A stretch of 64,000 bases of DNA, taken from the NCBI RefSeq assembly GCF_044704955.1, contig NC_091994.1:744001-808000 (forward strand), given 5' to 3'. The position numbers and the translations under genes are program-made. Positions 1-64,000 of this stretch are shown here, piece after piece. Position 1 is the first letter of the stretch. Every line of letters starts with the position of its first letter. Below the pieces are notes generated by a model. The model was given only the letters and a program-made list of their open reading frames with translations, searched no databases and was not told the DNA's origin. The DNA is from Pristiophorus japonicus. Lineage: Eukaryota.

Positions 1-287
1 TACTTACTGTTATAGAAGAGAAAAAAGAAAAACTACTCACCAATCACCAGCCAATCACTTACCCTCTTGGCTGTGATGTCACCTTTCTGTTTCTTTATAC
101 TTCTTTTTTGCCTTCTCCCTGTAGCTGCACAAGCCTCTCGCCGACCCCGGACTCACGCTGCTCCGAGTTCCCGCCTCCTCGACTGACTGCTCGAACTGCC
201 TGACTCCCGCTGGCCTTTATAGGCCTCTCGCCGACCCCGGACTCGCGCTGCTCCGAGCTCCCGCCTCCTCGACTGACTGCTCGAACT
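1..287 (-). mobile_element. CR1 LINE 5' UTR (element continues off the left edge)
   Basis: Closely similar to the 5' UTR of the full-length CR1 at 38160-38436 (aaaaactactcaccaatca...acttacc...ttggctgtga.gtcaccttt); 90-bp tandem duplication (133/223) containing a TATA-like motif. Confidence 0.75.
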
Positions 288-682
288 AAAGTATTTGCTC
301 AATTGGTCTGCCATTTCTTTGTTCCCCATTATAAATTCACCTGATTCTGACTGCAAGGGACCTACGTTTGTCTTCACTAATCTTTTCCTCTTCGTATATC
401 TATAGAAGCTTTTGCAATCAGTTTTTATGTTCCCAGCAAGCTTCCTCTCATACTCTATTTTCCCCCTCCTAATTAAACCCTTTGTCCTCCTCTGCTGAAT
501 TCAACATTTCTCCCAGCCCTCAGGTTTGCTGCTTTTTCTGGCCAATTTATATGCCTCTTCCTTGGATTTAACACAATCCCTATTTTCCCTTGTTAGCCAC
601 GGTTGAGCCACTTTCCCCGTTTTATTTTTACTCCCGACAGGGATGTATAATTGTTGAAGTTCATCCATGTGATCTTTAAATG
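288..682 (-). mobile_element. CR1 ORF2 internal fragment
   Basis: KTNVGPLQSESGEFIMGNKEMADQLSKYF matches the EN-RT linker of the CR1 at 35820-36200. Confidence 0.85.
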
Positions 683-968
683 TTGCACTTTATCAAGGAG
701 GCTTTGAGGGTGTCCTTGAAACGTTTCCTCTGCCCACCTGGGGCTCGTTTGCCGTGTCAAAGCTCCGAGTAGAGCGCTTGCTTTGGGAATCTCGTGTCGG
801 GCATGCGGACAATGTGGCCCGACCAACGGAGCTGATTGAGTGCGGTCAGTGCTTCGATGCTGGGGATGTTGGCCTGAGCGAGGACACTGACATTGGTGCA
901 TCTGTCCTGTCAATGGATTTACAGGATCTTGCGGAGCCAGCGTTGGTGGTATTTCTCCAGTGTTTTGA
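683..968 (-). mobile_element. RTE/BovB-like LINE fragment
   Basis: Reverse complement of the RTE ORF C-terminal region seen at 48480-48800. Confidence 0.75.
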
Positions 969-1840
969 GCGCTGCACTGTCGGAGGGGCAGTACTGAGGG
1001 AGTGCCGCACTGTTGGAGGGGCAGTACTGAGGGAGCGCTGCACTGTCGGAGGGGCAGTACTGAGGGAGTGCCGCACTGTCGGAGGGGCAGTACTGAGGGA
1101 GTGCCGCACTGACGGAGGGGCAGTACTGAGGGAGCGCTGCACTGTCGGAGGGGCAGTACTGAGGGAGTGCCGCACTGTCGGAGGGGCAGTACTGAGGGAG
1201 TGCCGCACTATCGGAGAGGCAGTACTGAGGGAGTGCCGCACTGTCGGAGAGGCAGTACTGAGGGAGTGCCGCACTGTTGGAGGGGCAGTACTGAGGGAGC
1301 GCTGCACTGTCGGAGAGGCAGTACTGAGGGAGCGCCGCACTGTTCGAGGGGCAGTACTCGAACTAATCTTTTTCGGAGGGGCAGTACTGAGGGAGCACTT
1401 CACTGTCGGAGGGGCAGTCCTGAGGCAGCGCTGCACTGTCGGAGGGGCAGTTCTGAGAGAGTGCTGCACTGTTCAAGGGGCAGTACTGAGGGAGGGCCGC
1501 ACTGTTCGAGGGACTGTACTGAGGGAGCGCTGCACAGTTGGAGGGGCAGTACTGAGGGAGTGCTGCAATGTCTGAGGGGCAGTACTAAGGGAGCGCCGCA
1601 CTGTCGGAGGGACAATACTGAGGGAGCACCGCACTGTCGGAGGGGCAATACTGAGGGAGCGCCGCACTGCCGGAGGGGCAGTACTGAGGGAGCACTGCAC
1701 TGTCGGAGGGGCAGTACTGAGGGAGATCCGCACTGTCGGAAGGGCAGTACTGAGGGAGCACTGCACTGTCGGAGGGGCAGTACTGAGGGAGCACTGCACT
1801 GTCGGAGGGGCAGTACTGAGGGAGCACTGCACTGTCGGAG
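967..1840 (+). repeat. 33-bp minisatellite expanded inside a DeuSINE
   Basis: About 26 units of cagtactgagggagtgccgcactgtcggagggg followed by SINE body (ccgtcttt...ggtggatgtaaaagatcc). Confidence 0.9.
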
Positions 1841-2199
1841 GGACCGTCTTTCATTTAAGGCATTAAATTGAAGCCCTGTCTGCCCTCTTAGGTGGATGTA
1901 AAAGATCCTATGGCACTATGAACTTCATCAGCAGGTTTCAGAGTCGGAGATGTGTACCGATGGTTCCTTTTTTCTATATGCTAAATGTGCATCCAATCTA
2001 TTGCAGCTTTGGAAAGGTGACTAGCTCCATCTTGTGGTGCGCTCTAGGGTTAACCAACACTAAACAGTGTTCCTGTGAGATCTGAATGGTGCACCTTTGC
2101 ATGGGTGTGCATGTGTATATTCACACGTATGTGGATATGCAAAGTATATATTGTATGTGTGAAAAAGAGCCAGGCTGTATTTGGGGCGGTGATTGTGGA

Positions 2200-2510
2200 C
2201 ATTAAACCGAGGCCCCGTCTGCTCTCTCAGGTGGATGTAAAAGATCCCACAGCACTATTTCGAAGAAGAGCAGGGGAGTTCTCCCCGGTGTCCTGGGGTC
2301 AATATTTATCCCTCAATCAACATCACTAAAACAGATTATCTACCCATTATCACAATGCTGTTTGTGGGAGCTTGCTGTGCACAAATTGGCTGCTGTGTTT
2401 CCCACATTACAACAGTGACTACACTCCAAACAGTATTTCCCTGGCTGTAAAACTCTTTGGGGCGTCCTGAGGCCATGTAAGGCGTTAAAGAAATTCAAGA
2501 CTTTCTTTCC
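2200..2510 (+). mobile_element. SacSINE1-like DeuSINE, 5'-truncated
   Basis: Deu core (ttaaaccgaggccccgtctg...cattgctgtttgtgggagcttgctgtg-like) and tttc tail. Confidence 0.75.
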
Positions 2511-2569
2511 TACTCCTTTTAAATCCACAAAAAAGCGTTTTAGAAGTTTGGAAGCCTTTTTTTTTTTGA

Positions 2570-2965
2570 CTGGCCTTCAGTCAAAAGATTGTGGCTTCAA
2601 GTTGCACTCTCTGAATTGTGGCCATGATCTGGGCTGACACTTCAGTGCAATACTGCAGGAGTGCTGAGGTGCCATCTTTTGGTGGAGCTGTTAAACCGAT
2701 GGCCTGTCAGTCTGGTGAAGTGGATGGAAAGGACCCCATGGCACTATTTAAAGAGCAGGAAGGTTCTCCCCGGCCATAATCGATTCCTCAATCACTGAAA
2801 GAAAAAGCGAATCACAGCTCTTTAACTTATTGCTGTTTGTGGGAGCTTGCTGTGCACAAAGAGGCTGATATGCTCGTCTCCTTAACAACAATTACTGTGT
2901 TTTTATTTATTGGGCGTGAGGTGCTTTAGGAAGTTTTGAGGAGGCATTAAGGCACTCTATAAATA
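2570..2965 (+). mobile_element. Diverged DeuSINE
   Basis: Degenerate tRNA-like head and Deu core similar to other copies in the window. Confidence 0.6.
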
Positions 2966-3035
2966 TATTCTTGTGCCTTTGATAAAATAGCTTTACTTTG
3001 CCATGCTTAACTGCAGAATAGAAGTATTCTATTAA

Positions 3036-3199
3036 TAAAAACTTCTATTTGCAATAATTTATTGCTGCGATGCTTCAATGCATATACATTTCTATTAAAA
3101 ATATTTAGTTTATTTAGATCCTCCCCCTAAATATTTTTAATAGAAATGTATATGCATTGAAGCATAGCAGCAATAAATTATTGCAAATAGAAATTTTTA
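3036..3199. repeat. AT-rich long inverted repeat, 73-bp arms, 18-nt spacer
   Basis: 3036-3108 is the reverse complement of 3127-3199 with 2 mismatches. Confidence 0.9.
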
Positions 3200-3240
3200 G
3201 TCTATCACTAATGTGCAGGAATGCAGGAGGGGAATGCGGC

Positions 3241-3341
3241 TGCGCAGCGCCTGGGGTGATTGACAGGGTCACGTGGAGGGCCCGGGAGCGACAATCCGCT
3301 TTACGGCGCTTCGCCCAAAGTGTCGCAAAGGGAAGGGCAGG
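3241..3341 (+). promoter_or_regulatory. NR2C2AP proximal promoter (CpG-rich)
   Basis: PBX-PREP/MEIS decamer TGATTGACAG 3257-3266 adjacent to E-box GTCACGTG 3268-3275, about 70-85 bp upstream of the ATG. Confidence 0.6.
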
Positions 3342-3379
3342 ATGGCGGGATCGGTGATTTGTGGGGAAACCGGGAGCAG
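3342..3379 (+). CDS. NR2C2AP: NR2C2AP (TRA16) coding exon 1
   Basis: MAGSVICGETGS(R) aligns with human MTHSLVCPETVSR; good Kozak (aggATGG); donor AG|GTGATG, phase 2. Full CDS join(3342..3379,5650..5740,11826..11931,15459..15526,16658..16780)=426 nt, 141 aa. Confidence 0.88.
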
Positions 3380-3690
3380 GTGATGGGGGAGGGGAGAGAG
3401 TGGGGTACCAGGGGAGAGGGGGAATGGGGTACCAGGGGGGCGGGGGAGAGTGGGGGGAGGGGAGGGGAGAGAGTGGGGGGAGGGGAGAGAGTGGGGGGAG
3501 GGGAGAGAGTGGGGGGCGGGGAGAGAGTGGGGGGAGGGGGTACCGGGGGGGAATGGGGTACCGGGGGGGCGGGGGCACCGGGGGGGGAATGGGGTACCAG
3601 GGGGGCGGGGGGAGGGGCTACCGGGGAGGCGGGGTGACGGGAGAGAGTGATGGGGGGGAGGGGGGTTCAGGGATAATGGAGGGCGGGTTT
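3380..3690 (+). repeat. G-rich low-complexity/18-bp tandem repeats at the start of NR2C2AP intron 1
   Basis: gggggaggggagagagtg and ggggtaccagggggg units. Confidence 0.8.
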
Positions 3691-3719
3691 GGGACAAAAA
3701 CCCCGTCTGAGGGATATCT

Positions 3720-5400
3720 GTGCTATGGGGAGGGGTCCGTGCGGTTGCTATGGGGAGGGGTCCGTGCGGTTGCTATGGGGAGGGGTCCGTGCGGTTGCTA
3801 TGGGGAGGGGTCCGTGCGGTTGCTATGGGGAGGGGTCCATGCGGTTGCTATGGGGAGGGGTCCATGCGGTTGCTATGGGGAGGGGTCCATGCGGTTGCTA
3901 TGGGGAGGGGTCCATGCGGTTGCTATGGGGAGGGGTCCATGCGGTTGCTATGGGGAGGGGTCCATGCGGTTGCTATGGGGAGGGGTCCATGCGGTTGCTA
4001 TGGGGAGGGGTCCATGCGGTTGCTATGGGGAGGGGTCCATGCGGTTGCTATGGGGAGGGGTCCATGCGGTTGCTATGGGGAGGGGTCCGTGCTGTTGCTA
4101 TGGGGAGGGGTCCATGCGGTTGCTATGGGGAGGGGTCCATGCGGTTGCTATGGGGAGGGGTCCGTGCTGTTGCTATGGGGAGGGGTCCGTGCTGTTGCTA
4201 TGGGGAGGGGTCCGTGCTGTTGCTATGGGGAGGGGTCCATGCGGTTGCTATGGGGAGGGGTCCATGCGGTTGCTATGGGGAGGGGTCCATGCGGTTGCTA
4301 TGGGGAGGGGTCCATGCGGTTGCTATGGGGAGGGGTCCATGCGGTTGCTATGGGGAGGGGTCCATGCGGTTGCTATGGGGAGGGGTCCATGCGGTTGCTA
4401 TGGGGAGGGATCCGTGCTGTTGCTATGGGGAGGGGTCCATGCGGTTGCTATGGGGAGGGGTCCATGCGGTTGCTATGGGGAGGGGTCCATGCGATTGCTA
4501 TGGGGAGGGGTCCGTGCTGTTGCTATGGGGAGGGGTCCATGCGGTTGCTATGGGGAGGGGTCCGTGCTGTTGCTATGGGGAGGGGTCCATGCGGTTGCTA
4601 TGGGGAGGGGTCCATGCGGTTGCTATGGGGAGGGGTCCGTGCTGTTGCTATGGGGAGGGGTCCATGCGGTTGCTATGGGGAGGGGTCCATGCGGTTGCTA
4701 TGGGGAGGGGTCCATGCGGTTGCTATGGGGAGGGGTCCATGCGGTTGCTATGGGGAGGGGTCCGTGCTGTTGCTATGGGGAGGGGTCCATGCGGTTGCTA
4801 TGGGGAGGGGTCCATGCGGTTGCTATGGGGAGGGGTCCATGCGGTTGCTATGGGGAGGAGTCCATGCGGTTGCTATGGGGAGGAGTCCATGCGGTTGCTA
4901 TGGGGAGGGGTCCATGCGGTTGCTATGGGGAGGGGTCCATGCGGTTGCTATGGGGAGGGGTCCATGCGGTTGCTATGGGGAGGGGTCCATGCGGTTGCTA
5001 TGGGGAGGGGTCCATGCGGTTGCTATGGGGAGGGGTCCGTGCTGTTGCTATGGGGAGGGGTCCATGCGGTTGCTATGGGGAGGGGTCCATGCGGTTGCTA
5101 TGGGGAGGGGTCCATGCGGTTGCTATGGGGAGGGGTCCGTGCTGTTGCTATGGGGAGGGGTCCATGCGGTTGCTATGGGGAGGGGTCCATGCGGTTGCTA
5201 TGGGGAGGGGTCCATGCGGTTGCTATGGGGAGGGGTCCATGCGGTTGCTATGGGGAGGGGTCCGTGCTGTTATGGGGTGGTCCATGCTGTTGGTATGGGG
5301 AGGGGTCCATGTGGTTGCTATGGGGAGGGGGTCCATGTGGTTGCTATGAGGAGGCGTCCGTGCTGTTGCTATGGGGAGGGGTCCGTGCTGTTGCTATGGG
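3720..5400 (+). repeat. 25-bp G-rich minisatellite (about 67 units)
   Basis: Unit tgctatggggaggggtccatgcggt with variants ccgtgcggt and ccgtgctgt. Confidence 0.95.
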
Positions 5401-5649
5401 TGATGGGGGCTGATCATGCACAGTGTGTATAAACAGATTACCTGGTCATTATCACATTGCTGTGTGTGGGATCTTGCTGTGCCCAAATTGGTTCCTGTGT
5501 TTCCCACATTACAACAGTGACCACACTCCAAAAGTACTTCATTGACTGTAAAGTGCATTGGGACGTCCTGAGATCGTGCAAGGCGCTATAGAAATGCAAG
5601 TTCTTTTCTGATCATGTTGTCAAGCCTGTGTTCCATTCTTTCTTCACAG

Positions 5650-5740
5650 GGTGAGTTCTGTCCTGAACCGTGATGTGAAGCTATTTGGAAAGAAGTTCTT
5701 GTTTGACCGAAATGAGGAGACCTGCTGGAACTCTGACCAG
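5650..5740 (+). CDS. NR2C2AP: NR2C2AP coding exon 2
   Basis: cacag|G...VSSVLNRDVKLFGKKFLFDRNEETCWNSDQ|gtaata; matches human VSSVLNRNTRQFGKKHLFDQDEETCWNSDQ. Confidence 0.95.
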
Positions 5741-6174
5741 GTAATAACTTGGACAGACTGGGAAGAGATGGGATCGAGGGAGCTGTTTTACATTGCCTCG
5801 CTGTTGATAGTTAACTTCAAAGAAAAGACAAAATGGTTTGCATTTATCATGGAATCATAGAAATTTACAGCACGAAAGGTGGCCATTTCGGCCGACAAAG
5901 AGCTACCCAGCCTAATCCCACTTTCCAGCTCTAGGTCTGTAGGTTACAGCACTTTGTGCACATCCAAGCATTTTTAAAATGTGAGGGTTTCTACCTCTCC
6001 CACCCTTTCAGGCAGTGAGTTCCAGACCCCCACAACTCTCTGGGCAAAAAGGTTCCCCTCAAATCCCTTCTAAACCTCCTACCAATTACTTTAAATCTAT
6101 GACCCTGGTTCTTGACCCCTGGATGGGTCAGTCCTGTTCCATCCTCTCCTGACCGCGTTGTCTCCTTTCACACA

Positions 6175-6540
6175 ACACAAAAGCAAAATACTGCGGAGGC
6201 TGGAATCTGGAATAAAAACACAAAATGCTCGAAACACTCAGCAGGTCGGGCAGCATCTGTGGATAGAGAAACTATAGAGTTAACGTTTCAGGTCTGTGAC
6301 CCTTCGTCAGAACTGGAAAAAGTTAGAAATTTAACAGGTTTTTAAGCATGTGTTGGGTCAGGGAAAGTGGGGGTGGGAGGGGGGAGGAGGAAAGAGCAGA
6401 AGGGAAGGTATGTGATCGGGTGGAAGGCAGGAGAGATTAGGGAGATGGGATTATGGTGCAAGGCAAAAGGAGATGGTAATGGGACAAGTTAAGAAACAAG
6501 ATGAGTCTGGAGAGGGTGTAAATGGAGATGGCAGTTCTCT
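6175..6540 (-). mobile_element. Penelope-like element terminal fragment
   Basis: Characteristic end containing a minimal hammerhead motif; related fragment at about 23910-24190. Confidence 0.55.
6278..6314 (-). ncRNA. Minimal type I hammerhead ribozyme-like motif (PLE type)
   Basis: Minus strand AGTT-CTGACGA-A-GGGTC-ACA-GACCT-GAAAC-GTT-AACT: core CUGANGA/GAAA, stem I AGUU/AACU, stem II, palindromic AACGUU stem III. Confidence 0.55.
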
Positions 6541-6904
6541 TGGTCAGATGCAGTTCCACATACCTTGTACATGAGGCTATTCTGTGATCATAAGCAGTGT
6601 ATTTGAGTGTTCGGAGACGACGTATCCTTGTCTGATATCCATTTTGCAGCAGGGATCAATGAATTACGATTGTGAGCAGGGACTTTGGCTGTTTTTTCCC
6701 TGACCCGGCAGTGTGGAGCCAAATTATCCCTCGGATCAAACCTGCGAGCTCCCTGCTATCGGAAGAACTAAAGCGAATCTTTATGATGCTGGTTTTTATT
6801 CCGAATGTATCACTCACTCCTGATTTCTCCTTCCCCTTTTATTTGTATGTCCCATGCGACACATCTCCTCGGCGCAGAGAATGATGAAGGGAGATTTAAT
6901 AAAG

Positions 6905-7177
6905 GTGTTCGCCCATTTAAGACAGAGTTGAGGAGGAATTTCTTCTCTCAGAGGGTCGTGAATCTTTGGAATTCTCTGCCCCTGAGAGCTGTGGAGGCTG
7001 GGTCATTGAATATATTTAAGGTGGAGATAGACAGATTTTTGAACTATAGGTGTCAAGGATTATGGGGAGCGGGCAGGGAAGTGGAGTTGAGTCCAAGATC
7101 AGATCAGCTATGATATTGAATGGCGGAGCAGGCTCAAGGGGCCAAATGGCTGACTCCTGCTCCTATTTCTTATGTTC
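6905..7177 (+). mobile_element. CR1 3' fragment
   Basis: FKTELRRNFFSQRVVNLWNSLP and ttcttatgttc tail. Confidence 0.85.
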
Positions 7178-7207
7178 AAAATGATATGGGGTTCTGGTCG
7201 AGTAAAT

Positions 7208-7818
7208 CATCATCATCATCATCATAGGCAGTCCCTCGGAATCGAGGAAGACTCGCTTCCACTCTAAAAATGAGTTCTCAGGTGACTGAACAGTCCAATA
7301 CGGGAATTACAGTCTCTGTCACAGGTGGGACAGACAGTGGTTGGAGGAAAGGGAGGGTGGGACTGGTTTGCTGCACGCTCCTTCCGCTGCCTGCGCTTGG
7401 TTTCTGCATACTCTCGGTAACAAGACTCGAGGTGCTCAGCGCCCTCCCGGATGCACTTCCTCCACTTAGGGCGGTCTTTGGCCAGGGACTCCCAGGTGTC
7501 GGTGGGGATGTTGCACTTTATCAGGGAGGCTTTGAGGGTGTCCTTGTAACGTTTCCTCTGCCCACCTGAGGCTCACTTGCCGAGTAGGAGTTCCGATTAG
7601 AGCGCTTGCTTTGGGAGTTTGTGTCGGGCATGCGGACAATGTGGCCGCCCAGCGGAGCTGGTCGAGTGTGGTCAGTGCTTCGATGCTGGGGATGTTGGCC
7701 TGATCGAGGACGCCTGAGGAAGAGAGTGTTCGAAGATCAGGCCCTCAAATCTGGCACCAAGCTTATAGTCTACAGGACGGTAGTAATACCCGCCCTCCTG
7801 TATGGCTCAGAGACAGCA
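7208..7818 (-). mobile_element. RTE/BovB-like LINE 3' end with inverted 5' segment
   Basis: (cat)n tail at 7208; 7713-7814 is sense-orientation RLRKRVFEDQALKSGTKLIVYRTVVIPALLYGSET; TSD gagtaaat 7200-7207/7819-7826. Confidence 0.8.
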
Positions 7819-8394
7819 GAGTAAATAGGGATTAACGGTTTCCAGGGGCAGGAGGGTCGGTAACCAGAGGGCACAGATTAAAAATGATTGGCAAAAAAGC
7901 CGGAGTGGGATGAGATTTTTTTTAACAAAATGAATTTTAACCCAGAATGCGCTGCCTGAAAGAGCGGTGGGAGCAGATTCAATAGTAACTTTCAAACGGG
8001 AATTGGATCCCTACTTAAAAAGGAAACATTTGCAGAGCTATGGGAAAAGCTCAGATCATCTAAATGGCCGATTCCTGCTCCTAATTCTTATGCTCTTATG
8101 TTCGAAAAGCACAGCGGGTGTGGGTCTAAATGGATGGCTCTGTCACACAGGCACGATGGGCCGAATGGCCTCCTTCTCTGCTCTGACTCTCCTGCCAATG
8201 ACCGGAATCTGCGCAGAAGCACACTGCACATTCATCTGGAACCCGAAGATTCTTTTTTTTCCCCACACTGAGCATTTATCCCCCGCAACCCGCTCCCCCC
8301 AACCCAGTCCCCTCCCCCCCACCCCCCCCCCATGACAAACCGGCAGCACACATGCGCAGTCTGCTTCCTGTTTGTTGGCAGCAGTCGCATCCAT

Positions 8395-10697
8395 AATATT
8401 GGTCTCCGTATTTAAGGAGGGATATACTTGCAATGGAGGCAGTTCAGAGAAGGTTCACTCGGTCGATACCTGGGATGAAGGGATTGTCTTATGAGGAAAG
8501 GTTGAGCAGGTTGGGCCTATACTCATTGGAGTTTAGAAGAATGAGAGGTGATCTTATTGAAACATATAAGATTCTGAGGGGGCTTGACAGGGTAGATGCA
8601 GAGAGGATGTTTCCTGTCATGGGGGAATCTAGAACTAGGGAGCATAGTCTCAGAATAAGGGGCCGCCCGTTTAAGAAGGAGATGAGGAGGAATTTCTTTG
8701 AGGGTCATAAATCTTTGGAATTCTCTGCCCCAGAGAGCTGTGGAGGCTGGGTCATTGAATATATTCAAGGTGGAGATAGACAGATTATTGAACAATAGGG
8801 GAGTCAAGGGTTATGGGGAGCGGGCGGGGAAGTGGAGTTGAGGCCAAGATCAGATCAGCCATGATCTTATTGAGTAGCGGAGAAGGCTCAAGGAGCCGAA
8901 TGGCCGACTCCTGCTCCTATTTCTTATGAAACATAGAAACATAGAAAATAGGTGCAGGAGTAGGCCATTCGGCCCTTCGATCCTGCACCACCATTCAATG
9001 TGATCATGGCTGATCATGCAACTTCAGTACCCCATTCCTGTTTTCTCTCCATACCCCTTGATCCCTTTAGCCATAAGGGTCACATCTAACTCCCACTTGA
9101 ATATATTTAGTGAATTGGCCTCAACAACTTTCTGTGGTAGAGAATTCCACAGGTTCACAATTCTCTGAGTGAAGAAGTTTCTCCTCATCTCAGTCCTAAA
9201 TGGCTTATCCCTTATCCTTAGACTGTGACCCCTGGTTCTGGACTTCCCCAATATCGGGAACATTCTTCCTGCATCTAACTTGTCCAATCCCGTCAGTATT
9301 TTACGTGTTTCTATGAGATCCCCTCTCATTCTTCTAAATTCCAGTGAATACAGGCCCAGTCAATCCATATGTCAATCCTGCCATCCTGGGAATCAGTCTG
9401 ATGAACCTTCGCTGCACTCCCTCAATAGCAAGAACGTCCTTCCTCAGGTTAGGAGACCAAAACTGCACACAATACTTCAGGTGAGGCTTCACCAAGGCCC
9501 TGTACAACTGCAGTTATGAGGGGCCTGGATAGAATGGACAGTAAGAACCTGTTTCCCTTAGCAGAGGGGTCAATAACCAGGGGGTGGAGATTTAAAGTAA
9601 TTTTTAGAAGGTTTAGAGGGGAGTTGAGGAGAACTTTCTTCACCCAGAGGGTGGTGGGGGTCTGGAACTCAGGCCTGAAAGGGTGGTTGAAGCAGAAACC
9701 CTCACCACATTTAAAAAGTACTTGGATGTGACCTTGAAGTGCCGTAACCCACAGGGCTACGGATCGAGAGCTGGAATGTGGGATTAGGCTGGGTAGCTCT
9801 TTGTCGGCCGGCACGGATACGATGGGCCGAATGGCCTCCTTCTGTGCAATAAATTACTGTGACTCCTGAGCTTCATCAGTGCAACTCCCATGGCGGCCAC
9901 CGAGAGGCGCAAGAGAGCAGCTAAGCTTTGACCAACTTCAGACCTTAACTAAAGGACGCAAATCCTTCACTTTGTCAATTGCGACACTGTCACTAAAATA
10001 ATAGAGAATGCTGATTGTCTGTAAAGAGAAAAGACGGTTTGATGTTTTGGAGGGTGCAAGACTTCCTCAGAATTGAAAACTGAAAGATAAATAACAGGAA
10101 CACAACATTCTTCTAAGTCTCTTGAGCAAATTGTTGTGATCAAACAGCAGATATATATTCCAAGTCGGGAAATGTATTCCTCCTTCTGGTGATCTGGGGT
10201 CCTTGTACATGAAACACAAACCGTTAGCATGCAGGAAAGCAAATAGAATGTTGGCCTTTATTGCAAGGGGGATAGAGTATAAAAGCAGAGAAGTCCTGCT
10301 ACAACTGTACAGGGTATTGGTCTCCGTATTTAAGGAAGGATATACTTGTATTGGAGACTATTCAGAGAAGGTTCACTTGGTTGATTCCTGGGATGAAGGG
10401 GGTTGTCTTTTGAGGAAAGGTTGGGCCTGTACTCATTGGAGTTTAGAAGAATGAGAGGTGATCTTATCGAAACATATAAGATTCTGAGGGGGCTCGACAA
10501 GGTAAATTCTGAGAGGATGTTTCCCCTCATGGGGTAATCTAGAATTAGGGGGCATAGTTTCAGAATAAGGGGTCGCCGATTTAATTTTTGAATGATAAGG
10601 GAGTCGAGGGCTTATGGGGAGCGGGCAGGGAAGTGGAATTGAGGCCAAGACCAGATCTTATTGAATGGCCTCCTCCTGTTCCTATTTCTTATGTTCT
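8395..10697. mobile_element. Cluster of CR1 3' fragments (8395-8928 +, 8928-9513 -, 9514-9860 +, 10190-10697 +)
   Basis: CR1 ORF2 C-terminal motifs (EAVQRRFTR, LEFRRMRGDLIE, WNSLP) and ttcttatg/tttctatg tails. Confidence 0.85.
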
Positions 10698-10909
10698 TCC
10701 TCCCTGTCTCCCTCCCCCGAATCCTAGCTGCACCAATGTTCTGTAGCTCAACTGGCCAACCGACAGCTCGAACAGCCTTGGCTCAATGGGTAGCATGCAC
10801 GCCTCTCATAGAATCTCAGAATGATTACGGCACAGAAGGCCATTCGGCCCATCGAACCTGTGCCAGATACAAAAGTTGATCTTGCTGCTAGCAAAGAATG
10901 TCAGAAGAA

Positions 10910-11630
10910 AGACTGACTTGCATTTATATAGCACCTTTCACGACCACTGGACGTCTCAAGGCGCTTCACAGCCAATGAAGTACTTTTGAAGTGTAGTCAC
11001 TGTTGTAATGTAGGAAATGCAGCAGCCACTTTGTGCACAGCAAGCTCCCACACACAGCAATGTGATAATGACTGGATAATCTGTTTTAGTGATGTTGATT
11101 GAGGGATAAATATTGGCCCCAGGACACCGGGGAGAACTCCCCTGCTCTTCTTCGAAATAGTGCCCTGGGATTTTTTATGTCCACCCAAGCGGGCAGACGA
11201 GGCCTTGAGCCCACAACCTTCTGACCCAGAGGCGAGCGTGCTATCAATTGAGCCACGGCTGACCCTACAGGTCATGGGTTCAAGTCCCACTCTGGAGACT
11301 GGAGTAGAAAATCTAGCCTGATACTGCACTGTGGGAGGTGCTGTCCTTCGGTTGGGACGTTAAACCGAGGCCCCGTCTGCTCTCAGGTGGACGTTAAAGA
11401 TCCCACAGCACTATTGGAAGAATAATGTCCTGTCCAACATCTATTATTCAACCAATATAACAAAAACAGATTCTCTGGTCATTCAGATTGCCGTTTGTGG
11501 GAGCTTGCTGTGCGCAAATTAACTGCCACGTTTCCTACATTACAACACTTCAAAAATACGTTATTGGCCGTGAAGTGCTTTGGGAGGTCCTGAAGACATG
11601 AAAGGCGCTATATGCAAGTCTTTCTTTAAC
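10910..11630. mobile_element. Two head-to-head DeuSINEs (10910-11260 -, 11270-11630 +)
   Basis: tRNA-like heads with B-box ggttcaagtcc and Deu cores in opposite orientation. Confidence 0.75.
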
Positions 11631-11825
11631 TGATGTGTTCTTTACCAGCTCTGAATCATTCCCTTATCTTGCTCTTTCAGAATCTAACTGACCTGCTGTG
11701 CATGTTTGTTTTTTTATTACCAGGGTGTGAGTGAGTGTGTGAGTGATTGAGTGTGTTTTCGCCCATAGCCTGCGTTTCTATGTACTTACCATGATCCTTA
11801 CTGTGTTTTCCTCCCCACATTTCAG

Positions 11826-11931
11826 GGATCTGCCCAGTGGGTGATACTCGAGTTCCCTCAGTCTGTAAAGGTGACTGAATTGCTGCTCCAGTTCCAAGGT
11901 GGATTTACAGGTAGAGCGTGCAGGCTCGAAG
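11826..11931 (+). CDS. NR2C2AP: NR2C2AP coding exon 3
   Basis: ttcag|GSAQWVILEFPQSVKVTELLLQFQGGFTGRACRLE G|gtaaat; conserved QWV.LEFPQ and QFQGGF. Confidence 0.95.
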
Positions 11932-12194
11932 GTAAATGCAGACTGAACCATGAGTAACATTCCCCACTCTCCCGCACAACCGCACCCAGTACTGCCATCG
12001 CCTGACGTCCTCGCGCAAGCACACATTCCAACCAATGAGCAGTGACCCCGACTTATCTCTCCCCCTGCACCCACCCAACCATCCCCACTCTTTAGCCCAG
12101 AGTTACTGAGACCAAGTACGGTGACCCCCTTCTCCACCCTGGCTCACATCAAGGGATTGAACCATGGACTGTCCAGGGTCCTTGTAGGAAGAAT

Positions 12195-12970
12195 AAAAAA
12201 GCAAATGATTATTTAAATGAAGAGAGACTGCAGGATGCTGCAGTACAGAGGGACCTGGGGGTCCTTGTAAGTGAAACACAAAAAGTCAGTATGCAGGTTC
12301 AGCAAGTAATTGGGAAGGCCAATGGTATGTTGGCCTTTATTGCAAGGGGGATGGAGTATAAAAGCAGAGAAGTCCTGCTACAACTGTACAGGGTATTGGT
12401 GAGGCCACACCTGGAGTACTGCGTACAATTTAGGTCTCTGTATTTAAGGAGAAATATACTTGTATTGGAGGCAGTTCAGAGAAGGTTCACTAGGTTGATT
12501 CCTGAGATGAAGGGGTTGTCTTATAAAGAAAGATTGAGCAGGTTGGACCTATACTCATTGGAGTTTAGAAGAATGAGAGGTGATCTTATTGAAACATATA
12601 AGATAATGAGGGGGCTCGACAGGGTAGATGCAGAGAGGATGTTTCCCGTCGTGGGGGAATCTAGAACTAGGGGCATAGTTTCGGAATAAGGGGTCGCTCA
12701 TTTAAAACTGAGACGAGGAGGAATTTCTTCTGTGAGGGTTGTAAATCTGTGGAATTCTCTGCCCCAGAGAGCTGTGGAGGCTGGGTCATTGAATATATTT
12801 AAGGTGGAGATAGACAGATTTTTGAGCGATAAGGGAGTGAAGGGTTATGGGGAGCGGGCGGGGAAGTGGAGCTGAGTCCATGATCAGATCAGCCATGATC
12901 TTATTGAATGGTGGAGCAGGCTCGAGGGGCCAAATGGCCAACTCCTGCTCTTATTTCTTATATTCTTATG
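12195..12970 (+). mobile_element. CR1 3' fragment
   Basis: MQVQQVIGKANGMLAFIARG...RPHLEYCVQF; 3' tail. Confidence 0.9.
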
Positions 12971-13479
12971 TCGGTTCTTCAAAAGAACCATGAGTGAGAT
13001 TACAGGAAAGTAGTGCATTGTTACGATCGGGAACTGGCTGAAATGGCGTTCGAAGCAGATTCAATAGTAACTTTCAAAATGGGAATTGGATCAATACTTG
13101 AAAAGCCCAAATTTCAGGGCTACGGAAGAGCTGGAGAGAATGTAGGACTAATTGTATTCAAAGACCCAGCACAGACAAGATGGGCCAAGTGGCCTCCTTG
13201 CGTGCTGTAAGATTCTATGGCTCATTTCCACCCTGAATTCGTCAACTGCGCTATCGGAAGAGGCCCAGTCTTAAATGTTCGAAAGGGCGATGCCAGGTTG
13301 GTGTCTGCCACTCTTCTGTTTTGTGTTTTAATGATGCCAATTAGAAGCAGCCAGATAGCGTGAATGGCAACGCAGGGCCATGGGTAGCATCTCCCGTCTT
13401 ACTCGAGGTCAGTATCCAAGCTTAATTGCATGGAGCCTCAGACACTGCGTCTAAAGTTTAAATCCCTGTCCCCGTTAAA

Positions 13480-15159
13480 AAAGAAAGACTTGCACTTCTA
13501 TAGCACCTATCATGATCACTGGACATCTCAACACGCTTTACAACGAATGAAGTACTTTTGGAGTGCAGTCACTGTTGTAATGTAGGAAACACGGCAGCCA
13601 ATTTGTGCACAGCTAGCTCCCACAAACAGCAACGTGATAATGACCAAATAATCTGTTTTTTGTTATGTTGATTGAGGAATAAATATTGACCCAGATCACC
13701 GGGGATAACTCCCCTGCTTTTCTTCGAAATAGTGCCCTGGGATCTTCTACAGCGACCTGAGAGGGCTTCAGTTTAACATCTCATTGGAAAGACTGCCCCT
13801 CCGACAGTGCGGGGCTCCCTCAGCACTGCCCCTCCGACAGTGCGGGGCTCCCTCAGCACCGCCCCTCCGACACTCCCTCAGTACTGCCCCTCCGACACTC
13901 CCTCAGTACCGCCCCTCCGACACTCCCTCAGTACCGCCCCTCCGACAGCGCGGCGCTCCCTCAGTACCGCCCCTCCGACAGCGCGGCGCTCCCTCAGTAC
14001 CGCCCCTCCGACAGCGCGGCGCTCCCTCAGTACCGCCCCTCCGACAGCGCGGCGCTCCCTCAGTACCGCCCCTCCGACAGCGCGGCGCTCCCTCAGTACC
14101 GCCCCTCCGACAGCGCGGCGCTCCCTCAGTACCGCCCCTCCGACAGCGCGGCGCTCCCTCAGTACCGCCCCTCCGACAGCGCGGCGCTCCCTCAGTACCG
14201 CCCCTCCGACAGTGCGGCGCTCCCTCAGTACCGCCCCTCCGACAGTGCGGCGCTCCCTCAGTACCGCCCCTCCGACAGTGCGGCGCTCCCTCAGTACCGC
14301 CCCTCCGACAGTGCGGCGCTCCCTCAGTACCGCCCCTCCGACAGTGCGGCGCTCCCTCAGTACCGCCCCTCCGACAGTGCGGCGCTCCCTCAGTACCGCC
14401 CCTCCGACAGTGCGGCGCTCCCTCAGTACCGCCCCTCCGACAGTGCGGCGCTCCCTCAGTACCGCCCCTCCGACAGTGCGGCGCTCCCTCAGTACCGCCC
14501 CTCCGACAGTGCGGCGCTCCCTCAGTACCGCCCCTCCGACAGTGCGGCGCTCCCTCAGTACTGCCCCTCCGACAGTGCGGCACTCCCTCAGTACCGCCCC
14601 TCCGACAGTGTGGCACTCCCTCAGTACCGTCCCTCCGACAGCGCGGCGCTCCCTCAGTACCGCCCCTCCGACAGTGCGGCGCTCCCTCAGTACCGCCCCT
14701 CCGACAGTGCGGCGCTCCCTCAGTACCGCCCCTCCGACAGTGCGGCGCTCCCTCAGTACTGCCCCTCCGACAGTGCGGCGCTCCCTCAGTACTGCCCCTC
14801 CGACAGTGCGGCACTCCCTCAGTACTGCCCCTCCGACAGTGCGGCACTCCCTCAGTACTGCCCCTCCGACAGTGTGGCACTCCCTCAGTACCGCCCCTCC
14901 GACAGTGCGGCGCTCCCTCAGTACCGTCCCTCCGACAGTGCGGCGCTCCCTCAGTACCGTCCCTCCGACAGTGCGGGGCTCCCTCAGTACCGCCCCTCCG
15001 ACAGTGCGGGGCTCTCTCAGCACCATCCCTCCAACAGTGCGCACTCCCTCAGTACTGCACTGGGAGGGTCAGCCTGGATTTTTGTGCGCAAGTCCCTGGA
15101 GTGGGACTCGAACCCACAACCTTCTGACTCGGAGGCGAGGGTGCTGCCCACTGAGCCAC
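13480..15159 (-). mobile_element. Full DeuSINE containing a 33-bp minisatellite (about 13795-15060, about 38 units)
   Basis: tRNA-like head at 15100-15159, Deu core 13600-13790, highly homogeneous array between. Confidence 0.9.
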
Positions 15160-15458
15160 TAATACCCGTACAGGAAGTTGTTGAGAATAACTTGGGATTT
15201 ATCCATCAGTGAGACAACAACGCTAAAATCAGCCCTTTCCAAATCTTCAGGTCCCGGAGATTGAAACAGGGCACACCAGAGAGTGAGAAATATTGATGCC
15301 AATAGATGTGAGCAACCCAAGCTTTGTGAACTTGGGCTGATAAAGTTTGGTTTTGTCTTTCCTCTGTGACTTGAAACCCAACAGGTCTCACGGTTTGCCA
15401 TGGTCTTGCTCATGTTGGAAATAGCTCCAGGACTGAAGTTATTTATCTTTTCTCTTAG

Positions 15459-15526
15459 GTGGCAGGAAGGGAGCCGATTTGGTGAAAATAACTGATTTCT
15501 ACCCTGAAGACACCAACCGCCTGCAG
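15459..15526 (+). CDS. NR2C2AP: NR2C2AP coding exon 4
   Basis: cttag|GT GRKGADLVKITDFYPEDTNRLQ|atatcctt; matches human KIVDFYPEDNNSLQ. Confidence 0.93.
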
Positions 15527-16657
15527 ATATCCTTCAGAGAGTGTGAATCCGCAATCGGTTCCTTTTGCACATAAGAACACAAGGGGTTGGCCATTTCGGA
15601 CTGAGATGAGGAGAGATTTCTTCACTCAGAGGGTTGTAAATCTTTGGAATTCTCTCCCCCAGAGGGCTATGGATGCTGAGTCGTTGAGTATATTCAAGGC
15701 TCAGATCGATGGATATTTAGACTCGAAGGGAATCGAGGGATATGGGGATCGGGCGGGAAAGTGGAGTTGAGGTCAAAAATCAGCCATGATCTTATTGAAT
15801 GGCGGAGCAGGCTCGAGGGGCCGAATGGCCGACTCCTGCTCCTAATTCTTACGATCTAACAGAAGAAATAGCAGGAGTAGGCCATGCTTGCAATGGGCCA
15901 CGCACTGAAAAAAAACCTTGATGGGGTGGGGGGGGGACATGGAGCGTTGTTCTAAACGGCAGTGGCAGCCCAGTTGGCGCTCTGAATATGTGGTGCCACA
16001 GAGCTGAAGGATGCCATATCCTATCCTGCACAGCAAGCTCCCAGTCTCGGCTACACCGCAATGCAATGCATTGCCAAAACAACGGGCATTGCACCAAACG
16101 GAAGCAAACCACATCTTGGATGACTGCTTATTGTATTCAGTGCTGTCGATGTTTAGCATTGTCAAATCAATGGAATGGATTGCTATCCCCACAAACCCCT
16201 CCCACTCCCGCACCTGGTACCACACCCAAATAGCCATTTTTCATGCACCTATCCAGACATTGAGTGTAGTGCATGCTATTTGACCATGGAAGCATCACAG
16301 CAGCGCCCAATCCCATTCTCACCTTACGTTCACACACGGCACTTTCCTGCTATGGGGGAATTAAGCGGGGTGAGTGGGGGTAAGGAGAGAGAGAGCCTGG
16401 TTTATTCTTGTCCGACCCTCTCGCCCCGGGCCAGCTGCTGCCCAACTGAGCAAATTCAGCCCAGACTGGGGACTGAATGATGGGCTGTGTGGATGGGTTT
16501 AACAATGGACAGCACCTTTATCCACTGGTCCATCAGCAGTGCTCCAGGAGTGCTCTTTAATGGTGAATGTTTGCATTTATGGACGCTGGGAGTGGGTTCT
16601 CTATAAATTGTTCTTCGTCAAATAAATCACACTCTTCTTCCTTAACCTGCGACTCAC
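15527..16657 (+). other. U12-type (minor spliceosome) AT-AC intron of NR2C2AP
   Basis: 5' ss ATATCCTT at 15527, branch point TTCCTTAAC 16638-16646, 3' ss CAC at 16655-16657; phase 0 keeps the frame. Confidence 0.92.
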
Positions 16658-16780
16658 AGATTCTCCATCCAAGAGGTATCCATCGCCGACAAACTAAAAG
16701 TCATATTTGAGAAAAGCACGGACTTCTTTGGAAGAATTGTTCTCTATCATCTTGATGTTCTTGGTGAGAAATTGTTGTGA
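16658..16780 (+). CDS. NR2C2AP: NR2C2AP coding exon 5 (to stop)
   Basis: RFSIQEVSIADKLKVIFEKSTDFFGRIVLYHLDVLGEKLL*; matches human DRLKVTFEDATDFFGRVVIYHLRVLGEKV. Confidence 0.95.
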   Translation, partial: RFSIQEVSIADKLKVIFEKSTDFFGRIVLYHLDVLGEKLL

Positions 16781-17025
16781 CGCATCAGATTACACACGCG
16801 GCCAGGAGAACTAAGCAATGGACCAAAAACCAGCCGGATATTGGGGTGCCCCGATCACACTGTATCAGTGCCTCATGAGCCATAAACTCTAGCCTGATGC
16901 TTTGCCTGGTTTTCGCTGTTTGGCTAATCAATACTGAAACTTGCCTTGGATCAATGAGAAGGGGAAAAGACTATGTCTGATAAAGATGGAGAAAAAATGG
17001 CTGGATTAATGGTATTTTAAAAAAA

Positions 17026-17031
17026 AATAAA
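17026..17031 (+). terminator. Candidate NR2C2AP polyadenylation signal
   Basis: First AATAAA after the stop, followed by T-rich sequence. Confidence 0.5.
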
Positions 17032-17789
17032 GTAGCACACATTTTTATTACATTTTTTCCACATCTGATGTGTTCACAAATTAATTTACTTTTGGAGTAC
17101 GGTGTAGGGTCATAGAATAGAATCACATAGCACAGGAGGCCATTCGGCCCATCATGCCTGTGCCTGTGCTTTGACAGAGCGATCCAATCAGTCTCACTCC
17201 CCCCCGCTCTTTCCCCACAGCCCGGCACATTTTCCCCCTTCAAGTATTTATCCAAGTCCCGTTTGAAAGTTACTATTGAATCTGCTCCCACCGCCCTTTC
17301 AGGCAGCGTGTTCCCGATCACAACAACTCGCTGAGTTAAAAAAAAATTACGTTTCCTCATCTCCTTCTCTGGTTCTTTTGCCAATGACTTTAAATCTGTG
17401 TCCTCTGGTTACCGGGCCGCCTGCCAATGGAAACCGTTTCTCCCCATATACTCTATCAAAGCCTCTCAGAATGTTATTATAATATACCAGCAGTGATCGT
17501 TGTTATGTAGGCAGACATACTGGGGCAGCAATGTCCCACAAACAGCAATGAGATTAATAACGATGTCCTAAATCTAGTTTATTGTTCGATGAGAAATGTT
17601 GGTCAAGAGACTGGAGAACTCCCTGTTGTTGCTTCATGGTGTACAAGGCTCTGGGGTATCCTGTATATCTCTATCAAAGTCCATTCTTAATTGCCTCCTT
17701 TCAGACTGAAGAGTTTATAACCTTTCCTTATTGCTCAGCCCACTGAGACTTGGGGATTAACCGTCTATCCTTTCTCATTATAACTACTT

Positions 17790-19315
17790 TGGCTCACAAA
17801 GGATTGGCGTACAAGAGTCAAAAAGTCTTACCACACCTGGAGTATTGTGCACAGTTCTGGTTTCCTTGCCTAAGGAAGAATATACTTAATGTGGAGGGAG
17901 TGCAACGAAGGTTCTCTAGGCTGATTCCTGGGATGGGGGGATTGTCCTCTGAGATTGAGGAGATTAGGCCGATATTCCCTAGAATTTAGAAGAATGAGCA
18001 ATGATCTCATCAAAATCTATAAAATTCTTATAGGGTAGATGCTGGGAGGATGTTTCCCCCGAGCTGGGGAGTCCAGAACCAGGGGTCACAGTCTCAGGAT
18101 AAGGGGTCGGCCATTTAGAACTGAGATGAGGAGGAATTTCTTCACTCAGAGGGAGGTGAATCGTTGGAATTCTCTGCCCCAGAGGGCTGTGCAGACTCAT
18201 TAAGAATATTCAAGACAGAGATCGATATATTTTTGGATAGTAAAGGAATGGGGGATATGGGGATCGGGCGGGAAAGTGGAGTTGAGGTAATGATCAGCCA
18301 TGATCTCATTGAATGGCGGAGCAGGCTCAAGGGGCCGAATGGCCTACTCCTCCTTCTATTTCTTATGTTCTTATGTAATGTATTACTTTGTTGGTAAAAT
18401 GGAGCTGTGTGTAACCTTGTTCATCCCTTTAAAATTACAAGATGTATTTGTAAAGTCACTTAGAGGCTAATTGCACACCCAGAGGTCAATGAGAGACTAA
18501 TTGCTCCGCACCGTAGAGAGAGGGTTGCCACCTTTAAGTCAAGTCCAAAACAGCGCGGAGAACGGTATCCAGGCTTCAGTTCTTGGCTCAGTTGGTAGCG
18601 CTCCCTCCTGAGTCAGAAGCTCATGGATTCAAGCCCCACTCCAGGATGTAGGCACCTAATCTAGGCTACCACTTCAGTGCTGCACTGTCGGGGGTGCCCG
18701 TCTTTTGGATGAGACGTTAAACCGAGGCCCCGTCTGTCTGTTCAGCGTAGTATTCCAAGAAGAACGGGGAGAAAGTTTTGGTTTCCATATTTAAGAAAGG
18801 ATATACTTGCTTTGGAGGCAGTTCAGAAAAGGTTCACTCGGTTGATTCCAGGGTTGAGGGGGTTGACTTATGAGGAAAGGTTGAGTAGGTTGGGCCTCGA
18901 CTTATTAGAATTCAGAAGAATGAGAGATGATCTTATGGAAACGTATCAGATTATGAGGGGGCTCGACAAGGTGGATGCAGAGAGGATGTTTCCACTGGTG
19001 GGGGAGACTAGAACTAAGGGGGCATAATCTTAGAATAAGGGGCCACCCATTTAAAACTGAGATGAGGAGAAATTTCTTCTCTCAGGGTTATAAATCTGTG
19101 GAATTCTCTGCCCCAGAGAGCTGTGGAAGCCGGGACATTGAATAAATTTAAGACAGAAATAGACAGTTTCTTAAACGATAAGGGAGTAAAAGGTTATGGG
19201 GAGCGGGCAGGGAAGTGGAGCTGAGTCCATGATCAGATCAGCCATGATCTTATTAAATGGCGGAGCAGGCTCGAGGGGCCGTATGGCCTGCTCCTGCTCC
19301 TATTTCTTATGTTCT
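17790..19315 (+). mobile_element. CR1 3' fragments (17790-18375, 18775-19315) and an interrupted DeuSINE (from about 18585)
   Basis: CR1 C-terminal motifs and tails; SINE head tggctcagttggtagc. Confidence 0.8.
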
Positions 19316-19555
19316 AAAAGGTACCTTGACCAACATCATTGAAAACTTCTTGTGTTGCTGCTGGTGGGATCTTGCTGTGTGCTGCTGCGTTTGCCTACGG
19401 AACAACAATGGCCGCATGCCAAAAAGTAATTAGTCCGCTGAGCAGCGCTCCGGAAGGTCCCGAGTATGTGAAAGGTGTCGTATAAATGCACACCGCTCTT
19501 CCCATGACCATTGACACAGATGCTAATCGACAGGAAACTGTAACCACATCACGAG

Positions 19556-19689
19556 CAATGTTTCCCGTTAATCTGCGCGGCGGTCTGGAAGTCACGCACA
19601 GGCCGTTCACTAGGGGGGGGGGGGACAACCGCGCACAAGTGCAAATTGACGGGGCCGCACACCCAAAAAATAAATTAGAGGGAACATTG
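19556..19689. mobile_element. hAT-family MITE
   Basis: Imperfect TIRs caatgtttcccgttaat / attagagggaacattg; perfect 8-bp TSD atcacgag at 19548-19555 and 19690-19697. Confidence 0.85.
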
Positions 19690-19958
19690 ATCACGAGACG
19701 GAGAAGTGACTGGGAAGACAAAAAAATTGACTTTTTAATTATTATATTAAAAAAATAAACTTTTACATGTCTTTAGAAATCTGCAGATAGCCCACTCCCA
19801 AAATAAAACCTGACCAGTGCAAATTGGTCAGCTACAAGCCCGTTATTTACAGAGCAGTTTGTGTAACAGTTACTGTGTGTCTGGGACCGGTCCACCTCCA
19901 TCAGAAATCGCCTCCGGCTGTTCCCCTTGATCTTGTAGGCCTTTAAAGCCCTGTTGAT

Positions 19959-19964
19959 TTTATT
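19959..19964 (-). terminator. Candidate RFXANK polyadenylation signal
   Basis: AATAAA on the minus strand about 90 nt after the stop; other candidates exist further downstream. Confidence 0.35.
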
Positions 19965-20050
19965 TCAATGTAGCAGATGGGCAAGAGTTGCCCTTCGAAA
20001 GTCTCTGAGGCTCCCGATGAGCTTCACGCAGGCCACGAGGAAATGCCTGA

Positions 20051-20175
20051 CTAGTGTTTGTTGACTGTTGTTGCTTGTACCTGCGGCTGTTGTCTGGTTC
20101 CGTTGCTCGCGCCCTTTGAGCACTCTTTGTTGTTCCCAAGCAGCTTCAGGACGTGGTTTTCAATGGCTTGTTGCA
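20051..20175 (-). CDS. RFXANK: RFXANK coding exon 8 (to stop)
   Basis: ttttag|(V)QQAIENHVLKLLGNNKECSKGASNGTRQQPQVQATTVNKH*; matches human VQQVIENHILKLF; a weak internal donor (CAG|GTACAA) is possible. Confidence 0.85.
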
Positions 20176-20209
20176 CTAAAACACAAAGAATCAACAAAGT
20201 GAAAGTGAA

Positions 20210-21165
20210 AAGTGGCAACCAGTAACTAGTGGGGTGCTGCAGGGATCATTGCTGAGACCCCAACTATTTACAATCTATATTACCGACTTGGAAGAAGGGA
20301 CTGAGTGTAATGTAGCCAAGTTTGCTGACGATACAAAGATGGGAGGAAAAGCAATGTGTGAGGAGGACACAAAAAATCTGCAAAAGGACATCGACCGGCT
20401 AAGTGAGTGGGCAAAAATTTGGTTGATGGAGTATAATGGTAGAAAGTGTGAGGTCATGCACTTTGGCAGAAAAAAAATCGAAGAGCAAGTTATTATTTAA
20501 ATGAAGAAAAATTGCAAAGTGCTGCAGTACAGCGGGACCTGGGGGTACGGTGCATGAAACACAAAAGGTTAATATGCAGTTACAGCAAGTGATCAGGAAG
20601 GCCAAATGGAATCTCTGCCTTTATTGCAAAGGGGATGGAGTTTCAAAGCAGGGACGTCTTGCTACAGTTATACAGGGTATTGGTGAGGGTACACCTGGAA
20701 TACCGCGTACAATTTTGGTTTCCATATTTAAGAAAGGATATACTTGTTTTGGAGGCAGTTCAAAGAAGGTTCACTCGGTTGATTCCGGAGATGAGGGGGT
20801 TGACTTATGAGGAAAGGTTGAGTCGGTTGGGCCTCTACTTATTAGAATTCAGAAGAATGAGAGGTGATCTTATCGATTATGAGGGGGCTTGACAAGGTGG
20901 ATGCAGAGAGGATGTTCCCACTGATGGGGGAGACTAGAACTAGAGGGTATGGTCTTAGAATAAGGGGCCGCCCATTTAAAACTGAGATGAGGAGGAATTT
21001 CTTCTCTGAGGGTTGTAAATCTGTGGAATTCTCTGCCCCAGAGAGCTGTGGAGGCTGGGACATTGAATATATTTAAGGCGGAGATAGACAGATTTTTGAG
21101 CGATAAGGGAGTGAAGGGTTATGGGGAGTGGGCAGGGAAGTGGAGCTGAGTCCATGATCAGATCA
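20210..21165 (+). mobile_element. CR1 RT/3' fragment, frameshifted
   Basis: QGS..PQLFTIYI.DL, KFADDTK. Confidence 0.9.
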
Positions 21166-22208
21166 GTTAGATCATGTCTGATCTGTATCTTAATTCCATC
21201 TACCCGCCTTAATTCGATAAACCTTAATACCTTTACTCAACAAAAATTGGTCAATCTCAGTTTTGAAATTTCCCAATTGACACCCAGCCTCGAGCATTTT
21301 GGGGGAGAGAGTACGGATGAGGCTGGCAACACACGCACACACTCAACTCCACTCTCAAGCACTGACCACCCTCAGCGATCCTCACCGAAGTGACTATTCT
21401 TCATGTGTCAGTCTTGGCAGCAGGTTATTCAACCGTGACCAGCTCAGCCTAGCCTTAAAGTGTTCTTACCACACACACACACCTTCCAAAACTGAACAAA
21501 ACCTCCAAAGGCCATTCCTTCATCGTCGCTGGGTCACAATCCTGGAAACTCCCTCCCCAACAGCACTGTGGGAGCACCTTCACCACAGGGACTGCAGCGG
21601 TTCAAGAAAGTGGCTCACCACCACCTTCTCAAGGGCAATTAGGGATGGGCAATAAATGCCGGCCCTGTCAGCGACACCCACATCCTGGAATGAATAAAAA
21701 TAAAACTGGATAGCAATCAGGAGTAGAAGCCCTAGCTGATTATCTCCATGCATGATGTTTGCAGGGTGACCAGTTCTGGTGATTAAGCAACCCTTTCTTC
21801 ATTATCCACATAGCTGCTGATTTGCTGCGACTCTTTAATGAATCAGCCCAGTGTGTCCCCAGGCCTGTCGGTTCTCACCTGGACCATTGATGGAGCATCT
21901 TGGCTGAGAGGGAAGGCGAGACCCTCATTTCAAACCACCTCAAATGCACCCCCTTGCTGCTGGACAGCTGGTGACCTGTAGAACGTGAATAGGATTGGAC
22001 AGAGCCAACACAATTTATGAAAGGGAAATCATGTTTGACAAACCTTGAGGTTGTAACTAGCAGAATAGATGAGGGGGAACTAGTGGATGTGGTGTATTTG
22101 GATTTTCAGAAGAGAGGGAAGAAAATTGGGAGTGAGCTGCGGGTTGGGAGGGAAAGATGATGAACAAGGAGCTGGAAGAGATTGCTGAAAGGAATGTTGA
22201 AGACTTGC

Positions 22209-22289
22209 CTTTTTTAAAGCCCAGAGCTACAGCCAGGTCCATCGGACTGTAGCCAGAGTCTGCCTCCATTGTTAAATCTGCCCCATTGG
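22209..22289 (-). CDS. RFXANK: RFXANK coding exon 7
   Basis: caacag|(A)[27 protein letters not shown]|gcaagt (GC donor). Confidence 0.93.
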
Positions 22290-22429
22290 CTGTTGAAATA
22301 GAGAAACACAAAACTACCATTAAACTCAATCACTCAATAAATCTGCACTAAAACACAGACAATGCTGCAACTACTCAACCAGTCGGGCAGCATCTGTGGA
22401 GCCATGTTGTAGGTTTGAAGAGATAATGG

Positions 22430-23905
22430 GGGTGCATAGATTATCATCTTTCAAAATTCTGTTGATTCTGGAACGGTTCCTGCAGATTGGAAGGTTGCAA
22501 ATGTAACCCCGCTTTTTAAGAAAGGAGGGAGAGAGAAAATGGGGAACTACAGACCAGTTAGCCTGACATCTGTAGTAGGGAAAATGCTAGAATCTATTAT
22601 TAAGGACGTGGTAACAGGGCACTTAGAAACTAATAATAGGATTGGACCGAGCCAATACAGATTTATGAAAGGGAAATCATGTTTGACAAATCTGTTAAGA
22701 GTTTTTTGAGGTTGTCACTTGCACAATAGATAAGGGGGAACCAGTGGATGTGATGTATTTGGATTTTCAGAAGGCATTCGATAAGGTGCCACACAAGATG
22801 TTATTGAACAAAATTGGGGCTCATGAGATTGGGGGTAATATACTAGCATAGATTGACGATTGGTTAATGAATAGAGACTAGGAATAAACGGTTATTTTGG
22901 GGTTGGCAGGCTGTAACTCGTGGGGTACCACAAGGATCGGTATTGGGGCCCCAGATATTCACAATCTGTATCAATGATGTGGATGAGGGGACCCAATGTA
23001 ATATATCCAAGTTTGCTGATGATACAACGCTCAGTGGGAATGTAAGTTGTGAGGAGGATGCAAAGAGGCTTCAAGGGGATATAGACAGACTGAGTGAGTG
23101 GGCAAGAACATGGCAAATGGAATATAATGTGGAGAAATGTGAAGTTATCCACTTTGGTGAGAAAATAGAAAAGCAAAGTAATTTTTAAATGGTGAGAGAT
23201 TGGGAAATGTTGGTGTTCAGAGGGACCTGGGGGTCCTTGTACACCAATCACAAAGTTAACCTGCAGGTACAGCAAGTGATTAAAGCAAATGGTATGTTGG
23301 CATTTATTACAGGAGGATTTGAGTATAAGAGTAAAGAAGTCTTACTGCAATTATATCGGGCCCTGGTGAGACCTGGAGTATTGTGCACAGTTTTGGTCTC
23401 CTTACTGAAGGAAGGATATACTTGCCATTGAGGGAGTGCAACGAAGGTTCACCAGACTGATTCCTGGGATGGGGGGATTGACCTATGAGGAGAGATTGAG
23501 CAGACTGGGCCGATATTCTCTAGAGTTTAGAAGAATGAGAGGTGATCTCAGTGAAACATACAAAATTCTTACAGGGCTTGACAGGGTAGATGCAGGGAGG
23601 ATGTTTTCCCCGGGCTGGGGAGTCTAGAACCAGGGGTCACTGTCTCAGGATAAGGGGTCGGCCAATTAGGACTGAGATGAGGAGAAATTTCTTCACTCAG
23701 ATTCACCATCTTTGGAATTCTCTGTCCCAGAGGGCTGTGGAGACTCAGTCGTTGAATATATTTAAGTCAGAGATCGATAGATGTTTTTGATATTATGAGG
23801 ATTGGGCGGGAAAGTGGAGTTGAGGTCGAAGATCAGCCAGGATCTTGTTGAATGGCGGAGCAGGCTCGAGAAGCCGAATGGCCAACTCTTAATTCGTATG
23901 TTCTT
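22430..23905 (+). mobile_element. CR1 RT to 3' end, decayed
   Basis: GNYRPVSLTS, KFADDT, WNSL motifs with frameshifts. Confidence 0.9.
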
Positions 23906-25823
23906 AAGCAAGTGCAGAGGCAGGGAAAGAGGGGAGCGAGGAAAGAACAAAAAGGATAGGGTGGAAGGCAGGAGAGATTAAATGACAAAAGAGCTGATGG
24001 TGTGAGGCGAAAGGAGATGGTAATGGGACAGGTATAGGAACACAAGATGGGTCCAGAGGAGATGTAAACGGCAGAATCAGCCACAGCTTCCATCAGAAAA
24101 ACTGGAGGTTCTGGTCTGCAATTGTTCAACTCAGTGTTTAGTCCGGAAGGCTGTCATGGCCTAATCGAAAGATGAGATGCTGTTTCTCTGCACGCTTGGT
24201 ACAGGCCCTCTAGGGGTCACTGTTTGCTTCTGTCTATTTGCAATGAGCTTATAAAAGTAAGAATTCAACGCAACGTTTTCAAGATGATGAAGGGAACTGA
24301 CAAATTGATTTCTATGGTGAAGGGTTCAAATCCCAAGGGACCCGAGTTAAAAATGAGTTTGTAAGAAGGAAAGTTGGACAAAACTTTTAAACACAAAGGG
24401 TGGTATCGCGAAGTTGTGTAATAATTTACCAGAGATCTTCTTTGAAGCGGAACAGGGTAAAAAGGGATTAAGAAATAGTTGGATGGGTTTCTGGAGAAAC
24501 GGGTTGAGGGACATGGTGGGCAGCACCCTCCATAAAATCCGACTGGAAATTCTGCCGCACACATCCTGTCCCACATGGTAGTTCTGCTCGCCCATCACAC
24601 TGCCCCCACTGCTTCTCTGTCGAACACGTTCAAAATCCTCATCCTGTAAATCCTTTCATGGCCTTCCCTTGCTCTGTATCTGCAACTTTGTCCCTTCCCA
24701 AACTCAGGTTCCCAACTCTGGTTGGAGATATTCCTGGAGGTGTCATCACATGACCTGTCTCCAACCATCCCATGCTCTCACGCCATTGGTTGCCCAACAT
24801 GTCCATCCTTGCGGAGCCCCACCTTCCCACGACCAATCGGAATGCAAACAGACTCTTCGCTACCCCGATTGGATAATTTTTGACTGTCAGTCGAACAGAC
24901 GTTTTCCTTATCTCTGATATTTTTATGACTTAAAAAAAAATGTTTTAAAACACAATTTTTAACGGCCTATGATTTTTCTTCCGGGAGTTGCTCACATCTG
25001 AGTCCTGGAGATTGATTTTTCATTGCTGGAGACACCAGGGAAATCCTGGAGAGTTGGCAGGTCTTCTCCCGATCACTCTCTTCCTCTCGACCCCAACCTT
25101 CTGCGCGTCCTCTCTCCCTTTGCTCAACCTTCAGCCACCTCAGCCCGACTCTCTGGCTCTCCCTCACACTCACGGCCGTGCAGCACCTGACCTGCCAACG
25201 TTTGATGCCGATTGTATTACTGTTGAAGTGCCATCACTGGTTTTATGCAGGAAAACACGGCAACCGGTTTGCACACAGCAAGTGTCCACAAAGAGCAACA
25301 AAATGAGCGACCACTTAATCACTTTTATTTTTGGTGTTGTTGCTGGGGGGAGGAATATTGGCCAGGACACCAGGAGAACTCTCTGCGAAAGCACTTCAGT
25401 CCTTGGCACTCAAGTTTTTAAAATTTGTTCATGGAATGTGGGCGTCGCTGGTGAGGCTGGTATTTATTGCCCATCTCTAATTGCCCTTGTCCTTCTAGGT
25501 GGTGGAGGTCATGGGCTTGGGAGGTATATTGTGGTGAATCTCTGCAATTCTCTGCCCCAGAGGGCTGTGGATGCTGAGTCTCTGAGGTGGGTAGATTTTT
25601 GGGTCCAGGGGAATCGAGGGATATGGGGATCGGGCGGGAAAGTGGAGGTGAGGTCGAAGATCAGTCATGATCTTATTGACTGGCGGAGCAGGCTCGAGGG
25701 GCCGAATGGCCGACTCCTGCTCCTGTTTCTTATGTTCTGCCAAAGTGCTTTATAAATGCAAGTTCTTTCTTTCTAAATGAACACTCCCCCAACCCACCCC
25801 CTCCCCCATCAATTCAGACTTAC

Positions 25824-25890
25824 CCAGTAGAACTTCCACACACCGTACGTGATTTCCATGCACTGCGTATAGCAGCGGAGTTCCCCCATT
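25824..25890 (-). CDS. RFXANK: RFXANK coding exon 6
   Basis: ccgcag|[23 protein letters not shown]|gtaagt. Confidence 0.95.
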
Positions 25891-26369
25891 CTGCGGGAAG
25901 GACACAAACAGCTTGTTACAGGCTCGGTACCACAGGGTCTAAGGAGACACACAGCTACCCCCGTAACTCTCAGCTGTCCCAATTACAGCCCATAAGCTGT
26001 AGGTGCATTTAACGGGAAGCTGGATGAACAAAGAGGGAGAAAGGAATCGGAGGATATGGTGATGGGGGGAGAATGAAGAGGGGTGGGAGGGAGGGGAGAG
26101 AATGAAGAGGGAGGGAGGAGGCCCGTGTGGAGCATAAACACCGCACGGACCGGCTGGGCCGAGTGAGCCGTTTTGGTGCTGCCCATTCGATGTAATATAT
26201 ATCCGACCATTTCTGGTGTGCAAATACTTTGGTGCTAGCCCTCCTCAATTGTCTGTGAAACAGAACATTAAATTCATGAACTAGTACCAGCAGATTCAAA
26301 CAGTTTGTAACTTAACCTGGGGTCAGCCAAAAGGACTTTAAATTTACCGTTTGGTACATCTGTACCATA

Positions 26370-27030
26370 GGGCGTTGGTGAGGTCACACCTGGAGTACTG
26401 CGTACAATTGTACAGGGTATTGGTGAGGCCACACCTGGAGTACTGCGTACAACTGTACAGGGCATTGGTGAGGCTACACCCGGAGTAATGCACACAGCTT
26501 TGGTCTCCTTATTTAAGGGAGGGATACACTTGCATTGGAGGCTGTTCAGAGAAGGTTCACCAGGTTGATTCCTGAGCTGAAGGGATTGTCATTTGAAGAA
26601 AGGTTGATTAGGTTGGGCCTATACACATTGCAGTTGAGAAGAATGAGAGGCGATCTTATTGAAACATAAGATTCTGAGGGGGCTTGACAGGGGAGATGCT
26701 GAGAGGATGTTCCCCTTGTGGGGGAATCTAGAACTAGGGGGTATAGTTTCAGAATAAGGAGTCTAAAACAGAAATGAGGAGAAATTTCTTCTCTCAGAGG
26801 ATTGTAAATCTGTGGAATTCTCTGCCCCACAGAGCTGTGGAGGCTGGGCCATTGAATATATTTAAGGCGAAGATAGACAGATATTTGAATGATAAAGGAG
26901 TGAAGGGTTATGGGGAGCGGGCGGGGAAGTGGAGCTGAGTCCATGATCAGATCAGCCATGATCTTATTGAATGGTGGAGCAGGCTCAAGGGGCCGAATGG
27001 CCGACTCCTGCTCCTATTTCTGATGTTCTT
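26370..27030 (+). mobile_element. CR1 3' fragment with about 3 copies of a 45-bp internal unit at its 5' end
   Basis: gtacagggtattggtgaggccacacctggagtactgc repeated at 45-bp period; CR1 tail. Confidence 0.85.
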
Positions 27031-27209
27031 TATATACAGTCCGCAGGGCTCCACCGTGCAAAGCTAAGTGGCCCAAACCAAAGACAGAGGTGTCACAATG
27101 TTTTAACAGTCTTCATTGTTTAAAAACGGCGTCCACAGCAACGTAATCCCCTTGCCCGCCTTCCCCCAAGGCACAAGTGTCGGGCAGGACAGCAGGAGTT
27201 TAACCTCAC

Positions 27210-27335
27210 CCAGTCATAAATGTTGACATCCACCCCGTGTTCCAGCAATAGCAGGACGATGTCCATGTAGCCCTGGATGCTCGCCAGTGACAGCGTGCTC
27301 TCGCGCTCCTTGGCCAGAGAGTGTGGGTCAGCACC
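27210..27335 (-). CDS. RFXANK: RFXANK coding exon 5
   Basis: ttacag|[42 protein letters not shown]|gtgagg; ankyrin repeat. Confidence 0.96.
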
Positions 27336-28179
27336 CTGTAAGAACAGCAACATCAGTGCGTCGGGTAGACTATTTCACCTGCAACACTCTGTTTATCCAT
27401 TTACATTCGTTATGTATTGGGGTTCAATTCAATTCAAATCCCCCTCCCCCTTTCCTTGGCGTACAGTTCCACTGGGCGCTGGCAGTGCCCTGGTTCCTCA
27501 CCCGGGTGGCTATTCTGTGCCTAGTCACTGAGTAGTCCATTGGCTATTCAACTGCGTAGTACTTCACAACGGACCACAATCCTGTCCCATTGCTTTCTCC
27601 GATAGATCTTCCAGCGGTGCTCACAAGATTATTACTTGTAATAATAATAATGAGTGATTACGCTCACTAATACAGGGATACTGAGGACAGTTGCAGTGCT
27701 CCGACTGTGCGCTCAGACTGGGATCGAGCCTGCGGCCTTCGCGGTCTGCGCACTTCAGTAGGACACCGGGCATTGCTATTCGACAAGGAGCTGCTCGCAG
27801 AGCCCACAGCAGGCAGCTTGAACTCTATCTGACGGGCAGAACGGCAGGTAGGAATGGCACACAGCTGATCCCGAGATCCTAGTCCCGGCTGTTGGGCTGT
27901 GGGGGCAGCACCTAGCACACGCTGGACATGTCCCCCCTTCCCATCCCTTCTAGTGTAGAGGGAGCTTTACTCTGTATCTAATCCCTGTTGTTCCTGAGTT
28001 GGGAGTGTTTAATACTGACATTTGTTGCCTGAAATGAAAAGTGTTCCTTTCTTCATTGTTGCAAATTAATGTGTAAAATTTCCCCAAACAATGGTTTAAG
28101 CGGCCCTGGCATTGCGACTGACTGCACCGCCCCCATCGATGGGCACGGATGCCTTTTCAAAGCAGCGCAGTGAAAAACC

Positions 28180-28585
28180 TGATTTCAAAATTTTCATCCT
28201 TATTTTCAAATCCCTCCATGGCCCTCGCCCCTCCCTATCTCTGTAATCTCCTCCAACCCCACAACCCCCCCAGATCTCTGCACTCCTCTAATTCTGGCCT
28301 CTTAACCATCCCTGATTATAATCGCTCCACCATCGGTGGCCGTGCCTTCTGTTGCCTGGGCCCCAAGCTCTGGAACTCCCTCCCTAAACCTCTCCGCCTC
28401 TCTACCTCTGTCTCCTTCTTCAAGATGCTCCTTAAAACCCACCTCTTTGACCAAGCTTTTGGTCACTTGCGCTAATTTCTACTTATGTGGCTCAGTGTCA
28501 AATTTTTATCTTATAATCCTCCTGTGAAGCGCCTTGGGTCGTTTCACTACGTTAAAGGCGCTATATAAATACACGTTGTTGTTGT
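28180..28585 (+). mobile_element. L2-clade LINE 3' fragment
   Basis: APPYLCNLL...RSTIGGRAF...PKLWNSLP; tail gcgctatataaat(gtt)n; second copy 28913-29180. Confidence 0.8.
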
Positions 28586-28605
28586 TAATGATGCCTTGGA
28601 CTCAC

Positions 28606-28706
28606 CATTTCCAGCAAAAACTTCACAACAGTAATCTCCCCAAAAGCTGCGGCCCACATTAGTGGCGTGAAACCTCTCTCATCCGCCACATTGAGCAGGG
28701 AGCTCC
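28606..28706 (-). CDS. RFXANK: RFXANK coding exon 4
   Basis: tttcag|(G)[33 protein letters not shown]|gtgagt. Confidence 0.96.
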
Positions 28707-29426
28707 CTGAAAGATGGAAGAACAGGAACATCGGCATTTTGCAGGAAGAGAGCAACAGGACCGGAGCCATTCAGCCCATCAAACCTGCCCGCACCATTGT
28801 CTTCACCATGACAGGTGACTGGAGCATCACATGATTACTATTGGCCAATGAGATTGCATACAGAGAGCGAGAGCGACACACACACAGATTTAGGAACAGG
28901 TGGAGGCCATTCTGCGCTCCTCTAATTCTGCCCTCCTGACCATCCCTGATTATAATCGCTCCACCATCGGTGGCCGTGCCTTCTGTTGCCTGGGCCCCAA
29001 GCTCTGGAACTCCCTCCCTAAACCTCTCCACCTCTCTACCTCTCTCTCCTCCTTCAAGACACTCCTTAAAACCGACCTCTTTGTCACCTGCCGTAATTTC
29101 TACTTAGGCGGCTCGGTGTCGAATCTATTTATTTTGTTTTATATCACTCCTGTGAAGCGCTTCGGGACGTTTTACTACATTGTCCTTGCCCGGCCTGACT
29201 CTAATCCCACACCAGCATGGTTGGCTTTTAATTCCCCTCAACAGTTGTATCAAAGCAGCAACTACTGGTTTAAGAAGGGCAGCCCATCACCTTCTGGGGG
29301 ATGGGCAATAAATGCCGGGCTTCCCAGCGACACATCCCGAGAGTGAATAACCGACAGAACTCGCGAGGAGACCACACAAGCCTCCATAAGAGTTGGCATC
29401 AAAGCAGCTCAATTTCCAGTGCTCAC

Positions 29427-29492
29427 CTTGATGAAGATGTTCCATTAGTTGGGACAGGTCTCCCTGAGCAGCGAGCTGGTGAATCGATAGTG
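29427..29492 (-). CDS. RFXANK: RFXANK coding exon 3
   Basis: tcacag|(T)LSIHQLAAQGDLSQLMEHLHQ G|gtgagc. Confidence 0.95.
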
Positions 29493-29672
29493 CTGTGAGA
29501 GGAGCAAGAAGAATATTTGTCACATTAAGTATCAAAAGTCTGGTGGGGTTCCGAATTTTATAAATGTCTGGATTTGAATCCCTCTCCATTGGACCTGTCT
29601 CCTCTCAGACTCAGGTATGAGTCCAGCCCTGAATGGTAACACGAGTATCTGTGTCCTCTTGTGTGGCTGTAA

Positions 29673-30622
29673 GCCGTGACTCAGTGGGTAGCACCCTCGC
29701 CTCTGAGTTAGAAGGTTGTGGGTTCAAGTCCCACTCCAGGGACAAGCACAAAAATCTAGACTGACACTCCCAGTGCAGTACTGAGGGAGCCCCGCACTGT
29801 CGGAGGGGCAGTACTGAGGGAGTGTAGCACTGAGGGAGCCCTGCACTATCGGAGGGGCAGTACTGAGGGAGCGGCACACTGTCGGAGGGGCAGTACTGAG
29901 GGAGCGCCGCACTGTCGGAGGGGCAGTACTGAGGGAGCGCAGCACTGTCGGAGGGGCGGTACTGAGGGAGCGCTGCACTGTCGGAGGGGCAGTACTGAGG
30001 GAGTGCAACACTGTCGGAGGGGTAGTACTGAGGGAGTGCAACACTGTCGGAGGGGCGGTTCGGAGGGGCAGTACTGAGGGAGTGCAACACTGTCGGAGGG
30101 GTAGTACTGAGAGAGCGCTGCACTGTCAGGGGGGCAGTACTGAGAGAGCGCTGCACTGTCGGAGGGGCAGTACTGAGGGAGCGCCACACTGTCGGAGGGG
30201 CAGTACTGAAGGAGTGCCGGAGGGGCAGTACTGAGGGAGTGCCGCACTGTCGGAGGGGCAGTACTGCGGGAGCCCCGCACTGTCGGAGGGTGCCGTCTTT
30301 CAGATGAGACGTTCAACCGAGGCCCCGTCTGCTCTCTCAGGTGGACGTAAAGGATCCCATGGCACTATTTCGAAGAAGAGCAGGGGAGTTCTCCCCGTTG
30401 TCCTGGGGCCAATATTTATCCCTCAATCAACATCACTAAAACAGATTATCTGGTAATTTATCTCATTGCTGTTTGTGGGAGCTTGCTGTGCACAAATTGG
30501 CTGCCCCGTTTCCCACATTACAACAGTGACTACATTTCAAAGCAAGTACTTGATTGGCTATTCAGCGCTTTGGGACTTCCTTCGATTGCGAAAGGCATTA
30601 TACAAATGAAGTTCTTTCTTTT
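29673..30622 (+). mobile_element. Full DeuSINE with internal 33-bp minisatellite (about 29775-30290)
   Basis: A-box tgactcagtgg, B-box ggttcaagtcc, array, Deu core, tttc tail. Confidence 0.9.
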
Positions 30623-30953
30623 AAGCATCCTAAGTTAGGGGCATTCTAAAGCCTGTTAGAGACTAATTGGCATCAATTTACAGTCTCATTGGGACAGGCG
30701 ACAGGTTGGTTCCTGTCGGAGGTGTAAGTATCACGCTGATGTCATAGTGTCCCAGCTTTTGGTATTTGCAGCCTGCAGGTAAAAATAAAGTCTTGCATTT
30801 CTATAGCGTCTTTCACGACCTCAAGGCGTCCCAAAGCGCTTTACAGCCAATGAAGTAGTTTTTGAAGTGTAGTCACTGTTGTGATGTGGGAAACGCGGCA
30901 GCAGAAAGCCGGTTCAGAGTAGCCGGTGTGGAAACAGTTGCCGGGGTGCTCAC

Positions 30954-31073
30954 TGTCCAGATTTGCCGGCCGCGATGAGATCTCGTTCCCTCGCTGTCTG
31001 TTAGTGAGCGTCGTGGCGTACTTGTACGTGGCACTGGATTTCTCCGGAAGCGAGCTTGGTATCGTTAAAGGTT
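30954..31073 (-). CDS. RFXANK: RFXANK coding exon 2
   Basis: ccccag|(E)PLTIPSSLPEKSSATYKYATTLTNRQRGNEISSRPANLD A|gtgagc; TTLTNRQRGNE is RFXANK-type. Confidence 0.93.
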
Positions 31074-31987
31074 CTGGGGAAAGAGAAACCATCCACAGCA
31101 GTTAGTACAACAGAAGGCAATAAGAACATAAGAAATAGGAGCAGGAGTCGGCCATTCGGCCCCTCGAGCCTGCTCCGCCATTCAATAAGGTCATGGCTGA
31201 TGTTCAGCTGTACTTTGCTGCCCGATCCCCATATCCCTTGATTCCCTTAGTAGGTTGGGTGAAGGAACAGCGATGGGTTTTGACATGTCACTATTTGGGA
31301 CCAGCGCTCCCCTTTCCTCCTGCCAAGGCTTCAATCTGAAGTAGCAGGTCAAGATTTACCTTTCCGATATCATTTAATATATTTACAGCTGGAAGATCGT
31401 CTCAGCCCCTCCTTATATAGAATTCGCAGCACTGAAACTGGCCCAATAAAAGACTCAATTAAACCCCAGCCAGTCGGGTTCGGGGGATCCACGATGGGGC
31501 AAGTGGTTGTGAGCCTGGTGGATTAACCGGTAATGTGTCGTGTGATTGTTAAACCTTTGCTAATAAACCAACTAGTTCTTAATAGCAATGTGTTGCTATG
31601 AATTCTTAAGCAAAGAACCCGTGAGGCGAGTTCCACATTCTCACCACTCTCTGGGTAAAGAAGTTTCTCCTGAATTCCCCATTGGGTTTATCGGTGACTG
31701 TCTGATACTGATGGCCCCGAGGTTTGGTCTCCCTCACAAGGGGAAACATTCTCTGTACATCTATTGAGCTCTTTCATAAAGATCTGTATCAGGTCACCCC
31801 TTGGCCCAGCCTCTTCAGTCTTTCCTGATACAGGGTAGTTAGAACTCTCAGTTCTGGTATTTCAAAGACTAAAGAGGCCCAGTTGCTGTAACTCCACCCT
31901 CTTGGCATTAGGGACCGGTCTCGTGACTCCCACCTTTTCTAAAAATGGACATTAGCTTTCGCCAAGGTGCCTTACGTTGTGACTTAC

Positions 31988-32297
31988 CATTGGGTAGTAC
32001 AGAGACCACCTCAGGTTCAGAGGTCATTTGATCCTGCTCCCGTTCTTGAATGCTTTCAAGATTAAGTGTTATGACTTGTTGTAAGTGCTCATTGAGCTGC
32101 AGAGTTGCACACTTTATCTGGATTATGCTGCTTGGTGCAACTTCTGCTGCTGGTTCCTTCTTGACAGGTTTATTTGAAAACGTGTTCTGACTGTGAGCGT
32201 GATCTCCATTACGGTACGGCAGTGGTTCGCCAGTTGGGCCTTCGACAACACTGATGGTTCCACCTGCAGGTCGGGGATCACTTTCCTCTTCATCCAT
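31988..32297 (-). CDS. RFXANK: RFXANK coding exon 1 (exon starts at acceptor 32312)
   Basis: tttcag acceptor, in-frame TAA directly before ATG, MDEEESDP...VVSVLPN G|gtaagt phase-compatible with the next exon; sequence divergent from mammals. Full CDS 996 nt, 331 aa. Confidence 0.75.
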
Positions 32298-32370
32298 TTA
32301 GCCGTGGTTCCTCTGAAATGGTATCATGGAGTCAAGAGTTTACAGCAGTACGTTGTAGACTTTTGTAATA

Positions 32371-32695
32371 CAGATTGAACCTCCCTTACCCGGAATCCTC
32401 GGGACCTGCCTGCTCTGGATAAGGGATTTTTCCGAGGGAGGGATGGTCACGTTAAATTGGATGATACAGGTACTGAGCAAGGAGATATCGGGGCTGGCTG
32501 GCTTGGGGCTGGGAATGTAGCAGAGAGATGGTGGATCACGGGGTCAGGCCAGCGATTGCGGGAGTCGGTTACGAGGAAGGACTTCCAATTTGTTCATGTC
32601 GGAGTTCTGCGCATGTGCCATCCGGTGGCCGGGAATGGTTCCGAACGAGGGGTGGTTCCAGATAAGGGAGTTCTGGATAAGGGAGGGTCACCCTG
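32371..32695. mobile_element. Tc1/mariner (Tigger/pogo-like) MITE
   Basis: Imperfect TIRs cagattgaacctcccttacccgga / ctggataagggagggtcaccctg flanked by TA on both sides. Confidence 0.7.
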
Positions 32696-32744
32696 TATGT
32701 ATATTGCTGGTAGCTTTTCGTGTTAGACAGGCTGTACCTCCTAG

Positions 32745-33549
32745 TGTCAACGGTGTCTCATTGGGTAGCACTCTCGCCACTGAATCGGAAGGTTTGTGGG
32801 TTCAAGTCCCACCCCAGCGACTTGGGGAAAGAAAAAGAGAAAGACTTGCATTTATATAACGACTTTCACAACTTCAGGACGACCCAAAGCATTTTACAAC
32901 CAATGACATACTTTTGAAGTGCAGTCACTGTTGGAGGAACTTGAGCACAGTGCCAGTACTGAGGGAGTGCCGCACTGTCGGAGGGGCAGTACTGAGGGAG
33001 TGCCGCACTGTCGGAGGGGCAGTACTGAGGGAGTGCCGCACTGTCGGAGGGGCTGTACTGAGGGAGCGCTGCACTGTCGGAGAGTCAGTACTGAGGGAGT
33101 GCTGCACTGTCGGAGAGTCAGTACTGAGGGAGCGCTGCACTGTCGGAGTGTCAGTACTGAGGGAGGGAGTGCTGCACTGTCAGAGGGGCTGTACTGAGGG
33201 AGCGCTGCACTGTCGGAGAGTCAGTACTGAGGGAGTGCCGCACTGTCGGAGAGTCAGTACTGAGGGAGTGCTGCACTGTCGGAGGGGCTGTACTGAGGGA
33301 GTGCTGCACTGTCGGAGGGGCTGTACTGAGGGAGCGCTGCACTATCGGAGGTGCCGTCTTTTGGATGAGATTTTAAACCGAGGCCCTGTCTGCTCTCTCA
33401 GGTGGGTGTAAAACATCCCATGGCACTATTTCGAAGAAGAGCAGAGGAGTTCTCCCCGTTGTCCTGGGCCCAATTTTTACCCTCAATCAACATCACTAAA
33501 ACAGATTATCTGGTCATTATCACATTGCTGTGTGTGGGAGCTTGCTGTG
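32745..33549 (+). mobile_element. DeuSINE 5' part with 33-bp array (32950-33350); resumes at 40346-40480 after nested insertions
   Basis: gagcttgctgtg| ... |ctgtgcgcaaattggc; TSD ctgtg 33545-33549/40346-40350. Confidence 0.85.
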
Positions 33550-34181
33550 AACATAAGAACATAAGAACATAAGAATTAGGAACAGGAGTAGGCCATCTAG
33601 CCCCTCGAGCCTGCTCCGCCATTCAACAAGATCATGGCTGATCTGGCCGTGGACTCAGCTCCACTTACCCGCCCGCTCCCCGTATCCCTTAACTCCCTTA
33701 TTGGTTAAAAATCTATCTATCTGTGACTTGAATACATTCAATGAGCTAGCCTCAACTGCTTCCATGGGCAGAGAATTCCACAGATTCACAACTCTCGGGA
33801 AAAGAAATTCCTTCTCAACTCGGTTTTAAATTGGCTCCCCCGTATTTTGAGGCTGTGCCCCCTAGTTCTAGTCTCCCCGACCAGTGGAAACAACCTCTCT
33901 GCCTCTATCTTGTCTATCCCTTTCATTATCTTAAATGTTTCTATAAGATCACCCCTCATCCTTCTGAACTCCAACGAGTAAAGACCCAGTCTACTCAATC
34001 TATCATCATAAGCCGAGTGAATCGTCTCTGTACCCCCTCCAAAGCCAGTATATCCTTTCTTAAGTAAGGTGACCAAAACTGCATAGAAACATAGAAACAT
34101 AGAAAATAGGTGCAGGAGTAGGCCATTCGGCCCTTCTAGCCTGCACCGCCATTCAATGAGTTCATGGCTGAACATTCAACT

Positions 34182-37100
34182 TCAGTACCCCATTCCTGCT
34201 TTCTCACCATACCCCTTGATCCCCCTAGTAGTAAGGACCTCATCTAACTCCTTTTTGAATATATTTAGTGAATTGGCCTCAACAACTTTCTGTGGTAGAG
34301 AATTCCACAGGTTCACCACTCTCTGGGTGAAGAAGTTCCTCCGCATCTCGGTCCTAAATGGCTTACCCCTTATCCTTAGACTGTGACCTCTGGTTCTGGA
34401 CTTCCCCAACATTGGGAACATTCTTCCTGCATCTAACTTGTCTAACCCCGTCAGAATTTTAAATGTTTCTATGAGGTCCCCTCTCATTCTTCTGAACTCC
34501 AGTGAATACAAGCCCAGTTGATCCAGTCTTTCTTGATAGGTCAGTCTCGCCATCCCGGGAATCAGTCTGGTGAACCTTCGCTGCACTCCCTCAATAGCAA
34601 GAATGTCCTTCCTCAGGTTAGGAGACCAAAACTGTACACAATACTCCAGGTGTGGCCTCACCAATGCCCTGTACAACTGTAGCAACACCTCCCTGCCCCT
34701 GTACTCAAATCCCCTTGCTATGAAGGCCAACATGCCATTTGCTTTCTTAACCGCCTGCTGCACCTGCATGCCAACCTTCAATGACTGATGTACCATGACA
34801 CCCAGGTCTCTTTGCACCTCCCCTTTTCCTAATCTGTCACCATTCAGATAATAGTCTGTCTCTCTGTTTTTACCACCAAAGTGGATAACCTCACATTTAT
34901 CCACATTATACTTCATCTGCGATGCATTTGCCCACTCACCTAACTTATCCAAGTCGCTCTGCAGCCTCACAGCATCCTCCTCGCGGCTCACACTGCCACC
35001 CAACTTAGTGTCATCCGCAAATTTGGAGATACTACATTTAATCCCTTCATCTAAATCATTAATGTACAGTGTAAACAGCTGGGGCCCCAGCACAGAACCT
35101 TGCGGTACCACACTAGTCACTGCCTGCCATTCTGAAAAGTACCCATTTACTCCTACTCTTTGCTTCCTGTCTGACAACCAGTTCTCAATCCATGTCAGTA
35201 CACTACCCCCAATCCCATGTGCTCTAACTTTGCACATCAATCTCTTGTGTGGGACCTTGTCGAACGCCTTCTGAAAGTCCAAATGTACCACATCAACTGG
35301 TTCTCCCTTATCCACTCTACTGGAAACATCCTCAAAAAATTCCAGAAGATTTGTCAAGCATGATTTCCCTTTCACAAATCCATGCTGACTTGGACCTATC
35401 ATGTCACCTCTTTCCAAATGCACTGCTATGACATCCTTAATAATTGATTCCATCATTTTACCCACTACCGATGTCAGGCTGACCGGTCTATAATTCCCTG
35501 TTTTCTCTCTCCCTCCTTTTTTAAAAAGTGGGGTTACATTGGCTACCCTCCACTCCATAGGAACTGATCCAGAGTCAATGGAATGTTGGAAAATGACTGT
35601 CAACGCATCCACTATTTCCAAGGCCACCTCCTTAAGTACTCTGGGATGCAGTCCATCAGGCCCTGGGGATTTATCGGCCTTCAATCCCATCAATTTCCCC
35701 AACACAATTTCCCGGCTAATAAGGATTTCCCTCAGTTCCTCCTCCTTACTAGATCCCCCGACCCCTTTTATAACCGGAAGGTTGTTCGTGTCCTCCTTCG
35801 TGAATACCGAACCAAAGTACTTGTTCAATTGGTCCGCCATTTCTTTGTTCCCCGTTATGACTTCCCCTGATTCTGACTGCAGGGACCTACGTTTGTCTTT
35901 ACTAACCTTTTTCTCTTTACATATCTATAGAAACTTTTGCAATCCGTCTTAATGTTCTCTGCAAGCTTCTTCTCATACTCCATTTTCCCTGCCCTAATCA
36001 AACCCTTTGTCCTCCTCTGCTGAGTTCTAAATTTCTCCCAGTCCCCAGGTTCGCTGCTATTTCTGGCCAATTTGTATGCCACTTCCTTGGCTTTAATACT
36101 ATCCCTGATTTCCCTTGATAGCCACGGTTGAGCCACCTTCCCTTTTTTATTTTTATGCCAGACAGGAATGTACAATTGTTGTAGTTCATCCATGCGGTCT
36201 CTAAATGTCTGCCATTGCCCATCCACAGTCAACCCCTTAAGTATCATTCGCCAATCCATCCCAGCCAATTCACGCCTCATACCTTCAAAGTTAGCCTTCT
36301 TTAAGTTCTGGACCATGGTCTCTGAATTAACTGTTTCATTCTCCATCCCAATGCAGAATTCCACCATATTATGGTCACTCTTCCCCAAGGGGCCTCGCAC
36401 AACGAGATTGCTAATTAATCCTCTCTCATTACATAACACCCAGTCTAAGATGGCCTCCCCCCTAGTTGGTTCCTCGACATATTGGTCTAAAAAACCATCC
36501 CTTATGCACTCCAGAAAATCCTCCTCCACCGTATTGCTTCCAGTTTGGTTAGCCCAATCTATGTGCATATTAAAGTCACCCATTATAACTGCTGCACCTT
36601 TATTGCACGCACCCCTAATTTCATGTTTGATGCCCTCCCCAACATCACTACTACTGTTTGGAGGTCTGTACAGAACTCCCACTAACGTTTTTTGCCCTTT
36701 GGTGTTCTGCAGCTCTACCCATATAGATTCCACATCATCCAAGCTAATGTCCTTCCTAACTATTGCCTTAATCTCCTCCTTAACCAGCAATGCTACCCCA
36801 CCTCCTTTTCCTTTTATTCTATCCTTCCTGAATGTTGAATACCCCTGGATGTTGAGTTCCCAGCCCTGATCATCCTGGAGCCACGTCTCCGTAATCCCAA
36901 TCACATCATATTTGTTAACATCTATTTGCACAGTTAATTCATCCACCTTATTGCGGATACTCCTTGCATTAAGACACAAAGCCTTTAGGCTTGTTTTTTT
37001 AACACCCTCTGTCCTTTTAGAATTTTGCTGTACAATGGCCCTTTTTGTTCTTTGCCTTGGGTTTCTCTGCCCTCCACTTTTCCTCATCTCCTTTCTGTCT

Positions 37101-37189
37101 TTTGTTTTTGCCTCCTTTTTGTTTCCCTCTATCTCCCTGCATTGGTTCCCATCCCCCTGCCATATTAGTTTAACTCCTCCCCAACAGCA
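34182..37189 (-). pseudogene. CR1 ORF2 (AP endonuclease + reverse transcriptase) split by a 1-nt deletion near 35881
   Basis: LNARSI, GITETW, MGDFN, SDH (APE); PQGSVLGP, KFADD (RT); GPCSQ versus intact GPLQSE in the copy at 345-365. Confidence 0.9.
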
Positions 37190-38112
37190 CTAGCAAACAC
37201 TCCCCCGAGGACATTGGTTCCGGTCCTGCTCAGGTGCAGACCGTCCGGTTTGTACTGGTCCCACCTCCCCCAGAACCGGTTCCAATGCCCCAGGAATTTG
37301 AATCCCTCCCTGCTGCACCACTGCTCAAGCCACGTATTCATCTGAGCTATCCTGCGATTCCTACTCTGACTAGCTCGTGGCACTGGTAGCAATCCCGAGA
37401 TTACTACTTTTGAGGTCCTACTTTTTAATTTAGCTCCTAGCTCCTTAAATTCATTTCGTAGGAACTCATCCCTTTTTTTACCTATGTCGTTGGTACCAAC
37501 GTGCACCACGACAACTGGCTGTTCTCCCTCCCTTTTTAGAATGTCCTGCACCCGCTCCGAGACATCCTTGACCCTTGCACCAGGGAGGCAACATACCATC
37601 CTGGAGTCTCGGTTGCGGCCGCAGAAACGCCTATCTATTCCCCTTACAATTGAATCCCCTATCACTATCGCTCGCCCACTCTTTTTCCTGCCCTCCTGTG
37701 CAACAGAGCCAGCCACGGTGCCATGAACTTGGCTGCTGCTGCCCGCTCCTGATGACTCATCCCCCTCAACAGCACTCAAAGCAGTGTATCTGTTTTGCAG
37801 TGGGATGACCACAGGGGACCACTGCACTACCTTCCTTGCACTACTCTTCCTGCTGGTCTTCCATTCCCTCGCTGGCTGTGGACCCTTCTCCTGCGGTAAG
37901 ACCAACTCGCTACACGTGATACTCACGTCATTCTCAGCATCGTGGATGCTCCAGAGTGAATCCACCCTCAGCTCCAACTCCGCAACGCGGACCGTCAGTA
38001 GCCGGAGGTGGACACACTTCCCGCACATGTAGTCGTCAGGGACACTGGTGTTGTCCCCGTGTTCCCACATGGTACAGGAGGAGCATATCACGTGACCGAG
38101 CTGTCCTGCCAT
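37165..38112 (-). CDS. CR1 ORF1 (Cys zinc finger, coiled coil, SGNH esterase-like domain), 315 aa
   Basis: CSSC..CGKC; IVIGDSIVR, VVHVGTND, DGLHL SGNH blocks. Confidence 0.9.
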   Translation of the reverse strand: MAGQLGHVICSSCTMWEHGDNTSVPDDYMCGKCVHLRLLTVRVAELELRVDSLWSIHDAENDVSITCSELVLPQEKGPQPAREWKTSRKSSARKVVQWSPVVIPLQNRYTALSAVEGDESSGAGSSSQVHGTVAGSVAQEGRKKSGRAIVIGDSIVRGIDRRFCGRNRDSRMVCCLPGARVKDVSERVQDILKREGEQPVVVVHVGTNDIGKKRDEFLRNEFKELGAKLKSRTSKVVISGLLPVPRASQSRNRRIAQMNTWLEQWCSREGFKFLGHWNRFWGRWDQYKPDGLHLSRTGTNVLGGVFASAVGEELN

Positions 38113-38600
38113 GACTTAACCCTTAGATACACTTAAATTGCCGACAACAATGTTAAAAGTTACTGACTAATAAAGAAAAAGAAAAACTACTCACCAATCA
38201 GCAGCCAATTACTTACCACGTTGGCTGTGACGTCACCTTTTGATTTCTTTCTACTTCTTTTTTGACTTCTCCCAGCTGGAGCTGCACAAGTCACGCCTCT
38301 CTGGACTCCCGCCTCTCTGGACTCTCCCCGGACTGCTGAGCCTTTTATAGGCCGCTGCCTCTCTCGACTCCCGCCTCTCTCGACGCTGCCCGGACTGCTG
38401 AGCCTTTTATAGGCCGCTGCCTCTCTCGACTCCCGCCATGCAGTACTCCAGGTGCGGCCTCACCAATACCCTGTACAGTTGCAGAAGGACCTCCCTGCTT
38501 TTGTACTCCATCCCTCTCGCAATGAAGGCCAACATTCCATTCGCCTTCCTGATTACCTGCTGCACCTGCAAACTAACTTTTCGGGATTCATGCACAAGGA

Positions 38601-39144
38601 ACTCTCCTGATCTTTGGGCACCCTGTGCGGAGGGGAGTGGGTAGGTCCGAGGGCCTCCTCGTAGGACTGCTCCTGGGCACGGCCAAGGGTGCCATCAGCC
38701 GGTCCAGGCAGCGGGCGGTCGAGGGGGTCGTTCAACCTGACTGCCTGCCTCTCTTCCGTTCTTACATCCGGTCCAGGGTGTCCTTGGAGATGGAGCACGC
38801 GGTGTCCACCGGTACGCTCGCGGCCTTCCGCGAGAGGTGGGCACCGGAGGGACTGGAGTGCATCATCACGCCCGGCAACCAAATTTTAATTTGATTTTAC
38901 GTTTTAAAGTTAATTTGTTTTAATTGCCGGTGCTTTTAGTGTCCCCTTCCCTTTTATAGGGGGCACTGGGGAAAAATTGTGATTTTAGTGCCCAAAAAAA
39001 AAAGAAAAAGAAAAAAAGAAAAACACAAAAAAAAACAAAAAAAAAGGGGGGGAAAAAAAGGGCCTTGTAAATGTCTGGAGTGTCACCCAGGTCGGGTGGC
39101 ACCGTTTAATGTTTTATGTTTTGCAGGTGAACTCCAAAAAGAGT
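38601..39144 (+). mobile_element. 5'-truncated Tx1-clade LINE (ORF2 C-terminus 38601-38894 plus 3' UTR)
   Basis: TLLIFGHPV...LLLGTAKGAISRSR...LFRSYIRSRVSLE..AVSTGTLAAFRERWA resembles the Xenopus Tx1 ORF2 C-terminus; 14-bp TSD ttcatgcacaagga 38587-38600/39145-39158. Confidence 0.85.
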
Positions 39145-41039
39145 TTCATGCACAAGGACCCCCAGGTCCCTCTGCACTGCAGCATGTTGTAATTTCTCCC
39201 CATTCAAATAATATTCCCTTTTACTGTTTTTTTTCCCAAGGTGGATGACCTCACACTTTCCGACATTGTACTCCATCTGCCAAACCTTAGCCCATTCGCT
39301 TAACCTATCTAAATCTCTTTGCAGCCTCTCTGTGTCCTCTACACAACCCGCTTTCTTACTAATCTTTGTGTCATCTTCAAATTTTGTTACACTACACTCT
39401 GTCCCCTCTTCCAGGTCATCTATGTATATTGTAAACAGTTGTGGTCCCAGCACCGATCCCTGTGGCACACCACTAACTACCGATTTCCAACCCGAAAAGG
39501 ACCCATTTATCCCGACTCTCTGCTTTCTGTTCGCCAGCCAATTCTCTATCCATGCTAATACATTTCCTCTGACTCTGCGTACCTTTATCTTCTGCAGTAA
39601 CCTTTTGTGTGGCACCTTATCGAATGCCTTTTGAAAATCTAAATACACCACATCCATCGGTACACCTCTATCCACCATGCTCGTTATATCCTCAAAGAAT
39701 TCCAGTAAATTAGTTAAACATGATTTCCCCTTCATGAATCCATGTTGCGTCTGCTTGATTGCACTATTCCTATCCAGATGTCCCGCTATTTCTTCCTTAA
39801 TGATAGTTTCAAGTATTTTCCCCACTACAGATGTTAAACTAACCGGTCTATAGTTACCTGCCTTTTGTCTGCCCCCTGTTTTAAACAGAGGCGTTACATT
39901 AGCTGCTTTCCAATCCGCTGGTACCTCCCCAGAGTCCAGAGAATTTTGGTAGATTATAACGAATGCATCTGCTATAACTTCCGCCATCTCTTTTAATACC
40001 CTGGGATGCATTTCATCAGGACCAGGGGACTTGTCTACCTTGAGTCCCATTAGCCTGTCCAGCACTACCCCTCTAGTGATAGTGATTGTCTCAAGGTCCT
40101 CCCTTCCCACATTCCCGTGACCAGCAATTTTTGGCATGGTTTCTGTGTCTTCCACTGTGAAGACCGAAGCAAAATAATTGTTTAAGGTCTCAGCCATTTC
40201 CACATTTCCCATTATTAAATCCCCCTTCTCATCTTCTAAGGGACCAACATTTACTTTAGTCACTCTTTTCCGTTTTATATATCTGTAAAAGCTTTTACTT
40301 TCCGTTTTTATGTTTTGCGCAAGTTTACCTTCGTAATCTATCTATCTGTGCGCAAATTGGCTGCTGCGTTTCCCACATTACAACAGTGACTACACTCCAA
40401 AAATACTTCATTGGCTGTAATGCGCTTTGGGACGTCCTGAGGTCGTGAAAGGCGCTATAGAAACGCAAGTCTTTCTTTCTTTAACAGTACCCGGAGCACC
40501 ATCATGGCAGCCAGCGGCTGTTCAACAGTCTGAGAGACCAAATACAATTCTCTTCAAAATGTATAATAAATCTGTGACATTGTTTTATGTTTCATCTCCC
40601 AACACCTGCAGCATATTCAGAAATTCATAAACCTTTATGTGGAGGTCAAAGACCCCCCCCCCCCCCAGCTAATCTGTCATCAGCTCTAACATTCTGCTTG
40701 TCTGGTTCCTGCAGAGTTGGAATTATTCCTTTTGTGCAAATTGTGTACTGGTCCATTCCACAGGCCCGTTTAGGGGTGACATTCACTAATTTTGGTTTAA
40801 AATGTTACATATCACTTTTAAAAATAAATAAATGTAACTCCTGGTTTGAATGAAGAAGTCTGTTCAGCCTATTTGATCTAATCTTTCTAGAATAAAATTT
40901 TCACAGCCTTCGGCATCTGATTGTTAAATGAATCCCACACTTCCTGGCAATTTGTTTCAGCTGTCAACTACCCTCTGTGTAAGGAAAGACTTCCGGGCAT
41001 CTGCCTGGCGTCCTTGTCTTGTCTTCCCTGGATATCTGG

Positions 41040-41440
41040 AAGCCTCCATTTCAAAATTCTCATCCTTATTTACAAATCCTTCCATGGCCCTCGCCCCTCC
41101 CTATCTCTGTAATCTCCTCCAGCCCCACAACCCCCCGAGATGTCTGTGCTCCTCTAATTCTGCCCTCCTGACCATCCCCGATTATAATCGCTCCACCATC
41201 GGTGGCCGTGCCTTCTGTTGCCTGGGCACCAAGCTCTGGAATTCCCTGCCTAAACCTCTCTCCCTTTATTTCCTCCAAGTCGCTCCTTAAAACCGACCTC
41301 ATTGACCAAGCTTTTAGTCACCTGCGCTAATTTCTACGTATGTGGCTCGGTGTCAAATTTTTATCTCATTATACTCCTGTGAGGCGCCTTGGGACATTTC
41401 ACTACATTAAAGGTGCTATATAAATACAGGTTGTTGTTTT
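41040..41440 (+). mobile_element. L2-clade LINE 3' fragment
   Basis: Same family as 28180-28585. Confidence 0.8.
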
Positions 41441-41473
41441 TGTTTATTAGGGGAATACTTTCTGTATTATAAC

Positions 41474-42390
41474 AACATAAGATTTAGGTACAGGAGTAGG
41501 CCATCTAGCCCCTCGAGCCTGCTCCGCCATTCAACAAGATCATGGCTGATCTGGCCGTGGACTCAGCTCCACTTACCCGCCCGCTCCCCGTAACCCTTAA
41601 TTCCCTTATTGGTTAAAAATCTATCTATCTGTGATTTGAATACATTCAATGAGCTAGCCTCAACTGCTTCCTTGGGCAGAGAATTCCACAGATTCACAAC
41701 CCTCTGGGAGAAGAAATTCCTTCTCAACTCAGTTTTAAATTGGCTCCCCCGTATTTTGAGGCTGTGCCCCCTAGTTCTAGTCTCCCCGACCAGTGGAAAC
41801 AACCTCTCTGCCTCTATCTTGTCTATCCCTTTCAATATTTTAAATGTTTCTATAAGATCACCCCTCATCCTTCTGAATTCCAACGAGTAAAGACCCAGTC
41901 TACTCAATCTATCATCATAAGGTAACCCCCTCATCTCCGGAATCAGCCTAGTGAATCGTCTCTGTATCCCCTCCAAAGCTAGTATATCCTTCCTTAAGTA
42001 AGGTGACCAAAACTGCACGCAGTACTCCAGGTGCGGCCTCACCAATACCCTGTACAGTTGCAGCAACACCTCCCTGCTTTTGTACTCCATCCCTCTCGCA
42101 ATGAAGGCCAACATTCCATTCACCTTCCTGATTACCTGCTGCACCTGCAAACTAAAAAAGAGTTTCATGCACAAGGACCCCCAGGTCCCTCTGCACCGCA
42201 GCATGTTGTAATTTCTCCCCATTCAAATAATATTCCCTTTTACTGTGTTTTTTTCCAAGGTGGATGACTTCACACTTTCCGACATTGTATTCCATCTGCC
42301 AAACCTTAGCCCATTCGCTTAACCTATCGAAATCTCTTTGCAGCCTCTCTGTGTCCTCTACACAACCCGCTTTCCCACTAATCTTTGTGT
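41474..42390 (-). mobile_element. CR1 family B 3' fragment carrying a Tx1 terminal remnant at 42155-42163
   Basis: Near-identical to 45090-46020 in reverse; aaaaagagt replaces target bases before ttcatgcacaagga. Confidence 0.9.
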
Positions 42391-42574
42391 CCTCTATTAA
42401 GCCACAACACCTTGCATTTATATAGCAACTTTAACATTGCTTCACCGGAGCGATTATCAAACAAAATGACACCGAGCCCCGTAAGGAGATATTAGGACAG
42501 GTGACCAAAAGCTGGGTCAATGAGGTCGGTTTTAAGGAGCGTCTTAAAACATCAGCGAGAATTGGAGAGGTTTA

Positions 42575-45500
42575 CATAGAAACAGAGAAACATAGAAAAT
42601 AGGTGCAGGAGTAGGCCATTCGGCCCTTCGAGCCTGCACCACCATTCAAATAAGATCATGGCTTATCATTCACCTCAGTACCCCTTTCCCGCTTTCTCCA
42701 TACCCCTTGATCCCTTTAGCCGCAAGGGCCATAACTAACTCCTTCTTGAATATATCCAACGAACTGGCCTCAACAACTCTCTGTGGTAGAGAATTCCACA
42801 GGTTAACAACTCTCTGAGTGAAGAAGTTTCTCCTCATCTCAGTCCAAATGGTCTGCACCTTATCCTTAGACTGTGTCCCCTGGTTCTGGACTTCCCCAAC
42901 ATCGGGAACATTCTTCCCGCATCTAACCTGTCCAGTCCCGTCAGAATCTTATACATTTCTATGAGATCCCCTCTCATCCTTCTAAACTCCAGTGAATACA
43001 GGCCCAGTCGATCAGTTTCTCCTCATATGTCAGTCCTGCCATCCCGGGAATCAGTCTAGTGAACCTTCGCTGTACTCTCTCAATAGCAAGAATGTCCTTC
43101 TTCAGATTAGGAGACGAAAACTGAACACAATATACCTAGTGAGGCCTCACTAAGGCCCTGTACAACTGCAGTAAGACCTCCCTGCTCCGATGCAGTAAGA
43201 CCTCCCTCTCCTATATTAAAACACTCTACCTAAATGCACGCAGCATTCGAAATAAAGTAAATGAGTTGACGGCACAAATCATTACAAATGGGTATGATTT
43301 GGTGGCCATTACAGAAACGTGGTTGCAGGGTGGCCAAGACTGGGAATTAAACATACAGGGGTATCTGACGATTCGGAAGGATAGACAAGAAGGGAAAGGA
43401 GGTGGGGTAGCTCTGTTAATAAAAGATGATATCAGGGCAGTTGTGAGAGACGATATTGGCTCTAATGAACAAAATGTTGAATCATTGTGGGTGGAGGTTA
43501 GAGATAGTAAGGGAAAAAAGTCACTGGTGGGCGTAGTTTATAGGCCCCCAAATAATAACTTCACGGTGGGGCGGACAATAATCAAGGGAATAATGGAGGC
43601 ATGTGAAAAAGGAACGGCAGTAATCATGGGGGATTTTAACCTACATATCGATTGGTCTGATCAAATCGCACAGGGTAGCCTGGAGGAGGAATTTATAGAA
43701 TGCATACGGGATTGTTTCTTAGAACAGTATGTTACAGAACCTACAAGGGAGCAAGCTATCTTAGATCTGGTCCTGTGTAATGAGACAGGAATAATAAACG
43801 ATCTCCAAGTAAAAGATCCTCTCGGAATGAGTGATCACAGTATCGTTGAATTTGTAATACAGATTGAGGGTGAGGAAGTAGTGTCTCAAACAAGCGTACT
43901 ATGCTTAAACAAAGGGGACTACAGTGGGATGAGGGCAGAGTTGGCTAAAGTAGACTGGAAACACAGACTAAACGGTGGCACAATTGAGGAACAGTGGAGG
44001 ACTTTTAAGGAGCTCTTTCATAGTGCTCAACAAAAATATATTCCAGTGAAAAAGAAGGGCGGTAAGAGAAAGGATAACCAGCCGTGGATAACCAAGGAAA
44101 TAAAGGAGAGTATCAAATTAAAAACCAATGCGTATAAGGTGGCCAAGGTTAGTGGGAAACTAGAAGATTGGGAAAATTTTAAACGACAGCAAAGAATGAC
44201 TAAGAAAGCAATAAAGAAAGGTGGTGGTCCCTTCGAAGATGAGAAGGGGGATTTAATAATGGGAAATGTGGAAATGGCTGAGACCTTAAACAATTATTTT
44301 GCTTCGGTCTTCACAGTGGAAGACACAAAAACCATGCCAAAAATTGCTGGTCACGGGAATGTGGGAAGGAAGGACCTTGAGACAATCACTATCACTAGGG
44401 AGGTAGTGCTGGACAGGCTAATGGGACTCAAGGTAGACAAGTCCCCTGGTCCTGATGAAATGCATCCCAGGGTATTAAAAGAGATGGCGGAAGTTATAGC
44501 AGATGCATTCGTTATAATCTACCAAAATTCTCTGGACTCTGGGGAGATACCAGCGGATTGGAAAACAGCTAATCTAACGCCTCTGTTTAAAAAAGGGGGC
44601 AGACAAAAGGCAGGTAACTATAGGCCAGTTAGTTTAACATCTGTAGTGGGGAAAATGCTTGAAGTGATCATTAAGGAAGAAATAGCGGGACATCTAGATA
44701 GGAATAGTGCAAATTAAGCAGACGCAACATGGATTCATGAAGGGGAAATCATGTTTAACCAATTTACTGAAATTCTTTGAGGATATAACGAGTATGGTGG
44801 ATAGAGTTGTACCGATGGATGTGGTATATTTTGATTTCCAAAATGCATTCGATAAAGTGCCACACAAAAGGTTACTGCAGAAGATAAAGGTACGCGGAGT
44901 CAGAGGAAATGTATTAGCATGGATAGAGAATTGGCTAGCTAACAGAAAGCAGAGAGTCGAGATATATGGGTCCTTTTCGGGTTGGAAATCGGTGGTTAGT
45001 GGTGTGCCACAGGGATCGGTGCTGGGACCACAACTGTGAACAATATATATAGATGACCTGGAAGAGGGGACAGAGTGTAGTGTAACAAAATTTGCAGATG
45101 ACACAAAGATTAGTGGGAAAGCGGGTTGTGTAGAGGACACAGAGAGGCTGCAAAGAGATTTGGATAGGTTAAGCGAATGGGCTTAGGTTTGGCAGATGGA
45201 ATACAATGTCGGAAAATGTGAGGTCATCCACCTTGGGAAAAAAAACAGCAAAAGGGAATATTATTTGAATGGGGAGAAATTACAACATGCTGCGGTGCAG
45301 AGGGACCTGGGGGTCCTTGTGCATGAATCCCAAAAAGTTAGTTTGCAGGTGCAGCAGGTAATCAGGAAGGTGAATGGAATGTTGGTCTTCATTGTGAGAG
45401 GGATGGAGTACAAAAGCAGGGAGGTCCTGCTGCAACTGTATAGGGTATTGGTGAGGCCGCACCTGGAGTACTGCGTGCAGTTTTGGTCACCTTACTTAAG

Positions 45501-46620
45501 GAAGAATATAGTAGCCTTGGAGGGGGTACAGAGACGATTCACGAGGCTGATTCTGGAGATGAGGGGGTTACCTTATGATGATAGATTGAGTAGACTGGGT
45601 CTTTACTCCTTGGAGTTCAGAAGGATGAGGGGTGATCTTATAGAAACATTTAAAATAATGAAAGGGATAGACAAGATAGAGGCAGCGAGGTTGTTTCCAC
45701 TGGTCGGGAAGACTAGAACTAGGGGGCACAGCCTCAAAATACGGGGGAGCCAATTTAAAACCGAGTTGAGAAGGAATTTCTTCTCCCAGAGGGTTGTGAA
45801 TCTGTGGAATTCTCTGCCCAAGGAAGCAGTTGAGGCTAGCTCATTGAATGTATTCAAATCACAGATAGATAGATTTTTAACCAGTAAGGGAATTAAGGGT
45901 TACGGGGAGAGGGCGGGTAAGTGGAGCTGAGTCCACGGCCAGATCAGCCATGATCTTATTAAATGGCGGAGCAGGCTCGAGGGGCTAGATGGCCTACTCC
46001 TGTTCCTAATTCTTATGTTCTTATACTCAAATCCCCTAGCTATGAAGCCCAACATACCATTTGCCTTCTTCAATGCCTGCTGTACCTGCATGCCAACTTT
46101 CAATGACTGATAAACCATGACACCCAGGTCTCGTTGCACCTCCCCTTTTCCTAATCTGCCGCCATTCAGATAATATTCTGCCTTCGTGTTTTTACCACCA
46201 AAGTGGATAACCTCACATTTATCCACATTACTCTGCATCTGCCATGCATTTGCCCACTTGCCTAACCTGTCCAAGTCACCCTGCAGCCTCTTAGCGTCCT
46301 CTTCACAGCTCACACCACCACCCAGCTTAGTGTCATCTGAAAACTTGGAGATATTACATTCAATTCCCTCATCCAAATCATTAATGTATATTGTAAATAG
46401 CTGGGATCCCAGCACTGAACCTTGCGACACCCCACTAGTCACTGCCTGCCATTCTGAAAAGGACCCGTTTATCCCGACACTCTGCTTCCTGTCTGCCAAC
46501 CAGTTCTCTATCCACGTCAGTGCATTACCCCCAATACCATGTGCTTTAATTTTGCACACCAATCTCTTGTGTGGGACCTTGTCAAAAGTCCAAATACACC
46601 ACATCCACTGGTTCTCCTTT
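42575..46620 (-). mobile_element. CR1 family A fragment (42575-43212, 46021-46620) split by the family B insertion, itself inside an L2 relic (42400-42570, 46630-46830)
   Basis: cctata| ... |tatactcaaatcccc collinear with 34690-34715. Confidence 0.75.
43213..46022 (+). mobile_element. CR1 family B ORF2 (APE+RT) to 3' end, inactivated
   Basis: LNARSI..AITETW..MGDFN..SDH; internal deletion at about 44220, frameshift near 44710, stops at 45037 and near 45184. Confidence 0.93.
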
Positions 46621-47599
46621 GTGCAATCTACCAGTTAGAGGGAGTTCCAGAGCTTCGGGCCCAGACAGTTGAAGGCACGGCCACCAATGGTAGGGTGAAG
46701 AACGTGGGGGTTAGGCCATGAGCCCCCAGAGTTGGAGGAACTCTGTGATCTTAGAGGGTTGTAAAGCTGGAGGAAGTTACAGATAGGGAAAGGGGAGGCC
46801 ATGGAGGGATTTGAACAGAAGGATCAGGAAGTACTTTTTAAACCTCTCTGAGACTTCTCTTTCTGAGGCTGAACAGCCTTTGCAAAGTTTAAATGGTTTT
46901 ACACTCTAATTTGTGATCATTACCCTCACTCATCGTGACATTTCATTAATGCTATCAGGCCTGTCCATACCTTTCAAAGCACATTTTCAGCTTTCTAACT
47001 AATTGCAGACTGAGCACAGAAATGACCCAGATATAAATCTTTGCCATTGATAACTATGTTGTAACAATTTGTACAGGTCTGCAAGTTGACAACTACAGAA
47101 ACTCAAAATGCATCTCTGAATTCTACAAATACTGTCTCAATACAGGATTCCAAATTCATTCAACCTTCTGCTCAATTTTGCTGCAATTAAAGCACTTTTA
47201 AAACATATATTTTTTCAAATGCATGCACAATACCTGGTAATATAAGGAATCTTTGCAAATCAGCTCCAAAAATGTGGGGATAAAATGCAATCTCCCTGAA
47301 CAGAATACTCATGTGGTGCAGAGTGTTGGGGCTGTAAACACTTCCCAGCAAAACTGAAAGTAACCTGCCAATATCCCACAATGCAGTTGAGCAGATTTAA
47401 TGTTATTTTACTACAAAGTGATGGATGTGTGACCCTGTGACCCTGCATGTGTGTGACCCTGTGACCCTGCATGTGTGTGAGCCTGTGACCTGTGACCCTG
47501 CATGTGAGACAGCCCGCAGGGTGCATGGCTCAGCAGCACAAGGCTTTATTCCTATTGTCCCCTGCACAGCCCACCCCTGGAGCCTGGGACCCTGAGTGA

Positions 47600-48100
47600 C
47601 AGCACTGGGAACCAATCAGCATCAGCATTGATCTCATACAGCCAATCCAACAAAAGCAGAGGGGCGGGACTAAATAAAGGGGCTCTGGAGCAACATTCTG
47701 ATTGGCTGCCGCACCCAGCAACAACAACAACAACAACTGGAGGATCTGCACATTAAATGGAACATGGATTTTAAAAACTTGGCCCAGCCCCCAATGTACA
47801 TCCGGGTCCTGTCAATCAGACCCAACCACCAGCACTGTGGGGGGGGGGAGGGTCCATGCTGCTTCACCCCCCCCTCCATGGTGCAGCTGGTTGGCTCCGA
47901 CTGCCGGCCCCGTGCTGTGATTGGCGGAGCGGGGAGTCGCCGTGCTGTGATTGGCGGAGCGGGGTGTCGCCGTGCTGTGATTGGCGGAGCGGGGTGTCGC
48001 CGTGCTGTGATTGGCGGAGCGGGGAGTCGCCGTGCTGTGATTGGCGGAGGGGCGGGCGGCGCCAGGGCGCCAAGGTTTGAATGGGACCGGGGGCCGGGGC
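47600..48100. promoter_or_regulatory. CpG-rich ANKLE1 promoter, probably bidirectional with RFXANK
   Basis: CCAAT 47612, 47642; GC box 47661; ATTGG 47701; PBX-PREP decamer (-) 47809-47818; ATTGG x5 at 47920-48044; GC box 48049; CDE-like GGCGCC 48066 + 4 nt + CHR TTTGAA 48076. Confidence 0.75.
47911..48050 (+). repeat. 30-bp minisatellite, 4.7 units, each with an inverted CCAAT box
   Basis: cgtgctgtgattggcggagcgggg(a/t)gtcgc. Confidence 0.95.
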
Positions 48101-48122
48101 CGATGGCGGCGGCCTGGGGGCG

Positions 48123-48184
48123 ATGATCGCGGGGCTGGCGGCGGCCAGGCGGCTGCACCGGGCTGTGCGGGAGGGGGATACAGA
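48123..48184 (+). CDS. ANKLE1: ANKLE1 coding exon 1
   Basis: MIAGLAAARRLHRAVREGDT(E) resembles human MCSEARLARRLRDALREEEP; donor GA|gtaagg phase 2 fits exon 2. Confidence 0.8.
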
Positions 48185-48212
48185 GTAAGGGCGTTAGTGT
48201 CACAGGCCCGTG

Positions 48213-48478
48213 TGTCGGAGGGGCAGTACTGAGGGAGTGCCGCACTGTCGGAGGGGCAGTACTGAGGGAGTGTCGGAGGGGCAGTACTGAGGGAGTGCCG
48301 CACTGTCGGAGGGGCAGTACTGAGGGAGTGCCGCACTGTGGGAGGGGCAGTACTGAGGGAGTGCCGCACTGTCGGAGGGGCAGTACTGAGGGAGCGCCGC
48401 ACTGTCGGAGGGGCAGTACTGAGGGAGCGCCGCACTGTCGGAGGGGCAGTACTGAGGGAGTGCCGCTCTGTCGGAGGG
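48213..48478 (+). repeat. 33-bp SINE-derived minisatellite
   Basis: About 8 units, 30 bp into ANKLE1 intron 1, without the rest of the SINE. Confidence 0.9.
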
Positions 48479-49082
48479 CTCAGAGACATGGACCGTGTAC
48501 AGTAGACACCTCAAGTCGCTGGAGAAATACCACCAACGATGTCTCCGCAAGATCCTACAAATCCCCCGGGAGGACAGACGCACCAACGTTAGCGTCCTCG
48601 ACCAGGCCAACATCCCCAGCATCGAAGCACTGACCACACTCAAGCAGCTCCGCTGGGAGGGTCACATTGTTCGCATGCCCAACACGAGACTCCCAAAGCA
48701 AGCGCTCTACTCGGAACTCCGACACGGCAAACGAGCCAAAGATGGGCAGCGGAAACGTTACAAGGACCACCCTCAAAGCCTCCCTGATAAAGTGCAACAT
48801 CCCCACCGACACCTGGGAGTCCCTGGCCAAAGATCAGTCTGCCCTAAGTAGAGGAAGAGCATCCGGGAGGGCACTGAGCACCTCGAGTCTCGTCGCCGAG
48901 AGCGTGCAGAAAAGAAACAGGAGAGTGCGGCAAACCAGACTCCCCACCCACCCTTCCCTCCAACCACTGTCTGTCCCACCTGTGACAGACTGTAATTCCC
49001 GTATTGCTCTGTTCAGTCACCTGAGAACTCACTTTTAGAGTGAAAGCAAGTCTTCCTCGATTCCAAGGGACTGCCTATGATG
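48477..49082 (+). mobile_element. RTE/BovB-like LINE 3' end
   Basis: SLEKYHQRCLRKILQI..DRRTNVSVL..QLRW.GHIVRM..RLPK..LYSEL; tail cctatgatga. Confidence 0.85.
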
Positions 49083-49527
49083 AGTGGGCAGCACCCTCAC
49101 CTCTGAGTTAGAAGGTCGTGGGTTCAAGTCCCACTCCAGGGACTTGAGCACAAAAAGTCCAGGCTGACACTCAGTGCAGTGCTGAGGGAGCGCCGCACTG
49201 TTGGAGGTGCTGTCTTTTGAATGAGATGTTAAACCGAGGCCCTGTCTGCTCTCAGGTGGACATAAACAATCCCACGCCACTCTTTCAAAGAAGAGCAGGG
49301 GAGTTATCCCCGGTGTCCTGGGGCCAATATTTATCCCTCAATTAACATCACTAAAACAGATTATCTGGTCATTCTCTCATTGCTGTTAGTGGGAGCTTGC
49401 TGTGCGCAGATTGGCTGCCGCGTTTCCTACATTACAACAGCGACTACACTTCAAAAAGTACTTTATTGGCTGTAAGGCGCTTTGAGACATCTGGTCGTGA
49501 AAGACGCTATCTAAATGCAAGTCTTTT
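49083..49527 (+). mobile_element. DeuSINE with unexpanded internal unit
   Basis: B-box, single cagtgctgagggagcgccgcactgttggaggtg unit, Deu core. Confidence 0.85.
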
Positions 49528-49529
49528 TA

Positions 49530-51057
49530 TTCCCACTAAACTGGCTCCCATGTCAGCTGACATTGTTAACGGTTCTCTCTCAGGTACTATCTCCCTCTCC
49601 CTCAAATCTGCCGTCCTCACCCCTCTCCTCAAAAAAAACAACACTTGACCCCCTCCGTCCTTGCAAACTACTGCCCATCTCCAACCTCCCTTTCCTCTCA
49701 AGTCCTTGAACCAAATCCGTGCCCACCTTTCCCGCAATTCCAGGTTTGAATCCCTCCAATCCGGATTCCCCGCCCGCCACATTACCGAAACGGCTCTCAT
49801 CAAAGTCACAAATAACATCCTTTGTGACTGTGACACAGGTAAACTCTCCCTCCTCGTCCTCCTCGACCTGTCTGCAGCCTTTGACAGGGTTGACCACTCC
49901 AACCTCCTCCAACGGCTCTCCACCGTTGTCCCGCTGGTTCCATTCTTATCTATTTAATCGTAGCCAGAGAATCACCTGCAACGGATTCTCTTCCTGCCCC
50001 CGCATCGTTACCTCTTCTGTCCCCAAGGAGCTATCCTTGGCCCCTCCTATTTCTCATCTACTTGTGCCCCTTGACAACATCGTCCGAAAACACAGCGTCA
50101 GTTTCCACATGTACGCTAACGCCCAGCTCTCCCTCACCCCCACTTCTCTCCACCCCTCCACGGTCTCTAAATTGTCAAACTGCTTGACCGACTTCCAGTT
50201 CTGGATGAACAGAAATTTTCTTCCAGTTAAATATTGCGAAGCCTGAAGCCATTGTTTTCGGTCCCTGCCAAAAACTCCGTTCCCTAGCCACTGACTCTGA
50301 CCCTCTCCCGAACTTCTGTCTGAGGCTGAACCAGACTGTTCACAACCTTGGGGTCATATTTGATCCTGAAATGAGCTTTCGACCACATATCCACAGCATA
50401 ACTAAAACCGCCTATTTCCATCTCCGTAACATCGCCCGTCCCTGCTCTTACCTCAGCTCATCCGCTGCTGAAGCCCTCATCCATGCCTTTGTTACCTCTA
50501 GACTTGACTATTCCAACGCACTCCTGGCTGGCCTCCCACATTCTACACATGTAAGCTAGAGGTGATCCAAAACTCGGCTGCCCGTGTCCTAACTCACACC
50601 AAGTCCCGCTCACCCATCACCCCCTGTGCTCACTGACCTATATTGGCTTCTGGTTAAGCAACGCCTCGATTTTCAAAATTCTCATCCTTGTTTTCAAATC
50701 CCTCCATGGCCCTCGCACCTCCCTATCTCTGTAATCTCCTCCAGCCCCAAACCCCCCCGCGATCTCTGCACTCCTCTAATTCTGCCCTCCTGAGCATCCC
50801 TGATTATAATCGCTCCACCATCGGTGGCCGTGCCTTCTGTTGCCTGGGCCCCAAGCTCTGGAACTCCCCCCTAATCTCTATAACTCTCTCCTTTTAAGAT
50901 GCTCCTTAAAACTTACATCTTTGACCAAGCTTTTGGTCATCTGCCCTAATATCTCCTTATGTGGCTCAGTGTCAAATGTAGTTTGATTACGCTCCTGTGA
51001 AGCACCATGGGACGTTTTTCTGCATTGAAGGTGCTATATAAATTCAAGTTGTTGTTG
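49530..51057 (+). mobile_element. L2-clade LINE RT to 3' end, decayed
   Basis: TPLLKK, QSGF..H.TETAL, LVLLDLSAAFD, HAFVTSRLDYSN; (gtt)n tail. Confidence 0.88.
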
Positions 51058-51259
51058 TGCATGTATGTCAGCTGAGGACAGGTTGAGGCTGGGCTGTGCT
51101 GCCCACTCGTACTGAAATAGACCCAGCGCCCTAGGCGGGAACGAGACGGAGAGAAATCCACCAAAAAAGGTCAATCTGTCAATGATCCGAAATATGTTTC
51201 CCTGACGATGGCTTGTGAGCTGACTTTATCCCACTTATTTTTTTTATCATCCTTCCCAG

Positions 51260-51412
51260 GTCCTTGGAGGGGTGGTTGACGGGAGCTGCAGACCCCGATC
51301 TGGTCGTACCCGAGGGTGTGGCAGCTCTGCACCTGGCATCCGGGAAAGACACTGAAGGGGGAATCCGTTGTTTAAAGCTGCTCCTTCAGCACGGGGCAAA
51401 TCCGAATGTCAG
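51260..51412 (+). CDS. ANKLE1: ANKLE1 coding exon 2 (ankyrin)
   Basis: cccag|G SLEGWLTGAADPDLVVPEGVAALHLASGKDTEGGIRCLKLLLQHGANPNV AG|gttagc. Confidence 0.93.
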
Positions 51413-51459
51413 GTTAGCAGCGCCTTGTTATAGCACCTGTGACACTGGGCTGATTGTGT

Positions 51460-51830
51460 GTGCGGTATAGTGGTTCTGTTACTGGACTAGTAAACCAGAG
51501 ACCTGGACTAAAGATCCAGACCGTGAGCGCAAATCCCATCACGGCAGCTGGGGAATTTAAATTAGGTTAATTAAATAAATCTGGAAGTTGGTATGACCAT
51601 GAAACATCCGATTGTTGTAAATACCCATCGGGTTCACTAATGTAATTTAGGGAAGGAAATCTGCTGCCCTTACCCAGTCTGGCCGATATGTGACTCCAGA
51701 CCCACAGTAATGTGGTTGACCATTAACGGCCCTCTGAAATGGCCCAGCGAGACACTCGAGGGCAATTAGGGGCAGGCAATAAATGCCAGCCTTGGCAGTG
51801 ATGCCAACATTCCAGGAACAAATTAAAAAG
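51460..51830 (+). mobile_element. tRNA-derived SINE (second family)
   Basis: ggtatagtggtt...aaatccc head; 3' tail gggcaattaggg..ggcaataaatgcc shared with the LINE end at 21500-21700. Confidence 0.6.
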
Positions 51831-51883
51831 AAAAAGGTCTTCAAACCAGATCCCCCAAAATCCATTTTCAATGTGCTCGTTGT

Positions 51884-52272
51884 GACAGACCAGTACCCAC
51901 CAGTACTGTACCCCAGTGTTATACAGTGACAGACCTGTACCCACCAGTACTGTACCCCAGTGTTATACAGTGACAGACCTGTACCCACCAGTACTGTACC
52001 CCAGTGTTATAGTGACAGACCTGTACCCCCCAGTACTGTACCCCGGTGTTATACAGTGACAGACCTGTACCCCAGTGTTATACAGTGACCGACCTGTACC
52101 CACCAGTACTGTCCCCTAGTGTTATACAGTGACAGACCTGTACCCACCAGTACTGTATCCCAGTGTTATACAGTGACAGACCTGTACCCACCAGTACTGT
52201 ACCCCAGTGTTATTCAGTGACAGACCTGTACCCACCATTACTGTACCCCAGTGTTATACAGTGACAGACCTG
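51884..52272 (+). repeat. 44-bp minisatellite (about 9 units)
   Basis: cagtactgtaccccagtgttatacagtgacagacctgtacccac. Confidence 0.92.
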
Positions 52273-52345
52273 TTTGTGGATATTACAGGAGAATAGTAGA
52301 CCATCTGTACGTTCTAACCCAGTTCAGTACTTATTTATTTTGCAG

Positions 52346-52451
52346 GTCTAGTGAGGATCTCACTCCCTTGCATGTAGCTGCCTCCTGGGGGTGTGTCACG
52401 AGTGTGAAACTGTTGCTCAGAAATGGAGCAGATCCAACTCTCCTGGACCAG
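52346..52451 (+). CDS. ANKLE1: ANKLE1 coding exon 3 (ankyrin)
   Basis: tgcag|G SSEDLTPLHVAASWGCVTSVKLLLRNGADPTLLDQ|gtaact. Confidence 0.95.
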
Positions 52452-53559
52452 GTAACTGGGCACAATAACTGTTCTCCGTCATCAACCGGCCTGTCCGATG
52501 GCTCATTGAATACAGGCCGTGTCGACCCGAGCTGCACATTACAGAACGAAGGCCTTTGTGTTTATGCCGGTTTCCATTGGCGCAAGGGTTGATAACCAGA
52601 GGCACAGATTGTAGATCATCGGTGACAGGACCAGAGGGGGAGATGGGGAGAATGTGTTTACGCAGCGAGTTGTTGTGATCGGGAACGCGCTGCCTGAAAG
52701 GGCGGTGGGAGCAGATTCAATAGTGACTTTCAAACAGGAATTGGATAAATACTTGTAAAGGAAAATAATTTCAGGGCTATGGGGAAAGAGCAGGGGGCAG
52801 CGGGCTGGCGGGGGACTAGTTGGATTGCTCAACCAGAGAGGCAGCACAGGCACGATGGGCCGAATGGCCTGCTGTGCCGTAAGATTTTATGATTGTAGAG
52901 CATCTTTCTTGTCCTTGGGAGGTAACAAAGTCGGTCCGTTGTTTTTTTGACGTGTTCCTTATTTTGCAGGAAATGCCGCAGCCAATTTGTGCACAGCAAG
53001 ATCCCACAAGCAGCAATGGGATAATGGACTGTTTTAAAAATTGATGGAGTGATGTTTAAAATGTTGAAGGGATTCAATAGGGTGGATATAAGGAAACTAT
53101 TTCCCTTCTCAAACTATGTGCCATAATCTGGCAATTGGAGTTGGGCCAGTTTGGAGTAAAGGCAGGATAGTGGGAATCTGGAATTCTCTCCAAAGGGGTG
53201 GGGGCCACGATCTAAACAAATAGCAGAACAGGCTCAAGGGGCTGAATGGCCTCCTGCTCCTCTTCTGTTTTGGGATTGGTTGAGGGATAAATGTTGGCTT
53301 CGACACTGGACTCCCCCCATGTGATGGAATCCTTTGCCTGAAGAGGCTGAGAGCGCCTGGGTTTAATATGAGCTGAAACAGTGCAGCACTCCCTCAGTAC
53401 TGCCGCTGTGCCAATCCTGGACTGGGCCGGCAGTACCCCAGGGGGCACGGGTGGTTGATCAGAGACTGTTGGCTGCAGACAGCTGTGTCAAATGTATTCA
53501 GCCGTATCACAGCGGTTGCCTGAACTCTCTCTATTGTATCCTGCTGGTGTCATGTGCAA

Positions 53560-54535
53560 CACTTGAAACCCTCATCCGTGCCTTTGTTACCTCAGACTTA
53601 ACTATTCCAACACACTCCTGGCCGGCCTCACACATCCTACCCTACGTAAACTAGAGGTGATCCAAAACTTGGCTGCCCCATGTCCGAACTCACACCGAGT
53701 CCTGCTCACCCATCACCCGCTGTGCTCGCTGCCCCGTGTCCTAACTCGCACCGAGTCCTGCTCACCCATCACCCCCTGTGCTCGCTGCCCCGTGTCCTAA
53801 CTCACACCGAGTCCTGCTCACCCATCACCCCCTGTGCTCGCTGCCCCGTGTCCTAACTCTCACCGAGTCCCGCTCACCCATCACCCCCTGTGCTCGCTGC
53901 CCCGTGTCCTAACTCGCACCGAGTCCCGCTCACCCATCACCCCCTGTGCTCGCTGCCCCGTGTCCTAACTCGCACCAAGTTCCGCTCACCCATCACCCCC
54001 TGTGCTCGCTGCCCCGTGTCCTAACTCGCACCCAGTCCCGCTCACCCATCACCCCCTGTGCTCGCTGCCCCGTGTCCTAACTCGCACCCAGTCCCACTCA
54101 CCCATCACCCCCTGTGCTCGTTGACCTACATTGGCTCCCGGTTAAGCAACGCCTCAATTTCAAAATTCTCATCCTTGTTTTCAAATCCCTCCATGGCCCT
54201 CGCCCCTCCCTATCTCTGTAATCTCCTCCAACCCCACAATCCCCCGAGATCTCTGTGCCCCTCTAATTCTGCCCTCCTGAGCATCCCTGATTATAATCGC
54301 TCCACCATCGGTGGCCGTGCCTTCTGTTGCCTGGGCCCCAAGCTCTGGAACTCCCTCCCTAAACCTCTCCGCCTCTCTACCTCTCTCCTCCTTCAAGTCG
54401 CTCCTTAAAACCCACCTCACCTGCGCTAATTTCTATGCAGCTCATGTCAAATTTTTAATCTCCTAATGCTCCTGTGAAGCGCCCTGGGACGTTTCACTAC
54501 GTTAAAGGCGCTATATAAATGTAAGTTGTTGTTGT
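53560..54535 (+). mobile_element. L2 3' fragment with internal 56-bp tandem array (about 53675-54120, about 8 units)
   Basis: Unit ctcacccatcaccccctgtgctcgctgccccgtgtcctaactcgcaccgagtcccg; single copy in the L2 at 50575-50635. Confidence 0.88.
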
Positions 54536-54565
54536 AAATCTCTGCTTGTTTGACTACAAATCTAG

Positions 54566-54692
54566 GATGGTCTGAGAGCAGTGGATTTGGCCAAAGAGCA
54601 AGGAAATGTGAAATGCTGCCAGATTCTGCAGGAATATCACCGTTACAGTCTGCTGGAGGACACCGAGGGACAACCTCTCTCCTACCAATATG
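54566..54692 (+). CDS. ANKLE1: ANKLE1 coding exon 4
   Basis: tctag|DGLRAVDLAKEQGNVKCCQILQEYHRYSLLEDTEGQPLSYQY G|gtcaga; human DGLRPLDLALQQGHLECARVLQ. Confidence 0.9.
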
Positions 54693-54889
54693 GTCAGAAT
54701 TCAATTCTTTCTCATACTTGGTTTTAAATCCTTATTAACTCGCATCGCTACTTTTAGTGATTTGTGTGTCTGTTACCCCCCTCAAGACACCCCAGCTAAG
54801 AATATAGGAACAGGACGAGGCCATTTAGCCCCTCGAGACTGTTCTGCCAATCGATGAGATGCGTGGCTGATCTGTGACCTAACTCCATG

Positions 54890-55622
54890 TGGCTCAGAGA
54901 CGTGGACCATGTACAATAGACATCTCAAATCGCTGGAGAAATATCACCAACGATATAGAAACATAGATATAGAAAATAGGTGCAGGAGTAGGCCATTCGG
55001 CCCTTCGAGCCTGCACCGCCATTCAATGAGTTCATGGCTGAACATGCAACTTCAGTACCCCATTCCTGCTTTCTCTGCAAGATCCTGCAAATCCCCTGGG
55101 AGGACAGATGCACCAATGTCAGTGTTCTCGATCAGGCCAACATCCCCAGCATCGAAGCGCTGGGCAGGTCACATTGTCCGCTGGGCGGGGCCACGTTGTC
55201 CGCATGCCCGACACATGACTCCCAAAGCAAGCGCTCTACTCGGAACTCCTACACGGCAAGTGAGCCCCGGGTGGACAGTGGAAACGTTACAAGAACACCC
55301 TTAAAGCCTCCCTGATAAAGTGCAACATCCCCACTGACACCTGGGAGTCCCTGGCCAAAGACCACCCGAAGTGGAGGAGGTGTATCCGGGAGGGCGCTGA
55401 GCACCTCGAGTCTCATCGCCGAGAGCATGCAGAAATCAAGCGCAGGCAGCGGAAGGAGCGTGCGGAAAACCAGACTCCCCACCCTCCCTTTCCTCCAAAC
55501 ACTGTCTGTCCCACCTGTGACAGACTGTAATTCCTGTATTGGACTGTTCCGTCACCTGGGGACTCACTCTGAGTGGAAGCAAGTCTGCCTCGATTCCGAG
55601 GGACCGCCTATGATGATGATGA
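54890..55622 (+). mobile_element. RTE/BovB-like LINE 3' end interrupted by a short CR1 3' end (-, about 54953-55070)
   Basis: EKYHQR| catagaaa-type tail ... |tgcaagatcctgcaaatc; (tga)n tail. Confidence 0.82.
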
Positions 55623-57211
55623 ACTCCATATACCTGCCTTTGCCCCAGGTCTGACCTGTGAATGATGTAGCACAAAGGAGGCCATTTGGCCTATCGTGCC
55701 TACGCCGGCTCCTTGGTGAGCTACCCAGTTAAACCCACTCCCCCCTGCTCTTTCACAAGAGCCATGTAAAGTTTTTCCAACTCCCTTTTGAATGTTACGA
55801 TTGAATCTGCTCCCACTGACCTTTCAGATGGGTCATTGAATAAATTTAAGGTGGAGATAGATAGATTTTTGAAGGATAAGAGAGTGAAGGGTTATGGGAG
55901 CGGGCAGGGAAGTGGAGCTGAGGCCAAGATTGGATCACAACAGCTCGCTGCGTTAAAAATATAAAATCCTCCTCGCCTCTGGTTCTTTTGCTAAGTACCT
56001 TAACTCTGTGTTCTCTGGTTACTGACCCTTCTCCCACTGCAAGGCAGATTCTGTGCTGTCATCACTGAGCCACTCACCAGCGGTCTGAAACTGATAGAAA
56101 CTCACTTTGCTTTGGGCAGTGCACAGCCTTTATTTCCTTCAGTCTGAAATTGCAGTCGGATGAAATGAAAGATTGTCGATTCATTTATTTTGTTGAAGGA
56201 CCTGCATATCACTGGCGTCAGAATTCTTTGTATATTTGTAATAATTGCACAGGAACTGTCAGCTTTTCCCTGTTTCCATTTGAACAGATTTCATTTTTTA
56301 TATAGTTTGAGCTTTAAATCTTAATTTACAAACTTTCCCCGATCGTTTTGTTCCTCCAATAAAATTCTTCGATGCTGCTAACCAATCAGTGCTGCCCTTT
56401 ATTACGTCCCTTGATAATGTTGCGATTTCTCCCTTCCTCCTGAATCCTTGGAGACTTCCTCCGCGGAACTTTACAGCAACGTGTATTTATATAGCGCCTT
56501 TAACAGTGAAACGTCCCACGGCGCTTCACAGGAGTGTTCTAAGACAAAAGTTTGACACAACTTTACATGCAAAGCCCCCCCCAATTTGGCCATTTCGGAT
56601 TGGATAACACAGACGTATATCACAAGGGAGGGGGGGCTTGATGACAACAATAACAACAACTTGCATTTATACAGCGCCTTTAATGTAGCAAAACGTCCCA
56701 AGCGATTATCAAACAAAATTTGACACCATGCCACATTAGGGGATATTGGGACAAATGACCAAAAGCTTGATCAACTTGTTTGAACTCGTGTGACGACCCA
56801 GCCCGTGGTAATTTGCCATTCATTAACATTTTGTTAATGAATGGCAGGGGTGGAAGCGGAAGAGTTGGAGTGTCGGCAAAGCATCGTGTGATTTGTACAT
56901 CGGCAACCCAGGGATTGATGACTCAGGGAATTTAGGGCTCGGGTTAAACCCTGTCAGAAGTAGATCCTCAAATGGAGAAAGCCAAGGGTTGGAAATTCAA
57001 GAGCCACCTGAACAGTGACAAACACAGTCCAAGTTGAGCTAGGTTCTGCGTTCCTCCAATTTTCCCTCTTCTTCTCGGGTGGAGAGGGGCGGGAGTGTAG
57101 CACTGCAGTTCCATTGGTGCCTGTCCACACTGAAACAGGAAATAACAATGTGTTGGGTGGACCGTTTAATTGTAATGTTACTAACTGTCAGCTTCTTTTT
57201 GGTTCTTGCAG

Positions 57212-60200
57212 TCTGCTATCGACGAGTGAGCAGCAACCTTCGTCTCTTCGCTGACCCAGCTGAGCGCAGCATCGGCGAGAGCTGCCAGGCTTCCAGGCTT
57301 CCCGCGAGAAGTGAAGAATTTCATCCCGTCAGCAGAGACCGGCAATCCTCGGCCCACAGACCATGGGAGCTCGGCACCGGCGGAATCGGTCAACGGCCGA
57401 GCGGCTACTCGACGGGAATAAAGGCAAGGGGCAGTCCTTTGGGAGAAGCCGTGTCGGCCTGGTCTCGATTGCCAAGGCCCCCGTCCCGATCGGGAACAAG
57501 GCAGCCAATGGGAACAGCAGGCCATCACGGGGGCATTGCTGAAGACTGGGGTGAAGACCAGGTCGTTGGTGAAACTACCGAACTGATCCTTGACAGCTGC
57601 GTATTGTCGAGCACCCATGTGTCCACCTTTGGGGCGTGTGAAGAGCGGACTTCGAACGGATTGAATTCTGCGACTGACTCCTCCGGGGATCCAACACCAG
57701 CGCACGAAGTGTTAACTCTTCAGGAAGACGAGAGTTTTCTTCCTGTGCTCACTGCCCTGCTCCCACCAGCTGCGGAGCACACACTCAACGCCTCAACTGA
57801 TGACAAGAGCTTTTTGCCTCCATCTGCATCTCGACTGCGTCCGGCTGGGAACTACGGATTGAGTACCCTGGCTAATCGCCTCCCTGAAACCCAACACTTC
57901 CCGGTCGAACATGTCCGTGCCCAGCAAGCAACGATTGGTTCGGACCAAGAGATGGAAGTCTTTCAAGATGGTGACACTTCCGTCGGCACTGAGTGGCTGT
58001 CTGAATTGGATTGTACGACAGGATTGAAGGGCAGATCTCCGTCCCGTGTGTCTCTTTCAAACACTCTGCTTGACCTTGCCAAGTACAAAGGGTTTTGTGA
58101 TGCCGAGCTTTTGATCAGACCATCCGGAAACAAAGGCATTGATATAACCTCGCCAGATCACGTCTACGTATTTGAACGTGCAAATTCAACCACTTTACCC
58201 GAGCTGGATAAGACCACTGCCGTTCTCTTTGAGGACAGTTTGGACCTTGCCGTGCAGGCGGGCGATGGTGGACTTCCTCCAAATGTTGGCGTTGCGCAGT
58301 GGGAAGGTGGCGATGCCAAAGCTTCAGCCTCAGCTTCTGGGTCAAGCAGCAGCCCCTACTGTAGCTGTGAAAGTGGATCGGAGATTTTCTCCAGTGCCAT
58401 CGAAAACTTCAAGTATACAAGCCACACTCGGGAAGATCCAACGAGCCAGACAGACGAGGACTCCTGCTCAGCGGAGCGAGTTCCTTCAGGCACAAAGCAG
58501 GACCGTTCTGTTTCGGGGTGTCAAAGTGAGATCGCTGTGGCCACCATCCAGCCAGGACACGCTGGAGATCTGCCAACGCGCAACGCAGCAAATGCATCGC
58601 AGGAGATCCTGGCCTCTGCGCAGACCCACCTCGTTGAGCAAACGCCCGGCGACTCCCCTTTGTGGAGGGGTGGCACGCAGCCCGAGTGTCGTTGTCCGAG
58701 TCCCCGAAGGCAGCCTACCTACCGCGATGCAGGTCTTTGCTACAGTGCCCCGGCAAACCCAAGCAACAGCGTCCCACCGAGCTCGCGGGCAGGACCTACC
58801 TGTGCCGGCGGCGGTCCATGTACGGGGCGGTTAGCACCAGTCCCGTGCAGCGTGATACCACCAGCCAAGAAAGGGCAGGTGACACTCGATGGTGACGATG
58901 AATCCAGCCCAGAGATGCTGCCAGCCTTGGATACAAACGGCCGTAATCACCAGGGTACCCGAGAGGCTGAACCTGTTTCTGCCACGGGCCCGACAGAAGA
59001 CGGGGATTTTCCAGGGTTGCCGATGCCGTCTGGCAAGAGATCTTCATCTTCCGCTGTTCATGTCGTCGAAGCAAGCCTTGGGGCATCACATGGAGATACT
59101 GCTTCTGTCCACAACCCTGCAGGCAACAAAATCCCGGCGGGTTTAGGTGAAGAACATTCTTCAGATGAAGAAGAAGGTGGCTCAGATTTGGCAAAGTTAC
59201 TGAAGAACCTCCGGCTGTTGGCCACGACTGGACCGTCGCTGCAACTCATCGAGAACGGGTTGTCACCGTTCGTTACTCCGCGCTCCAGGAGCCGATTGGT
59301 CAGTGCCTCGTCACGGAGCCATGACTCGTTGCTTTTCGAGCAGTCTGTTGCCACGCCAACTCGAACTAGGCGAGTCCGCAACCCGCGGACAGAAGACGCC
59401 AGCGGGCCACCCGGCTGGATTGGCTCACGCAGCGATGGAACTGCTCTTTCCCAGGGAACAGGAGCTGAAGATCTCTCACTCTCCCTGGCTCACTCTTCAG
59501 ATGATGAAGATACAGACTTTGACACCGTTCCCTTTGTCGGGTGCAATGATCACAAGAAATGGACAGCCCCACCATTGCCAGCAGCATGCCGAGACCAGGA
59601 AGATGCAGACTTTGACACCGTACTGTTGTTCAACGCTAATCCTGAAAAAAGAACTCGCCGACCTTCACCGCAAACATGTGATGCAAACGGCGACGGTCAG
59701 AGTGTCCGGTTGAAAAGTGTAACCGCCAGCAGCAGGGGAAACCAAACTGTACCTTTCCCAGCTCCGGTAAGCCCTGAAGAATCTGGAGATGCCAACCAAG
59801 GTGATTGCATTTGCCCGCCCATCAGGCAGTCGGTCACAGAGCCTGACGCGCCTGCCAGTGGTGTTGATCAAAGGAGATGCTGCAACCCTTCAGAGGAAGA
59901 GGATAGCACGTGGCTTTCTGAAGATAATGACCTGCGAGGTGAACTGGAAGTATCACCGAAAGAGCAGGGGCCGTTTGGCGCTGCGAGATGGCGTGGTGTT
60001 TGCTCACGCCCATCCTCTCCGTGTCTTGGTTCGGTGCCGGTATCTGGCCAACCCGAGGCGCAGAGCAAGGAGGGTCCCAGAAACGGCAATGTGTGTGAAA
60101 GTACCAGGCTGGAGAATACCAGTTGGCAGCTGGGAAACCCCTCACCAGTGCAGTCCCGGGACCCACAGTGCAGCCGTTCCAGACACTCGGTTGAGCGGCG

Positions 60201-60673
60201 TTTTTCAGAAATACCCAACTGCAGTACCGAGTGGCAAAGCCTGGTGGGCGAGCGCGACCTCCCGCTGTCCCCTGGCGGGCGTCCGGTTAACCACGGCGTG
60301 AGCGAGACACTGGAGTACCTGTACACCGATACCCAGGGCGGGCACACCTTGATTGAGCGGCGCTATCCTTGCCAGGACGCCAGCTTCGAAAACTCCAGCA
60401 CTTCGGGCTCCGAGGAGACCGTCATTTATGACTGGAAGGCCTACAAGAGCAGGCCGGTCGGTGCCGGGGAGAAGGAAAACCTCAGGCCCAGCGAGGGATC
60501 GCCAAGGTTGTCTCCTCGCCTGCTGCTCCTGTCCAACGGGCAGATACTCAGGCAGCTGAGAGACCACGGAGAGGACCCCGGGCCAGTGACTGACCGCACC
60601 AGGAAGCTTTACCTCCATTGTCTGCACAGGATAAGGAAGGAGCCCCGCCCCAGGAAGCCGCTGCAGTCTGCAA
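57212..60673 (+). CDS. ANKLE1: ANKLE1 coding exon 5: 3462 nt, long low-complexity linker plus LEM domain (about 60520-60642)
   Basis: ttgcag|TC phase 1 into the 1203-aa ORF; LSNGQILRQLRDHGEDPGPVTDRTRKLYLHCL is a LEM motif; donor A|gtaagt. Confidence 0.88.
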
Positions 60674-60789
60674 GTAAGTTGAGGACTTGAGCTGTACTTG
60701 AGGGTTGTGATTGTCATCGTGGCCCAGAAACCTGCCCAGAGCATGACCACTGCGCCCGTACCCATATATCTGCTCTAAATTGCCCCCAA

Positions 60790-61520
60790 GAACATAAACA
60801 GGAGCAGGAGTCGGCCATTCGGCCCCTCGAGCCTGCTCCACCATTCAATAAGATCAAGGCTGATCTGATCATGGGCTCAGCTCCACTTCCCCGCCCGCTC
60901 CCCATAACCCTTTACTCCCTTATCGCTCAAAAATCTGTCGATCTCCACCTTAAATATATTCAATGACCCAGCCTCCACAGCTCTCTGGGGCAGAGAATTC
61001 CACAGATTTACAACCCTCTGAGAGAAGAAATTCCTCCTCATCTTAGTTTTAAATGGGTGACCCCTTTATTCTTAAACTATGCCCCCAGTTCTAGATTTCC
61101 CCCACGGGGGGAAACATCCTCTCTGCATCTACCTTGTTGAAACCCCTCGGTATCTTATACGTTTCAATAAAATCACCTCTCATTCTTCTAAACTCCAATG
61201 AGTATAGGCCCAACCTGCTCAACCTTCATCAGTCAATAAGCCCATTCTAGATAGACATAAGAATTAGGGGCAGGAGTGGGCCCTACGACCCCTCGAGCCT
61301 GCTCCGCCATTCAATACGATCACGGCTGATCTTCGACCTCAACTCCACTTCCCCGCCCGATCCCCATATCCCTCGATTTCTCTAGACTCTGAAAATCTAT
61401 TGATCTCAGCCTTGAATATATTCAGAGACTGAGCAACCACAGCCCCTCCCAAAGAATTCCAAAGATTCACAACTCTGAGTGAAGAAATTCCTCCTCATCT
61501 CTGTCTTAGACGGCGTTCTT
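60790..61520 (-). mobile_element. Two CR1 3' fragments
   Basis: aacataag-type tails and RNFF..WNSL in reverse. Confidence 0.8.
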
Positions 61521-61544
61521 CCCCTATAACGTGCCTTGGCTCTG

Positions 61545-62045
61545 GGTAGCACTGTAGCCTCTGAGTCCAAGCAGACACACCCAGTGCAGTACTGCGGGAA
61601 CACCGCACTGTCTGACACACCCAGTGCAGTACTGCGGGAACGCCGCACTGTCTGACACACCCAGTGCAGTACTGCGGGAACGCCGCACTGTCTGACACAC
61701 CCAGTGCAGTACTGCGGGAACGCCGCACTGTCTGACACACCCAGTGCAGTACTGCGGGAGTGCCGCATTATCTGAGCTTTCCGTGCCTCAGGTGAGACGT
61801 TAAACCAAGGCCTCGTCCGCCTGAGAGATCCCATGACACTATTTCGAAGAAGAGCAGGGGAGTTCTCCCCGGTGTCCTGGGGCCAATATTAATCCCTCAA
61901 TCAACGTCACTTTTTTTAAAAAAAGACACATGATCTGGTCATCATCACATGGCTGTTTGTGGGAGCTTGCCGTGCGTAAATTGGCTGCCGCGTTTCCCAC
62001 ATTCCAACAGTGACTGCATTTCAAAAGTACTTCATTGGCTGTAAT
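61545..62045 (+). mobile_element. DeuSINE with a 40-bp tandem array (61574-61770)
   Basis: Unit gacacacccagtgcagtactgcgggaacgccgcactgtct, then Deu core. Confidence 0.85.
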
Positions 62046-62192
62046 GTCATTTCTGTCCTGTATGTAACTGGGTGGGTCAGAGGGAGCGAGATTATTACAG
62101 ATTCTCGTTTGCTTTTCTGTAACTGATGGAAATCTCACTTGGTGCAAATGTCAGCCCAGCCTCCATCACTCAGTTGTTTATTTTTTACACAG

Positions 62193-62355
62193 GCTACAGT
62201 GCAGAGTTGTGTCAGAGTCTGGCCAAGTTTGTTTTCCCAGACTGCAGTCAGGATGAAAAGGCTTTAGTGCAGCAATTTGACCAGCCGGACAAGAGCCGCA
62301 AGTGGAGAGAAGGACACCTCAAATCCAGCTTCAATTACTTGCTCCTCGATCCCAG
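62193..62355 (+). CDS. ANKLE1: ANKLE1 coding exon 6 (start of the GIY-YIG nuclease region); gene continues beyond the window
   Basis: cacag|GC YSAELCQSL...FDQPDKSRKWREGHLKSSFNYLLLDP AG|gtacag; WREG..KSSF.YLLLDPR is an ANKLE1/LEM-3 signature. Confidence 0.95.
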
Positions 62356-62365
62356 GTACAGTCTT

Positions 62366-62922
62366 AGAATAGAGAAAGTTTACAGCACAGAAGGAGGCCA
62401 TTCGGCCCATCGTGTCCGTGCCGGCCGACAAAGAGCTACCCAGCCTAATCCCACTTCCCAGCTCTCGGTCCGTAGCCCTGTAGGTTACGGCACTTCAGGT
62501 GCACATCCCCAAGTACTTTTTAAATGTGATGAGGGTTTCTGCCTCTACCACCCTTTTAGGCCGTGAGTTCCAGACCCCCACCACCCTCTGGGTGAAAACA
62601 TTTCTCCTTAAATCCCTCTACCAATTACTTTAAATCTGTGCCCCCTGGTTGTTGACCCCTCTGCTAAGGGAAACAGGTCCTTCCTATCCACTCTATCCAG
62701 GCCCCTCATAATTTTATACACCTGAATTAAATCTTCCCTCAGCTTCCTCTGTTCCAAAGAAAACAACCCCAGACTATCCAATCTTTCCTCATCGCTAAAA
62801 TTCTCCAGTCCAGGCAACATCCTGGTAAATCTCCTCTGCACCCTCTCCAGTGCAACATCCTGGTAAATCTCCTCTGCACCCTCTCCAGTGCAACATCCTG
62901 GTAAATCTCCTCTGCACCCTCT
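62366..62922 (-). mobile_element. Older CR1 3' fragment with about 3 copies of a 38-bp unit at 62813-62922
   Basis: ALERVQRRFTRM repeated; atagaa-type tail. Confidence 0.8.
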
Positions 62923-63002
62923 CTTTTCTTCAAATTTAAATCCAGCTGAGAAATGTTCTTGCTCGCGAATGAAACAGTCCCACTTTAGCCAACTGTTATT
63001 GG

Positions 63003-63662
63003 CATCAAACACTCCCAGCGCAGGTACAGCACGGGATTAGATACAGAGTAAAGCTCCCTCAACACTGTCCCATCAAACACTCCCAGGGCAGGTACAACAC
63101 GGGATTAGATACAGAGTAAAGCTCCCTCGACACTGTCCCATCAAACACTCCCAGGGCAGGTACAGGGGGTTAGATACAGAGTAAAGCTCCCTCTACACTG
63201 TCCCATCAAACACTCCCAGGGCAGGTACAGGGGGTTAGATACAGAGTAAAGCTCCCTCTACACTGTCCCATCAAACACTCCCAGGGCAGGTACAGGGGGT
63301 TAGATACAGAGTAAAGCTCCCTCTACACTGTCCCATCAAACACTCCCAGGGCAGGTACAGCACGGGGTTAGATACAGAGTAAAGCTCCCTCTACACTGTC
63401 CCATCAAACACTCCCAGGGCAGGTACAGGGGGTTGAATACAGAGTAAAGCTCCCTCTACACTGTCCCATCAAACACTCCCAGGGCAGGTACAGGGGGTTA
63501 GATACAGAGTAAAGCTCCCTCTACACTGTCCCATCAAACACTCCCAGGGCAGGTACAGGGGGTTGAATACAGAGTAAAGCTCCCTCTACACTGTCCCATC
63601 AAACACTCCCAGGGCAGGTACAGGGAGTTGAATACAGAGTAAAGCTCCCTCTACACTGTCCC
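63003..63662 (+). repeat. 65-68-bp minisatellite (about 10 units)
   Basis: catcaaacactcccagggcaggtacagggggttagatacagagtaaagctccctctacactgtcc; a diverged monomer lies in reverse at about 27950-28012. Confidence 0.93.
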
Positions 63663-64000
63663 AGGAACTCAACAGCACCTGGATTGAGACTGTGTAACTC
63701 ATTTAAGGAAGGACCCTTGCAGCCAGCAGTGGAGGAGTTGTGTCGGGTGGAGGCGAGGTGAAACCCACCTGCACCGTCCTGCCCCCAGGTTTAGATTTGA
63801 AGGGTTTGTTGTGAGCCCCTCTTGCAGCTCGGTGCGTAAATCCTGTCGAGAAACTGAGCCCAGGAACCCGCGAGATTGCATGGTCTGTGTCTGACCTGTG
63901 ACGGGTTTACCGATCGCGCCCAGGGTTGTGGTCAGGTTGCTGATGGTGGTCCTGGAATCCTACAACATAGGAGGAGGCCATTCGGTCACCATGCCCGTGC

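Follow-up and report, generated by a model that had tools for sequence, protein, structure and literature searches.

The window, a 64,000-nucleotide stretch of DNA from Pristiophorus japonicus, contains three copies of one CR1 repeat family (family B) that differ in the state of a single 14-base site: one copy holds an insert from a Tx1-type LINE, one a remnant of such an insert, and one the empty site. The features are as follows, with the basis of each call in brackets.

38437..38586, minus strand: the part of ORF2 in CR1 family B copy 1 that lies CR1-downstream of the site (alignment; 95.7% to 45477-45314)
38587..38600, plus strand: left target-site duplication, 14 bp (14-mer match)
38601..38894, plus strand: C-terminal 97 codons and stop of a Tx1-clade ORF2 (reading frame; match to a Tx1-type ORF2 C-terminus)
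38895..39144, plus strand: Tx1 3' UTR, 250 bases, without poly(A), ending in AAAAAGAGT, of the young 'alpha' subfamily type
39145..39158, plus strand: right target-site duplication, 14 bp; on the CR1 strand, codons V-L-V-H-E of DLGVLVHES
39159..40326, minus strand: CR1 family B copy 1, from the RT region onward upstream (39145-40258 is 95.6% to 45327-44212)
41468..42154, minus strand: C-terminal part of ORF2 plus the 3' end of CR1 family B copy 2, including its tail repeat (41468-42395 is 95.7% to 46025-45096)
42155..42163, plus strand: the final nine bases of a Tx1 element, all that is present of the insertion, next to a deletion of 10-11 target bases (alignment; compare L061, L074, L119 and L141)
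42164..42177, plus strand: target 14-mer at the 3' junction of insertion 2
42178..42395, minus strand: CR1 family B copy 2, rest of the copy up to its 5' truncation
45314..45327, minus strand: unoccupied 14-mer site of CR1 family B copy 3 (14-mer match; alignment)

The site lies about 600 bases ahead of the CR1 ORF2 stop and about 700 ahead of the 3' end and tail. Its 14-mer, TTCATGCACAAGGA, has three plus-strand occurrences (38587-38600, 39145-39158 and 42164-42177), one minus-strand occurrence (45314-45327) and a one-mismatch copy at 10200-10213; the five matches in the window at up to two mismatches compare with a mean of 0.87 and a maximum of 3 after shuffling, and 0 of 100 shuffles reached 5. 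Between the first two 14-mers the insert measures 544 bp, runs antisense to the CR1 frame and is truncated at its 5' end at the equivalent of base 6652 of the 7,195-bp natural copy L041, which takes up bases 2306-9500 of the stretch C1:240921720-240931719. At insertion 2 the last nine bases of the element abut the 14-mer with no duplication, and 10-11 target bases upstream are gone. Copy 3 occupies about 43190-46025 on the plus strand.

The original prediction had recognized the antisense Tx1-like fragment with its 14-bp duplication, a second CR1-B copy with the same terminal bases on the same 14-mer and about 10 target bases lost, and an empty site in a third copy, and all of these observations were borne out. 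The three copies are equidistant (96.1, 96.1 and 96.4% over 357 bases compared), so duplication of a single locus, the outcome that the prediction had named as contrary to it, does not account for copies 1 and 2. The 9-base remnant falls within the normal spectrum of insertions, given the 12-base inserts with full duplication at L061 and L074 and the target deletions at L119 and L141.

The element and its host repeat

Twenty 10-kb stretches taken from the surroundings of 14 top genome matches show an element 7.2 kb long, with a 5' UTR of about 920 bases and two open reading frames of 699 (ORF1) and 1,299 (ORF2) amino acids. ORF2 is 49% identical to Xenopus laevis Tx1L over 1,297 aligned positions (UniRef 'Transposon TX1 uncharacterized 149 kDa protein') and matches the Pfam domains Exo_endo_phos (6-227), RVT_1 (512-761) and, below the curated cut-off, zf-RVT (1137-1180); its endonuclease matched L1-EN structures at an E value of about 1e-20. 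The original prediction had proposed placing the RT in a tree, and in a tree of 20 rows, with L1 unrepresented and none of Keno, Mutsu, Dewa or Kibi present by name, the element paired with a ray protein inside a seven-row set with Xenopus Tx1L and turtle, sturgeon and ray proteins (99/96). By its sequence, the element is a member of the Tx1 clade. ORF1 showed a weak zf-CCHC match at 200-215 (E 0.004, below cut-off), and its Atlas look-alikes were CCHC and ZCCHC3-type RNA-binding clusters (0.90-0.94).

All 12 young copies carried an intact ORF2 comprising APE endonuclease, RT and zinc finger with catalytic residues in place, and a full 1,306-codon frame was present in 33 of the 150 best protein matches, a set ranked by score and thus biased toward young copies. 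A protein search with the window's own Tx1 C-terminus returned only near-identical copies among the matches listed. An Rfam scan of the 5' junction and UTR (1,151 bases) gave 18 weak matches, none near the gathering score, and no ribozyme.

The host repeat also encodes an RVT_1 domain in its ORF2 and ends in a tail of an 8-base repeat. Its best relatives were bird RT-domain proteins (40-49% identical) and a ray protein (64%), none of them labelled CR1. Bird LINEs are chiefly CR1. Birds are described as lacking L2 in the sections consulted of PMC13343379. These features place the host repeat in the CR1 clade. The nearest named relatives of both the Tx1 and the CR1 repeat come from sharks and rays.

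Words of the element were present in 20 sequencing runs from nine studies, none of those listed being an RNA run. We aligned contigs from four runs, representing four other organisms (B, C, D and E), to copy L034 in 30 bins. Organisms B and C covered 26 and 30 of the 30 bins with ORF2 pieces about 96-99% alike, and organism E covered 29 with ORF pieces about 80-90% alike; organism D, at 17 bins and low depth, was not counted. The family is therefore not confined to this assembly. None of the contig pieces displayed for organisms B-E bridged an element-CR1 junction.

Genome-wide insertion sites

Exact matches were counted on both strands of the 5.9-Gb genome, with a reversed-pattern control that gave 0. 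The element end joined to the target 14-mer occurred 15,664 times, an internal 23-mer of ORF2 16,265 times, and the element end followed by target and CR1 flank 6,088 times. The empty B site was counted 20,084 times, which puts the occupancy of exact family-B sites at about 23%, an approximate figure because the two patterns are of unequal length.

When the first 100 copies were picked by the internal word, 84 lay at the B site and 3 at a site in a second CR1 family (D); 1 belonged to a B-site array but had a short duplication, and the other 12 were off target, interrupted or without their end. Of the 100, 30 and a further 40 were read directly, and 30 were assigned by their distance to a listed junction of end and target. 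Picked instead by the terminal letters of the young element (14,283 matches in total), 87 of 100 were within two mismatches of the B 14-mer and none was at the D site. Flanks in the young-end sample and in a matching sister-end sample were counted by eye, with patterns that required a non-G at position +15 and so slightly under-count off-target ends. All samples are the first places along contigs C1-C2, including tandem units and segmental duplicates, and do not represent independent events. Off-target copies amount to about 13-16% of young copies and 25% of copies of an older sister subfamily.

Specificity is strong but short of absolute, at about 85%. By way of comparison, PMC4494074 calls a family target-specific when more than 20% of its flanks lie in one repeat; the corresponding figures here are 84/100 and 87/100. 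The proposal that the element is specialized for one position in CR1 ORF2 is upheld genome-wide by these counts and samples, and tabulating the 3' flanks, a check that could have turned up mostly unrelated sequence, returned the B site for most copies in both samples. Specialization for a CR1 family as such needs qualification, since targeting follows the sequence: other CR1 subfamilies with the same 14-mer (L038, L040 and L099) are also occupied.

Insert lengths range from 9 bases to 7.2 kb with widely varied truncation points and 5' junctions, and the 3' junction is very precise, with no poly(A) tail. Four off-target copies (L114, L120, L132 and L146) are flanked by 11-14 bp repeats of unrelated sequence starting with TTC, and at L036 a target variant is present on both flanks. 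These off-target duplications and the L036 variant indicate that the 14-mer is a true target duplication.

A sister subfamily at a second CR1 site

The three sampled copies at the D site end in TCTGTGGACAAGCA; in CR1 family D this sequence takes the corresponding codon position (DLGVLVHRS). This junction occurs 636 times, and 4,320 exact empty D sites remain. All 30 D junctions that were read carry sister-type ends, with a different 3' UTR type, and sister ends picked by their own terminal letters (684 in total) were distributed as 75 D, 0 B and 25 other per 100. The terminal hairpin seen in young ends is weak or absent in sister ends and was set aside as a conserved feature, and an end type intermediate between the two occurs in B and off-target sites (the L053 group and L114). 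Neither this subfamily on a second CR1 family nor the full-length arrays described below figured in the original prediction.

The sister subfamily is older, at about 90% identity. We built a tree of 86 copies over 1,045 columns of the 3' part of ORF2, leaving out copies that did not span it; the 21 D-site copies, rows picked by their junction, all fell on one side of one branch (100/99), with tips of 0.022-0.05 versus mostly below 0.02 for the others. The CR1 flanks were likewise less alike at D (median 90.5%, 300 pairs) than at B (95.6%, 91 pairs). The less similar flanks and longer tips place the older subfamily in an older CR1 family and the younger subfamily in a younger one. The target would thus have switched once in the lineage, one switch being enough for the tree, and the element likely retuned its DNA-cutting enzyme as the host repeat family was replaced.

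Young and sister ORF2 show diagnostic differences at 37 of 1,299 positions, 7 of them among the 240 of the endonuclease and none in its beta-hairpin loop; diagnostic changes are thus not enriched in the endonuclease relative to ORF2 as a whole. The switch likely proceeded through few endonuclease changes, for which G15E, D21N, I65T, S67C, G74A and C159S are candidates. In the alignment to L1-EN, I65 corresponds to Lys70, G15 adjoins Asn19 and H113 corresponds to Asn118, three residues reported as DNA contacts in L1-EN complexes in the consulted part of PMC8565326. H113Q was rejected as a necessary switch residue because 2 of 12 young copies in B sites retain Q.

Mechanism, alternatives and related systems

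We consider it highly probable that the element is an autonomous Tx1-clade LINE sitting antisense at one 14-base site in CR1 ORF2, likely placed there by target-primed reverse transcription after a nick by its own APE endonuclease. In this proposal, a sequence-specific APE-type enzyme would make its first nick in the sense strand of CR1, where the 14-mer meets its flank, priming reverse transcription from the 3' end of the RNA, and would then nick the other strand about 14 bases along, generating the 14-bp duplication. The duplicated site would stay a target, such that later copies could stack head to tail, often taking their 5' end from the resident neighbor. A position some 700 bases from the CR1 3' end would be retained in most 5'-truncated CR1 copies, leaving tens of thousands of mostly harmless landing places, and the older sister subfamily would have used the homologous codons of the older CR1 family before the later change of target.

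Target choice could instead depend partly on RNA: the 3' target bases of read-through transcripts would pair with the nicked strand, so that each subfamily re-hits its resident site with only a loosely specific endonuclease. The very precise 3' junction without poly(A) fits such pairing, read-through would be easy in arrays, and off-target sites begin with the same bases as the target proper to each subfamily, TTC(A) in young copies and TCTG or TGT in sister copies. A role for read-through target RNA is known for R1Bm. However, the bias in first bases is equally expected from an endonuclease preference, and without a specific cut, three or four paired bases would be insufficient to direct 85% of copies to one 14-mer in a 5.9-Gb genome. 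The endonuclease of Tx1L is moreover specific alone, nicking its own target almost exclusively, according to the portions consulted of PMC1950540. We therefore regard guidance by RNA as doubtful and favor the specific endonuclease.

The original prediction also described the element as a hyperparasite of CR1. The part of this claim that stands is that each insertion breaks ORF2; harm to CR1 is unproven, in that a frame of at least 900 aa survives in just 2 of the 150 best CR1-B matches, the query for that search being a mutated window copy. Most insertions are therefore probably in dead copies. A true hyperparasite would knock out active CR1 masters and help to drive the turnover of CR1 families, and both the reach of the element (some 23% of exact B sites) and the movement of its target from an older to a younger CR1 family could be read in this way. 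Yet CR1-B looks mostly decayed while the young Tx1 retains many intact frames, three quarters of the sites are empty, and the exact 14-mer is kept in 27 of the 29 scored best CR1-B copies (30 loci examined), with no escape variant seen; following the more abundant family would also account for the switch without harm. We consider it unlikely that the element acts as such a parasite, and the broader scenario, in which a LINE-in-LINE lineage retunes its endonuclease to the same codons of the dominant CR1 and helps drive CR1 succession by cutting active ORF2s, seems similarly improbable. Were it true, it would amount to an arms race of LINE against LINE and provide a natural pair of endonucleases about six residues apart that read different 14-mers. 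Most simply, the element can be read as lodging in a repeat that is abundant and for the most part dead, with an arms race possible.

Many copies lie head to tail with the 14-mer between them, as at C1:9,710,120-9,765,228, where nine junctions are mostly about 7.2 kb apart. Array neighbors often have an identical 5' truncation or the same peculiarity at the junction, although over their length they diverge by several percent and are of different 3' UTR types; five of six multi-unit loci split in this way, L070 being the exception. Between full-length neighbors the first mismatch from the 5' end fell at 74, 88, 744 and 2,005 in four of seven pairs and at 7, 17 and 22 in the other three, compared with at most 32 in unrelated pairs (n=36); in the long array it fell at 112 and 868. 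These shared 5' junctions suggest that the duplication receives each new copy, whose 5' end is then finished on the copy already in place.

It is very improbable that the junctions go back to a small number of CR1-Tx1 composites multiplied through CR1 retrotransposition, segmental duplication or unequal crossing-over. Some observations point that way: L053/54/55/58/64 and L052/56/59/65 form groups of near-identical composites, one array contains near-identical units (U4-U6) that are plain duplicates, and L031 and L036 share one truncation point on different contigs. Both look-alike groups, near the start of C1, nevertheless have common flanks outside CR1, marking them as segmental duplicates, and CR1-carried composites were rejected for these two groups tested. 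The range of insert lengths, the many distinct 5' junctions, the several CR1 subfamilies hit and the divergence of most array neighbors argue further against this explanation, which as a main cause is largely refuted. That the 14-mer is the element's own 3' end, with the CR1 link a by-product, can be dismissed with near certainty even though nearly all copies finish in the same 14 bases, because off-target copies lack the 14-mer and carry other duplications, target variants appear on both sides (L036), CR1 sequence continues in register on both sides, and sister copies are followed by another family's 14-mer.

Within the Tx1 clade, Mutsu targets 5S and Dewa targets tRNA arrays, and the named families (Keno, Mutsu, Dewa, Kibi, Koshi and Tx1-Mar) take U2, 5S, tRNA arrays, microsatellites and Mariner, whereas the present family takes the ORF2 of a LINE. 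Tx1L itself, on the same seven-row RT branch and with the 49% identical ORF2, likewise inserts sequence-specifically into another transposon, but its target Tx1D is a non-autonomous piggyBac DNA transposon (PMC4494074, in part) rather than LINE coding sequence, and the beta-hairpin loop of the present family is three residues shorter. The crocodilian elements Tx1-Mar, Tx1-8_Crp, Tx1-4_AMi and Tx1-9_AMi also prefer one place in other transposons, namely Mariner-N4, LTR retrotransposons and Harbinger (Kojima 2015, PMC4494074); the portion of text consulted mentions no CR1 or other LINE target, while figure labels and supplements may list more. The present family differs from them in its roughly 85% specificity over more than 15,000 junctions, its arrays and its target switch. 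Published target-specific Tx1 families cover U2, microsatellites, a piggyBac element, Mariner, Harbinger and LTR retrotransposons, as far as that portion of PMC4494074 extends.

Outside the clade, R1 of Drosophila rDNA resembles the element in its APE-type endonuclease, 14-bp duplication and occasional target deletions, and R1 arrays arise by insertion into its own 14-bp duplication (Stage and Eickbush 2009, PMC2718515, in part); R1 differs in its clade and in targeting a conserved 28S gene rather than a repeat family with turnover. R8 and R9 of the R2 lineage similarly changed target within a site-specific lineage, but these are old shifts to other rDNA sites (PMC5035012, in part), whereas here two subfamilies in one genome, separated by 37 ORF2 differences, use homologous codons of two CR1 families. 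The full-text literature, with subscription papers and Repbase Reports mostly outside its scope, yielded no Tx1 family targeting CR1 or another LINE, and the sections consulted of PMC4494074, PMC4640811, PMC3747384, PMC5035012 and PMC13343379 contain no CR1-targeting Tx1. It is possible, though less likely than not, that such a family is already deposited in a repeat library. A Tx1 element targeting another transposon is thus known, and what appears to be new is the LINE target, the very high copy number, the R1-like arrays and a dated-looking switch from one set of homologous codons to another.

Collectively, these findings extend the known targets of site-specific retrotransposons to the coding sequence of a LINE. 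With more than 15,000 junctions, roughly a quarter of exact sites occupied and arrays of up to nine units, the scale should matter for the repeat annotation of very large cartilaginous-fish genomes. Because two close subfamilies in one genome have switched target, the residues that determine specificity in the endonuclease of an APE-type retrotransposon become open to test; in earlier work, grafting of the hairpin loop did not carry specificity over in a modular way (PMC1950540). The intact young copies mean that the family could be assayed as a vertebrate site-specific integration system.

Termini of the young and sister elements

The terminal 30 bases of the young Tx1 element (39115-39144) and the CR1 sense strand directly past the 14-base target site (45328-45357) have the 10-base word TTTGCAGGTG in common, together with an 8-base word, the two occurring in swapped order. 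In a post hoc test, 15 of 3,000 random 30-mers drawn from the window had a word of at least 10 bases in common. The end of the young element additionally forms a short hairpin that is lengthened by the first target bases. This pattern is weak in the ends of the sister copies, which belong to the older Tx1 subfamily.

At their 5' junctions (loci L181-L200 on G000:C1, the largest contig of the genome), full-length sister copies are joined to the target after 9 bases via a common GGAC, whereas 5'-truncated sister copies exhibit duplications of 13-14 bases. This difference suggests that second-strand synthesis in the sister copies is microhomology-primed.

Insertions at further CR1-like sites

Three sister-type copies lie in other CR1-like sites (locus L081, G000:C1:91144-94166; C1:75123846; C1:341733520). 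One of these is close to a CR1 ORF2 C-terminus, and the other two appear to occupy the corresponding codons in additional CR1 families. The window itself contains copies of CR1 family A, at about 70% to family B:

34096-35968, CR1 family A copy
42589-43186, CR1 family A copy
46020-46631, CR1 family A copy

Within the window, these copies lack the 14-mer and carry no Tx1 insertion. Elsewhere, one young copy (C1:26456277) has a family-A-like flank and lies about 8 bases from the homologous position.

Other repeats and the genomic extent of Tx1

The window also holds five copies of a dispersed repeat family with a 33-base-period minisatellite, as well as further tandem arrays:

967-1842, 33-base-period minisatellite
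13792-15058, same
29775-30290, same
32954-33357, same
48213-48478, same
3721-5400, 53672-54126 and 63003-63663, arrays of tandem repeats whose units measure about 50, 56 and 65-68 bases

Near its beginning (G000:C1:0.2-3.3 Mb, L052-L065), the largest contig repeats blocks several kb long that are almost identical; these are young segmental duplications.

First-look candidates for the 97-aa C-terminus numbered 55,440 genome-wide, far above the 16,265 exact-word copies; the surplus probably represents further Tx1 families or more diverged copies.
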